From: Macrostomum lignano
Lineage: Eukaryota
Assembly (NCBI GenBank): GCA_002269645.1
Contig: NIVC01001208.1
Coordinates: 62,001-126,000, forward strand
DNA: 64,000 nt
Direction: 5' to 3'
Below the pieces are notes generated by a model. That model had not been told where the DNA came from. It was given only the letters and a program-made list of their open reading frames with translations, and searched no databases. Positions 1 to 64,000 of the stretch are shown in pieces. Every line of letters begins with the position of its first letter. Position 1 is the stretch's first letter. The position numbers were made by a program, and so were the translations under genes.

Positions 1-2844
1 TTAATGAATGAGACTGTTTTTATAATCGGAATTTTATTTCTTGCATATATATGTAAATCACCATTTTGTCCTTGTCTAATAGGGAGTATATGTATGACAC
101 CCCCCTATGCGTCAGTGCCTGACGCATGACGCAGCGCTGCGCCTGCGTCAAGCCGTCAACGCAGACCAACACAGCAGTCACTAGTCAGTAAGGCTTCTTT
201 TTCCTGACGGGTTTCTTTTCTACGTGCAATTTGCTTGATTGAATGACTTATTAGTGAAAAAACAATCAAACGTGTGTTGTGTTTCAAATACATGTAATGC
301 ATTGAAATAAGCAATTATGCGGTAAAAGAGCATAGACAGAGTTTCAATCAGCTTTCTGTGAATCAGTTTCTTATTTTAATGGCAAAAATTAAGTTACAAA
401 TGCATTTTTTCATATTTTTTCTCCCCAGGGTCCCCGGTTAAATTCCCCGGAGAGTATTCCCCGACAAGCTCCCCGGGGAGCACTCCCGGGGTCAACATCC
501 CTAGAAGGGAAACTACGAGCATAAGTTCTGCAACACATATACAAGTAGCTAAGCATTAATAGACGCACTGCACCGATAAAATGTAATGGAATTGCTCGAA
601 TCACCGACACCAAGACCCATAAAACTGGAGAAACTGGCAGGATATAGTAGATACATGTAGGTCAGAATCAGAAGTGATCATGGGTGGGTGGGTCAAGTGA
701 TCATGGGTTCGACCTCGATTGTATTATTCCTTCTTAATCTTATGCAATTAATTGTAAATTAGGTATGAAGTAACAGTAATTATCCTTGACCATGCTAGAG
801 TAAAGACAAGTCAAAGTCAAGTTAATAAAAATAGACACACAGTGTAACAATAACAATGGTTTTTAGAGCCATTTTTCTTGTCTGTGTTTGTCTTTGTACA
901 TACATGTACATTTGGGAAGACTTATCTGGACCCAATCCCTTCTTATTCTACATGTACGCTGTTTTGGGTATGGGGGTTAGAGTTGGGCCGTCTGACACCC
1001 CCCTCCCCCCCCCCTACCATAGTGGACTGGAGAGAAAGAAGCACATGCTATCGCTATTGGCTAGCCTGTCGTTCTCTTTCTCTTTACCTTCTGTCTTGTG
1101 TAGCGTACACTATCCAATGCACAAGGCCCAACTTTCCACTAAAGGAAGGTTCATATAGTCCGCCCATGGGCTTCCTCTTGCTTTCGCGTACACTCAAGGC
1201 CACTCACTCTCAACACCAGCCACTAGAGGCTTGTTTTAAATAATCGATCGATAATATTAAATGTACACTTGAAAGCTTGCTTTGGATCCTAGCAGAAGGG
1301 GGAGAAAGTGGCCAAGGCCACCACACCCCACAAGGCAGGCAGGCCGGCCCGAGTGCGATAACGAATGACAAAAAAATAGAAAAGTACAATTTACACATCA
1401 ACTTTCAATACAATAAATACAATAATAGGTACGGTATTAATGACAGTGTATTTTCGCACAAAGTAGCTACGTTCAAACCACCAGCACGTAAACAGCTAAA
1501 ATTTCACTGTTTATGAAATTTTATAAAATTTAACACATCATTTTAGATATTGAAAACTTTTAAAGGAGGGTATTACTGTTGTATGTGACTATAAAATCGT
1601 GGTAGGTATAGCTGATGATGAAACTGGTGATTGGTATCTAGCTTTTTTGATAACTTAGCCGGTTAGACCCCGAAATAGCTATTGTAATTTGTAACGCTGG
1701 AGCCAAATACAAATACAATGGAGCAATTAGTTTCTCTCAAATCTGTCTCTGCCAGTGCCAGTTTAGTCCATACTCCATAGTAAGTAACCAAAGTAAAATA
1801 CCCATTAGTGGTCCCGTTTCTAATGTTTATAAATATTAAGCTTCAGTTTACTTTTGGCACAGTATGCAATTTTGAAAATTCACCCTAATAACGGTTTGCA
1901 CCAGCAGGAAAGCAACTATTTTGTTGTTGGAAATCGGATTAAGCAGTCAAAAGAGTGTATTTCTATGAAAAAAGGTACTTTTTTCCATTTTTCAAATATT
2001 TAAACAGGTTTCGCTCTTTCAATAAAAAAATCATCGCAGTACCTTAAAGTACAGTTAGTTTGGAATTAGATGACGGCGTTGAATTGTTTCTTCCATATTC
2101 CAAAAATTATAATGAGCACTTTTCCTCAAATCAGTTTGAGATCATGATTTTTAGTCTTTCGTCGATAACTTTCTGATTTCAAATGTTTAAGAATTGAAAA
2201 CTTCCACACTTGTGTATCTTTGAATTGCGCATCAATTGGTGCATAGTATGTATGCTTAACTATTAGCAGTATAGAAAAAAATGCAAAAAACTGTAAAAGT
2301 ACATTTTCAATTTTTGCATTTTTTGCAACCAAAGTGCCAACTTTTTGATACAATTGAAAAAAACAACCCAATAATGTTATGCATCTTAGTAAGGCGCACC
2401 TATAACCCTCGAACATTTTTAGCTCGAGTTTTAATGTGCATGAGGAAATGCACTTTTGTAAAGACATAATCTTAAGACAAACATTTCAACTGAAGCCTGT
2501 TCCTTTTCTCCGCAGTGAATCCATACAAAACTATACTCGTTAAATAGATCAGATTCTTCTCTTTAAAATGACACCTCACTTGTGAAATTCGCACTTGTAG
2601 TTTTGAAGTTACAGCAGTTTTTGTGAGATTTTTCTTGTCATTTTTTCGATGCACACGTCTCATATTATTATATTCGTCACAAGCCAGACCACCCAATGCG
2701 CTTCGCGCATTGGCTGGCTGTTTGTTCCTCATGCTCGGCACTTTGTGCCTCGCGCGTTCGCTCCGCTCACCCCACAAACCCAAGGACACGCGCTTCGCGC
2801 GTGTCCTTGGGTTTGTGGGTTTCGCGGAGCTCACTGGGAACTAG

Positions 2845-3003
2845 GCCTAGGTTGTGGCACTAAAATGAATGCCTGCAGCACCAAAATAAGTGCCTGCAAC
2901 ACTAAAATGTGTACTAGCAGCGTCAAAAGTGGCAATGGCATAAGGCATGGCCAGCCAGGCCAACCCGCCTCCCCCCAATTAAAAATTCCTGGCTATGCCA
3001 TTG
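2845..3003 (-). mobile_element. Fragment of GC-rich hAT-like MITE
   Basis: Ends in CCCCCAATTAAAAATTCCTGGCTATGCCATTG, the reverse complement of the 18756 MITE terminus with a few mismatches. It is preceded by degenerate CTAAAATGAGTGCCTGC-type units like those inside the 42661 MITE. Confidence 0.6.
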
Positions 3004-3654
3004 GCAATCTTAGACTTAGAGTTTGGAGAACAAATTTCTGCTTTTCAAGTGTAACCTTAGAATAGGCCTATCCATCCTTAAGAACCAAAAATAGGCTAGC
3101 CATTGGCAACAAGATTTTGAGCCCCAAGGGCCAGCTGGCAACTGGATTTCCAACCTTTAAAAAACCCAGTGTGTATGCCTAACTTTTGGTATGCAAAGCG
3201 GCGGCTGCCAAAGCCAATGCATGCCCAAATTTTTGGATATATAGGCCCATACATGCGCAACTTCTGAAATTACACTGGCCGTGCGACTTAGTTTTCGATA
3301 AAAAATGTGACTTACCTATGAAAGAGCCAAGCAAAAACTTTAGGTAAACGGCAGGAGTAACTATGACCATATTTTTAAAGCTAAATGCCTTGCCAGCTAA
3401 TTAGTGCTGCGTGCAGATTCCGCGTTTTTATAACAGCTAATCAGTGTCATCTAGTGGCAGCATGAAGCAATTAGTAAATTGTCAGTACAGTGTAGTGAGC
3501 ATACTACAAAAGTCATGATTCATGAATGTCCAGAAGTAAGTGAAGTGAATACAGTGACCTATAGCTCAAGAACAATTTGCTAGACAATTTGGCATGGAAG
3601 ATAAGAGCCTTGATTCAGATGGCTCATCAGATGCAGAATACGAATCCAGTAGAG

Positions 3655-4300
3655 ATACAAGCTGTGAAAACCCACAGATTTTTAAACCACTGAATTCTAA
3701 TTCCCGGAACTATTTTTGCATAGATTCTAAATTTGAAGTCATGCTCAAACAAAAACTTGTTAACAGTTAAGAAAAAGGCAGATGGGAGTAATGCATGTTA
3801 AACTAAGATTTGAGGCCTTTGCAAATTCTCTCCATTCCTCAATCTTCTCATCCTCTTTTTCTTTTCTTTCTCATCCCTTATCCCTTCTCTCTTTCCTCTC
3901 CTCTCTCCTCTCTTTCCTCTCCTCTCCTATCTCTTCTGTCTCCTCTCTACATTCTTATCTCTCCTCTTGTCTCTCTCCATTCCACTCTACTCTCTCATCT
4001 TATCTTCCCTCTTGTCTCTCTCCACTCTACTCTCTCATCTTATCTCTCCTCTCTTTTCTACTCTCTCATCTCTCCTCTCTTCACTCTCCTCTCATCTCCT
4101 CTTTATCCTCTCTTCTCTTATCTACTCTCTCCTCTTTCCTCTTTCCTCTCTTCTGATCTCATCCATCATCTTTTCTTTCCTCTTTCCTCTAATCTCCTCT
4201 TCTCTCTCATCTCTTTTTCCTCCCTCAGCTTTTCTCTCCTCTTCTATCTTTTCTCCCATCGCATCGCTCGCCTCTCCTCTGTTTGCTTATCTCTAATCTT
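3655..4300. repeat. Dispersed repeat with conserved head and CT-rich body (inverted homologue at ~11690-13130)
   Basis: 3655-3820 aligns by eye with the reverse complement of ~12950-13130 (CAAGCTGTxxAAACCC...CCCGGAACTA...CAAACAAAAACTTGTTAA). In both copies the head is followed by long polypyrimidine/polypurine sequence. Confidence 0.6.
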
Positions 4301-4597
4301 CTATTCCCTCTACTTTGAAGTAAGAAAATATGCACATATTTTTGCTGAAGATAAGAGGAGAGAAGAGGGCATTGAGGAGAAAGGGTAGAGAGAAAGGGGG
4401 AGAAGAGAGGAGAGTAAAAATGAGAGGAGAGAGAAGAGGGAAAAGGGGGGAGAGAGAGAATAGGGGAGGCAAGGTAGAGAAGAAGAGAGAGATGAGAGTT
4501 GAAGAGACACCAACCTTGCTAGTTAGGAAGTTTCAAAGAACCCGAGGGGCGAGGGCCAGATAGAGGGGCTTCGCGAGCCGGAGTTTGCCAACCCCTG
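4300..4597. mobile_element. Charlie-like hAT MITE remnant with GA-rich interior
   Basis: Right end GGGCCAGATAGAGGGGCTTCGCGAGCCGGAGTTTGCCAACCCCTG is followed by CTCCAGAG, close to the NTCTAGAN Charlie target. Homologous to ~26400-26455. Left end unclear. Confidence 0.5.
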
Positions 4598-4739
4598 CTC
4601 CAGAGTTTAAGAAATCAATGGGAAACTGTTGACGCAGGCTTCTGATTTCAAAGATCTTGTCTGTGGTTGAAGGCTTCTATTCTGTTTTTGCTCTCCTGCC
4701 ACACTTGCACCTACTACCCCCTGATTGCCTCTGATTGTG

Positions 4740-5400
4740 ACTTACTTCCCTCTTATTGCGACTTAGTTGCTTCTTTTTGCGACTTACTTAATCCTTTTTG
4801 CGACTTACTTAATCCTTTTTGCGACTTACCTAACCCTTTTGCGACTTACCTAATCCTTTTGCGACTTAGCTGATCCTTTTGCAACTTACCTAATCCTTTT
4901 TGCAACTTACCTAATCCTTTTTGCAACTTACCTAATCCTTCTTGCGACTTACCTAATCCTTTTGCGACTTAGCTGATCCTTTTGCGACTTACCTGATTCT
5001 TTTTGCGACTTAGCTGATCCTTTTGCGACTTACCTGATTCTTTTTGCGACTTACCTAATCCTTTTTGCGACTTACCTAAACCTTTTTGCGACTTACCTAA
5101 TCCTTTTGCGACTTACCTAATCCTTTTGCGACTTAGCTGATCCTTTTGCGACTTACCTGATTCTTTTTGCGACTTAGCTGATCCTTTTGCGACTTACCTG
5201 ATTCTTTTTGCAACTTACCTAATCCTTTTTGCAACTTACCTAATCCTTTTTGCGACTTACCTAATCCTTTTGCAACTTAGCTGATCCTTTTGCGACTTAC
5301 CTGATTCTTTTTGCAACTTACCTAATCCTTTTTGTGACTTACCTAACCCTTTTGCGACTTACCTGATCCTTTTTGCAACTTAGTTTGCTTCTTTTGCGAA
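4740..5400. repeat. Minisatellite, 20-21 bp unit TTTTGCGACTTACCTAATCC
   Basis: About 30 tandem units, lying inside the 3248-5578 element. Confidence 0.95.
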
Positions 5401-7575
5401 TTGTTTTTCTTTTGCTTCACCATTTTCCCTGAACTGCTCTTTCTTTTGCTTTCCTCTTGCCTTTCTTGGTTCTTGTGTTTTTTTGTTTTTGGTTGACTCA
5501 ATTTTGCGACTTACCCCTGGTCAGCCACGATTTACGGTGGCCGGATCGGCCAGGTCGGCCAGCAGTTGCGCATGTATGTATAGGCCTATTACATGATCTA
5601 GAATATGGCATGATCCCATAGTTAGGATCATAGCTCACCTGCCTCCAAACAAATCCTAAGCCTATCTATCAAAGAGTTTGCTTGCACTATGTGCCAGAAC
5701 TATTCTTTTCAATATACTAAAATAGAAATTTTGTCTGTATTTATGTATGTTTGTAACATAACTCTTCCTAGGCTACTTGCAACTAGTGTTCCGCTGTAAG
5801 GAAGGTCCATATATCGTAGCCATAGCCATAAGCAAAACTATGGCTTATTCCAATTCTCTATATTCTGTAGCCATAGGGACCCCAATATTAGGGCCTACCA
5901 TATTCCCATAGTTCCCACTATGGATAGTTTTAATAAAAAGTCTAGAAAACAAAAATTTTGAATCAAGAATATAAAATAGTGCTTAAACAACTTCAAATTA
6001 AGTTAGAAAATAAAAGAAACACTCAATTGCCTTTGTATGATAATATTTCATCTTTTTTCAAAGCAACAATACTTGATCATTAATTACTAATGCTGAACTT
6101 TTTCACATTAATAAAAATTAGAGTTTGCTAGTGTTTTATTGTACTTTTTTAGGTATATTTTAAAAGTTTTTAAGTTGATAATACAGTTAATTAAAAGTAT
6201 CTTTGTTTTACTTTACCTGTTTCTAATATTTTTCAATTTTTAACATTAATAACTACAGCCATGGGAATCTACGGAATGTGACAACAACTACCATATTTCT
6301 GTAGTCATAGCCATAGCTGCCATAGGCACCTATTTTACCATATTTGCCATAGGATCCCGTAGTCGTAGCTATGGCTATGGTGAAACATTACTTGCAACTT
6401 AGCATTTTAACTTATATAAGAAAATTGCAACTTTTCTAGAATTGGCTTTAGGCTATTTATCAAACAAGTCTACTTGTGCTATGTTCCAAAACTTTTTACA
6501 AAGAAACACAAAAATGGTATTTTTCATTTGAAAAATACTAGTAAAAGTTACATTTGAATTTGTTTCATAAAAATGCAATGTTAACATATTTTAAATATGA
6601 GAACCATCAATACACTGGCAAATAAAAAAGTGCTAATAAAAAGAAATTTTTCTGGTATAATTTTCTGTGTGCAAAAATATCATCTTGCTAAAATTTTTTG
6701 TTTTGCAACTTGTACCAATTTTTTTTGTGCCATACTGTGATAAATTTTTCTCTTTGCCTGCTATTATGCCAGAATGTGCTTACATGGTGCATGTCCAACC
6801 CCATTTTGTACTAGAATTTTCAGTGAAAAAAGGCTATCTTTTTGATTATGGGCATAATCCAAAGTGAACAATCCACATTGTGAACAATGAACAATGTGCA
6901 AGTTATTTGGCTCTTAATTTTTTATAAGCTACTTTTTATAGGTTTTTCTATATAAAATTTAATTGGATACCTAAGAATAAATTTTATAATTCCTTTCATA
7001 ATGTTGATTTATGGTAGTTCTCTGTGGCTTTGCTTTCAAATGCAATAATTTTGCATTTAGGGTTTTTATGCTTTTTAGTTCCTGACATTTTGGTATCCCA
7101 GATTGCTTTTCAATACCCTAGTTTATGGCATCTCCAAGGGTTGTCCTAGAAATAGCCAGAAAAACCAATACAGAGGCTTGATTATGATATTCAAATTTGA
7201 TGCAACTTGTATCATAAGTAGAAAAATCCTAGGTACCAAAAAGTATAGATAAGTATATATTAATGACTTAATTGAGTAACTTAAATCTTAAAACTTTTAC
7301 TAATAGAAACCTCTGTTTGCCTTCTCCTATTTCCACATTCTCCTCTTTATAGATTATCAAGCTATCTTAAGCAATAAGAAAAGCAATCTCCTACACATGT
7401 TTCTGACAATAGAAACTTATTGCATATAAGTCATCTGAAAAAATGCCCAAAAAACTAATACATGCAAGTCTGCAATGGAAAAAGCAAGAGAATTATCTTG
7501 AAAGTCTTTATAAAAAGCAATATATTGAAAAAGTAAATGAATTGAAATACCAGAGCATCACTTTTTATCTTATAA

Positions 7576-10030
7576 CCCTTAGATGCCGGGTGGCTAGCAG
7601 AGCTGACCATAGCCATAGAATAGAAGGTGATGAGAAAAAAAAATTAGTAGTCTATGGCCAGTGAGGCGCAGAATTGCAGCTCCTTTCCTGCCGAACATGG
7701 TCAGCTGAGCTGACCATGGAATAAATAGCGCACTCACTCAGTCTGTAGCACTCTGTAGCGACCACTAGAGCAACTTTCATGTACTAACAATGGCACAGAA
7801 GAAAGATGCAGTTTATTGTTGAATTAATTTCGAACTATAAAGTTAAAGGGAAAGTTAAAGTTAAAGTTCAAGCAAAAGAAGATATTTGTCCAAAAGCAAC
7901 AAAAAATTTATGATTTTGAGACGCAACTACATGTACGCTTGTATAGTAGCATATAATAATACAGGGAACAATATTGTGGTAGAGTGCCACAGTTGGACAT
8001 TTAATTATTTTTGTCTTAACATAAAGGTAAAAAATTAATAGTCAATGCCGAATACAAACGCGAATTATATAGTATGGCTGGTGAAAGGAGTTCTTTAATT
8101 CAGTAATTCACATGCCACCGTTCAAAGCAGGGACTTGGGCACAGTCCAGGTGCATTCGGACATGCACTGCAGCAGAACACGGTGCGCTTCGCAGTGCCGT
8201 TGCGGTAGCACACGCGGCATCGCTTCACTGGCCTCAGGCACGATTCCCTCGGAGGCAGCTTTGATGGAAAGTGCTGCTGAGCTGTGGCCGCTGCTGGTTG
8301 CCTAGCTGCCGTTCGCTGTCTTCCTGGTCCCGTGGAGTCAACCAGTAGGGTGATACAGCTCTCCAGGAATTTGAAGAACTGCAGCCGGCCACCGTGCTTT
8401 GAGTATACAACCCATGCATTGTGTACAAGCAGCAGGCAGAGATGAAACCCCAACTTATGAAACCACTTGTAGGTTTTGTGGCAGCTGTCGTACGGTTTCA
8501 GCATGGCATCGAGTCGGTCAACGCCTCCCATGCAGCGGTTGTACAGCAGGTTCAAGGCGCTTTTCTGCACTTGCACAGCTTCACCATTCTTGCGAATTCG
8601 GTTCGTCGCTACTTTCTGAGCTGAGCCGTGGGTGTCGATCATGAAGAATGTTTTCAAGCCGCTTTCCTTGCGCTCCAGGATTTTCATGGCCAGCACTGGC
8701 AGCTTCCTCATGAAAACTACGTCATTCAATGGCTCCTGCTGACTGCGCAATGCCAACGGCACTCCACGGTCGGCTCGAACAGTTGCTGTCAGCAGTGTGC
8801 TGCATTCGTACAGAAAAGTCGCAAGCCGTACTGAGGCAAACCACTTGTCGACGAAAAGGTGATAGCCGAAACCGAGCAGGTCCTTGCAAAGGTGCACTAC
8901 GATTTTCTCGCTTAGAGACAGCTGGTCACAACCGAGGTCGTCGCCAAAATGAGAGTTCTCTTCAGCAGTCGAATGTACTAGAAAGTTTACAGGTAGCCAG
9001 ATGCAGACTCACAGGCGCAGTACATTTTAATTCCAACTCTGGCTCTCTTCGATGGGATGTACTGCCTAAACTGAAGGCGCCCCTTGTACAGAATCAGGGA
9101 CTTGTCGACGCTGACCTGCTGCTCCGGCTGGTACACATTCGCGCAGAGCTGCTGAGCCAGACGGAGCAGCGGCCAAATCTTGTGCAGTGGGTCGTTCGAG
9201 GCGGGTGCTCGTGCATCGTAGAAACGAAGGAAGGCCAGCAGCTGCTTGAATCGGTCACAGGTCAAGCCATTGGGCAATTGAAAAAACGGAGTACTGTGAA
9301 TGACACTGGTGCTATCATGCAGTTCCGGCTTCCGTGAGATGCCCATGAACAGGTACATACCCAACAGCTTGGATATCTCACTGCGGTTTGTGTCCTTCCA
9401 TGACTTCAGCAAGCTCGAAACATCTCCATCATGTGTCGCCTGCTCATACTCAGCCCAAGCTTTTGCGTTTGTCCACTCCACGATCTTATCCAGCAGCTCA
9501 TCGGTTAGAAACAGTTGTAGAAAATATTGGATGTCTTCACGGTCTTCGGGAAGGACAAGGCTGGGGTTTACACCCAAAATTCCAGTGAAACTGGGGCCGT
9601 CTTCAACAATGTCTTCGCCTGGCTCCACAAACTGCCAATCGTCTTTTACTTTGCTGATAGTGACCGACTCAGACGACTCGGAGTTCTCCGCTATTCCAGC
9701 GTCACTTTCGGAGTCGGAAGTCAACAGAATATCCATATTTGGATTGATTTGAATTACATGAATAGAATTGTACAGAATTTGGCACAGCCCTTAATATACT
9801 AAAACTGGACTGTCTATGGCCAGTCTTGTACAGTTTTGATAAGCGTGTGTGCAACCCATTCCAAATGTACATTCTCCTTCAACCCTAGATTAGACCAGCG
9901 ATGGCTGGCTTATTGGCAGGAGTGGCAGTGCAATTCAGTTCACTGAAAACTTGAAATAGTCTATGGTCAGCTCTGCTGACCATGCCGGCAGGAACGGAGC
10001 TTTCTATTTAGGAATTCAGGCTTGAAAAGG
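7576..10030 (-). mobile_element. piggyBac-family DNA transposon, decayed
   Basis: Contains a piggyBac transposase. ~40-bp imperfect inverted repeats at 7678-7718 and 9963-10001. The left end starts CCCTTAG. Candidate ATAA TSD at 7572-7575 and 10031-10034; exact ends are uncertain. Confidence 0.7.
8100..9736 (-). pseudogene. piggyBac (PGBD4-like) transposase with one frameshift
   Basis: ORFs 9736-8987 and 8897-8100 join via a -1 nt lesion at ~8988 (SGYL|NFLVHS). Motifs: QVSVDKSLILYKGR (D1), HLFVDKWFASV (D2), YNRCMGGVDRLD (D3), and C-terminal Cys-rich CRVC...CSAC...LC..PCFERWH. Confidence 0.92.
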
Positions 10031-11032
10031 ATAACAACTTTAAAATATACACTGCTTTTTAGATCAAACAAGGTCAATTCTGCAATGTTCTTATCATTGC
10101 ACAAAGTCAATAACACAATGCTGGATATTATGCTTATTGAAATATTGGTAGACTATTTAATTCTTTAGTCATCTCTAGCTATAAAAATGAAAACTCTGTG
10201 TGTCTATGGACAATTTTGATCGCTATGGACTCCCAAACCGCTCAACCAAATTACACCAAACTTTACACCCACCCTAAACTTACTACGGAGAATGTCTTAG
10301 GCTACCTTTTAATTTCCTAGACTCAAGTCTTCCTACCTAAAAGTACAAAAAACTGCTCAAAATGCGTGATTTTTTCACTTAATCCTCCATAGCGCCGCTC
10401 CACTTCTACCGATTCTCTTCAAATTTGACACAGATATTCTTAAACTATTTTGGCACAATCATGTAAAATTTCGAGTCTTAAAGTTAATCCTAAGCGGTGC
10501 TGTGCACTTTTAAAGTTAGGCTGTTTTTTTCAGCGAGGCAGCCACCCCAACCTCCGCCCGCCTGCCTCTCTTTCCCGATCCCGATCTGGGCCCAGATGTG
10601 TAAAAGGTTTCAAAATTGACTAACTTTCAGCTGCCATAAGTTTGCTCCACGTAAAGTGATTGACTTCAAACTTGACACAATTCTTCATTGACTCATTCTC
10701 TGTCTAAATGTAAAGTCTCAACTCTGTATCTCAATCAGGACGGAAACTGTAAGCATGTGAAGTTTGTCTGCTTTTTCTGTTGTTTGTGCCACTCACTCAC
10801 TCATTCCCCCAGAGCCAGACAAATGGTCAGGCGATAGGACTGAATGTACATAGCAAATGTACAGTGTTTTGGAATTCCACCCCGAGAGTAGAGAGGCTAC
10901 GATTAGCCATAACAGTTTAGTGAGAAATTCTAACCACTGCCCTCCCCTCTGTATTGGCAAACTCTGCAGCAGTTTAACAGTGGATGGCAATTGGCAATTG
11001 GCAAATCGAGGGAATCCACTATCCAGCATGGT

Positions 11033-11327
11033 CATACATGCGCAACGTCCAAAATTCGGTCGGCCGTGCGACTTAGTTTTAACAAAAATGCGACGTAGTT
11101 TTTGGCCAAAAATGCGACTTACATGTAAAAAACCCTAAAGCAAAATTAACGCAACTTTGGGTAAACGGCGGGAGTAACTATAACTGTCTTATCAGGCAAA
11201 AATGCCTCGTCAGCTACTTAGTACTACTGCGTGGGTATTTTTGGGTGGGCATTTTTGCGACTTCCTTGGTTGGCTGCCAAATCAGTCGGCCGGATCGGCC
11301 GACTCGGCCGACTGTTGCGCATGTATG
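11033..11327. mobile_element. 295-bp MITE, CATACATGCGCAAC family
   Basis: 14-bp TIRs. Perfect 8-bp TSD AGCATGGT (11025-11032, 11328-11335). Confidence 0.92.
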
Positions 11328-11689
11328 AGCATGGTTTGTAAAAGCGAAAGATTTATGAAAAGGCGATGCCATGCAATGCAATACAACCCTACTAAATTAG
11401 GCACACCATGGAAATTTTAGGTTTCTTTTAAAGGTACTGTGTAAATATTAAATGGCCTTCTAAGAAATGCGTATTTCCTTGGTTGTTAGACTGATGCAGA
11501 CTGCAGTGGAGCTGAAGATACACAAATTCCTTTCAGGGCTGCAAATTGGCAAGAAAGATGACGTGATCAAAGCATGAGAACAACCATGAGAGTACTACGT
11601 CCCACAAACTGGCTTTCCAAGCAGGGATGGGCAGACTTTACCTCAAAGGCCAGATAAAGAATCCAGCTCATGGCTGAGGGGCAGATGAA

Positions 11690-12372
11690 AGTGGAAAGAA
11701 GGAATAGACGATTCGAAGAGAGGAGAGGCGACAGAGGGGATAAAAAAAAAGATAAAAGATAATAGGAGAGATGAGGGGGTGAGGACGATGAGAGAGAGGG
11801 GAGAAGAGGGGAGAGAGGAAAAGCGAGAGCAGAGAGTAGAGATGAGAGAGCAGAGAGCTGCAGATGAGAGGAGAGAGGAGACAGCAGAGAGGAAACAGGT
11901 GAAAGAAGAGATGAGAGAGTAAAGGGAAGAGAGAAGAGATAAAGATACATCTCTACATCTCTAAGGTAGTAGAGATGAGAGAGGTGGAAGGAGAGATGAG
12001 AAATGAGAGATGAGAGATAAAGGAGAGAGGAGAGTGGAGTGAGAGAAGAGAGGGAGACAGAGTATAGAAAAGGGAAGAGAAGAGAAAAGAAGAAGGGAGA
12101 AAGGAAAGTGAGGAGTCAAAAGAGGGGAAAGAAAAGAGTACAGAGGAGAGAGGTGAGAGAATATATAAGACAGAGATGCCAGATTAAAGAGGGGGTGAGA
12201 GAGCAGAGACGAGAGTGAACAGATAAAAGATGGGAGAGTAGAAAGAACAGAGGAGAGGTTACAGAGACGAGAGGAGAGACAAAGGTAGAGAAGTGAGTGA
12301 GGAGAGAGGAGAGGAAAGAGGAGAATGGAGAGGGGAGGGAGTAGAGAGAGGAGGAGAGATAAGAGAGAAGAC

Positions 12373-12467
<95 letters not shown>

Positions 12468-13130
12468 AGCAGAGAGAAATGAGAAGAGATAAGAGAGAAA
12501 AGATAAAAGAAGAGAAAGGAAATATGAGAGAGCAAAGACGAGAGAGAAAAGAGGTGAGGGAAGAGATGAGAGAAGAGGGGAGAGATGAGAGAGTAGAGGA
12601 GAGAGTTAAGAGAAGAGAGAAAAGAATAGAAAGGAGAAGGAAGATAAGAGAGAAGAGGGGGTGAGAGGAGAGAGGAGAGGGGGAGAGAGGAGAGAGGAGA
12701 GGAGAGAGAAAAGAAGAGACAAGAGATAAGATAAGAGAGATGAAAGAGAAGAGAGATGAGGGAAGATACGAGAGAAGAGGGGAGAGAGGAGAGAGGAGAG
12801 ACGAGGGACGAGAGAGATGAGAGGAAACAGACGATAGAAGTTTTAAAGGATCCAAGGGACGTAGGGGGAGTCAGGGAGAGACCAGAGTTTAGCAATATAT
12901 GTTTTAGAGTCAGACAGACATTGCCTGACATTCTGCGCAGTACCCCAGCCAACAATGTCTCAAACCCTAATTTTACACAAATGTGCTCCATTTTATGTCT
13001 ACCTCTATCCTACTAACTATTAACAAGTTTTTGTTTGTGTATGGCCTTAGATTTTAGAATACATGCAAAAGTAGTTCCGGGTATTGGAATTCCCCGGGTT
13101 CAAAATCCGCGGGTTTCAACAGCTTGTGCC
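11690..13130. repeat. GA-rich dispersed repeat including perfect (GA)40 microsatellite at 12379-12458
   Basis: Purine-rich low-complexity tract. Its head (12950-13130) is the inverted homologue of 3655-3820. Confidence 0.75.
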
Positions 13131-14499
13131 AATTATAAAATAAATTTATTAAATCTAGGAACCTCTAGCAACTTGCACTGATCTTAAGGCCATAAACTAA
13201 ATTCAAACTAATTTCTATAAATACCTCTTTAACCTATCTAAAAACACTTGTTATTCAATTATCCTTGTTGTTTAACATTCCTTTCCCTCAATATTTCCAA
13301 AAATTTTCTTAAAATTAAACAAAAAATGGAATCGTATTATTATAATATTCAAATTAAACAACTGCTCTAATAACCTCAGGAAAACAGACATCCTTAAAAA
13401 CACAAAACCTAGGTTTTTGCATTTGCATATACAAGCATTAGACCCTACAGAGAATTATAACTAAGATGAAGCAACAATGATTAAGCAGTTATATATCTCT
13501 TAGGAATGTAAGAAAAAAAACCAAAAAATTAACCTACATAAAAGTCAAGCATTAATAAAAATTTCTATATTTGCTAAAATATTTAAGGTCTGATTTAAAA
13601 AAAACTTTTTTCCAAACATATTTAGAAATGAAAATACTTAGAACTTATCGTTAATCTTAAAACTGGGTTCTTACCCAATATACATGCACAAACCCCTTGA
13701 TTTACATTGGCTATGCAACTTAATTTTAGTCAAAAAATGCAACTTACCTATGAATGAAAGTGTAAAGCAAAAAAATAATGCAAAATCAATTTTGGGTAAA
13801 TGGCAAAATTTTTCCCATGATTGTCTTCCTATATACTAAAAATGATAATCTTGCTGGCTTGCTTGTATGCAATTGATTTTTTTCCTAAACAGCTGAATTG
13901 ATTTTTATAAGACTAAAAGACTTGCACCATTTGATCAGAATATATCCTATGACAGTACATATGTCTAAGCTAAGAAATTGCTCAATGCTAAAGGGATTAA
14001 ATAATCAAAAAACATGCTTTTTTGCAAAGGTCAGGCAGCTCTTTTGACTTGAAATGCATTGTAAGAATGTTAGAAAAAATACTAATTGGTTGAATTCTGA
14101 TTCTGGAATAGTTTGCATCATAACTAAATTGTAACTCTAACTTGAATTGTGTCACAGTATTAAAAATGCAGTGTAAAAGCATAGCACTAGACTTGATTTA
14201 GATTGTGTAATAATATAGTTAACTGATATTGACTGACTAAGAAATTTGATTATGTCATAACTGCCTTGTATGATATACTCTATGCTTGGAGTTTTGAAAG
14301 TGTTGAATTATATTTTAAGTGCTAAAATTCATGTTATCAAAACAATGCAAGCTAGCCTATAGGTGAACTACTGACTAAACTGCTAAATGCGAAACAATGG
14401 TTCAAATTTTTAGAGTAAAGTTTTTTAAACAAAAACTTGTTTTTTTAGTTTTTTAAGTAAAATTTAAAAGTATTTTTTTGGATTTTAAAAAAACTTTAA

Positions 14500-15140
14500 A
14501 AAGAAGTATCATGTGAAAAATAAAAGAATCGTCATAAAAAACCATAGAAGTGTCATGTAAAAAATCATAGAAGCATCATGCAAAAAAATATAGAAGCCTT
14601 ATATAAATAACTATAGAAGTGTTGTGTAAAAATCATAGAAGCATCATGTAAAAATTATAAAAGCATTATGTAAAGGATCATAGAAGCATCATGTAAAAAA
14701 TTATAGAGATGTCATTTAAAAATCATAGAAGTGTCATGGAAAAATCATAGAGGCCTCATGTAAAAAATTATAGAAGCATCATATAAACAATTATAGAAGC
14801 ATAAATTTTTAGTATATAGATGTCAAAAATCATATAAGCATCATTTAAACAATCATAGAAAAGTCATGTAAAAACATAAAAGCATCATGTCAACAATAAT
14901 AGAAGTGTCATCTAAACAATCATAGAAATAAATTGTAAAAATGATAGAAGGATCATGTAAAAAATAATAATAAAAGAAGGAATAATAAAAGAAGTGTCAC
15001 GTCAGACATTAAAAAGTATTATATAAAAATCAAAAAGTGTTGCTATGGGGGGAGGCGCTAATAAAAGAAGTGTCATGTCAAAAAGAAAAGAAGCATTATG
15101 TAGGCATAAAAGAAGAGTCATGTCATAGTTGAAAGATTTA
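14500..15140. repeat. Degenerate ~23-bp minisatellite (AAATCATAGAAGCATCATGTAAA)
   Basis: Visible periodic ATAGAAG...TCATGT units. Confidence 0.8.
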
Positions 15141-15377
15141 TTTGGGAATTGCTATGATGTCAAGGCTTGGAGGGAATTGCTATAGTGCTGTGATGTAAAG
15201 ATGTAAAGGGAGGAATCACTAAAATGTCAAAGCTTAGGGAAGAAAAATTGCTGCAAATTTAAGGCTTTAGGGCTAGGTTTAGGTTTAGGTCAGGTTTGGA
15301 TTTATAGTTAAGGTTTAGGGGGTTTCAACATTGATAGGGATTTTTTAGATTTCAAGGTTTATAAGGGGGCAGCATCG

Positions 15378-15632
15378 TTGAGATATCAAGGCTTGCAATG
15401 GGAATAGCTAAGATGTCAAGGCTTGCAAGGGGAATAGCTGAGATATCAAGACTTGCAATGGGAATAGCTAAGATGTCAAGGCTTGCAATGGGAATAGCTA
15501 AGATATCAAGGCTTGCAATGGGAATAGCTAAGATGTCAAGGCTTGCTAGGGGAATAGCTGAGAGTTCAAGACTTGCAAGGGGAATAGCTGAGAGTTCAAG
15601 ACTTGCAAGGGGAATAGCTGAGAGTTCAAGGC
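15378..15632. repeat. 30-bp minisatellite (GCTTGCAATGGGAATAGCTAAGATGTCAAG)
   Basis: About 8 tandem units. Related single units occur at ~15880-15935 and, inverted, at ~58650-58700. Confidence 0.92.
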
Positions 15633-17324
15633 TCACAAAGGATTGCTGAGGTTATTGCAAAGAGAAGCTGTAGTTTAAACAGGTAGTATCAACATCTGGT
15701 TTATTCCAAATTAGAATAAAGCCTTGACAAAAGAAGTGTCATGTCAGATATGAAGGAAGCATGGTGTCAAAAATATAAGAAATGTCATGTCAGACATAAA
15801 AAAAGTGTCATAAAAAATGTGACATGAAACTGTGTGCTGTGACTCTTGGGGAGAATTACTATGATTTCAAATCTTATGAGGGGAATAGCTGAGATGTCAA
15901 GGCTCATAGAGGAATAAATGAGATGTCAAGGCTAAACTCAGAAGCTGTATGTAGTTTATTCAAAACTTTTTGTTACATTTGTTACAACTTTTTGTCAAGG
16001 GGGGAATTTGGTATGTTAAGGCTTGTGGGGGAACTGCTAGTATGTCAAGGCTTACAAGGGACTGCTGAGGTATAATGCAAAGGGATGCTATATGTTTATT
16101 TGAAAAGTTTTAAAAGTAAAAAGTTTATTAAAAAAACAGTTACTGCATTTTTTGGCTCCCCAATGGGGGGGGCACTGATTGCTAGTATATTAAGGCTAAA
16201 TGCTTCATTGCTATTCTAAATGCTAGTCTTAATATATAAATGCCTAATCTCAAAATTTCACCTGTGTGGTGTCTAGAATTACGACTTAGTTCCTCCTGAT
16301 TGTGACTTGGTTCCTCTCGATTGCAACTTAGTTCCCCCAATTGCAACTTAATTTTCAATTTGTATATGACTTTTCTTGCCTTTTTCTCCTTTCTTCTCTC
16401 TTCTCTTTCCCCTCTCTCTCTCTTCTCCTTCCTTTCTTTTCCTTTTCTCTTCCTCTTATTTCTTTCTCCCAATTTTTCATTTTTTTGCATTTTCAATTTT
16501 GCAACTTACCTTGGTCAGTAGCCATTTCACCCGTCTGGTTTGGATAGGTTGGACAGGTGTTAGGCATGTAAGTCTAAATACATTAGCCAAAACCAACTGA
16601 ACACAAGGCAATTCTACAACTTAGGCTATGCTATAAATGAAAACAATAAAAAGACCTATTAGCTATTGAGATGATTTTAAAACTCTAATAGTCTTTTCTT
16701 TAATCAACCTTTTAATCTAGGCAATACCCTATCACCTAGGTGTCTCTTGCTATTGCTATCTGTCTTACACTTTGAATCTGTAGTGCCTAATCTTCCTGAT
16801 CTTCCTAGATTATTCTGTCTTCTGCTCTATCCCTCTTTTGCATTGTTTTTGCTTTTTTTCTTTTGCAAATGCAAATGTTATTGTTTTTTTACTTCTGGTC
16901 TATCCCCATTTTTTCTCATAGCCTCATGCTTACCCATTGTTACTTGATTAGATTTTATTATGTTTCATTTTTCTGCTCTTCTTAAAAACCAACTATGGTC
17001 AAAATACAACATTTTATACCATCAAACAGTCAAACTAAATGATATACTGAACCCATTTTTCTTGCTACTAATTTTCTTATTATCACATCTACACACTTTG
17101 TTTTCTTTTTGCCCTTTTTGATTGTGCTTTTATATCATGAATATTTTAAATTCATGCAAATTCAAGTTATATCATTTTAGGTATATTAATATCGACTTTA
17201 TGCTAAATTCATGTCATTATTGCACAAAATTTACAAAATTTCCTGATGTAATGCAACATGTTTGTCCTTTAGGGTACATTACCTAGTCCCAAGTTTCTAA
17301 TCAGGGCTATACTACAATGAATAT

Positions 17325-19260
17325 ATTCCTAGCCCAATTCTTCAGTTCAGGCTTCACTACAGTTAATCTATTCCCAGCCCAATCCTTCAGAGCTTCACTA
17401 CAGTGACTAAATTCCCAGCCCAATCCTTCAGAGCTTCACTATAGTGAATATATTCCCAGCCCAATCCTTCAGAGCTTCACTACAGTGACTAAATTCCCAG
17501 TCCAATCCTTCAGAGCTTCACTACAGTGACTAAATTCCCAGTCCCAATCCTTCAGAGCTTCACTACAGTGACTAAATTCCCAGTCCCAATCCTTCAGAGC
17601 TTCACTACAGTGACTAAATTCCCAGCCCCAATCCTTCAGAGCTTCACTACAGTGACTAAATTCCCAGCCCAATCCTTCAGAGCTTCACTACAGTGACTAA
17701 ATTCCCAGCCCCAATCCTTCAGAGCTACACTACAGTGACTAAATTCCCAGCCCAATCCTTCAGAGCTTCACTACAGTGACTAAATTCCCAGCCCCAATCC
17801 TTCAGAGCTACACTACAGTGACTAAATTCCCAGCCCAATCCTTCAGAGCTTCACTACAGTGACTAAATTCCCAGCCCAATCCTTCAGAGCTTCACTACAG
17901 TGACTAAATTCCCAGCCCCAATCCTTCAGAGCTACACTACAGTGACTAAATTCCCAGTCCCAATCCTTCAGAGCTACATTACAGTGACTAAATTCCAAGC
18001 CCAATCCTTCAGAGCTACACTACAGTGACTAAATTCCCAGTCCCAATCCTTCAGAGCTACATTACAGTGACTAAATTCCCAGTCCCAATCCTTCAGAGCT
18101 CACTACAGTGACTAAATTCCCAGTCCCATTCCTTCAGAGCTTCACTACAGTGACTAAATTCCCAGTCCTTCAGGGCTTCACTACAGTGACTAAATTCCCA
18201 ATCCTTCAGAGCTCACTACAGTGACTAAATTCCCAGCCCAATCCTTCAGAGCTTCACTACAGTGACTAAATTCCCAGTCCCAATCCTTCAGAGCTCACTA
18301 CAGTGACTAAATTCCCAGTCCCAATCCTTCAGAGCTCACTACAGTGACTAAATTCCCAGCACCAATCCTTCAGAGCTTCACTACAGTGACTAAATTCCCA
18401 GTCCCAATCCTTCAGAGCTTCACTACAGTGACTGAATTCCCAGTCCCAATCCTTCAGAGCTTCACTACAGTGACTAAATTCCCAGTCCCAATTCTTCAGA
18501 GCTACATTACAGTGACTAAATTCCCAGTCCCAATCCTTCAGAGCTCACTACAGTGACTAAATTCCCAGTCCCAATCCTTCAGAGCTTCACTACAGTGACT
18601 AAATTCCCAGTCGCAAACCTTCAGAGCTCACTACAGTGACTAAATTCCCAGTCGCAAACCTTCAGAGCTCACTACAGTGACTAAATTCCCAGTCCCAATC
18701 CTTCAGAGCTCACTACAGTGACTAAATTCCCAGTCCCAATCCTTCAGAGCTCACTCAGGGGCGTAGCCAGGAATTTTAATTGGGGGGGCCGTGAGTTAGG
18801 GGGCGCCAGCTTCTTATAGGGGGCGCCAGTTTCTTTTAGGGGGGGGGCGCCAGTTTCTTATAGGGGGCGCCAGTTTTTTAGGGGGGGGGCGCCAGTTTCT
18901 TATAGGGGGGCGCCAGTTTCTTTTAGGGGGTGGGGCGCCAGTTTCTTTTAGGGGGGGGGGGCGCCAGTTTCTTATAGGGGGGGCGCCAGTTTCTTATAGG
19001 GGGGGCGCCAGTTTCTTATAGGGGGGGCGCCAGTTTCTTATAGGGGGGGCGCCAGTTTCTTTTAGGGGGGCGCCAGTTTCTTATAGGGGGGGGGGGCGCC
19101 AGTTTCTTTTTAGGGGGGGGGGGGCGCCAGTTTCTTTTAGGGGGGGGGGCGCCAAGGCCAGAGTTGGTGATTGGGGGTGGCCACGGCCCCCCTTGCCCCC
19201 CCTCTGGCTACGCCCCTGAGCTCACTACAGTGACTAAATTCCCAGTCCCAATCCTTCAGG
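17325..19260. repeat. 41-42 bp minisatellite (CCTTCAGAGCTTCACTACAGTGACTAAATTCCCAGTCCCAAT) interrupted by a MITE
   Basis: About 34 units at 17325-18755, resuming for one unit at 19219-19260. Confidence 0.95.
18756..19218. mobile_element. 463-bp hAT-like MITE with internal G-rich tandem repeat
   Basis: 15-bp TIRs CAGGGGCGTAGCCAG / CTGGCTACGCCCCTG. Perfect 8-bp TSD AGCTCACT (18748-18755, 19219-19226). Interior consists of GGCGCCAGTTTCTTATAGGGGGG units. Confidence 0.92.
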
Positions 19261-19392
19261 GCTACCCCCTCTTCCTAAGTGAATACTCTCAATATTCAAG
19301 ACCAAATAGCACCAATCCAATTAAATACTTCACCTGGCCATGCAATCAATTGCATGCTTTAGCGTTGCTTTTTCATCTACCAACCGAGTTAA

Positions 19393-19827
<435 letters not shown>

Positions 19828-21811
19828 ATTTTTAACATAAGCTTAATTGTTTTATTATTGACAACTATAAACTATCTCCCGTGTCCCCAAAATTTGACTT
19901 TGACGAACTAATATAAAAATCTCAGTTTTGTCTCTGTTTGTGTTTTTATTGTTTCTTTTTAAAAAACAAGGCAATGCTACTTTTTAGGGTTCCTTTAATT
20001 ATAACTATTAATTCGAGTTGATTAATTCTACTCTTTTTGTGTTAATATACTACTACTACTACTACTAAGTAGGTCTCGTATCTTCTTTTATAATTCTACT
20101 ATATAATCCCAAAATATTCATATCCGTACATTTATATTCCACCCGTCATAGTTTCTGTGTATATACTTCAAATCTTCATATATCGCTCTTAAATTTAATT
20201 GCAATTTTTTTTAAAATAAAAAGCTCTTAATGTAACTTTTTTCTAAATCAGTGAAATACTCGTTTAAATCCAGTGATTGTAACACCTGTTTGTATTGTGA
20301 CGGAAAATCTATGTATTACTCATTCTTTGTTTAATAATTATCCAGGTAAATGTGAGACTCTAAAACTTGTGAAATCCAATTGTTAAAGTATTGTTTTAGA
20401 AGTACATAATGCTATTAAAACTTTAATTTTGTGTCTCGGCAACATTTGTCAGTTTTGTTTCAAAATCAATCTAATTGGAAATTTGGGCCATCATTATTGT
20501 TCTAAGAAATAAAAAATAAACGTAACTAATTGGTCAATTCTTCATTGTTGTGGCATTAACTTCTACTGGTTCTTTGTTTTAATTATTATATTTATAGATA
20601 ATAGATTAAAAATTTGTCTGTTACTGACATGTAAGTATTAGGCTTCTGCAAGAAAAGCATTTTTCGGGTTTCCGTCTGTCTTCCCATCCAATGTTAATTA
20701 AAGGTATGCTTAAGCTGCATGCATCAATACCTTAACTCTTATCAACCAGAAGTTACGGACGTGGACTGTGAAAGCGACGGGTTTTTCTTGGACAGTTTTC
20801 ACATCCTAATTTTCATCTACTGCCTAGGTTTTTTCTCACTTCCTTTCTTTACCATCTGCAGCTGCAATATGCAATCAACATTCTCCGGTTTCTTTCCGTC
20901 TTTTTGGGCCTTCTGAAACGCCCACGGCCATGGGATCTCCCACTAGTGACGTTGCGATTCCCCTTGCCTTTGTACGTATGCCTGCCTCATTTGCACTTTA
21001 ATATTGTGTTATGTATACAGCCTCTAGTCATTGCAACTTTAGGAGATGTCGGGGTGAAGGAAGTGCTGCTGGCTGGCCTGCTTTTATTGGACACTATTTT
21101 TGCCTGTATTGGTCGATTAGGGAAGAGGGAGAGCTTTTGGCAATTAGCGCGAGCTTTTTGGGGTTCTCTGTGAACTTTCGCTTGCTTACTAGACTGGCTT
21201 GGTCTGTGCTTTGGATTCTTGTTCGACCTTCTAGCGTCCTCGTATGGCCCCACCCCTCGCTGCCACTCTTCCCTCTCCACCCAAGGCCTGGGGCCATAGA
21301 TAAAGTATACAGTATACTTTATCCCCTGTATCCCCTGTACTTTATCCCCCTGTATACTTTATCTATGCCTGGGGCACACTGGAACCGTCTCCTCCGCACG
21401 TCACTATCTCTAGAGAACTGTATTTTAAGTGGCTAATACAACAAGCCAACCCCTCCGTTAGACCAACCACCCCACCTTCGGTGTACGTACAGTGCTGTGG
21501 GACGCTTTCTCACCCCGTCCAATAGGCAAACTAGTTCTACATTATCTGCTAGCTCCCCTCACCCCCTTCAGCCAACCCCTCCCCTGCCGCGTCTGCTATT
21601 GACGCAAACCCCTCTATATAGTCGCGTGTTGGGCATGGTCCCTCGTTTTTTATTGTATTATTTACTTAATCATTTTCTTTCTTTGGATCTAATTTCCACT
21701 ATCCAGGCAAAATTTCTCTGCTTAAAGTTTTATCCGTTAAAGTACACTAATAAAACATACTCTTAGCTAATCAATCGTGTAATTAATTAAAATTCTTTCT
21801 TCAACACTGGT

Positions 21812-22250
21812 GCTTATAAATAGCTTTCAATTATTCAGCGAGACTTCAATAAATCACCAAAGATAATTAGTAGCGTCCTGTTTTATTCTGTTTCGGTAAG
21901 TTGCATAGCGTAGAGACCAGACCTACTTACCTAAATTATTTTAAATTTATGACTACCACTTTTCAGCGATTTTTAACGTTCTAATGGCATTTAAATATTT
22001 TACAAGCTACACATTATACATTTATTACTTAGAGCTTATAAATAGCTTTCAATTATTCAGCGAGACTTCAATAAATCACCAAAGATAATTAGTAGCGTCC
22101 TGTTTTATTCTGTTTCGGTAAGTTGCATAGCGTAGAGACCAGACCTACTTACCTAAATTATTTTAAATTTATGACTACCACTTTTCAGCGATTTTTAACG
22201 TTCTAATGGCATTTAAATATTTTACAAGCTACACATTATACATTTATTAC
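21812..22250. repeat. Direct tandem duplication of 217 bp (21812-22028, 22034-22250)
   Basis: Two apparently identical copies separated by TTAGA. Confidence 0.9.
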
Positions 22251-23589
22251 CTGTTATAGAATGTAAATGACTTAAGAATTTGAATTTCCTTGTAGTTGTA
22301 TTAGACTCCATTCGTTAGTTATTGTTATTGATTTTAATTAAAGCGTGGAGGTCTAATTTCATTAGTTTATTATCTCTTATCGTTATCAATTAGCATATAA
22401 TTTCAGTGTAATTCAATTGACAAGAATCATATCGATTTGATATCAATCAAAGCATGCACAATATATAGCGTTATCATCTTTCTTCGAAACTTTAGCCTAA
22501 GCTATAGCTAGCTACTAAGAGAGAACGCTATTACACACGTGATTTTGATTTTTATATATTCGTGTATGTATGTGGTAGGCTCGGCTGCTTCTCAGTAAGA
22601 TTACGCTTTTGCTTCGGTACAGTGTGTGTGAGTGAGTATATTTATTTAAGCATTGCATTGAGTTAGGGTTTAGCTAGTCGCAATGGTCGGTAGATAGTGG
22701 CTGCTACTATCTCTTATCTTGACAAAGGTTCGCGAAAGCCAAGCGAACGCATAGTTGATCGAATGGAAAGGCCCTTTTGCTTTAGTGACGTTTGCCGCCC
22801 TGTTTCTGCTCGAAGTGACTCTTCTCTGTTTAACTGGAAATATCGAACAGCTTGGCCCCTGTCGTCATAAATAGTTTGCTGTAAACAAGGTTAAAGCCGC
22901 TTTTAATTTTTATCTATCTTTTATGTCAATTTAGTATTCTGAGCTGGGATTGGAGGCTTGGAGCATTTCAATAACGTCATGTATGCATCTGTATACTGCT
23001 GCACGTTTGTTCATTAAGAAGCAAAATAACCGTCCTTCATCCATCTCTATTTGGTTTTTAATTGACTCTTGTCGTCCTGAATTATTTTTATGATCTTGCG
23101 TCTTTTGACGTGGTCTGTTAATTTTGGTTCGCCTTATGTAAATGAAATAGTATAAACGTTAACGTAAGCGTTTCTTCAGTATTTCGCTGTGAAGTTTATT
23201 TTATTCTGTCTAAAACACCTAACCGTTTAGGGTGCTTCAAAATCTAAATTGTATCTATTCATTCCGGGCAGGGCTTTATTATTCGCTTGGTGGATAAGAA
23301 GATAATTGCTGCTCAATTTGCTCATAACTCGTAGAATTGTTGTTCATAGAGTTTTTAGTGAGATAGCTCAGTGTGCGCAGGAAAGACGAACAGGCGTCTG
23401 TTTTTTGTCTATTATAACTAGTTAAAATCTAAGGCTCTAACTGAAATGGCTATTGTCTTCTTTCAATCTACACATCGAAGGTGTGCTTGTGAAGAGTGAA
23501 CCGTTAAAGTTGTTTTTATTAGCTGTGGGTACTGAGTATAACAAAATTTATAGGATTTTGTTGAATTTTTTTGTTTTGTTTGAGTTTCA

Positions 23590-23839
23590 TTTGGGGGGGG
23601 GGCGGTCCAAGTTTCGGGCGCTAACACGAGTATAAAGGGCGCCAACACGAGTATAAGGGGCGCCAATTTTTAAGCTAGGGGCGCAAAAAGTTGCGTGTAG
23701 TCAAGCTTAGGGGCGCAAAAAGGTGTTTGGGGGGGAATCTTGCTTAGGGGGCGCAGGCTTAGGTTTTTTGGGGGCGCAGTATGTTCTCTGACAAGCTATT
23801 TTTGGGGGAGGCGCCCCCCCCCCCCTAAATCCGCCCCTG
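23590..23839. mobile_element. Partial GC-rich MITE (one terminus)
   Basis: Ends CCCCCTAAATCCGCCCCTG (reverse complement CAGGGGCGGATTTAG). Interior has GGGGCGCC/GGGGCGCA units. The other terminus was not found. Confidence 0.55.
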
Positions 23840-25265
23840 CAGCTGAAGCTTCAGTTTTTCTTTAACTAACTGACTAACGGCGATGCTGCTTAAATTTAGG
23901 GTTCTGTATGAAAATAGGCGGTAGACTAGTAGAGTTACAATTGCATATATTACTAGATCTTTCAAAACTTCGTCTCTGTCTGTAGCCCTTTGTGCTACTG
24001 ATCTAAGGAGCTAATGTTCCGCTTTGCGTCAACGCTCGAATGATTAACCCTTTGCGATTATTGCGTCACACATCGCGTCGATAATGATTCGAAGATGATT
24101 GTGTAACAGCTGCAAGCAGCTGCACTCATCCTGCTGCAAAGACATGCGCAGCATGTACAGTTGTCTCTTACGTAATCGTCAGGAAGAAGCTATTAATGAC
24201 GTGGTGTGCCGATCTCCGGGCCTATTCCCTTCTGCAGTTTTTTTAACCAAATAGCCTCTGTTTCTTCTCGTTTTGCTTGCTGGCTGACTGACTGTGAGGG
24301 TGAAAAGCAAGTAGTACGCATCATATGCCAATGCCTGTCTCGCAGTCTATATAGGTAAACTGTAGCTGCCTTTTATAAGCAGCGCCTAATGATTTTCCTT
24401 TGGAATAGTCTAACCTATGCGTCACGTGTTTCTCTCTGCTCTGCTCCCTTTGTTGCTGCTGTACAGAGGCTGACTAATATGACTAAGCATAACAGTCGTT
24501 AGCCCCATTGCATTTTCACTCCCCAAAGTGGTAGCTCTTTTTTTGTCGGCTTAAGAATTCTGGAAATTGCCCTCCCTCATTTTAAAAAAATGAGAAAGAC
24601 CGTGTAGACCTTTTCGCCTCACAAGTCTAAGTTACTCAGGAATTGACTATCATAGATGGGCAGAAATCCATGCAGTGCTTTCGCATACTGATACAGCGTA
24701 TCCATGCTGCATTGCTGCAGCCTGCAGCAGAGGGTTTGCTTCGTTTCTATCCCCCCGTAATATCATGTACAGAATGTGCATACCCGTCATTACGCTCACT
24801 ACTTGTGTTTGTTACTATGTGTGACCGCATTTTTTTCACCTACATTTACTTTCTTCCCTGTTTATCTCCCTCCCTCGCTCGACTGCCATGTTCTGCCTTC
24901 CAAAAAGTCAATCTTTGCTATTTATAAACTGTTCAATACTACTTACACTATTCTTTCCACATTCCCATATACGATGCCCTCTCTTTTTCTCTTAGCTTTA
25001 TTTCCCGCATTTCCTGAACTTTTTTCCGTTTTGTCGGCTGGCTGAAAACTGACTAAATATCTGCGTTTTAAGAGGTGAAAGAATTTTTATCACATTCCTT
25101 TTGTATAGGGTACACTGCTAGGTCAGTCAGTATAGTATAATGATAGCGATAATGTCAATGGCATTCCTCGCGGACGACATTTTGCCCATTAGCTCATTTT
25201 TGTTCATAATGCACTAACCAATGCAATTGAAAACCATATAGCTCAGAACGATTGACAGGACGCAT

Positions 25266-25564
25266 CATACATGCGCAACAGTCGGCCGAGTCGGCCGATC
25301 CGGCCGACCGATTTGGCAGTCAATCAAGGAAGTCGCAAAAATGCCCACCCGAAAAATACCAAAGTAGTATTACTAAGGAGCTGACGAGGCATTTTGACCT
25401 AATAAGACAGTCATAGTTACTCCTGCCGTTTACCCAAAGTTGTGTTAATTTTGCTTTAGGGTTTTTATTACATGTAAGTCGCATTTTTTGGCCAAAAACT
25501 ACGTCGCATTTTTGTTAAAACTAAGTCGCATGGCCGACCGAATTTTGGAGGTTGCGCATGTATG
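25266..25564. mobile_element. 299-bp MITE, CATACATGCGCAAC family (opposite orientation to 11033 copy)
   Basis: 14-bp TIRs. Perfect 8-bp TSD GGACGCAT (25258-25265, 25565-25572). Highly similar to the 11033-11327 copy. Confidence 0.92.
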
Positions 25565-26135
25565 GGACGCATCGACATCTCACACAGAATGATTTATTTA
25601 GCATTATAAAATGTGCACAGGTACAGTTACAGTCTAAACCGGTCATGAGTTACACATTTTTAGAATTTTCACCTTTGCCCCTTTGTATTGCAGGATAGAA
25701 TATACAATATATACAGTGGATATATCGCGACAGAGCTCAGTTAGTCCGTTAATTACGTTTGTCCTACGTCTGAAACAGTTGCAAATTACTATAGAAGCTG
25801 CGGTCGTACAAATTGGATTGCTTCTTAACTTGACTAAGCTAGAGAATTCCAGGGTAAGCGCTAGTTCCAGTCGAAAGTCCAAAGGTTTTTCTGTTAGTTG
25901 ATTAGATAAAAACGGTATGACTAGATTAGCTAGCTGGTTAGTTAAATTACTTTGTTTTCAATGACACAAACCTGACCCTGATTCCAGTGCAGTACAGTTC
26001 ACGTGCAGTAATGTATTTCTCATTTATTAAGTGTTTTTTCCAGCAAATTTCCATGCTAGCAAGGCTTTCAAATTTTGTTGGTGGGTGTGTGCCTTTACAA
26101 TACTTCGGTGTAAAAGTCACGTGGTAATTCTGGGA

Positions 26136-26455
26136 CAGGCTGGGCAAACTTTTCTACTTGAAGGGTCAGATAAGTAATCTATTCTAGCTTATGTCTGCGG
26201 GCTAGATGAGAGAGAAAAGGAATGGGAAGAGGGGAGAGAGAGGAAAAAGATGAAAGAAGAGTTAAGAGGAAGAATAGAGGAGAGATGGGATGGAGGAGAA
26301 GAGAGTAGAGGAAAGAGCAGAGGAGAGGGGGGAGAGAAAAGAGCTGAGAGCTGAGAAGAGACATGTGCTTTTAAGCGGATCGTGTTGGTATTGTTAAGTA
26401 TTAAAGGACCCGAGGGCCGGATAGAGAGGCTTCGCGGGCCGGAGTTTGCAAACTG
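26136..26455. mobile_element. Charlie-like hAT MITE with GA-rich interior
   Basis: Left CAGGCTGGGCAAACTT; right GGGCCGGAGTTTGCAAACTG. Flanks loosely resemble NTCTAGAN. Confidence 0.55.
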
Positions 26456-27240
26456 TCTCTAGTCATGTGATGTGACGCAATGTCGCGGTTTAAATTTGTC
26501 TAGGAGAAAGTATATAAAGATCTGTTTTAACAACACTCCAAAGTTGACAAGGGTCTGATTGTAACGTTTATGTTTATTTATTCAAGAAGAAACTATATGT
26601 TCTGTTGCTAGGGTCAGGCTGGGTACAGTACACAGGGTATGCCTGCAGTTTACTGTATACTTTCATTGGTTAGTGTCACGCTGCTTCACTGACCGCGATA
26701 CCTCTTCCCACCAACCAAGCATGCAGTCATATATGGGGCTCTTAGCTAGCAAATGTTCCTCTGTCTTGCTTTCTCTCTTGACCCCTTGGTGACAACTATT
26801 CTGTGCCTTTTTGTAGGCGTTTTGCAAATGACTTTTGGTCTATTCACTTCCTTTTTGGTGGACCGCTCTGTGTTTCTTCTGCATTTCTTTTGGTAGCCGC
26901 ACAAACTGGTTTGTTGCAGGCATTGCATTGGGTCCCTTTCTCTCTCTTCCTACCCTTTCTACTGGTCATATTTTTTTCACGCGCTTACCCTTTTTTCAGT
27001 TAGGATAAAATGCTCGTATCACACATATCGCTTTTTTCATAGTGTAATTTATAAGGTATCTTGTGCCTCATTAAAATATATATTTGTATGTCAAATGTTC
27101 ACAAAATGTAATTTCTTGTCTTTTTTACTTTCAGCTTTAGGAGAGAAACAGACTCTCATAATTTAAATTCAGAGCCATCACCTATCAAAGGGAAGACTCG
27201 TATACAGCATATCAAAAACATATTGGTTTCTAAGTTTGTC

Positions 27241-30200
27241 ATGCCGGAATTTAATGGCGACGGCGTCAACGGTCACGACCAAGAGGAGACAGCAACGGTT
27301 GCTAATGGCAACGGTGTCAATTTGGAATCGGATTCCACCGCGTCTAAATCCGCTTCATTGAAGTCGACGGCAGCCGCTATTAATGGCCATTCGGCAACTA
27401 GCAACGGCGGCGACTCGGAAACTGCAGTAGCGGTTGCTAAGGACGCCAATGCCGAGGATGAGGACTCGGCGTCCAAGGAGAAGGAGTTTCAATTCTCCGT
27501 CAGTTTTGTACCCCCAAGCGGAGAGTCGTTTAGCATGCACGTTAGCTCTCAGGAATTGGTGCAAGAGATTCACCAGATCCTGACAGACCGCGAGGACTGC
27601 TGTCACAGAACCTGCTTCAGCCTGAGTCTGGCTGGCAAGCAGTTGGATAACTTTGTTGAACTGAAAAATGTGCCAGAACTCGCTGAGGGTTGCAGCATTC
27701 GAATTGTGGAAGGTAAGCCTATTAATCTCTTTTTTGCAGTTGAGGCGCCTTAATCCTTTTAGATCATATTTCAGAGACTAAATATGACTATTAATAAGGC
27801 TGAATGCCTTGTCATCTAATTAGTACTACGCCTGTATTCTTTCGGGTGGGCATTGTATTTTTGCAACTTGCTTTGGCGTGGGCCCCTCGCCAGTCGCCAG
27901 CCAAGTGTTGTGGATGTATGCTCTATATTATCTATATCCATATAATAAAATGGTTTGTCGGAGGTAGGTATGTGTGTGATCGATTTCAGAAAATATCTAA
28001 CACTATACAGCTTAGTTTTTCGCCAAAAATGCGGGTCCCTGTACCGTAGGCGTTGCCGTAGCTTATTGCCTAATAGCCACAGGCACATAATAGCCCATAA
28101 ACTAAAAGCCACAGCCACATAATAGCCCATAGCCTGATAGTCACAGCCACATAATAGCTCTTGGCCTAATAACCACAGCCACATAATAGCCCAAAAACTA
28201 ATAGTCATAGCCACATAATAGCTCATAGCCTAATAGCCATAGCCACGTAATAGCTCATAGCCTAATGGCCATAGCCACATAATAGCTCATAGCCTAATAG
28301 CCATAGCCAGATAATAGCTCATAGCCTGATAGCCACAGCCACATAATAGCTCATAAACAAATGGCCACAGACACAAATAGCCTATAGCCTAATAGCCACA
28401 GTAACGTAATAGCCCTTTACCTAATAGTCACTTGGCCACATAATAGCCCATAGTCTAATACCCACAGCCAGTCCCAATAGCTGCAAAGGCTGATACTTAT
28501 AACCCCCCCAAAAAAAATCAATCCAACTCTAGAGATGTACAACGTTAAAGAGGCCAAGAGTCACCTGCGCCACATCCAAGACATTCTACGGTCAACCGAA
28601 CCAATCGACGCCTATCTTGGCCGCGAACAGATGTCGCTAAGCTTTGTTAATGCCGTCACTCAGAACTCTTTGTTGTCGCCGCGACCGCCTGGCTCTGTGA
28701 CCAGTATTGGCGGCATCGGCGGCGGCAACGGCTCGGATAAGAGTCGTCAGGATAAAAATGGGGGCGGCAACAGTGGCGGCGCCAATTCTTCAGGCGCCAA
28801 CTCGTCATCAGGCGGCGGCGCCAATTCCGGCGCCAGCGGTGGGGGTGCCAAATCGCCATTCGAACCTCCAGATTACGCTTTGCCTGGCTCGCACGACCTG
28901 CCTGTAATGCCGCTGCATCCGCTGAGCCTCACTGGCAAGCCGCCAATCTGCGTGTCAAATGGCGGCCTGTCTTTTAGTCAGTGGCATCCGCCGCCCCCCA
29001 ATAGAAAATTGCACGGCGATTTTATCTACGTCTGCTTTCACTCCCTGGAGGATAAGGTGTGCTTGCGAATTTTTCTTTTCCCCTGCTTAATATTGTCTGA
29101 ATAATGTGAATGCTGTCTAAAATAGCAGCCCTAAAGATCTCTCCTCAACATTCCTGAAGGTTTCCTCTAAGCAGCCCTGAAGATTTTCCCTGAACAGCCC
29201 TGAAGATTTCCCCTTAACAGCCTGAAGATTTCCCCTGAACAGCCCTGAAGATTTCCCCTTAACAGCCTGAAGATTTCCCCTGAACAGCCCTGAAGATTTC
29301 CCCGGAACAGCCCTGAAGGTTTCCCCTGAACAGCCCTGAAGATTTCCCCGGAACAGCCCTGAAGATTTCCCCTGAACAGCCCTGAAGATTTCCCCGGAAC
29401 AGCCCTGAAGATTTCCCCTGAACAGCCCTGAAGGTTTCCGCTGAACAGCCCTGAAGATTTCCCCTGAACAGTCCTGAAGATTTCCCCTAAACAGCCCTGA
29501 AGATTTCCCCTGAACAGCCCTGAAGATTTCCCCTGAACAGTCCTGAAGATTTCCCCTTAACAGCCTGAAGATTTCCCCTGAACAGCCCTGAAGATTTCCC
29601 CTAAACTGCCCCGAAGATTTCCACTTAACAGCCCTAAGAATTCCCCTAAACAGCCCCGAAGATTCCCCTGAACAGCCCTGAAGATTTCTTCTGAACAGCC
29701 CTGAAGGATACTGTGATGAATTGAGATTGAGACGAAGCGATTGAATTGGCTTGAGCCGCAAGTTGTAAACAGCGTTTCTTAACTGACTCGTTGGTCCTTT
29801 ATATTGTATTATAGAACTGAGTACATGTAGTTAGGACGAACGATGTACATTGCGAAGAAGTACTGTACGTATAAACAGAAATCGATCAGTTCAGTGGAGG
29901 GGGAGGGTCTATAGTGGTAAGCTAAATTTGAGCAGCCAAACGCACAAAGCAGTATAGTTCAAATCGGTATAAGACAGCCAATTCACAGATACCCCTTTCG
30001 GCTCGCCTGTAAAGTGGCTTATAATAAAACTGGAATAATCCCTTCCTTTACCAAACCCTCTTTATCGCAGGTGTTCCATATCACGGGCTCGCCGCGCGGT
30101 TTCTACCTGAACCGGTGCACAGAGACCGTGTTCGATCCCAGGCCTAGCCAACCTCTGCTGCTATTCCACTCGCTAGTGGATCTTTGCCGTCATCTGTCCA

Positions 30201-33200
30201 ACGGTTTCAAGCGCAACTGGGATCTACTATTGAAAGTGCGCGCTGCCAAGCATCCGATTGAGCGCGCGCCGGCTCCCTATCAGGTTTATTCTTGGCTTAG
30301 CCCGATACTCGAGCAGACTAGAGACTCGCTGGCTAAAGAGGAATGGGCTGGCGGCCGGCTTGGATGGGAGGAAGCGCTGCCTGGTGAGTTCCACTGTTTC
30401 AGTGCGTCACTGACGGCTTTTTAGGGATTGTTGAACAGGTTCTGGGAATTTCTGGGGAAGCCTTAAAAACAGGGAAGTAGCTTCAAACCGACCTCAAGTA
30501 TGCTTTCATATTCAACGTTAACGCCGTGTGGCTGTGAGACAGAGATTTTTAGTTTGTTTAAGTTTGCTATATTCCCATCTACATGTAGGAATATGGGAAT
30601 TTTATTTGTACCCCAGCGTCTATGGGAATATGGGATTTTTATTTGTACCTGAGTCTATGGGAATATGGGATTTTTTTGTACCCGAGTCTATGGGAATATG
30701 GAATTTTTATTTGTACCTGAGTCTATGGGAATATGGGATTTTTATTTGTACCTGAGTCTATGGGAATGTGGGATTTTTATTTGTACCTGAGTCTATGGGA
30801 ATGTGGGATTTTTATTTGTACCTGAGTCTATGGGAATATGAGCAAGCAATTATTTACAAGCAATTGAAAACCGTGAGGATTCCTAGAAAGAGGGTAAATT
30901 TCGCATTCCTACTTGGTTTACGGTAAGGCCAGGTTTATAACTGTCCCATCTGGCAAATTTGTTATTTGCTTGCTTTCATTTCAAAAATCAGTCCTCAGGT
31001 GTTTGCGGGCTTTCTCCCGCTCTGTAGCAACTTAATCACTTTTTTGTTGCATATTTCTCCTAGTGCAATTTTGGAGAGAAATAAAGATTCTAATTTGTTC
31101 GCTTTCCCTCTCTTGAGACGCGGGCAGTAGAAAGAAAAATATAATCATTCTACTGGGAAGCTCTGCCTTCTCGGACTTAAGATTTTTATCTTGATGCGAA
31201 ATTATTTTGGTTAGATGAGCCTTTGTATACTGTTTCTCATGTACAATATAGGGCTGAACTATATAATCCTCGCTTAGTGTGGACACTGGGCACTTTTTCT
31301 TTCTTCTCTGCTGAAAATCTGCTGTGAAATACGAAATATCTAAAAATAGATATTAATTAAGCCTGATTGCGGATATTTCTTGTTCTTATTCGTACGAGCG
31401 TGCTTTTATTAATTAGAATAATATATATCAGTTTTCTTAATAGAAAAATAATTACATTTCACCGTATTTCTACTGAATTAGTAGCAAGTAGCAAATCAAT
31501 CGTTTTATTGATTTATCAACAGGGCAAACTCGCGAATGGAACGAAGAGCTGCAGTGCACAAAAGAGTTGCCAGCTAAACTACTGGCTAATCGAGTTATTC
31601 GCGAACGGGCCAGCTTTAAAGCTAACTCGGATTTAGTTGCCGCTGCTTCTCGGGCCGCCGTTGCTGTGCTTGACGGTCACGTGCCCGCCATTAATCCCGT
31701 TGATCCGCCTACTCAGCGAATGTACATCTGGAACAACCTGTTCCTCAGCCTAGGCTACGATGTGAAAGGACATTACGCCGATATTGGCGGCGATTCCGCT
31801 GCTCTTGCTGCCACCTCCGCCGATTTGCGAGGCGTTCGAGCTGTGCGCAATCTTGATCACCATCAGCTGCACTGCCTTGGCACCGTGCTAGTTGATTATC
31901 GCGGAGTTCGCGTCACTGTGCAGAGCATTGTACCCGGATTGTTGGACAAAGATCAGGAGCAGGCGGTTATACACGGCTCCGTTGATTTTGGAAAAACTAT
32001 AGTTACGGATGAGAAGTGAGTTAGTCGGCCACTTTTTACACTCCCCTTCTCCCCCAGGTGTAAGAGTGCCCTTCTCCCCCAGGTGTAAGAGTGCCCTGCT
32101 CCCCTAAGTGTAAGAGTGCCCTTCTCCCCCAGGTGTAAGAGTGCCTTTTTCATCGAGGTGTAAGAGTGCCCTTCTCCCCACAGGTGTAAGAGTGCCCTTC
32201 CCCAGGTGTAAGAGTGCCCTTCTCCCCCAGGTGTAAGAGTGCCTTTTTCATCCAGGTGTAAGAGTGCCCTTCTCCCCACAGGTGTAAGAATGCCCTTCTC
32301 CCCACAGGTGTAAGAATGCCCTTCTCCCCACAGGTGTAAGAGTGCCCTTCTCCCCACAGGTGTAAGAGTGCCCTTCTCCCCACAAGTGTAAGAGTGCCCT
32401 TCTCGTCCAGGCATAATCGAGTGGTAATCTTCACAGTTGGACACAGTTCGATATAACAGCGTTAACCTTTTTCATCTCCCTGAAATCGTCATCCCGCAGG
32501 TTCAGCGAGCTGCTGCAGTCCCTGCACCGGGTCCTGATGTCCAAGCCGCACTCGGTCCTGGACGAGTCCGACAAGCCGCGCTTATTCCACACCAGTGTTG
32601 AGTGCAAAGGTATCCGCGGATCCGACGGTCGCCTGTACTTTCTCGACCTGTTGCGCCTGTTTCCGCCAGACGTCGCTTTCCTGACCGATTCCAAAGATTT
32701 GCCGTTGACGCCAAGCAATGAGGAGCTGCGTCTGCCAGCCCCGTTTCCGCTACAGCATCCGCACAGGCTGGGCACCCTACGGCCCGAGTTGTTGCAGGCT
32801 TTTGCTGAAGCCAGGGGACAATTGCCGCTATTTAATACTGACGTCACTTTGACTAGGTAGGATTTTATCTGAATCTTACCTAATGTACTTTACCCTAGTC
32901 TTTTGCGAAATGTCTATAAGCCAACCGTCCTAAATTACCACCGATAAACATCCACCTTTGCTTAATCTCTTCCCTGATCTACAAGTTAAGAAAGAAATCC
33001 GTTGCCACAATGTACAAAAGCTCTGAGCCAACCTCACCCCCAATGTACACAGGCTCTTAACCAACCTCTACTCCCATTGTACACAGGCTCCTAACAAACC
33101 TCTACCTCCAATGTACACAGGCTCTTAACCAACCTCTACCCCCAATGTACACAGGCTCCGAACAAACCTCTACCCCCAATCTACACAGGCTCCGAACAAA

Positions 33201-36200
33201 CCTCTACTCCCATTGTACACAGGCTCCTAACAAACCTCTACCTCCAATGTACACAGGCTCTTAACCAACATCTACCCCCAATGTACACAGGCTCCGTACA
33301 AACCTCCAGCCCCAATGTACACACACTCATGGTTATGCACGCTCTCACACTTACAATGCGCTCACATAACCAATTTCACAACTCTCATTCCAGACTATCA
33401 GTCCGTTTCTCATCGGACTACGCCAGCACGGAGCTGCAGTCTGATGTCGACCTGCTGTACGAAGCCTCCAACTTTCTGTTGGCCCATCAGATTCCGCTGC
33501 TAATTCACGAGCTGGCCACCCACTCCACCGCCCCAGCTGACGGGCCGGCCCTAGCTCGGGCCTTCCACTCTCACGGCGTCAACCTGCGCTACCTGGGCTT
33601 TTTCATCAACCGTTTGCAGACCGATCTGTCCGCCCAGAAGCAGCAGCAGACTCCTAATAGTCCAGCTGAGTCCGCTGCCGAACGGGCCAGCGTCTATCTG
33701 TTCCCATTGGCTATTCAACAGCTGCTGGTCAGGTCTATCAAACACGTCTGGCGCCGCCTAATGGCCGGTGTTGAAGCCACCAATCTGGCTACCGCGGTGT
33801 GTCACCTGCTCAATTGTATGTTTAGTCAGGCTCCTGTGCCGCAGCCGGCCTTGTTCTCCGATGAATTGTCCAGGGTGAGGCGCAAATCTAAGAAGAAGGC
33901 CTCCCCGTCTGCTAGTAGTCACGGAAATGCCTATCTGTTTGATCAGGTAAAGTACATTAAGTAAAAGTACATGTGAATAAACCCTTCTCAGCAAATCTAC
34001 ATTGGTTAATGGTCACCCCAATGTACACTGGCTATTGGCCAGCCCTCTCCTCCCCCCTCTCAACCCAAGTACACTGACTATCGGCCTGCTCTCTCCTCCC
34101 CCCTCTCACCCCAATGTACACTGACTATCGGCCTGCTCTCTCCTCCCCCCTCTCACCCCAATGTACACTGACTATCGGCCTGCTCTCTCCTCCCCCCTCT
34201 CATCCCAATGTACACTATCGGCCAGCTTTCTCCTTCCCCTCCTCACCCCAATGTACACTGACTATCGGCTAGCTCTCTCCTCCCTCCTCACCCCAATGTA
34301 CACTGACTATCGGCTAGCTCTCTCCTCCCTCCTCACCCCAATGTACACTGACTATCGGCCAGCTCTCTCCTTCCCCCCTCTCACCCAATGTACACTGTCA
34401 ATTGGCCAGCCCTCTTCCCCCCCCCCTCTCCCCCAATGTACACTGACCATCGGACAAGCTTCCTTCATAAAACCACCAATTTTTCTCTGACTGAACCATT
34501 TCAGGGCCTGGCATTCGTTCAACACAACAGCACCAGCTTCTGGGGCTGCATCATTGAGGAGCTCACTAACTACTATCACGTGTCCTCAAACTTTGAATTC
34601 GTCAATAAATCCATTGGCAGCTTGGAAGAATTCGAGACGGCTTGTTCTCGCAGTCTGGCCAGGCTGTACGGACTCAATGCTGACGAGCAGAAGCTGGCCT
34701 CTCTATCCAAGTATTCTCTGCTGCGCTCCGTGTGCGTCACCCTTGGAATTCAGCTGGCTTTGCGCGAGTATTCGTTCGATTCTACCAAGCATTTGACCTT
34801 TCGCGAGGACGACATTGTCTCGCTGTTCCCAGTGGTAAGCGTTTTTTATACTGACAGATTAGGCTTTGTTGTTAAATTCAGATACTATAATTTTGGGATT
34901 AGTGCAGTCTTTGTGATGTAACACTGGGCAGATTAACAATTGAATCTGTCTTTGTTAGTCCATCTCAAACTGGTAGATTAACAATTGAATCAGTCTTTGT
35001 TAATCCATCTCAAACTGGTAGATTAACAATTGAATCAGTCTTTGTTAGTCCATCTCAAACTGGTAGATTAACAATTGAATCAGTCTTTGTTAATCCATCT
35101 AAAACTGGTAGATTAACAATTGAATCAGTCTTGGTTAATCCATCTCAAACTGGTAGATTAACAATTGAATCAGTCTTGGTTAATCCATCTCAAACTGGTA
35201 GATTAACAATTGAATCAGTCTGTTAATCCATCTCAAACTGGTAGATTAACAATTGAATCAGTCTTGGTTAATCCATCTCAAACTGGTAGATTAACAATTG
35301 AATCAGTCTTTGTTAATCCATTTCAAACTGGTAGATTAACAATTGAATCAGTCTTTGTTAATCCATCTGAAACTGGTAGATTAACAATTGAATCAGTCTT
35401 TGTTAATCCATCTCAAACTGGTAGATTAACAATTGAATCAGTCTTGGTTAATCCATCTCAAACTGGTAGATTAACAATTGAATCAGTCTTTGTTAATCCA
35501 TCTCAAACTGGTAGATTAACAATTGAATCAGTCTGTTAATCCATCTCAAACTGGCAGATTAACAATTGAATCAGTCTGTTAATCCATCTCAAACTGGTAG
35601 ATTAACAATTGAATCAGTCTTTGTTAATCCATCTAAAACTGGTAGATTAACAATTGAATCAGTCTTGGTTAATCCATCTCAAACTGGTAGATTAACAATT
35701 GAATCAGTCTTGGTTAATCCATCTCAAACTGGTAGATTAACAATTGAATCAGTCTGTTAATCCATCTCAAACTGGTAGATTAACAATTGAATCAGTCTTG
35801 GTTAATCCATCTCAAACTGGTAGATTAACAATTGAATCAGTCTTTGTTAATCCATCTCAAACTGGTAGATTAACAATTGAATCAGTCTTTGTTAATCCAT
35901 CTAAAACTGGTAGATTAACAATTGAATCAGTCTTGGTTAATCCATCTCAAACTGGTAGATTAACAATTGAATCAGTCTTGGTTAATCCATCTCAAACTGG
36001 TAGATTAACAATTGAATCAGTCTTTGTTAATCAATCTCAAACTGGTAGATTAACAATTGAATCAGTCTTTGTTAATCCATCTAAAACTGGTAGATTAACA
36101 ATTGAATCAGTCTTGGTTAATCCATCTCAAACTGGTAGATTAACAATTGAATCAGTCTTGGTTAATCCATCTCAAACTGGTAGATTAACAATTGAATCAG

Positions 36201-39132
36201 TCTGTTAATCCATCTCAAACTGGTAGATTAACAATTGAATCAGTCTTGGTTAATCCATCTCAAACTGGTAGATTAACAATTGAATCAGTCTTTGTTAATC
36301 CATTTCAAACTGGTAGATTAACAATTGAATCAGTCTTTGTTAATCCATCTAAAACTGGTAGATTAACAATTGAATCAGTCTTTGTTAATCCATCTCAAAC
36401 TGGTAGATTAACAATTGAATCAGTCTTGGTTAATCCATCTCAAACTGGTAGATTAACAATTGAATCAGTCTTTGTTAATCCATCTCAAACTGGTAGATTA
36501 ACAATTGAATCAGTCTTTGTTAGTCCATCTCAAACTGGTAGATTAACAATTGAATCAGTCTTTGTTAATCCATCTCAAACTGGTAGATTAACAATTGAAT
36601 CAGTCTTTGTTAATCCATCTCAAACTGGTAGATTAACAATTGAATCAGTCTGTTAATCCATCTCAAACTGGCAGAATAACAATTGAATCAGTCTTGGTTA
36701 ATCCATCTCAAACTGGTAGATTAACAATTGAATCAGTCTTTGTTAATCCATCTCAAACTGGTAGATTAACAATTGAATCAGTCTTTGTTAATCCATCTAA
36801 AACTGGTAGATTAACAATTGAATCAGTCTTTGTTAATCCATCTCAAACTGGTAGATTAACAATTGAATCAGTCTTGGTTAATCCATCTCAAACTGGTAGA
36901 TTAACAATTGAATCTGTCTTTGTTAGTCCATCTCATACTGGTCGATTGACAATTAAATCAGTCTGTTAATTCATCTCAAACTGGTAGATTAACAATTGAA
37001 TCTGTCTTTGTTAATCCATCTCAAACTGGCAGATTAACAATTGAATCAGTCTTTGTTAATTCATCCAACCGGTGGATCAATGATTTGTGTTGCTAATACA
37101 AATACAGATACCATACAGACACTGGTACATGCATCTGCAGAAACTAATTAGTAGTCCTTGTCAATCCGACTACTTGTGATGCTAAAAGATCTCTTTGCCA
37201 TTGCCGCACCATTACCTAAAAGAAGCCGAACCGCATCCGCAGGTGAAATGCGTCCATCCCAAAGCCTCAGACGCCTACCAGCTGTTCCACATTGGCCAGC
37301 AGAGAATCAGCGCCGGCCAATTAACCGAAGGCCAGGAGCTCATCTGCGAGAGCTTGAACCTGTTGACCTCGGTGTACGGCCCCGTTCACAGCGACACGGC
37401 CAGCTGTCAGCGCCTGCTTGGCCGGCTATCCTACCTATTAGGCGACTACGGCATGGCTCTGCAGCAGCAACAGAAAGCCGTCATTATCAGCGAGAAAGTG
37501 TTCGGCATCGATTCCGCCCAGGCGGCTGCCGACTACGCTCACTTGGGCTTGTACGCCTTCGCCCTTGGCCAGTTCGACAATGCGCTGGCTTTGATGTATC
37601 GCTGCCGCTACCTGTCAGTACTGTGCCACGGCGAGCTGCACCCGGAGACGCCAACTATCGATTCTAATATCGGCCTGATGCTGCACGCTGTAGAAGATTT
37701 AGATCGCTCGTTGCAGTATCTAACTAGCGCCCTGCGTATTAATACTCTTCTATACGGTCCGAGGAGTCTGAAATCGGCGCTTAGTCATCATCTGATTGCT
37801 CGCACGCACAGCTGCAAAGCCGATTTCAGGGCCGCTCTGCAGGCCGAGAAGGTTAGATCGATTGATACTTTTTTTGAGTAGAGGGGAAGATAGGCAATAG
37901 GGAAGTGGGGAAAATAGAGGAACGGAGTGGTGGGGAAGATAGAGGATCAGAGCAGTGGGGATGATAGAGAATCAGAGAAGTGGGGATGATAGAGGATCAG
38001 AGTGGTGGGGAAGATAAAGGTTCAGAGCAGTGGGGATGATAGAGGATCAGAGAAGTGGGGAAGATAGAGGATCAGAGAAGTGGGGAAGATAGAGGATCAG
38101 AGAAGTGGGGATGATAGAGGATCAGAGCAGTGGGGAAGATAGAGGATCAGAGTGGTGGGGAAGATAGAGGATCAGAGTGGTGGGGAAGATAGAGGATCAG
38201 AGTGGTGGGGAAGATAAAGGATCAGAGCAGTGGGGATGATAGAGGATCAGAGAAGTGGGGAAGATAGAGGATCAGAGAAGTGGGGAAGATAGAGGATCAG
38301 AGCAGTGGGGAAGATAGAGGATCAGAGAAGTGGGGAAGATAGAGGATCAGAGTGGTGGGGAAGATAGAGGATTAGAGCAGTGGGGAAGATAGAGGATCAG
38401 AGAAGTGGGGAAGATTGAGATCAGAGTGGTGGGGAAGATAAAGGATTAGAGTGGTGGGGAAGATGGAGAATCAGAGCAGTGGGATGATAAAAGATCAGAG
38501 CAGTCGGAGAAAATAGAATCAAAACAGAAAGGACAATGTAGGGGAGAGAAGGGAAGATAGGGTATCAGATGCAAAGGAAAGATTCATGTAAAAAACAGCA
38601 TATATCAGTGAGTGTTTCTGATGCCTTAGAGACTATTAGTATTATCTGATATATTAGCATGCGTTGCAAAAGCGCTGTCGCCCCCCTCCAAACACCCGCT
38701 GAGCAGGAGTGCTACACAATCTATCGCGAGCGCCTTGGCGAGGAGAACGAGCGCACCAAAGAATCGTTCGACTGCATCACCCACCTGACCCGGCAGGCTG
38801 TCGTGTTTGAGAAGCGCGTCCGCGATTTGCAAGCCGGCAAAAAGGCCGGCGGCCTCTGCCCGTTGCAGATCCAGACGCCAAATCTGAGCAATTTATTGGA
38901 GACTCTCAACCTAGTTAATGGCATATTCTTCATCCAGTTGAGCTCGTGCGATCTCGACAAAATCCGCGCCCACTTGGCCTCCATCGCCGATTTGCAGCAG
39001 CCCGAAGGTCAGGCGGCTGTGGCCGCCGCTGCTGACGATTCGTCTGCCACCGCTGCCGCCGCCTCCGCCGCTGCTGTTGAAGGTGAAGGTGAAGACAATT
39101 CAGCGGCTCTTAAACAGGAGGTTCTGGACTGA
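27241..39132 (+). CDS. CLUH: Clustered mitochondria protein homolog (CLUH/clueless), 9 coding exons, ~1358 aa
   Basis: Exons 27241-27712, 28533-29056, 30071-30383, 31523-32015, 32500-32856, 33394-33946, 34505-34834, 37243-37851 and 38707-39132 total 4077 nt, with all GT-AG introns in phase. CLUH motifs: [72 protein letters not shown], and the TPR region to [22 protein letters not shown]. Confidence 0.96.
28064..28480. repeat. CLUH intron 1 minisatellite, 32-bp unit (TAGCCACAGCCACATAATAGCTCATAGCCTAA)
   Basis: About 13 units. Confidence 0.9.
29165..29705. repeat. CLUH intron 2 minisatellite, 22-23 bp unit (CCCTGAAGATTTCCCCTGAACAG)
   Basis: About 23 units. Confidence 0.93.
30590..30840. repeat. 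CLUH intron 3 minisatellite, 35-bp unit (GTCTATGGGAATATGGGATTTTTATTTGTACCTGA)
   Basis: About 7 units. Confidence 0.92.
32041..32402. repeat. CLUH intron 4 minisatellite, ~25-bp unit (GTGTAAGAGTGCCCTTCTCCCCCAG)
   Basis: About 14 units. Confidence 0.93.
33005..33325. repeat. CLUH intron 5 minisatellite, 34-bp unit (CAATGTACACAGGCTCTTAACCAACCTCTACCCC)
   Basis: About 9 units. Confidence 0.92.
34015..34450. repeat. CLUH intron 6 minisatellite, ~47-bp unit (CAATGTACACTGACTATCGGCCTGCTCTCTCCTCCCCCCTCTCACCC)
   Basis: About 9-10 units. Confidence 0.92.
34925..37065. repeat. CLUH intron 7 minisatellite, 45-bp unit with 43-bp variants
   Basis: About 47 units of TTAATCCATCTCAAACTGGTAGATTAACAATTGAATCAGTCTTTG. 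Confidence 0.97.
37880..38520. repeat. CLUH intron 8 minisatellite, 25-bp unit (AGTGGGGAAGATAGAGGATCAGAGA)
   Basis: About 25 units. Confidence 0.93.
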
Positions 39133-41829
39133 TTTCAAAATCAGCCCTCCTGGCCTGTCTGTTTCGGCTGGACTTTTTTTCGTAGCAAATTTATTGTATT
39201 AGAACTCCATACCAATTTGCTAGAGGTTTAGTTTTGTTAATATAGTATGCTTGTCTATAGTAATAGAATGACACGAACTTTGCTCAAACCGTGTCTCTAG
39301 CTTGTTTTTGCGGAAATTTAGCCCAGTGCTGCACACTTTTTTGCCACACCTTAGCGAGGTAAAATAATTCTATTTTTTTCCTTTATTACCAACCTACATT
39401 TACTATTCATAGTAGTTTTTTGTCTGCCTTAAAGAAGCAAACACTTGCCGTTAAATTAGTTACTTTTAGAGTTTCTCGGCTACCGGGATCCTGTGCCCCA
39501 GGTGTAGCCAGAAATATGATCGCTAGTTTCCTGTACACCTTGAACTTTGAAATATTTCAATTTCTACCTATCTTTCATTATTTAATAAGCTCTTTCCCAT
39601 TTAATAGTTTGGCCTAGTAACTATTTTGTAGTGAGAATTCATTTTGCCCCATCAGCTTTCAGCCAATCGAATACTTGTTCGTTGTTGTTTAGCTTCAATC
39701 AGTATCTCTAATAATAATAAATCATTTTAGTTGAAATCTATCCAGCCTTAAGAAGACATTTTATTATTCATGCATCAGTTACATATTTTGGCTATCTCGC
39801 TAAAACTGCAATATAAGATGTATATCTACGTATATACATTTGCATTGTCAACTTTAGATTTAGAAAAAATATTAATGATCATCCATTTTATTTTCTTACA
39901 TTAAAATTTGCGCATATTCTTCTATTTACAATGTCTCTCTTCTTCAAACTTATAAGAACTGGGAAAAATAATCTAAAGACTCGAATTGGCTTATTTTTTA
40001 TTGTTTCTTCTGTTTTTATTAAATTGTTCTCAATACAATCAAATTTTTGCAGTTAGACAGGATTAGCCGTATAAATAATCAACATCATTTGAATATTTTC
40101 TTAATGCCAATTGCCTACCAAAGTTTCATACTGGCGAATTATTTTCGTCTTTCTCTTTATTTTGGTTAATTTTCACAATTAGCCCAGGTGTCTGTCACAT
40201 ATTCATATCAAACAGCATATTTTATTTTTCCCAGACTAACTTGACCCATCGTCCTGACTTTTTCTGTTTTCCTAAAAGTCGACCATCTTTTTGAGCAAAA
40301 GAAAGATGACAAAGTTTCAACAAAAAAATCTAAAAATACTAACTATGATATAGATATATTAGTACTTGTAGCGTACACCTGTTCTGCAACATGCTGCCCT
40401 GTAATTTTCTAATATTACTTACATAATTGGTATGCATTTTTGCTTATTATCATAATTGAATTGACCCATAATCCTGAGCCGACACCTACATCTTGCTGTC
40501 AGCTGATGCCCGTTTTACATGTCTCCCTGGCGGTTTCGCTTGAAGACCGAACTCTCAAGTGCTTGAGCAGTAGTTATAAATACTATTGAACCATCTTTTA
40601 ACTAGGCCACTAAGAAGGCTAACTTCAGTTTTTGTTTGTTTGTTTTTGCATTCATTTCTCCCTGTCATCTTTTTGCGCGAATTTAATTTTTTTCTCTTTT
40701 GAATAACTCCAACTCGATCTGTGTTGTAGGTAGCGACTTTATTAGAATAATAAAAAGTAGTGTACATTACATAATAAGGAGTTCGTTACTATGAGTAGGA
40801 TAGTACAAAAATTATTTAATGTGTTGTTAAATTATTTCATTTGTCGCTCTACCCTTAGCTCTACGCGAATTGATCAATTTATTGCATCTGTTTATAAGAC
40901 AATAATTTTCGATTGAATTAATTAGCACACTCACGCACTCTTATAGTTATAGTACAGTCTCCGACTCACTTGCTCACGTTGCTCACTCCATCGTATTTAC
41001 ACCTTTATAATGTCTACAGTATGGCCGCCTTTGGAACGTATTTTTTAGCAACTGGCAAAGCCACACATCGTCCTTAATAGCGCAACTACTACTGGCACCA
41101 ATTAGTAGTATGTCTAGACAGTTTCAGCATTATTTGTCATGGCGTGTTAAAATAATAAGAAAGCAGAACTCCAGCGCAGAGATAAACAGGTGTGATTAGA
41201 TTGGATCAACTTTGATCAGTTCATGATGAATGGTATATATTTGCTTTTGTGTTCGTGCTAATCCAATTATTTACGGTAATCTGGTCTGGTCAAGTACAGG
41301 TAAAATCAGATTTGCACAATGGAATAATCAAAATGCCGCACGTTGATTGTCATTCGCAAATTATCTCGGAGTTGGATCATTAAAATGAATCGGCTAATTT
41401 TGGCAATTCATTGTACTCTTATATATCGAATCTTGCACATATTGCCGCAAAAAAGGAAGCAAGAAGAAAAGGCACTTGCGGAAGCAAAAAAGCAGAAAAA
41501 AGAACACGAAAGAAAAAATCAATTCCGCCATTCTTGTTAAATGGTCCCTGTAAATACTTGCAAGGCAGAGGAAATACTGCATAAATGGAAGATTGAATTT
41601 AAAAAATCAAAAAGAATACAATTTTTGATAGAGGTTTGCTGAAAATATAGCTCGCATAAATTCTGGAAAAAAAACAAAAAGTTCATAGAATTCTCATAAC
41701 ATGGGAAGTATAATTCTTGATATTGGATCACAAAGAAGTTCTGCTTTAATAAAATCAACAAATTTGGTCTACATGAGCAACATAGGAACACAACAATATA
41801 TTCTACAGCTTGATCAAGGCTGATTGACA

Positions 41830-42122
41830 GATAGTCAGTGGGGCTGTTCGAGAGCTGTAGTGTACATTGGGGCAGAGAGAGTGGGGCTGTTCGAGAGCTG
41901 TAGTGTACATTGGGGCAGAGAGTGGGGCTGGTCGAGAGCTGTAGTGTACATTGGGGCAGAGAGTGGGGCTGGTCGAGAGCTAGTGTACATGGGGCAGAGA
42001 GAGTGGGGCTGGTCGAGAGCTAGTGTACATGGGGCAGAGAGAGTGGGGCTGGTCGAGAGCTAGTGTACATGGGCAGAGAGAGTGGGCAGAGACAGTGGGG
42101 CTGGTCGAGAGCTAGTGTACAT
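41830..42122. repeat. ~41-bp minisatellite (GAGAGCTGTAGTGTACATTGGGGCAGAGAGTGGGGCTGGTC)
   Basis: About 7 units just downstream of the kinase stop codon. Confidence 0.9.
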
Positions 42123-42225
42123 GGAAGAAAGTGACGGAAATATAAAAAATTAACAAGTGACCTTAAAGGAGGATCAAGTAGTTGACAGTAAGAACTTCGT
42201 GTGAGTTGCTTAATTCTAGTAAAAA

Positions 42226-45200
42226 TTAGTAAGCTGCAGTTGAACTCACAGCCGGGCTGGTTGATGAAGCTAACTTAAAAAGTTTATCGATTTGATCGAA
42301 CAGCTGACCAGCCGAGGGTCTTTCCGAGCTCCAGCAGCGGTTGCGCAATTCCTGCCTGAAATATATTTCAGATTAGTATTTACGGTGGTAAGTTATTTGA
42401 AACGATTCTCCATGTATTAAGGATTTGAGTATCAATGTGCTTTGAGGCGTGTTTATGAAGATGATTGAAGGCGATTATCAAAGTAACTAGGGGTGCATGG
42501 TTATGATTATTAACGTGGTTAGATGTCATTAAATGTGATTGGCAATGCTATTTGGTTTGATTACTTCAACCGAGGTAGTTATCAAAGTAATTATAGATGA
42601 TGATCAAGGCAATTACTAAAGTGATTAGAGGGAATTGCTGATAGAAAATTACATTACCATCAGGAGCCACCGGGGGGGGGGCAGGGGGACATGCCCCCCC
42701 CCCAGTAAAAGCTATGCGGGGACATGCCAATGCTTTTTCTCCTCCACCCCACCTTGTGACCCGTTGTGGTATCGAAAATATTTCTTCAGGCGCCAAAATA
42801 TAGCGCCGCCGTCGGCGCTAAAATGAGTGCCTGCGGCTCCAAAATGAGTGCCTGCGGCGCTAAATGAGTGCCTGCGGCGCTAAACTGAGTGCCTGCGGCG
42901 CTAAACTGAGTGCCTGCGCGCTAAATGAGTGCCTGCGGCGCTAAACTGAGTGCCTGCCTGCGGCGCTAAATGAGTGCCTGCGGCGCTAAACTGAGTGCCT
43001 GCGGCGCTAAACTGAGTGCCTGCCTGCGGCGCTAAATGAGTGCCTGCGGCGCTAAACTGAGTGCCTGCCTGCGGCGCTAAATGAGTGCCTGCGGCGCTAA
43101 ACTGAGTGCCTGCGGCGCCAAAATGAGTGCCTGTGGCGCTAAATGAGTGCCTGCGGCGCTAAAACGAGTGCCTGCGGCGCTGAATGAGTGCCTGCGGCGC
43201 TAAAATGAGTGTCTGCGGCGCTAAAATGAGTGTCTGCGGCGCTAAAATGAGTGCCTGCAGCGCCAAAATAAGCGCTGACAACACCGATTCTCAAAATACT
43301 GGCATGTAGGAATTTAGTCATGTACGTGTTAAATTCTTGGCTTTGTCCCCCCACCATAAAATCCATGGCGACGCCCCTTATTACTATTAGAACAAAAACT
43401 TTCACACGCACAACAGTCACTTACAGCTGCCACAGCTGACTAGTTGACTTGTACTGACAGGCAAACTTTTCCGAATCTGCGGTCAGTGCGCTAACAAGAA
43501 ACGACTGGAGCTCGGCGGCAGATTTAGAAGCTGTTAAGCTGGTTAAATGATTCACCAACTGTTCGTCTGTGTAGCCTGACAGCGGCTGGCTGGCCATGGT
43601 GAACACTTCAAGGAGTACTACGCCCATGGACCTTTGTGGATGGCGGGTGAACGGCGGTTACAATGCGATTCTGTGCAATGAGAGGGCGATTCTGTGTAAT
43701 TTGAGGGCGATTCTCTGTGTAATGAGAGGGAGATTCTCTGTGTAATTCGAGGGCAATTCTTTGTGGAATTAGAGGGCGATTCTCTGTGTAATGAGAGGGC
43801 GATTTTAGACGACAGCAAGAGCGAATTTTCAGACGACTCTTTAGGCTCCTATTGTAATGTAAGGATAAAGATCATGTTAACTTTCGTAAAAGCACTCACT
43901 CACCACACATTAGTCTCGAGTGAGTGATCTTTAACTTTCAGACTGCCGTTGGACTCCTCTGTGTTGAAATTGAAATTCTCTGGAGCCAGCCAGCGCAACG
44001 GAATCAGCTGACCTTCCAGCAATACGTAATCATCCTGAGTGCGGATGGAAACTTTGCATTATTTTGTAGCCTTCAATCAATTACAGGTGGGAGATGGGAC
44101 TGATGGACAGGTGGGAGATGGAACTGATAGACAGGTGGGAGATGGAACAGATAGACAGGTGGGAGATGGGACTGATTGACAGGTGGGAGATGGAACTGAT
44201 AGACAGGTGGGAGATGGAACTGATGGACAGGTAGGAGACGAAACTGATAGACAGGTAGGAGATGGAACTGATGGACAGGTAGGAGATGGAACTGATAGAC
44301 AGGTAGGATATGGAACTGATGGACAGGTAGGAGATGGAACTGATGGACAGGTGGGAGATGAAACTGATGGACAGGTGGGAGATGGAATAGATAGACAGGT
44401 GGGAGATGGAATAGATAGACAGGTGGGAGATGGAATAGATAGACAGGTGGGAGATGGAATAGATAGACAGGTGGGAGATGGAATAGATAGACAGGTGGGA
44501 GATGGAATAGATAGACAGGTGGGCGATGGAACAGATAGACAGGTGGGAGATGGAATAGATAGACAGGTGGGAGATGGAACAGATAGACAGGTGGGAGATG
44601 GAACAGATAGACAGGTGGGAGATGGGACTGATGGTCAGGTGGGAGATGGGACTGATGGACAGATGGGAGATGGAACTGATGGACAGGTGGGAGATGGAAT
44701 AGATAGACAGGTGGGAGATGGAACAGATAGACAGGTGGGAGATGGAACAGATAGACAGGTGGGAGATGGGACTGATGGTCAGGTGGGAGATGGGACTGAT
44801 GGACAGATGGGAGATGGAACTGATGGACAGGTGGGAGATGGAACAGATAGACAGGTGGGAGATGGAACAGATAGACAGGTGGGAGATGGGACTGATGGTC
44901 AGGTGGGAGATGGGACTGATGGACAGGTGGGAGATGGGACTGATAGACAGGTGGGAGATGGAACAGATGGACAGGTGGGAGATGGGACTGATGGACAGGT
45001 GGGAGATGGAATAGATAGACAGGTGGGAGATGGGACTGATAGACAGGTGGGAGATGGGACTGATGGTCAGGTGGGAGATGGGACTGATGGACAGGTGGGA
45101 GATGGGACTGATAGACAGGTGGGAGACGGGACTAATAAACAGGTGACCACATAGACCAGCACTCACCCTGTGCTCCACCTCTGTACAACCGTAGTCGCCA

Positions 45201-48200
45201 ATCTTCACAACCAGATTGTCAGTCAATCGACAGTTCCTGGCGCCAATATCCTGATAGATGAATCCTTTCTCGTTGAGAACTGCCAGGCCTCGGCAGGCTT
45301 GGGAAGCAAATCGGAGAGCGAGCGAGTCCTCCAAACACCTGTGACCGCCGTCCGTGATGAGCGAGCGGAGGTACGACTTCAGGTCCGTCTGGAAATGGTA
45401 GATGGAACAAATTGTTCATCAGCGAATAGTTTTCTCTACTTACTACTAACGAGTGAGTTATAAGTAGCAGGCTTGCAAATAGTAAGTAAATTAGTTTGAA
45501 AATGTTATTTCAACTCGATGAAATTCACTCCCCTGTGAGACAGTTGGATAAGTAGGAGATAGGACTGATGAATATACAGGTAGGAGATGAGACTGATGGA
45601 CAGGTAGGGGATCGGAGATGGGACTGATGGACCTGTGGCAGATGGGACTGTTGAACAGGTAGGAGATGGGACTGATGGATAGATATAAGATGGGACTGAT
45701 GGACATGTAGGAGATAAGACTGATGGACAGGTAGGAGATGGGACTGATGGATAGATATAAGATGGGACTGATGGATAGATATAAGATGGGACTGATGGAC
45801 ATGTAGGAGATGGGACTGATGGACATGTAGGAGATGGGACTGATGGACAGGTGGGAGATGGAACTGTAGAATCGATAAAAAAAGTGGATCATGCCATCAT
45901 CATGGTGATAAGATTGACATTTCTCACCAGGGTAGTCTCCATGACAGCCAGGTAGGGCTCCGCTGTGGTGCACAGGCCCATCAGTTTTAGCACGCACGGA
46001 TCAACGCACTCTTTATAAGCTTGAATATCCGCCAGGAAGTGCAGCCGGTCTTTCTCGGCCAGTTCAACCGAGGCTTCGTTGGACAGCAGGCGAACGATCA
46101 CTCGCGATCGGAGAGTTTCGCCGTACCGGTTGCACTCGGCATCGATGACGGGGCCGAACCAGGCCTGGCCCAGCTCGCTTAGAAAGAACAGGTGCTTCCG
46201 ATCCATGTGAAGCAGGTTCGGGACTGCTTGGGGACAAGGGTGATGGACACGACTGTCTGGCAAATGATGGACACGACTGTCTAACAGCTGATGGACAGGA
46301 CTGTCTGACAGCTGATGGACACGACTGTCTGACAACTGATGGACAGGACTGACTGACAGCTGGACACGACTGTCAACTGATGGACAAACAACTGATGGAC
46401 ACGACTGTCTAACAGCTGATGGACACGACTGTCTAACAGCTGATGGACAGGTCTGTCTAACAGCTGATGTACACGACTGTCTGACAGCTGATGGACACGA
46501 CTGTCTAACAGCTGATGGACACGACTGTCTAACAACTGATGGACACGACTGTCTGACAGCTGATGGACAGGACTGTCTGACAGCTGATGGACACGACTGT
46601 CTGACAACTGATGGACAGGACTGACTGACAGCTGGACACGACTGTCAACTGATGGACAAACAACTGATGGACACGACTGTCTAACAGCTGATGGACACGA
46701 CTGTCTAACAGCTGATGGACAGGTCTGTCTAACAGCTGATGGACACGACTGTCTAACAGCTGATGGACACGACTGTCTAACAACTGATGGACACGACTGT
46801 CTGACAGCTGATGGACACGACTGTCTGACAGCTGATGGACACGACTGTATGACAACTGATGGACACGACTGTCTAACAGCTGATGGACAGGTCTGTCTGA
46901 CAGCTGATGGACAGGTCTGTCTAACAACTGATGGACACGACTGTCTGACAGCTGATGGACACGACTGTCTGACAACTGATGGACACGACTGTCTAACAGC
47001 TGATGGACACGACTGTCTGACAGCTGATGGACACGACTGTCTAACAGGTGATGGACACGACTGTCTAACAGCTGATGGACAGGTCTGTCTAACAGCTGAT
47101 GGACACGACTGTCTGACAGGTGATGGACACGACTGTCTAACAGGTGATGGACACGACTGTCTAACAGGTGATGGACACGACTGTCTAACAGGTGATGGAC
47201 ACGACTGTCTAACAGGTGATAAACACGACTGTCTAACAGCTGATGGACAGGTCTGTCTAACAGCTGATGGACACGACTGTCTGACAGGTGATAGACACGA
47301 CTATCTAACAGGTGATGGACACGACTGTCTAACAGGTGATGGACACGACTGTCTGACAGGTGATGGACACGACTGTCTAACAGGTGATGGACACGACTGT
47401 CTAACAGGTGATGGACACGACTGTCTGACAGCTGATGGACACGACTGTCTAACAGCTGATGGACACGACTGTCTAACAGGTGATGGACACGACTGTCTAA
47501 CAGGTGATGGACACGGCTGTCTGACAAAGACGATGGATAAGACTATCTAAAGGGTGTGGACAAATGTTACAAAAATCTAATAGGCCCATTGCTAGAAGCC
47601 ATGAACCATAAAGAACTCACGCAGAATAACACCAGCAGACTTTGGCACCAATTCGAAACTCAATCGCATTCTTGGTCGCAGGAAATTCTCCGGCTTCTGC
47701 TGTACAATCGCGGCCAGATCATGGGAAGAACCAGCAGTTGATCGAATTCCAGTCGCCTCATTGTTCATCGATATTGAAGCATCATTTGGCGGTGGCAGCA
47801 TGCCTAATTCAGTCATTGTGCGATTGTCAGCCTGTGAAGCTGTGATATTTGCTGTAGACTGCGACTCTGTGATGCTCTGATTCCAATCTCCATCTAGCAC
47901 AAAGTTCTGTGAAATTGAAAAACAAGTTATAGAACTTGAGCTATGCTGTGAAACATAAATTATTTAAATAGAATCTGCTTACCTTATATAAGTCAGTATT
48001 TTTACAGCAAGATGTGCATTGAAACACCAGGACTCCAATTGCAAAAACACAGGCAGTAGCCAAAATTGCAAATAAAATGGTGGATGACAATGGTAGGCTA
48101 GAAATATCTTATAGCATTTTGTAGCAATTGATTTTACTAAGTCTGGAACTAATAATATAGTGGTACAAATATCTATGCAAATATATTTCTTAGTTTTAAA

Positions 48201-49186
48201 TGTGATATTTATTTACAATATTGTTGATAAAAAATTAAGGCATTATTGGTAAAAAAGTGTATAATTAGTGATATAATTTGTTTTTATCTAATATTTTTAA
48301 CTAATTATATTATTATAAAACAATTTTCTTAGAATATTAAGATAATTAATTTTTAAAAACAAATATCCTTAACTATATATACTAGCTAACTGTCAGTTTG
48401 AGTCTTGCATAATTCTTAATTTTTAGTCATTCTTGTCCCAACCTTTCAAAGAATAAAGATTAAACATATTGATTATTTAAATAATAATAATAGGCCTACT
48501 TCTTTAAAATACTCAAAAACAGAAAAGCTTAAAATAAAAAAGATAGATATTTATATAATTGTAACAAGGTATTAAAAAACTAAAAAAACCAACACTTGCC
48601 ATTATTGCCATTATTATTCTAGAAAATACTGTGTCAGTTCATTCATAGTTCAGCTTAGCATTAGTTTGGTTGGTAACTAAAAAGATGTAAATCTAAATTT
48701 TGTAACTGGAAGAACAATCGCATACTAAAATAGCTAATTTAAATAATGAGATACTGGCCTCGGATTTTACAGTAAAATTAGATTAAAGTACTAATGCATA
48801 CAATGCACTGACTACATTACATATATTTCAAGAAATGTAAAATGCAGTCTTTGAATCCTTGAAATTTATTAAATTGCATTCGATAAAAGCAGAAATATTC
48901 GTGAAAACGCACTGAATTCGCTAGACAAAGAAAGAACGAAAAATAAGGAAAAGAATTGATTTGAAAAGGGTGAATGTATATCCACATCCACATGTACTAA
49001 TACAGTTTAGGTTGCATTCCTAGAACTTCGTGAAATCGAATCTTATAAGATTTAGTCTACACAGTGAAACAAACTATAAGCAATAATATTATTAAAAGCC
49101 AAGAAAATAACCAAAAAAAGTCATAGAAATAAAAAGCCACTTAGCAGCATACTTTTAATTATAAGTAATGCATTACCTATTTTCAT
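42226..49186 (-). CDS. Transmembrane lemur tyrosine kinase (LMTK/AATK)-like protein, probable pseudokinase, 9 exons, ~478 aa
   Basis: Exons (minus) 49186-49177, 48857-48821, 48097-47983, 47906-47621, 46226-45928, 45388-45167, 44034-43904, 43631-43425 and 42355-42226 total 1437 nt, in phase. TM segment ILFAILATACVFAIGVLVF followed by CCK. Kinase motifs ELGQAWFG, VIVRLL, FLADIQAY, DLKSYL, YQDIGARNC, VKIGDYG, IPLRWLAPE, NVWSMG, CWSSERP. DYG, WFG and NVW are LMTK-like. The first two small exons are less certain. Confidence 0.85.
42661..43379. mobile_element. 719-bp GC-rich hAT-like MITE in kinase intron 8, with internal 20-21 bp tandem array (42824-43270)
   Basis: Near-perfect 8-bp TSD ATTACCAT/ATTACTAT (42653-42660, 43380-43387). 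Degenerate CAGG.../...CGACGCCCCTT termini. About 21 TGAGTGCCTGCGGCGCTAAA units. Confidence 0.8.
43660..43810. repeat. Kinase intron 7 minisatellite, 21-23 bp (GAGGGCGATTCTCTGTGTAAT)
   Basis: About 6-7 units. Confidence 0.85.
44085..45145. repeat. Kinase intron 6 minisatellite, 24-bp (CTGATGGACAGGTGGGAGATGGGA)
   Basis: About 44 units. Confidence 0.96.
45570..45868. repeat. Kinase intron 5 minisatellite, 24-bp, same family as intron 6
   Basis: About 12 diverged GATGGGACTGATGGACAGGTAGGA units. Confidence 0.9.
46240..47525. repeat. Kinase intron 4 minisatellite, 24-bp (CTGATGGACACGACTGTCTAACAG)
   Basis: About 53 units. Confidence 0.96.
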
Positions 49187-49403
49187 TTTGGCTTCATTAT
49201 TGCGCCACTATCGCTGCGAGCTTCGAGCTATATATTTTACTTTTCCGCCTGAGTTGCAGCTCTGTCATTGTCAAAATTGCATCGAAAACAATTTAAAAAG
49301 TACATTTTGACTTTCTCATTGTCCATCAGCGAAAAATTCGCGTGCTACGTGCATTGAGAGAATTACATACTATGTACGTAATTCTGCAGAGCAATGGATA
49401 AAT

Positions 49404-49527
49404 AATCAGCGGTCGCAGTGCGTGACAACGATTGTCTATGGCTCGCGCCTACCGGCGCTCTACCGGCGGTCTCCTGCTCTACCGGCGCTCGCCAGACAAT
49501 CGTTGTCACGCACTGGGACCGCTGATT
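49404..49527. repeat. 34-bp inverted repeat (hairpin) with CTACCGGCG x3 in the loop
   Basis: Arms 49404-49437 and 49494-49527 differ by one mismatch. Located ~220 bp upstream of the predicted kinase ATG. Confidence 0.85.
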
Positions 49528-51002
49528 CTTTGCATTGTTTTTGTTTGACGATTCCACAGACAATACATAATTAATTGTTTGTAGTAAATGGATTGTTCTG
49601 CATTAAAATGTGAATAATGATTGTCGAATTGCTAAACAATGTCTAGACCATTACACACCAGACTCCATTTTTACGCGTATTCATGTCAAGCATGCAACTT
49701 CAGTTATACTGTACATGTACAGAGTGTATATTACATGTAAGTAAAACTGATGATGATATCGTTTCAGAAAAACTTTATGTAACACGCCGAAGCGAACTGG
49801 TTTTCTAGGCACATGAATCAAGTCATTTATTTATTTATCATGCAAGGGCAGAAAGTCAAACAAAGAAAATGGTTAAGTGTTGGATAAACCCTAGACGACC
49901 GGATTGCCCATTAATTATTTTGATTGTAATTCAATTGGAAAAATTGTAAAAATCGCAATTCGCTCGTGCAATCAGCTTGCAATTTAGATAAGTGCCTAAG
50001 AACCGTCTTATTCTACTGATAAGTAGTCAAGTTCAAATTGGGGACTTGCGATAATTGCAATCCGATTAGAAGAACATAGCAGAAAAAAAGTGTTACTATG
50101 TTTTTATATATTCAAATACTTCTACGACCATATACAATATTTATTGAATGAAAATATCTTTATTTTTATAGGTTCTGATAATGTATACTGTTGTTGTTTT
50201 ACTTCGCATTAAAATAATGATCTAACCAAAATAAGTAAACGTCTTGCCGGGTATAATTTTCTTTGCGGCAAATGTGGACTACAGCGAGTGAAGGCTCTGA
50301 CGGCGCTTCTTCTTCAAAGTTTCAACATCTGTACGAACAGAACCATTTGTTCTTTTAACTTTCTCGTAGTGTGTTTATATTCAGTCTCAGTCTAAAGTTT
50401 TTTCTTTTCGCACTGGATTTTATTTTTAACATTCACAATGCATAAAGCAAATGTAGATGCCAAGGGCAAGGCTATGCCATTCTAATGATTACATTATGGA
50501 CCTAATATTTGTTGTGTGATTCAGGTTATTCATTCATTCAGTCCATTCAGGGGCTGTTCAAAAATTGTAGCTATATTTAGCTATATTTAGTTTTTAGCTA
50601 TATTGCCTCTAAGTCAAATCAAAATTGAAACACTCTTAATCCTTTAATAGTGATATCAATTTTGGGTAATAGTTTGCTCTTTTTGAACTTTTAAATGCCA
50701 GTTTTTTCTTTTGGTAATCCTGCTTTATATTCTAGATTTTCAACTTCCATCCTATTCAAAAGCTAGTACTATTCATATAATTAAAATAAATTGTCTCTTT
50801 ATTTTATTTGCATATGTTTGCTTAGGCCTACTATAAAATAAATTGCTCTCTCTAGACTAGTAGTCCAATGAGTCTATACCTATGCTACCAAGTACCTTAG
50901 GCCTAGGCCTAACTTTAATTAAATTGAATTGTTTTGCTATGGAAACTTAAATAGGTACTAGGTATAGCTAGTTTTGAAATATTATTTGAGCATTGAAGAC
51001 TT

Positions 51003-51581
51003 GGAATCCAGTCCATTTCGGCAACAAACCATTTTGGCAACACCCATTTCGGTGACAAGTCAATTTGGCGACAACCATTTTGGCAACAATTCTCAAATAG
51101 GATTTTGAATGTATTATTATCTTATAGCTACAAAAAATTTCAGAACTTAACTTCAGAATTATAGTGTAAAACAATTTACATTAAACTTTACAAGCTTTGG
51201 TAAAACTATGTTAAAACAATTTTTAATGTAAAACTTAAAACGAATGAATTACAAAAAAAAATTAATATTCTTAAGAAATGACGAGAAAATTTGAATTCCA
51301 ATTCAAAATTACAATTCGTATATGATGTTTACTCTTCCATGGGGGCATTCATACCACTGCATGCAAGCAGCAACGCCTCAAGAGTTCTGGTGCCGGCTTT
51401 GTACTCCGCCCAACAGTTTCAACAAAATGCCTGCTGGGGGGGGGGGTCATGTAAGCTGGGGATAGTTCACTGTACCGTAGATACTTGTAATTTTTCTATT
51501 ATATTTGTTGACAAAATGGTCGTTGCCAAATTGACATATTGCCGAAATGGTTTGTCTTTGTCACCAAAATGGACAGGTACC
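51003..51581. mobile_element. 579-bp MITE with long imperfect TIRs and 7-bp TSD
   Basis: Left GGAATCCAGTCCATTTCGGCAAC... and right ...CCAAAATGGACAGGTACC, with repeated CCATTTTGGCAAC subterminal motifs. AAGACTT flanks both sides (50996-51002, 51582-51588). Confidence 0.7.
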
Positions 51582-54296
51582 AAGACTTGAAGTAGCTAAG
51601 CAACAGGCCTACTAGACTATAATAAGCAATAAGGGTGAGCCTAATACTAATTGGTACTGGTATCCTTCTTTTTTAATTGAACTATCACCTATGCCTATGC
51701 TATGGGTATGGCTATGTTTGGGTAGCTATTATATTAGCTATAGGCCTAGTTTATAGTAGAGCTACTATAGTTAGGCTACACAACTTGTCAACAATGCTAT
51801 AACAGTCTAAACTAGCTACCCTGTAGATCTATATTTTGATACATTTTAGCTATTTTCTTTTTTATACAATGCTCAAATCATTAAAATTGTAAACATGCAA
51901 AGGCAATGAAAATAGGTCCATGATTAAAATTCTATTGAATATATTGTGTTCATATCAATAGTCTATATAGTATAGACTATATAATCATTAGGTCCAGTAT
52001 AGCTATTTAAGGAAAATTAATTAATTAATTGACAAGGATAGATAGCTATATAGCTCTAGTATCATAGTAGTATTGATCTATAGTTTGTTTATTTGATTTC
52101 ATTGGTATAGTAAAAAAGCTTAAATATTTATTCATCTTTCATGTACTTCTTGACACATTAATTCTCGCTCAAGATCATCCAAAAAGGTTTAAAAGTTTGC
52201 AACTCCAAGTTTTGACCATGTCATTCTCTGGTTCCTGAACAATTCCTGAAAATTGCTGAATGAACTTTTGACCGCCTTGCTGAAGAAGGTTATAGTACTG
52301 AGACAATTTTTGAGAGACTTGATAATGAAATATCTGTTGATTTGGATGTACAAACCCTTAAATATGTGAAAATTTTGCAAATATGTGAAAAGCTCATTCT
52401 CCAAAAATGTTGCACTTTCTGTCTTATGGAGGGAGCTGCTGCTTAATCTAATAGCCACATTTTTGAGCTGCTCACTTCTAAGTTTAGAATTTTATCAAGC
52501 AGTCCTTCCGCCTGCTGGCAATTTCTATCGCTTACGCAATAGCACAAAACAATCGTCTCTTTTATGCTACTTCTTATCCGAAACTGCCCCCTACTCAGTC
52601 ATGTATTGTGCAGTTGAAAGATGGTGAAAGATGAAAGTTCATTTTCTGAATGGCACCAATATTTTAGCTGATGTAATTTTTTTAGATGTCTGCAATTTAC
52701 AAGACTTTTTGAATCCATCCAATGTACCTATTGCTGCTGATATATTATGTTTAGCAAATACTTTCTTGTTTATCTGCCGCCCATCTTCTAACACCTGCAC
52801 TATTCCAGTGGGATGTAATTTTCTGCATCAGTTTGTTTCAGTCAATAATATTTTTCCCGATAAGGACTTGTGTCTCATTATACTGGATTCTTGCTGCCAT
52901 GAATATGGCTAAATTTGGGATGACTTGAAGCTGAGTAAGAACTGTTAAAACTGAGTAAGCACTACTAAGAATTGTATCTATTGCGGATCGTTTTCAAAAT
53001 ATAGATCACTTGAACCAATCGCCATACAATAATTCGCTTATTGCTTGCTAGTTGTGTATCTTGTTTGATTTTTTGTTGACTGTTGTATAGTTGGAAAAAG
53101 GTAAAAATACGAGAAAACATTTTGTGTGTACTCAAATTTCAATTTTAATGACTTTTAACGTTTCACTTTCTGTGCAGCTTTAATTTGAATGTTATATAAA
53201 TATAATAATGGTATGCAATCGTGCATATTGTACTAATTGTACATTATAAACTGCCCAATAGTAATCGAGTCTGGTTAGAAAAACATCCTCTCATGTGTTT
53301 ATCGTCTTTACATTAATTTTCTAATCTAAAAATTCAGAACATCGGCAAAAGCCATACATGCTACTCAGAGTAAACTGTGTGTCCATCCACCGAAAGTAAT
53401 TGCAATCGGATTGCGCCAGAAATTGCATAAATTACAATTCAATTGGTCTAAATTGCAAAACTTACAATCCGCGTGTGCAAAATTGCTAAAATTGCAATTT
53501 CGATTGTAATCAGCTTATCCAAAATTGCAATTGAGGTGCACGCAATTGGCAATTATTGTACAATTTCGGCAAGTAGATTGCAATTTTCGACAATTTCTTG
53601 TAATTTCGGTCGACTAGGGAAACTTCCAGAAATGATGAGAAATCCCGGCCTCCTGGCTCTCTTATTTCTCTCCCGCTCTTCCGATAACATGTACTTTGTG
53701 ATCAAATACTTTGTGATCGAAAATCATGAACAGAAATAAATTCTTGTTTCAAAAATGCACATGCAGTTTATGCAAATGTTTGCAGTCATTATAAAAACCT
53801 TAACTAATGCAGAGCTTGCTCATAAAAATTGAGGGGCGCCATAGTGCATTAATTCTCACCCAATCCCGACCATATCTCAGCGGTTGAACTGTCTACGAGT
53901 ATAAAAACCACACGAAACCAGTTTGTGTGCATGAATTTTTAGAGGGACGAGTTGTAGTCGAAATTTGCACATTTACGAGCAACATTTAAACGTTTCTTTC
54001 CGCTAATCACACCAGAATGTGCATGAAGCGCGCCACCGCGTACTCCTACGCCAGAGAACTCAGCTTGACTCAGATCTTCGGAGCAGTATCCGCTTTGCTC
54101 AGACTTTTAGCTCGTATAAATACTTCAAGCCACAACTCAGAACACTGCAGCTATAGCTGATCGGTTGTACAGATAAAGTATACAAACAGCTACATTTACA
54201 TACATAGAAGCTGTCCACCACAACACAAAATAAATACTGCAGGTGCTAAATTAAAAAAGACATCGAAACCTAGCCACTGAAAAATCCATTCAGATC

Positions 54297-57200
54297 ATGT
54301 TTTCCAATCTACTGTCAGCATTTTTCCAATCAATCGCTGTTGTCTTCATGCAGGCTTCTTCAATTCAGCAGTCAACTGATGAACCGACTGACCAAGAGTT
54401 CATGACGGCGATAGCCGCTGGTAATCTGGCCTTAATTCGCCACTGTTTGAAAAAGCGATCAATAAGTAGTTTTGATAGATTGATCAGTTTCCATGGAAAT
54501 CAGTTGTCGCCACTACATTTGGCGTGCGCCACTGAAAACAGCAAAGTTGTTGAGCAGTTGACTAGTCTCGGCTTTGACGGGAACATTCAGGATCGAAGCA
54601 ATGGCGCCGCGCCGCTGCACATCGCCTGTCAGTCCGGTCGGCCGGCTTCCGTTGAGCCACTCATTAAAGCGCAGGCCGATGTCAATCTGACTGACAGACA
54701 CGGCGCCTCGCCTCTGTTCATCGCTGCCCAGGATGGTCATCATCAGATTGTCAGCCTGCTGATCCGGGCCAAAGCTGACGTGAATTTGGCCGCTAAGAAT
54801 GGCATGACATCGCTGCATATTGCGTCTCAAGAAGGCAATTATCAGGTTGTCGAGCTGCTTATTCAAGCCTTGGCCAATGTTAATATTCGAGATAGAGAAG
54901 GTGCCACACCTCTATACCTTGCTTCGCAGAATGATCACATAAGGGTAGTTCGTCTGTTAATTAAAGCTGGAGCAATGCTGAACAGCCAGACTAACAAGAA
55001 GATGTCGCCATTGCACGTTGCATCGCAGAATGGTCACCAGAGAATTGTGCAGGCCCTTGTTAATGCCGGTGCCAATGTCAACAGCCAGCAATCTGACGGT
55101 GCGACGCCTCTGTACTTCGCATCGCAGAAAGGTCACTATGCTGTGGCTCTAATCCTTGTCAAAGCTCATGCAGATGTAAATCTTCCAATTCATTACGGCG
55201 CCATTCCGCTTCACGTAGCCCTAGTCCAAGGTCACAATGACGTCATCAAGTTGCTAATCGAAGCTCGCTCTGATGTTGACTATCCTATGACGAACGGACA
55301 AACCCCGCTGTACATCGCAGCCGATCATGGCAATCGACAGACTGTTCAGTGCCTCATCAACGCCCAGGCCGACGTGAATTGTCGGCGAAGGGACGGAGCC
55401 ACGCCGCTGTGCATCGCTGCTCAGAACGGTCACAGTGCGGTCGTGCAGTCCTTAATCGGAGCTCAAGCCGATGTTGACATTCTAGGATTGAATGAAATGT
55501 CGCCTTTGTACCTCGCGGCGCAAGCTGGTCGGGATCAGGTGGTCAAGCTGCTTGTCGATGCTGGAGCAGCAGTCAATCTGCAACAGAAAGATGGCGCTAC
55601 GCCGATGTACATAGCCAGTCAGCAAGGTCATCACCGAGTAGTTGAGCTGCTCATCCGAGCTCAAGCCGACGTTAATCTGTCGCGAATCGATGGAGCAACT
55701 CCAGTGTGCATTGCTGCTCACTTTGGTCGGGATAAAGTGATGGAGTTGCTTATTGAGGCTGGAGCTAACGTAGCAGATGCTGTTTATGATGGTAAGACAC
55801 CAATACAGATTGCTGCCGAAGAAGGACATTCGAGGGTGTACGCGGTGTTAAAGAGTGCAATGCTGAAGATGGACTTGTCGAAGGAAGAGGACGATACGAT
55901 GAACAACTGCCAAGATCCTGGAGCACCTGAAGACAATGAAAATTGGGATTATGATGAGTGCGTACATTTACAACTGAGTATTTTGTCACTTAGTCCCTGA
56001 CTCTTGCATTAATTAGTTACCGGGCTCGACTCCCGGTGCTGCTTTATTAACCTGTACATGTAGTTCACTGTGGAATGTTGACCCAGGGCTTCGAGCTCAC
56101 AATTGCCAACCCCAAGGCACAGATAGTTCCTAGAGAGTTATTTAGTTAGTTAGTTAGTTGAGTTTAACTTCTCCTATTCAGACACGAACTGAGCCAGCAG
56201 CTGCATCAGGCTCTGACTCGATCCGGCTTCACGGACTCCCGGGCCGCTATGCAAAGCTCACTGGCCGACGCCCTGCAGAGCATTCTCCGTCTGAGATTGA
56301 ATCACAATGAAATCCACGTAGTTGGCAGCTACTCAGAGGGTTGGGGCAACAATTTGACAACGTTGGACGGCAGGACAGATTTCGAGTCGGACATTGACGT
56401 GATGCGGCTGCTGCACGGCAGACTGTACCACCTGAGAAGCGCGTGCCAGTGCGTAGGCAAGGACGTCGAGACCGTGGACTATGACAATGGACACATAGCG
56501 TGCAAAGGATTTGGTAATTTGACTTGGGCTTGAGGAAATGTCTGCATTCTTTTGCATTCTTGTACGTTTAAAATTAACTGTAGGCCTGATCCTTACATTG
56601 ATGAAACTCTGAATCTGAAGCAGTTAGAAGCAGAATTTACAAAAACCATTTAATTTTCACGCAAGACAACGATCGGAAAACGCCCAGTAATCTTTCTGAT
56701 AATTCGATTTCTGAATGCCACTTAATTCTCACCACAATCAACCGCATGTCCCGGCAGCGTCAACTCCGGCCAGCGCGTCTGACGGCTCACACGCGAAGCC
56801 GGCTGTCGATCTGGTGGACGCCTGTCGTCTCTGCTGTTACCCTCTCATCGCCCCGCTACAGCCAGACAGAATCGCCAAGTCCAACATTACCGAGTCGGTG
56901 CTTCGGTCGCTCAATCGCGAACTGACGTCGCCTTCGTCGCCCTGTCACGTGGTGCACGCAGCTCCTCCCGGACAGGGGGGAGAGCAACTCAGAGTGAGCA
57001 CAACCTTCTTGGAGAGGCGTCTTTTGCGGAGCCTTAGCACCCTTCAGGGCCAGCTTTTCGTTGCATTGAAGTATCTAGTTAAGAAGGTCATCTGTCACGA
57101 CGACGGCTTCAAAGTGAAAGGTTTAAAAGCCTATCATGCCAAGACCATCACGTTCCAGATGCTGGAAGCGACTCCCGCTGATCAATGGAAGCCGGAAAAC

Positions 57201-58205
57201 CTGGTAGGCCTCATCAGGCAGTCGCTGCAGAGGCTGCTGGACAACTTGGAGAGAGCCTGCCACTCGGACAGCGCTGAGGGGCCAATCATGAGTCACTTCT
57301 TTCTGTGCGACACGGCCCTCTATCTGAAAGGCGTGGACCGCAGTTCGTCTGAGAAAATGAAGCTGGTCCTAACAAACGCTGCTACTGGGTTGAGAAAGAC
57401 CATCAATCAGCTTCCTAGGCTACTGTTAAAGTTCAAAGCCAATCTGAGAGAGGTTACAAACTCTGGCAGGTTCTACTTTCATCCGTTTCTCATCCTGCCG
57501 AATTTGCAAGCTAATCCGGTTAGCAGCACAGCTGCAAGTCTCGAATATCACGAGATCTTTGATGTAGTGAGGGAGTCTCTGGTTCAACTGGCTGAAGAAG
57601 ATTGCAGCGCTACTGCGCAGGAGAATCTGGCTAAGCTCATTGCCAGATTGCCTAACTGTGCTCAGACTGCTCGAGAGTCGCTAAAGGTGCTGGCTTGTCT
57701 TAAGTTTGGCTATCGAGATGCCGCTGTCAGGACGCTGGCCTATTGTGACAGGCACGAGGTGAGCCGGGGAATTCCCTGGTCAGCTAATCGATCCAGGGCA
57801 GAGGCTACTGCCGAACTTGTGATGCAATTTATAAAGGCCAACGACTCCGCCTGGAAGTTTTGCTTTAAGTTTGCCAAGCGTCCAGAATTGAGATTTCTAT
57901 CGCCGACTCTGGTGCACTGTTTCCCGCAAGTTCTGGAGAATGACGCCAGCTGGTACTTTGTCAATTTTGACGCTCTAATGCAGTGTCTGCGGCTTGAAAT
58001 TACGCCTAACGACCTGAGGGCTCAACTTTGGGTTTGGGACGTCGCTAAACGAGAGGATGCCGACGTGCTTGAGCTGATGACGGCCGCTTCTTACTGCAAC
58101 GACAAGAAGCTGATGGACAGATTTATTGAGCAAATTCGACGGATCAGCTTCATTCCCGACTGGCTGAGAGAAAATCTGAAGTTGAAGCTTCGAGATGCCT
58201 GGTGA
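54297..58205 (+). CDS. Ankyrin-repeat / Mab-21 (cGAS-like receptor, cGLR) nucleotidyltransferase fusion, 3 exons, ~1146 aa
   Basis: Exons 54297-55957, 56182-56513 and 56758-58205 total 3441 nt. Introns: GA|GTGCGT..TATTCAG|A (phase 2) and G|GTAATT..CGGCAG|CG (phase 1). ~14 ANK repeats (TPLxxAxxxGHxxxVxxLIxAxADVN). NTase motif VVGSYSEG-x14-SDIDVM, third Asp in PAVDLVDA, and Mab-21 C-lobe motifs LRVSTTFLERRLL, FVALKYL, KAYHAKT, W, MSHFFL. The start may lie further upstream (CAG acceptor-like site at 54291-54293). Confidence 0.88.
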
Positions 58206-60821
58206 TAGGGGGTGGGTGGATGCAACACTTAACTTTTTATTTCCTTTGAGGGTATTAGTAGCTTTATTAAGCATATTTCAAAAAAATTGATCTTTCTTAG
58301 TTGCTGGTTCATTGGGGACTATTATTCGCGCGACTGAATACGTTTACACCAGCATTAAATATATACTCTTATCTCAACCTGTCTAAAATCTTAAATATGG
58401 GTTGCTTTGAAAGTTGTTAATTTAGCTATGCATCAGATATTATTTTATTGCTTTTTTAATTTATATTTTCTGTACTCAACTTTAACGTCGCTATTGGTAC
58501 CTAAAAATCCCGAATCCCTAATCCCTAATTTAATTAATCCCTAATTCTTTAATCCCTATTTAAGAGTAAACAAATGTCTTTATTTTACCTGAACTACCTG
58601 ATGTCTTTAAACTCCCTTGAGCCACAGTATTTTAGCTATTTCTCAATGACTCCTGACATATCTCAGCAATTCCTCCCGAAAGCCTTGACATCTCAACCAG
58701 AAAAAGGATTCCAGCATTTTACGAACGCTCACTATTGAAACCAAAATTCGTGTTTACGTTACTGCTACTTGATACGTTTGTTAGCCGTTTGAAGTCTCGT
58801 GTTCCAACCAAGGACTACTTAAGAACCACTTAAGTGTTCTTAAGTAGTCCTTGGTTCCAACCACGTCAACTTGCTGCTCTAGTAAGGCCATCAGGTTTTT
58901 GTCATTGTGAGACAATACGAGCGTAATTTGGTTTTGACCACCGCCAAGAACAACATCTCCCTCAGTCAGACGGCCGTCTTCTACATCCAGCATCCTCGCG
59001 GACATCTCCTCGCAGCATCCTCGCGTACATCAAGAACCAGCTATAGACCGCGTCAGAGGTAGACAACAAACTGCTGACGTTGCGGGATGGCCACGCAGTC
59101 GGGCGGCTGCCATGATGCGTTGTCGGCGTCGGCAGGAAAGCTTGGACTGCACCGCGGAGCTGGGCGAGGAACTTGTCGTGGCCGTCGTCAGGCTGGCCAG
59201 GCTGCAGGCACTCGCCAGGCACACAGAGGGGCGCTCCGTAGACCACAGCCTGGGCCTCATTCTTAAGCCCGAACTGCATTCGCAGGAACTCGAAGAGGCC
59301 GAACGGGGTGATGACGGCTGTCTTGGGCACATCGGCGGCGGCCATCGGCACCTGGTGGTAGCCACGCACCAGGTCAATCTTCGAGAAAACCGAGCACCCG
59401 GCCAGGCGCGCCGAGAAATCTTGGATGTGCGGCACCATGTAGCGGTCGGGGCACGGTGGCGTCGTTGAGTCGCTGAAAGTCGCCACCCGCCAGAGGCCTT
59501 GGGCACTATGTGCAGCGGCGAGGACCAAGGGCTGTGGGAGCGGCGCACAATGCCGAGCTGTTCCAAGAGCCGGAACTCCTCCTTGGCCACCGCCAGCTTG
59601 TCCGGTGGCAGGCGGCGCGGGTGGGCGTGAACCGGCGGGCCGTTGGTCGGGATGTGGTGTTCCACACCGTGGCGAGGCTCTGCTATCTGAAAACTGGGCT
59701 CAGTGAGGGTCGGGAATTCTGCCAGCAGCTGTCTGTACGGATCCGCAGCGGCGGCTGCGGTGAGCTGCAGTCCGGGCCCTGTGCTGCCTAGCAGATGCAC
59801 GCTGGCAAGCGATCGAGCGTCCATGAAGCCGCACCAGCGGCAGGTCCACAAGCAGACCGTGGTGGCCAAGGAAGTCAGCGCCGATGAGCGGGCGGGAGAC
59901 CTCGGCTAGGATGAACGGCCAGGAGCAGCGCCGGATTCCCAGGTCGAGCGTGAGCTGTCGCGTGCTGAAGGTGCGGATGGCGCTGCCGCTGCCGTTAGCC
60001 GCGTAGAGCGGCGGACCAGTGAGTGCAGGCGAGCATCGGTGCCGGTGACGGGTAAAATGCTCACCTCGGCGCCAGTGTCGACCAGGAAACGCCGGCCCGA
60101 CTGGACGTCCGAAAAGAGGAGCAGGCTACTGTTGCTGCCGGCCGTCGAGCCGTTCACCGACGGCCGGCCTGGCCGTTTCCCTGGAAACTGCACGGAGGCT
60201 CACAGCGACGGGCCTTCGCCCCGAAACGGCGGTGGAAATGGCAGAGGCCGTCTTCGGAGCGTTGCCGCGGCTGCCGGTCCTGGTAGGGCTTGCGGTTGCT
60301 CTCGCTGAGGCCCGCGGTGGCCACCGACTGGGCAGGCTGCTGGGCTGCGGGAACCACCGGCAGCTGCGCTGCTGCGCGTGGCTCGCTGAAGTCAGCGGTC
60401 GCCATGGCCATCCGAACATCGGCAGGCAGTTGCTGGCGGAACAACTCCTCGAAGATGAGGCAAGGCCGATGGTCTCCTAGCAAGGCCAGCATCTCATCCA
60501 TTTAGTTCCGAAGGCAGTCGATCACCAAGTCCGGAGAGATTGAGCAGACGGCTGGCCCTCTGTTGCCCGGGTCTGGCCGGGTCTGCCGAGCAACCGTGTT
60601 TTCAGCGCGTTATACCACTCTTATGTCGGCGGTGCCTCTAGTACGTCGAGAAGCCGTTCGGCTGTCTGCTGGTCGAGCGCGGTGATGACACATGGCAATA
60701 CTTGGTGTTATACAGACTTCGGCCTGTATAAACCAGGCCCTTAGGCTGGGAAGCCCAAAAGGTTGGCAGTTTGAGTGCGACGGCGGACTAAGTCATGATA
60801 ATGACCTCAGCTACGGCTGGG

Positions 60822-60837
60822 GCAGTCGGGCTCACCA
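60822..60837 (-). promoter_or_regulatory. Putative primer-binding site (TGGTGAGCCCGACTGC), tRNA-Trp-like
   Basis: Begins TGG immediately after the LTR and before gag (ATG ~60796). It resembles the TGGTGACCCCGAC PBS common in this Gypsy lineage. Confidence 0.6.
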
Positions 60838-60838
60838 A

Positions 60839-61079
60839 TTTAGCGTCTCGCAAAATGAAAATGCGGCGAGAAGAACAGTGACAACAATTTCAAGGCCATT
60901 TTCATCAGGATCTTTTATACAGAGCGTGCATGGCGGAGGTGCGCGAGTGGCGTGAGTCAACCCCCCCGGCTTAGCGAGCCGGTGGGCGGTGCACCCACCC
61001 CCGGCTAGGCGGCCGGAGGTTAATTGAGTGCGAATGTACCGCAACGGCGCTGCGTCCCGGCCTGGCCGCTTTATATACA
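60839..61079 (-). repeat. Putative 5' LTR (~240 bp)
   Basis: Starts TGTATAT on the minus strand, contains TATAAAA, and ends just before the PBS. Confidence 0.55.
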
Positions 61080-62699
61080 TGTACATGTATGGGCACACAA
61101 ACTCAGACTGTTCACCAGACTCATTCTCAACATGCTAGATTGATGTTAAGCTGCAGTTGTTTTCTGATCACTCTGCTTTCAAACGATGTACATGTATTTA
61201 CATGTAATCTTTAGATGTCAAAATTGCGATCGGCTTCAGTGGTTCCAAATATTATACAATATTTCGTTGTCAGTAATTCGAAGTCGCCGCAGCGACTGCG
61301 CGTATGCAGCGAGTTGACGCTATTCAGCGGGCTCGCCAAACTGCGTAGACTTGTACAGGACATATAGTAGCAGCGCCTGTTGCACGGAACATCCGATCTG
61401 CAGCAGTGCAAGGTGGACGGCATGCCGCCAAAATGAGCCGAATACTCTTAGATGACTGCAGCATATGGTTGGCGGGCACCTGCTCCTTCATTATGTTGTA
61501 ACTCATGCCGCGCGGGCAGCGATCGTTCAGAATGCATGGCCTGAACACCATTTCAAACTGCCTCATATTCATTTCTCGTTGGTCGCTCTGCACTGGTAAG
61601 GAAATTATATTAGAAAGATTATCAGATCTGGCTAAGGAAACTGTACCAAAGTTTGACGCTTTCAAAACTTAATTTCTAGGCCAGCTATATATAAGAATCG
61701 CCAAAGTTGCTAATTGGTTACCACAGTCTCTGCCCCTGTCTCTTTGGTTGGTGCTCCTGTACTCCAAATGCAACAATCAAAAAGCGTACCTGAGAGTAGA
61801 CGGTCACAAGAACCATCGCAATGGCAAAACACGACCAAGCTGAGGTCGCATTTTCGGTTTCAAATTCAAAGTTTTCTTTCAGCCAAGGGAGATGCTTTAA
61901 TTCTTCAATGCTATAAAATTCCACATCTGAGCACACATCATTTCTATTTATGCTTTTTTGAGCACTACTATGAATGTTTGAAGATAAAATTTCTGACGAC
62001 CGATTTTTACACATCTGGGACGAGAATTCCTTCTAGATCGTTTTGATTATTGTGCACAGTTGAACTTAGAAAATTAGCCGATAGCCGCTAGACTGCAAAA
62101 TTTGAACTGATCAGACATTTAAGCTATGGCAGTTAAAAGGCAGGAAGAACTTTGTTGTATAGCAAAATTGCCCGACCATTTGAAAGTGCAATCAATCTAC
62201 ATGTACTTCAAGTAGCTCTACTTCGTATATGCATTCAAATGTCAAATTTTTGCTTATGACAACCAGTCGTACAATGATGCATTAACTGTGTTTCATCCAT
62301 CAGAATCTATAGCTATAAAATTTGCTCGAGCGTTAAGTAGACCAATTAGACAATTTAATTTCTATCTATCCATATATCTACATGTACATGTATACACAGT
62401 ATATCTAATGTAATGTACAATATTTGCTCATTTGCAAGAGACGTTGATTAGTAGACAGCCGTTAGGGCCAATGAATTCTCTGCCTTACGGGTTCGTCGCT
62501 TGTTCAAACCTAACATTGTAGCGGTATAGCCTCTTCAGCTTAGCTCTGATTGTAGGGCTGTCCTACAGTCAGTCGTAAGCAGTAGCAGGATTGGGCCTGT
62601 TACTTCAGCGGCTCGACTGCACACACCCACGTACTATTCGGCACCTCAACGCCGTAATGAAGCCGCTGGCAAGTCGGCGGTAAATATTTGCGTCTCATA

Positions 62700-63400
62700 G
62701 CAAACGATAGGACGATAGGGCGTTATGAGAATTTGCAACATGTTTTCCTTATCACCCTCGAGTGGCTATGTCAGTTTCAAGCAAAGTTTCTGAGGCGAAG
62801 GTGACTTCGAAGACAAACCTCACAGTTCGGTGGACTCAGGACCACCACTAGCAGAGTGGCATCGATAACGTCTAGAGCCTCCTTGAGGAGGACAGGCGAG
62901 TAACTGTTGCTGAAAAACATGTAGCAGAGGCCAGTGGTACCATGCAGTTATACCAGCGCGCAGTCCATCCTGACAGCTCAGCTCGGAATGTTGAAAGTTT
63001 GTGCCAGATAGGTGCCAAAACTTTTGACTGTAGAGATGCAGCACAATCGGATGCTGGCTTGTCAGCACCTGCTGCACATGTTGTACATGTAGTAGTATTG
63101 CAAAGAGGAGTTTCTCGACTCAATCGTGACGGGGGGTGAGGGAGGCGATGTTTTATTCACTGTAGGAGCCGGAGACCAAAGTTCGAATCATGCAGTTGAA
63201 AGCGTCCCGATGAGCCCACTCCGTGAATCGACGGTGTCTTTGAGGAAGAAGCGGACAGGCCACCATCTTGTGGGATAAGGGTGCTGTTGATCGAGTGGCT
63301 GCCTGAAGAGCGGACGTTAACGATTGACTCCTATTTTGTCACAATGCGCCAGCTGAAGGAGGTAATCGAGCTGGAGAAGATCGCGTATGTCACAACGTCA
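62700..63400 (+). mobile_element. Degenerate mariner-like transposase relic
   Basis: Frame-broken fragments DFEDKPHS, EEDRRVTV, KVCAR*VPKLLT (WVPxEL motif), IVTGGE (VTGDE), EPETK, and GVLLIEWLPEERTLTIDSY. Confidence 0.75.
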
Positions 63401-64000
63401 CCAACGTCACAACGTCTTGACGTCACAATTGTTATGAGGTCACAACGTCAAGTAATTTCGAAACACTTGCTTGCACAAAATGATTTCGCTATTCTCGCTC
63501 ATTCGGTGTAATACGAGCTACTCGTATATTGATAGAACTATCCCGCTGGAAAATATTTAGCAGCGACGACAGGTTGATGACGAAAAGATGACAAGTCTTC
63601 GCTGTCCGTCATCCTGCCATCGCTCGTCACACTGTCGTTATCATTTGCCGTCTGGACCAATCAGAGGCCGCCAAGAAGCAGGCAGCATTGCGCCATACTT
63701 TGTTGACTTTAAGCAAGTAGCGCCGTGAGAGAATTTAGCACTTTTTAACGGACAGCATGTAAAACTTTGGTATTTTAAGAATGCTAGATAAATTTGGATA
63801 CAAATTAGACAGATATTATCATAATATTTACGGTTTAAACAGTAGAAACAGTCCGTTAACAAAATACATGTATTTCAGCCAGTATTGTAGCTAAAGCAGC
63901 CTAATGAATGATTCATGAAATACAGTAGAAAAGAGCAAAAAAACGACCAACAGCAAGCAGGATATATAAGTCGAAATTCGGGAAGCAATTAATATTTGTT

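Follow-up and report, generated by a model that had tools for sequence, protein, structure and literature searches.

The 64-kb stretch of the Macrostomum lignano genome analysed here (the window) carries on its + strand a gene that the ORF listing presents as three separate ORFs (54297..56000, 56249..56533 and 56715..58205), all of which are present. Exons at 54297-55957, 56182-56513 and 56758-58205 join into 3441 nt in frame, encoding 1146 residues and ending in a TGA stop, and the two introns between them (intron 1, 55958..56181, 224 bp; intron 2, 56514..56757, 244 bp) have the GT..AG junctions TGA/gtgcgt...ttcag/ACA and TTG/gtaatt...ggcag/CGT, respectively. Each of the three exon lengths is 2 mod 3, and therefore the intron phases match. 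The spliced 1146-residue product is 100% identical over all residues to GenBank PAA70758.1 (BOX15_Mlig021960g1, Macrostomum lignano), and the models of the BOX15 series were taken from a transcriptome that is RNA-seq-based and genome-guided (PMC5730564). The protein junction at intron 1 (DYDE/HELSQQ) is the same in PAA70758.1 and its position is kept in copy g2, that at intron 2 (ACKGF/ASTPAS) agrees with the paralogues and PAA70758.1, and both junctions are crossed colinearly in alignments with paralogues. These data bear out the three-ORF join, with matching phases and ~1146 residues, proposed in an earlier note on this DNA: the locus is an intact and already annotated flatworm gene. The exon-3 ORF product, searched as an exact sequence, had no match in the assemblies, because the record holds only the spliced product.

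Two other copies of the same length are 98% identical to the gene, which thus exists in three near-identical copies; a tblastn search found no second copy within the window. Copies g1 and g2 differ by 42 substitutions and no indels in the exons, and by 13 substitutions and 18 gap columns in the 486 intron columns. Their dN/dS is 0.33 (binomial p 5e-4 against neutrality), and purifying selection acts between these recent copies. Downstream of the gene, at a distance of 750 bp, there is a fragment of a retrotransposon RT.

The protein consists of three modules. Exon 1 (54297..55957) contains the start codon, an N-terminal cap (residues 35-68), 14 ankyrin (ANK) repeats in an exact 33-residue register (residues 69-531; 54501-55889) and an acidic linker, and the Pfam models Ank (E=8.5e-94, 13 stretches) and Ank_2 (E=7.6e-105) both match. 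The tandem 33-residue repeats that define an ankyrin-repeat protein are thus present, and the array lies in exon 1 only, in agreement with the ~14 repeats in a single exon reported earlier. The cGAS-like domain starts in exon 2 (56182..56513) with the N-terminal spine helix, the beta1-GS element, a family-specific insert of ~11 residues between GS and DxD, and beta2 with D624-I-D626, as seen in the alignment and the AF2 model; a conserved H637/C642/C644/H658 cluster is also located here (56429-56494). The first part of exon 3 (56758..57509) encodes the remainder of this domain, including D682, R743-V-S745, Y790-H-A-K793 and the Mab-21_C helical lobe, assigned by Pfam, profiles and the AF2 model. 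Its second part (57510..58205) encodes a C-terminal tail of ~230 residues (residues ~916-1146) and the stop codon. The long tail noticed earlier is family-specific: it is conserved throughout the Macrostomum ANK-cGLR (cGAS-like receptor) family and gave no match in Pfam, PDB or viral structures (BFVD). In the AF2 model the tail is mostly helical with two small sheets, and is modelled confidently, most 10-residue blocks having a pLDDT of 92-98 and only the last block ~71.

The accepted AF2 model of the part following the ANK array rests on a 74-sequence alignment and has a mean pLDDT of 95.4 and a pTM of 0.94. An earlier model from a 13-sequence alignment was dropped, its NTase core (residues 35-198 of the C-terminal part) having a pLDDT below 50, and the Foldseek search made with it was uninformative apart from a faint MiD49 match. 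When the accepted model was compared with the PDB, the top Foldseek match was the oyster enzyme Cv-cGLR1 (8gjw, E=6.7e-8 over 355 aligned columns). Behind it came the cGAS enzymes of human, mouse and pig (target-normalised TM 0.52-0.59), and then MAB21L1 and MiD49, with OAS far weaker; the Foldseek probability was 1.00 for both Cv-cGLR1 and cGAS. No match to the core was found among the viral structures of BFVD.

Sequence comparison points to the same fold, provided that the family rather than the single sequence is used. The non-ANK part as a single sequence had no match among PDB sequences, whereas the family profile found mouse cGAS in the PDB (E=2e-6). The hhalign comparison of the family with mouse cGAS reached a probability of 94.7 and aligned the C-lobe only, and the equivalence of the N-lobe motifs was for this reason taken from a MAFFT alignment with canonical Mab-21 proteins. 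The Mab-21 HMM check suggested in the earlier note gave a divided answer: on this sequence the Pfam Mab-21_C model (PF20266) scores 21.5 bits, under its gathering cutoff of 24.1, and the Mab-21 NTase domain model (PF03281) has no match, but the family profile does reach Mab-21 proteins. Several paralogues exceed the PF20266 cutoff. An exhaustive profile search collected 657 proteins, and all ten of the distant matches tested were above the PF20266 cutoff, while PF03281 was reached in eight of the ten, with one just under and one without a match. The sub-cutoff Pfam score is evidently a sensitivity failure of one divergent sequence and not counter-evidence to homology. The bilobal Mab-21/cGAS NTase fold in the cGLR definition of Li et al. 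2023 is hence found by AF2, Foldseek, profile and hhalign alike, and the predicted fold resembles cGAS, as had been expected from the motifs.

Li et al. 2023 define the cGLR active site as hGS + [DE]h[DE]h[X50-90]h[DE]h. The complete set is found here as G602-S603 (56324-56329), D624-I-D626-V (D624-I-D626 at 56390-56398) and V681-D682-L, in which D682 (56808-56810), the third catalytic Asp, belongs to VDLV and follows D626 after a spacer of 55 residues. In the AF2 model D624 and D626 begin a long beta strand and D682 sits on another strand. Among family representatives, GS is conserved in 79 of 80, D624 in all 83, D626 in 79 of 83 and D682 in 83 of 89, and with canonical Mab-21 proteins added to the MAFFT alignment the catalytic columns still show a conservation of at least 90%. 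The GS, DID and third Asp recognized in the earlier note are therefore intact, and near-invariant across ~80 diverged paralogue representatives.

The deviating motifs HAAPPG, LRVST and KAYH are also present where they had been described. R743-V-S745 (56991-56999) is the equivalent of WRxSF, and Y790-H-A-K793 (57132-57143) that of SYHxK; the changes W to L and F to T in the former and S to A in the latter flank R743, S745, Y790, H791 and K793, and these five residues are all conserved in canonical Mab-21 columns. These changes are consequently a weak hint of the unusual product that had been suggested from them. The replacement of the cGAS VPK strand by HVVHAAPPG occurs in the whole family, and judging from the alignments is a real difference throughout it.

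A comparison with known systems helps to place the protein. Cv-cGLR1 of Crassostrea virginica, a dsDNA-activated 2'3'-cUA synthase (Li et al. 2023), resembles it in having the cGLR fold with a full set of active-site residues, at 17% identity, but is a stand-alone domain of 346 residues, beyond which the M. lignano protein has 554 N-terminal residues with the ANK array, the tail and the GS-DxD insert. Vertebrate cGAS (6ct9, 7uux) has the same bilobal Mab-21 NTase fold, and its WRLSFS and SYHVKT align with LRVSTT and AYHAKT, yet the identity is only 13-18%, and our protein lacks the disordered basic N-terminus of cGAS while possessing the ANK array and tail. In the hhalign alignment the family is gapped opposite the mouse zinc-thumb insert H(X5)CC(X6)C, located between WRLSFS and the KYL helix (IEKTCCESSGAKCCRKEC); since the zinc thumb is absent, the protein is not to be classed as a cGAS orthologue. 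MAB21L1 (5eom) and MiD49/MiD51 (4woy, 5wp9) are significant structural matches of the same fold with lower TM values (0.44-0.49); Mab21L1/2/3 have no predicted functional active site (Li et al. 2023), in contrast to the intact and conserved triad found here. Coral cGLR fusions (Li et al. 2023, Fig. 4C) belong to the same class, a cGLR core joined to a putative protein-interaction module, but come from another phylum, and the fusion was probably independent.

The closest relatives have already been catalogued. Accessory-domain cGLRs were rightly described in the earlier note as known from invertebrates: ANK-cGLR is one of the architecture classes set up by Li et al. 2023, and the listed entries of their Table S2 include M. 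lignano cases such as PAA67649.1, PAA58690.1 and PAA68216.1, which are like this gene in species, family and module order (Ank_2, cGLR, tail). The catalogued paralogues share the signature GSxxEGWG...SDIDh...D...LRVST...YHAKT with our protein, while differing from it at 30-39% cGLR-domain identity. Five M. lignano members (PAA86972.1, PAA45980.1, PAA57558.1, PAA93208.1 and PAA68676.1), likewise 30-39% identical to this protein over the cGLR domain, were part of the 140-enzyme screen in that study, as constructs lacking the ANK domains, and the ligands supplied were poly I:C and ISD45 dsDNA; none of the five is labelled 'active' in Table S3. The accessions of the present gene were not found among the entries listed of Tables S1, S2 and S4, Macrostomum is not mentioned in the main text, and M. 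lignano does not appear among the listed rows of Table S5, in which the parasitic flatworms have neither cGLR nor STING (0 and 0). Our literature search found no dedicated study joining Macrostomum with cGLR, STING or Mab-21. The gene is thus real yet not new, being an annotated member of a family catalogued in the 2023 survey.

At E<1e-30 the family has at least 86 representatives (clusters at 50% identity), and every named member is from M. lignano. The ANK array is always N-terminal and has 3-16 repeats, so that the 14 repeats of this protein are among the longest, and the same ANK-then-cGLR order recurs in dozens of paralogues. At the level of sequence, this is a large, fast-diversifying and Macrostomum-restricted expansion, and such diversification would be expected for innate-immune pattern-recognition receptors. 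At least one paralogue, PAA93319.1, has a caspase domain fused in cis and a degenerate NTase site that has lost two of its three acidic residues, meaning that catalysis is not needed in every family member.

Taken together, we consider it fairly probable that the protein is a cGLR-type enzyme, an ANK solenoid followed by a cGLR NTase whose Mg-binding triad is complete and by a tail, which acts like other cGLRs. For its activity, the nature of its ligand, the role of the ANK array, the product and the receptor, we infer the following course. A cytosolic three-module protein, made up of the 14-ANK solenoid, the cGLR NTase and the family-specific helical tail, would at rest be switched off, as in other cGLRs. 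Binding of a ligand, plausibly via the ANK array and/or the tail and not via a cGAS-type nucleic-acid groove, would turn on the NTase, which would join two NTPs to make a cyclic dinucleotide or a similar nucleotide messenger for a downstream receptor to read. A role of the ANK array as protein sensor or autoinhibitor, as proposed earlier, is plausible. No STING match was found among the ten large window ORFs scanned, in agreement with the earlier remark that no STING gene is visible.

The triad by itself is a general feature of pol-beta-type NTases, and the enzyme might instead perform other chemistry than cyclic dinucleotide (CDN) synthesis, producing OAS-like linear 2'-5' or 3'-5' oligonucleotides or nucleotidylating a protein or RNA recruited by the ANK array. 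A faint MTPAP-like palm match (E=0.024), weak OASL/OAS2 structural matches, the family-wide HVVHAAPPG for VPK, the ~11-residue insert between GS and DxD, and ANK-less paralogues without a labelled product in a CDN-oriented screen (Li et al. 2023) are all consistent with this. We nevertheless regard it as unlikely, since the nearest structures and sequences are those of cGLR and cGAS and not of OAS or poly(A) polymerases, and since the WR-x-S and S-Y-H-x-K equivalents are conserved. It seems quite doubtful, too, that the protein has no enzymatic role and serves as a scaffold or adaptor of Mab-21 fold comparable to MAB21L1 and MiD49/51, whose domain would bind a nucleotide or partner while the ANK array assembles. 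The near-invariance of GS, D-x-D and D across ~80 representatives that are otherwise 30-60% identical makes an absence of selection on catalysis hard to credit, and the missing active site of Mab21L1/2/3 sets these proteins apart from the present one. Such a scaffold would accord with MAB21L1 and MiD49 being among the significant structural matches, with paralogues for which no activity is reported, and with the caspase-fused paralogue, in which the loss of two of the three acidic residues indicates that the fold is usable without catalysis within the family.

Polycistronic precursor transcripts occur in M. lignano, and its assembly is highly redundant (PMC5730564); together with the nearby RT fragment this raises the question of whether the ANK and Mab-21 parts are separate neighbouring genes, or the locus a decaying duplicate. 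Such an artefact is highly improbable given the continuous ORF across two canonical introns, the identical 1146-residue CDS in a transcript-based annotation, the two further same-length copies at 98% identity, the repetition of the module order in dozens of paralogues, and the indel-free exons with a dN/dS of 0.33.

Beyond the preferred reading as a cGLR-type enzyme, a bolder one, which we hold to be rather unlikely, is that the Macrostomum ANK-cGLR radiation forms an NLR-like surveillance system in a phylum from which cGLRs have otherwise mostly disappeared. Its ANK solenoids of 3-16 repeats would sense pathogen or self proteins and not nucleic acids, the tail would oligomerise or autoinhibit, and the output would either be a nucleotide signal to a non-canonical receptor or consist in activating an effector directly, the latter route being suggested by the caspase-fused, NTase-degenerate PAA93319.1. 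The ANK-less constructs would then not be labelled 'active' with dsDNA or dsRNA because the sensing module had been removed.

This single gene adds little alone, since it is one annotated paralogue, with three near-identical copies, and its family has been listed in the literature before. Ligands (dsDNA or dsRNA) were found for only 9 of 15 active enzymes and for none of the accessory-domain fusions (Li et al. 2023). M. lignano is transparent and transgenesis is possible in it (PMC5730564); with dozens of ANK-cGLR genes, the animal is therefore a practical system for asking whether ANK arrays serve as cGLR ligand sensors and which flatworm receptor responds to the signal.

From the spliced sequence, it is clear that the three ORFs listed separately on the forward strand (54297..56000, 56249..56533 and 56715..58205) form one gene, as the earlier note had proposed from matching intron phases. 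Joining 54297-55957, 56182-56513 and 56758-58205 gives a 3441-nt in-frame CDS of 1146 amino acids with a TGA stop; the two introns have GT..AG ends and matching phases, and the first acceptor is preceded by a pyrimidine-rich stretch. The product is 100% identical, at every residue, to GenBank PAA70758.1 (BOX15_Mlig021960g1, Macrostomum lignano; here g1). Since the BOX15 models were built on a genome-guided transcriptome (StringTie/TACO on RNA-seq plus de novo assembly, PMC5730564), the fusion of the ankyrin (ANK) and Mab-21 parts on one mRNA is transcript-derived, which supplies the transcript support that the earlier note had sought. Two further copies, g2 (PAA61028.1) and g3 (PAA59037.1), of equal length and 98% identical, lie on other contigs; the hidden tetraploidy of M. 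lignano and the redundancy of its assembly explain them. An AG acceptor (ttcag, 54288-54299) is located 3 nt 5' of the start ATG; it would be consistent with spliced-leader trans-splicing, a process that acts on 38.8% of the genes assembled in the M. lignano transcriptome (PMC5730564).

Exon 1 encodes an N-terminal cap, 14 ankyrin repeats in a perfect 33-residue register (residues 69-531) and an acidic linker, so that the predicted number of about 14 repeats in a single exon was borne out. The ANK region is acidic (pI 5.9) versus a basic remainder (pI 8.5). On their own, the remaining 592 residues are only weakly recognisable: in single-sequence searches, Mab-21_C scored 21.5 bits, slightly below the 24.1 cutoff, PF03281 gave no Pfam match, and no PDB sequence was matched. 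The 39 close relatives are all from M. lignano bar one metagenome fragment, many of them annotated as ANK plus Mab-21_C, and this lineage-specific expansion is typical of immune receptors. The ANK array is N-terminal of the cGAS-like receptor (cGLR) domain in all family members, with 3 to 16 repeats. When 1.84 billion representatives were searched exhaustively with a profile, 657 proteins matched, 86 with E<1e-30. When ten distant matches (E about 1e-10 to 1e-13) were scanned with Pfam, Mab-21_C (PF20266) was above cutoff in 10/10, while the Mab-21 NTase domain (PF03281) reached cutoff in eight, fell slightly under it in one and was without a match in one. In at least two of the ten there are further domains at the C-terminal end, a TPR domain in one and a trypsin-like domain in another. 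Against PDB sequences, the family profile matched mouse cGAS with E=2e-6, every significant match being a cGAS, and hhalign (probability 94.7) placed LRVSTT on WRLSFS and AYHAKT on SYHVKT of the mouse enzyme.

The active-site motifs named in the earlier note all fall in canonical columns of an alignment that includes canonical Mab-21 proteins: VVGSYSEG in hhGSxxEG, SDIDV in SD[IV]D, AVDLVDACRLC in xxDhVxAhRC, LRVSTTFLER in WR[IL]SFSxxER and AYHAKT in SYHxKT. Ten residues of the spliced protein (G602, S603, D624, D626, D682, R743, S745, E750, Y790 and K793) are at least 90% conserved across the 74 aligned sequences. Among the family representatives with coverage of the position concerned, 79/80 retain GS, 83/83 D624, 79/83 D626 and 83/89 D682. 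The 55-residue D626-D682 spacing agrees with the [DE]h[DE]h[X50-90]h[DE]h pattern of Li et al. The suggestion that deviant motifs hint at an unusual product carries little weight, as the conserved WR-x-S and S-Y-H-x-K residues are all retained; the one substantive difference is the family-specific replacement of the cGAS 'VPK' strand by HVVHAAPPG. In contrast to cGAS, the zinc thumb has been lost in the Macrostomum family. A family-specific His/Cys set (H637, C642, C644 and H658 at 56429-56494, with C690 and C727/H728 in exon 3) lies, for its 56429-56494 part, in the N-lobe between the DxD and third-Asp strands. It is conserved in 81/86 (H637), 73/86 (C642), 73/84 (C644), 72/82 (H658), 87/89 (C690), 82/96 (C727) and 92/97 (H728) sequences, and could be a metal site positioned differently from the cGAS zinc thumb. 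About 11 residues (WGNNLTTLDGR..., 56330-56389) that separate the GS loop from the DxD strand form a family-specific insert, which most of the canonical Mab-21/cGLR proteins aligned lack.

An initial AF2 model from 13 sequences had a poor catalytic core and was of no use for fold searching. The model built on the 74-sequence alignment has a mean pLDDT of 95.4 and a pTM of 0.94; D624 and D626 begin a long beta strand, D682 is on another strand, and the insert forms an ordered loop (pLDDT about 94-97). Foldseek against the PDB returned oyster Cv-cGLR1 (8gjw, E=6.7e-8) as the top match, then human, mouse and pig cGAS (TM 0.52-0.59, normalised to target), with MAB21L1 and MiD49/51 ranking lower and OASL and OAS2 much weaker. 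The predicted fold of the non-ANK part is cGAS-like. Past the cGAS-aligned part, a tail of about 230 residues (916-1146) is confidently modelled, mostly helical and family-conserved, with no match in Pfam, PDB or BFVD.

The intact active site is also maintained by selection. The g2 gene, at 4001-7927 of the stretch NIVC01002078.1:82610-94536 (GCA_002269645.1), has the same exon-intron structure as g1. Their exons differ by 42 substitutions and 0 indels over 3441 nt, versus 13 substitutions and 18 gap columns per 486 intron columns. With 20 synonymous and 22 non-synonymous changes, dN/dS is 0.33, and the synonymous excess is significant (binomial p = 5e-4). Calculated for separate segments, dN/dS comes to 0.19 (cGLR core), 0.35 (ANK) and ~1 (tail), imprecise values resting on 9-18 changes each; the tail's 7 non-synonymous and 2 synonymous changes are too few for interpretation.

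Outside the window, the 2111-residue M. lignano paralogue PAA93319.1 (BOX15_Mlig026614g1) is arranged as ANK, cGLR domain, ANK and caspase (Peptidase_C14, residues 1896-2107, E=2.8e-27). In place of the D-x-D and the third Asp, the degenerate NTase site of this paralogue has D-I-N and a Thr; its caspase retains the SHG His and QSCRQ Cys motifs. These features hint that some family members may signal by direct effector activation instead of a nucleotide; PAA93319.1 could also be a merged gene model.

Elsewhere in the window, a decayed retroelement (58962-59869, reverse strand; overlapping frame-broken ORFs, RVT_1 fragment E=2.5e-5) lies ~750 bp 3' of the stop. A piggyBac-type DDE transposase and its zinc finger occupy two adjacent reverse-strand ORFs (8100-9736; DDE_Tnp_1_7 E=1e-35 and 1e-18), split by a frame break. 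Forward-strand exons of a CLU/eIF3 p135-like gene followed by TPR repeats (33281-37881; eIF3_p135 E=1.5e-23, TPR_12 E=7e-24) are an ordinary housekeeping-type neighbour. A reverse-strand ORF (44081-45334) holds a short protein-kinase fragment (PK_Tyr_Ser-Thr E=2.5e-8), and the surrounding 44-46 kb has strong GC and AT skew (GC skew 0.48).

The gene, correctly read from raw sequence as an ANK-cGLR, is already annotated, and its family is already catalogued: Li et al. 2023 (bioRxiv 10.1101/2023.02.22.529553, PMC9980059) defined the cGLRs and named ANK-cGLR fusions as an architecture class. The available part of their Table S2 lists at least six M. lignano proteins with N-terminal Ank_2 (PAA67649.1, PAA58690.1, PAA68676.1, PAA86972.1, PAA45980.1 and PAA68216.1), and entries 89-93 of Table S3 are five M. 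lignano paralogues cloned for the 140-enzyme screen with poly I:C and ISD45 dsDNA. Each of these five shares 30-39% identity with the window protein in the cGLR domain. Their constructs start at or slightly upstream of the NTase domain; the three with Ank_2 coordinates in the available part of the tables begin past the ANK region, and ANK was therefore omitted. The Note column of Table S3 labels active enzymes; since no M. lignano row is so labelled and the main text makes no mention of the species, no activity is reported there for the family. Our literature search found no dedicated paper on Macrostomum cGLRs.

We infer enzymatic activity, a ligand, a product and a receptor for this gene, and consider it reasonably probable that it encodes a ligand-gated cGLR enzyme. 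A putative ligand would gate the enzyme, the conserved Mg-binding triad would synthesise a nucleotide second messenger, and regulation or ligand recognition would involve the ANK solenoid, the C-terminal tail or both instead of a zinc-thumb DNA platform of the cGAS type. An NTase with different chemistry is an unlikely alternative to such a messenger-producing enzyme. A non-enzymatic Mab-21 scaffold is less likely again, because the catalytic residues are nearly invariant, and an artefact of the gene model is very improbable. The more interesting question concerns the family as a whole: what its ANK-cGLRs would respond to, and which flatworm component would receive their signal.
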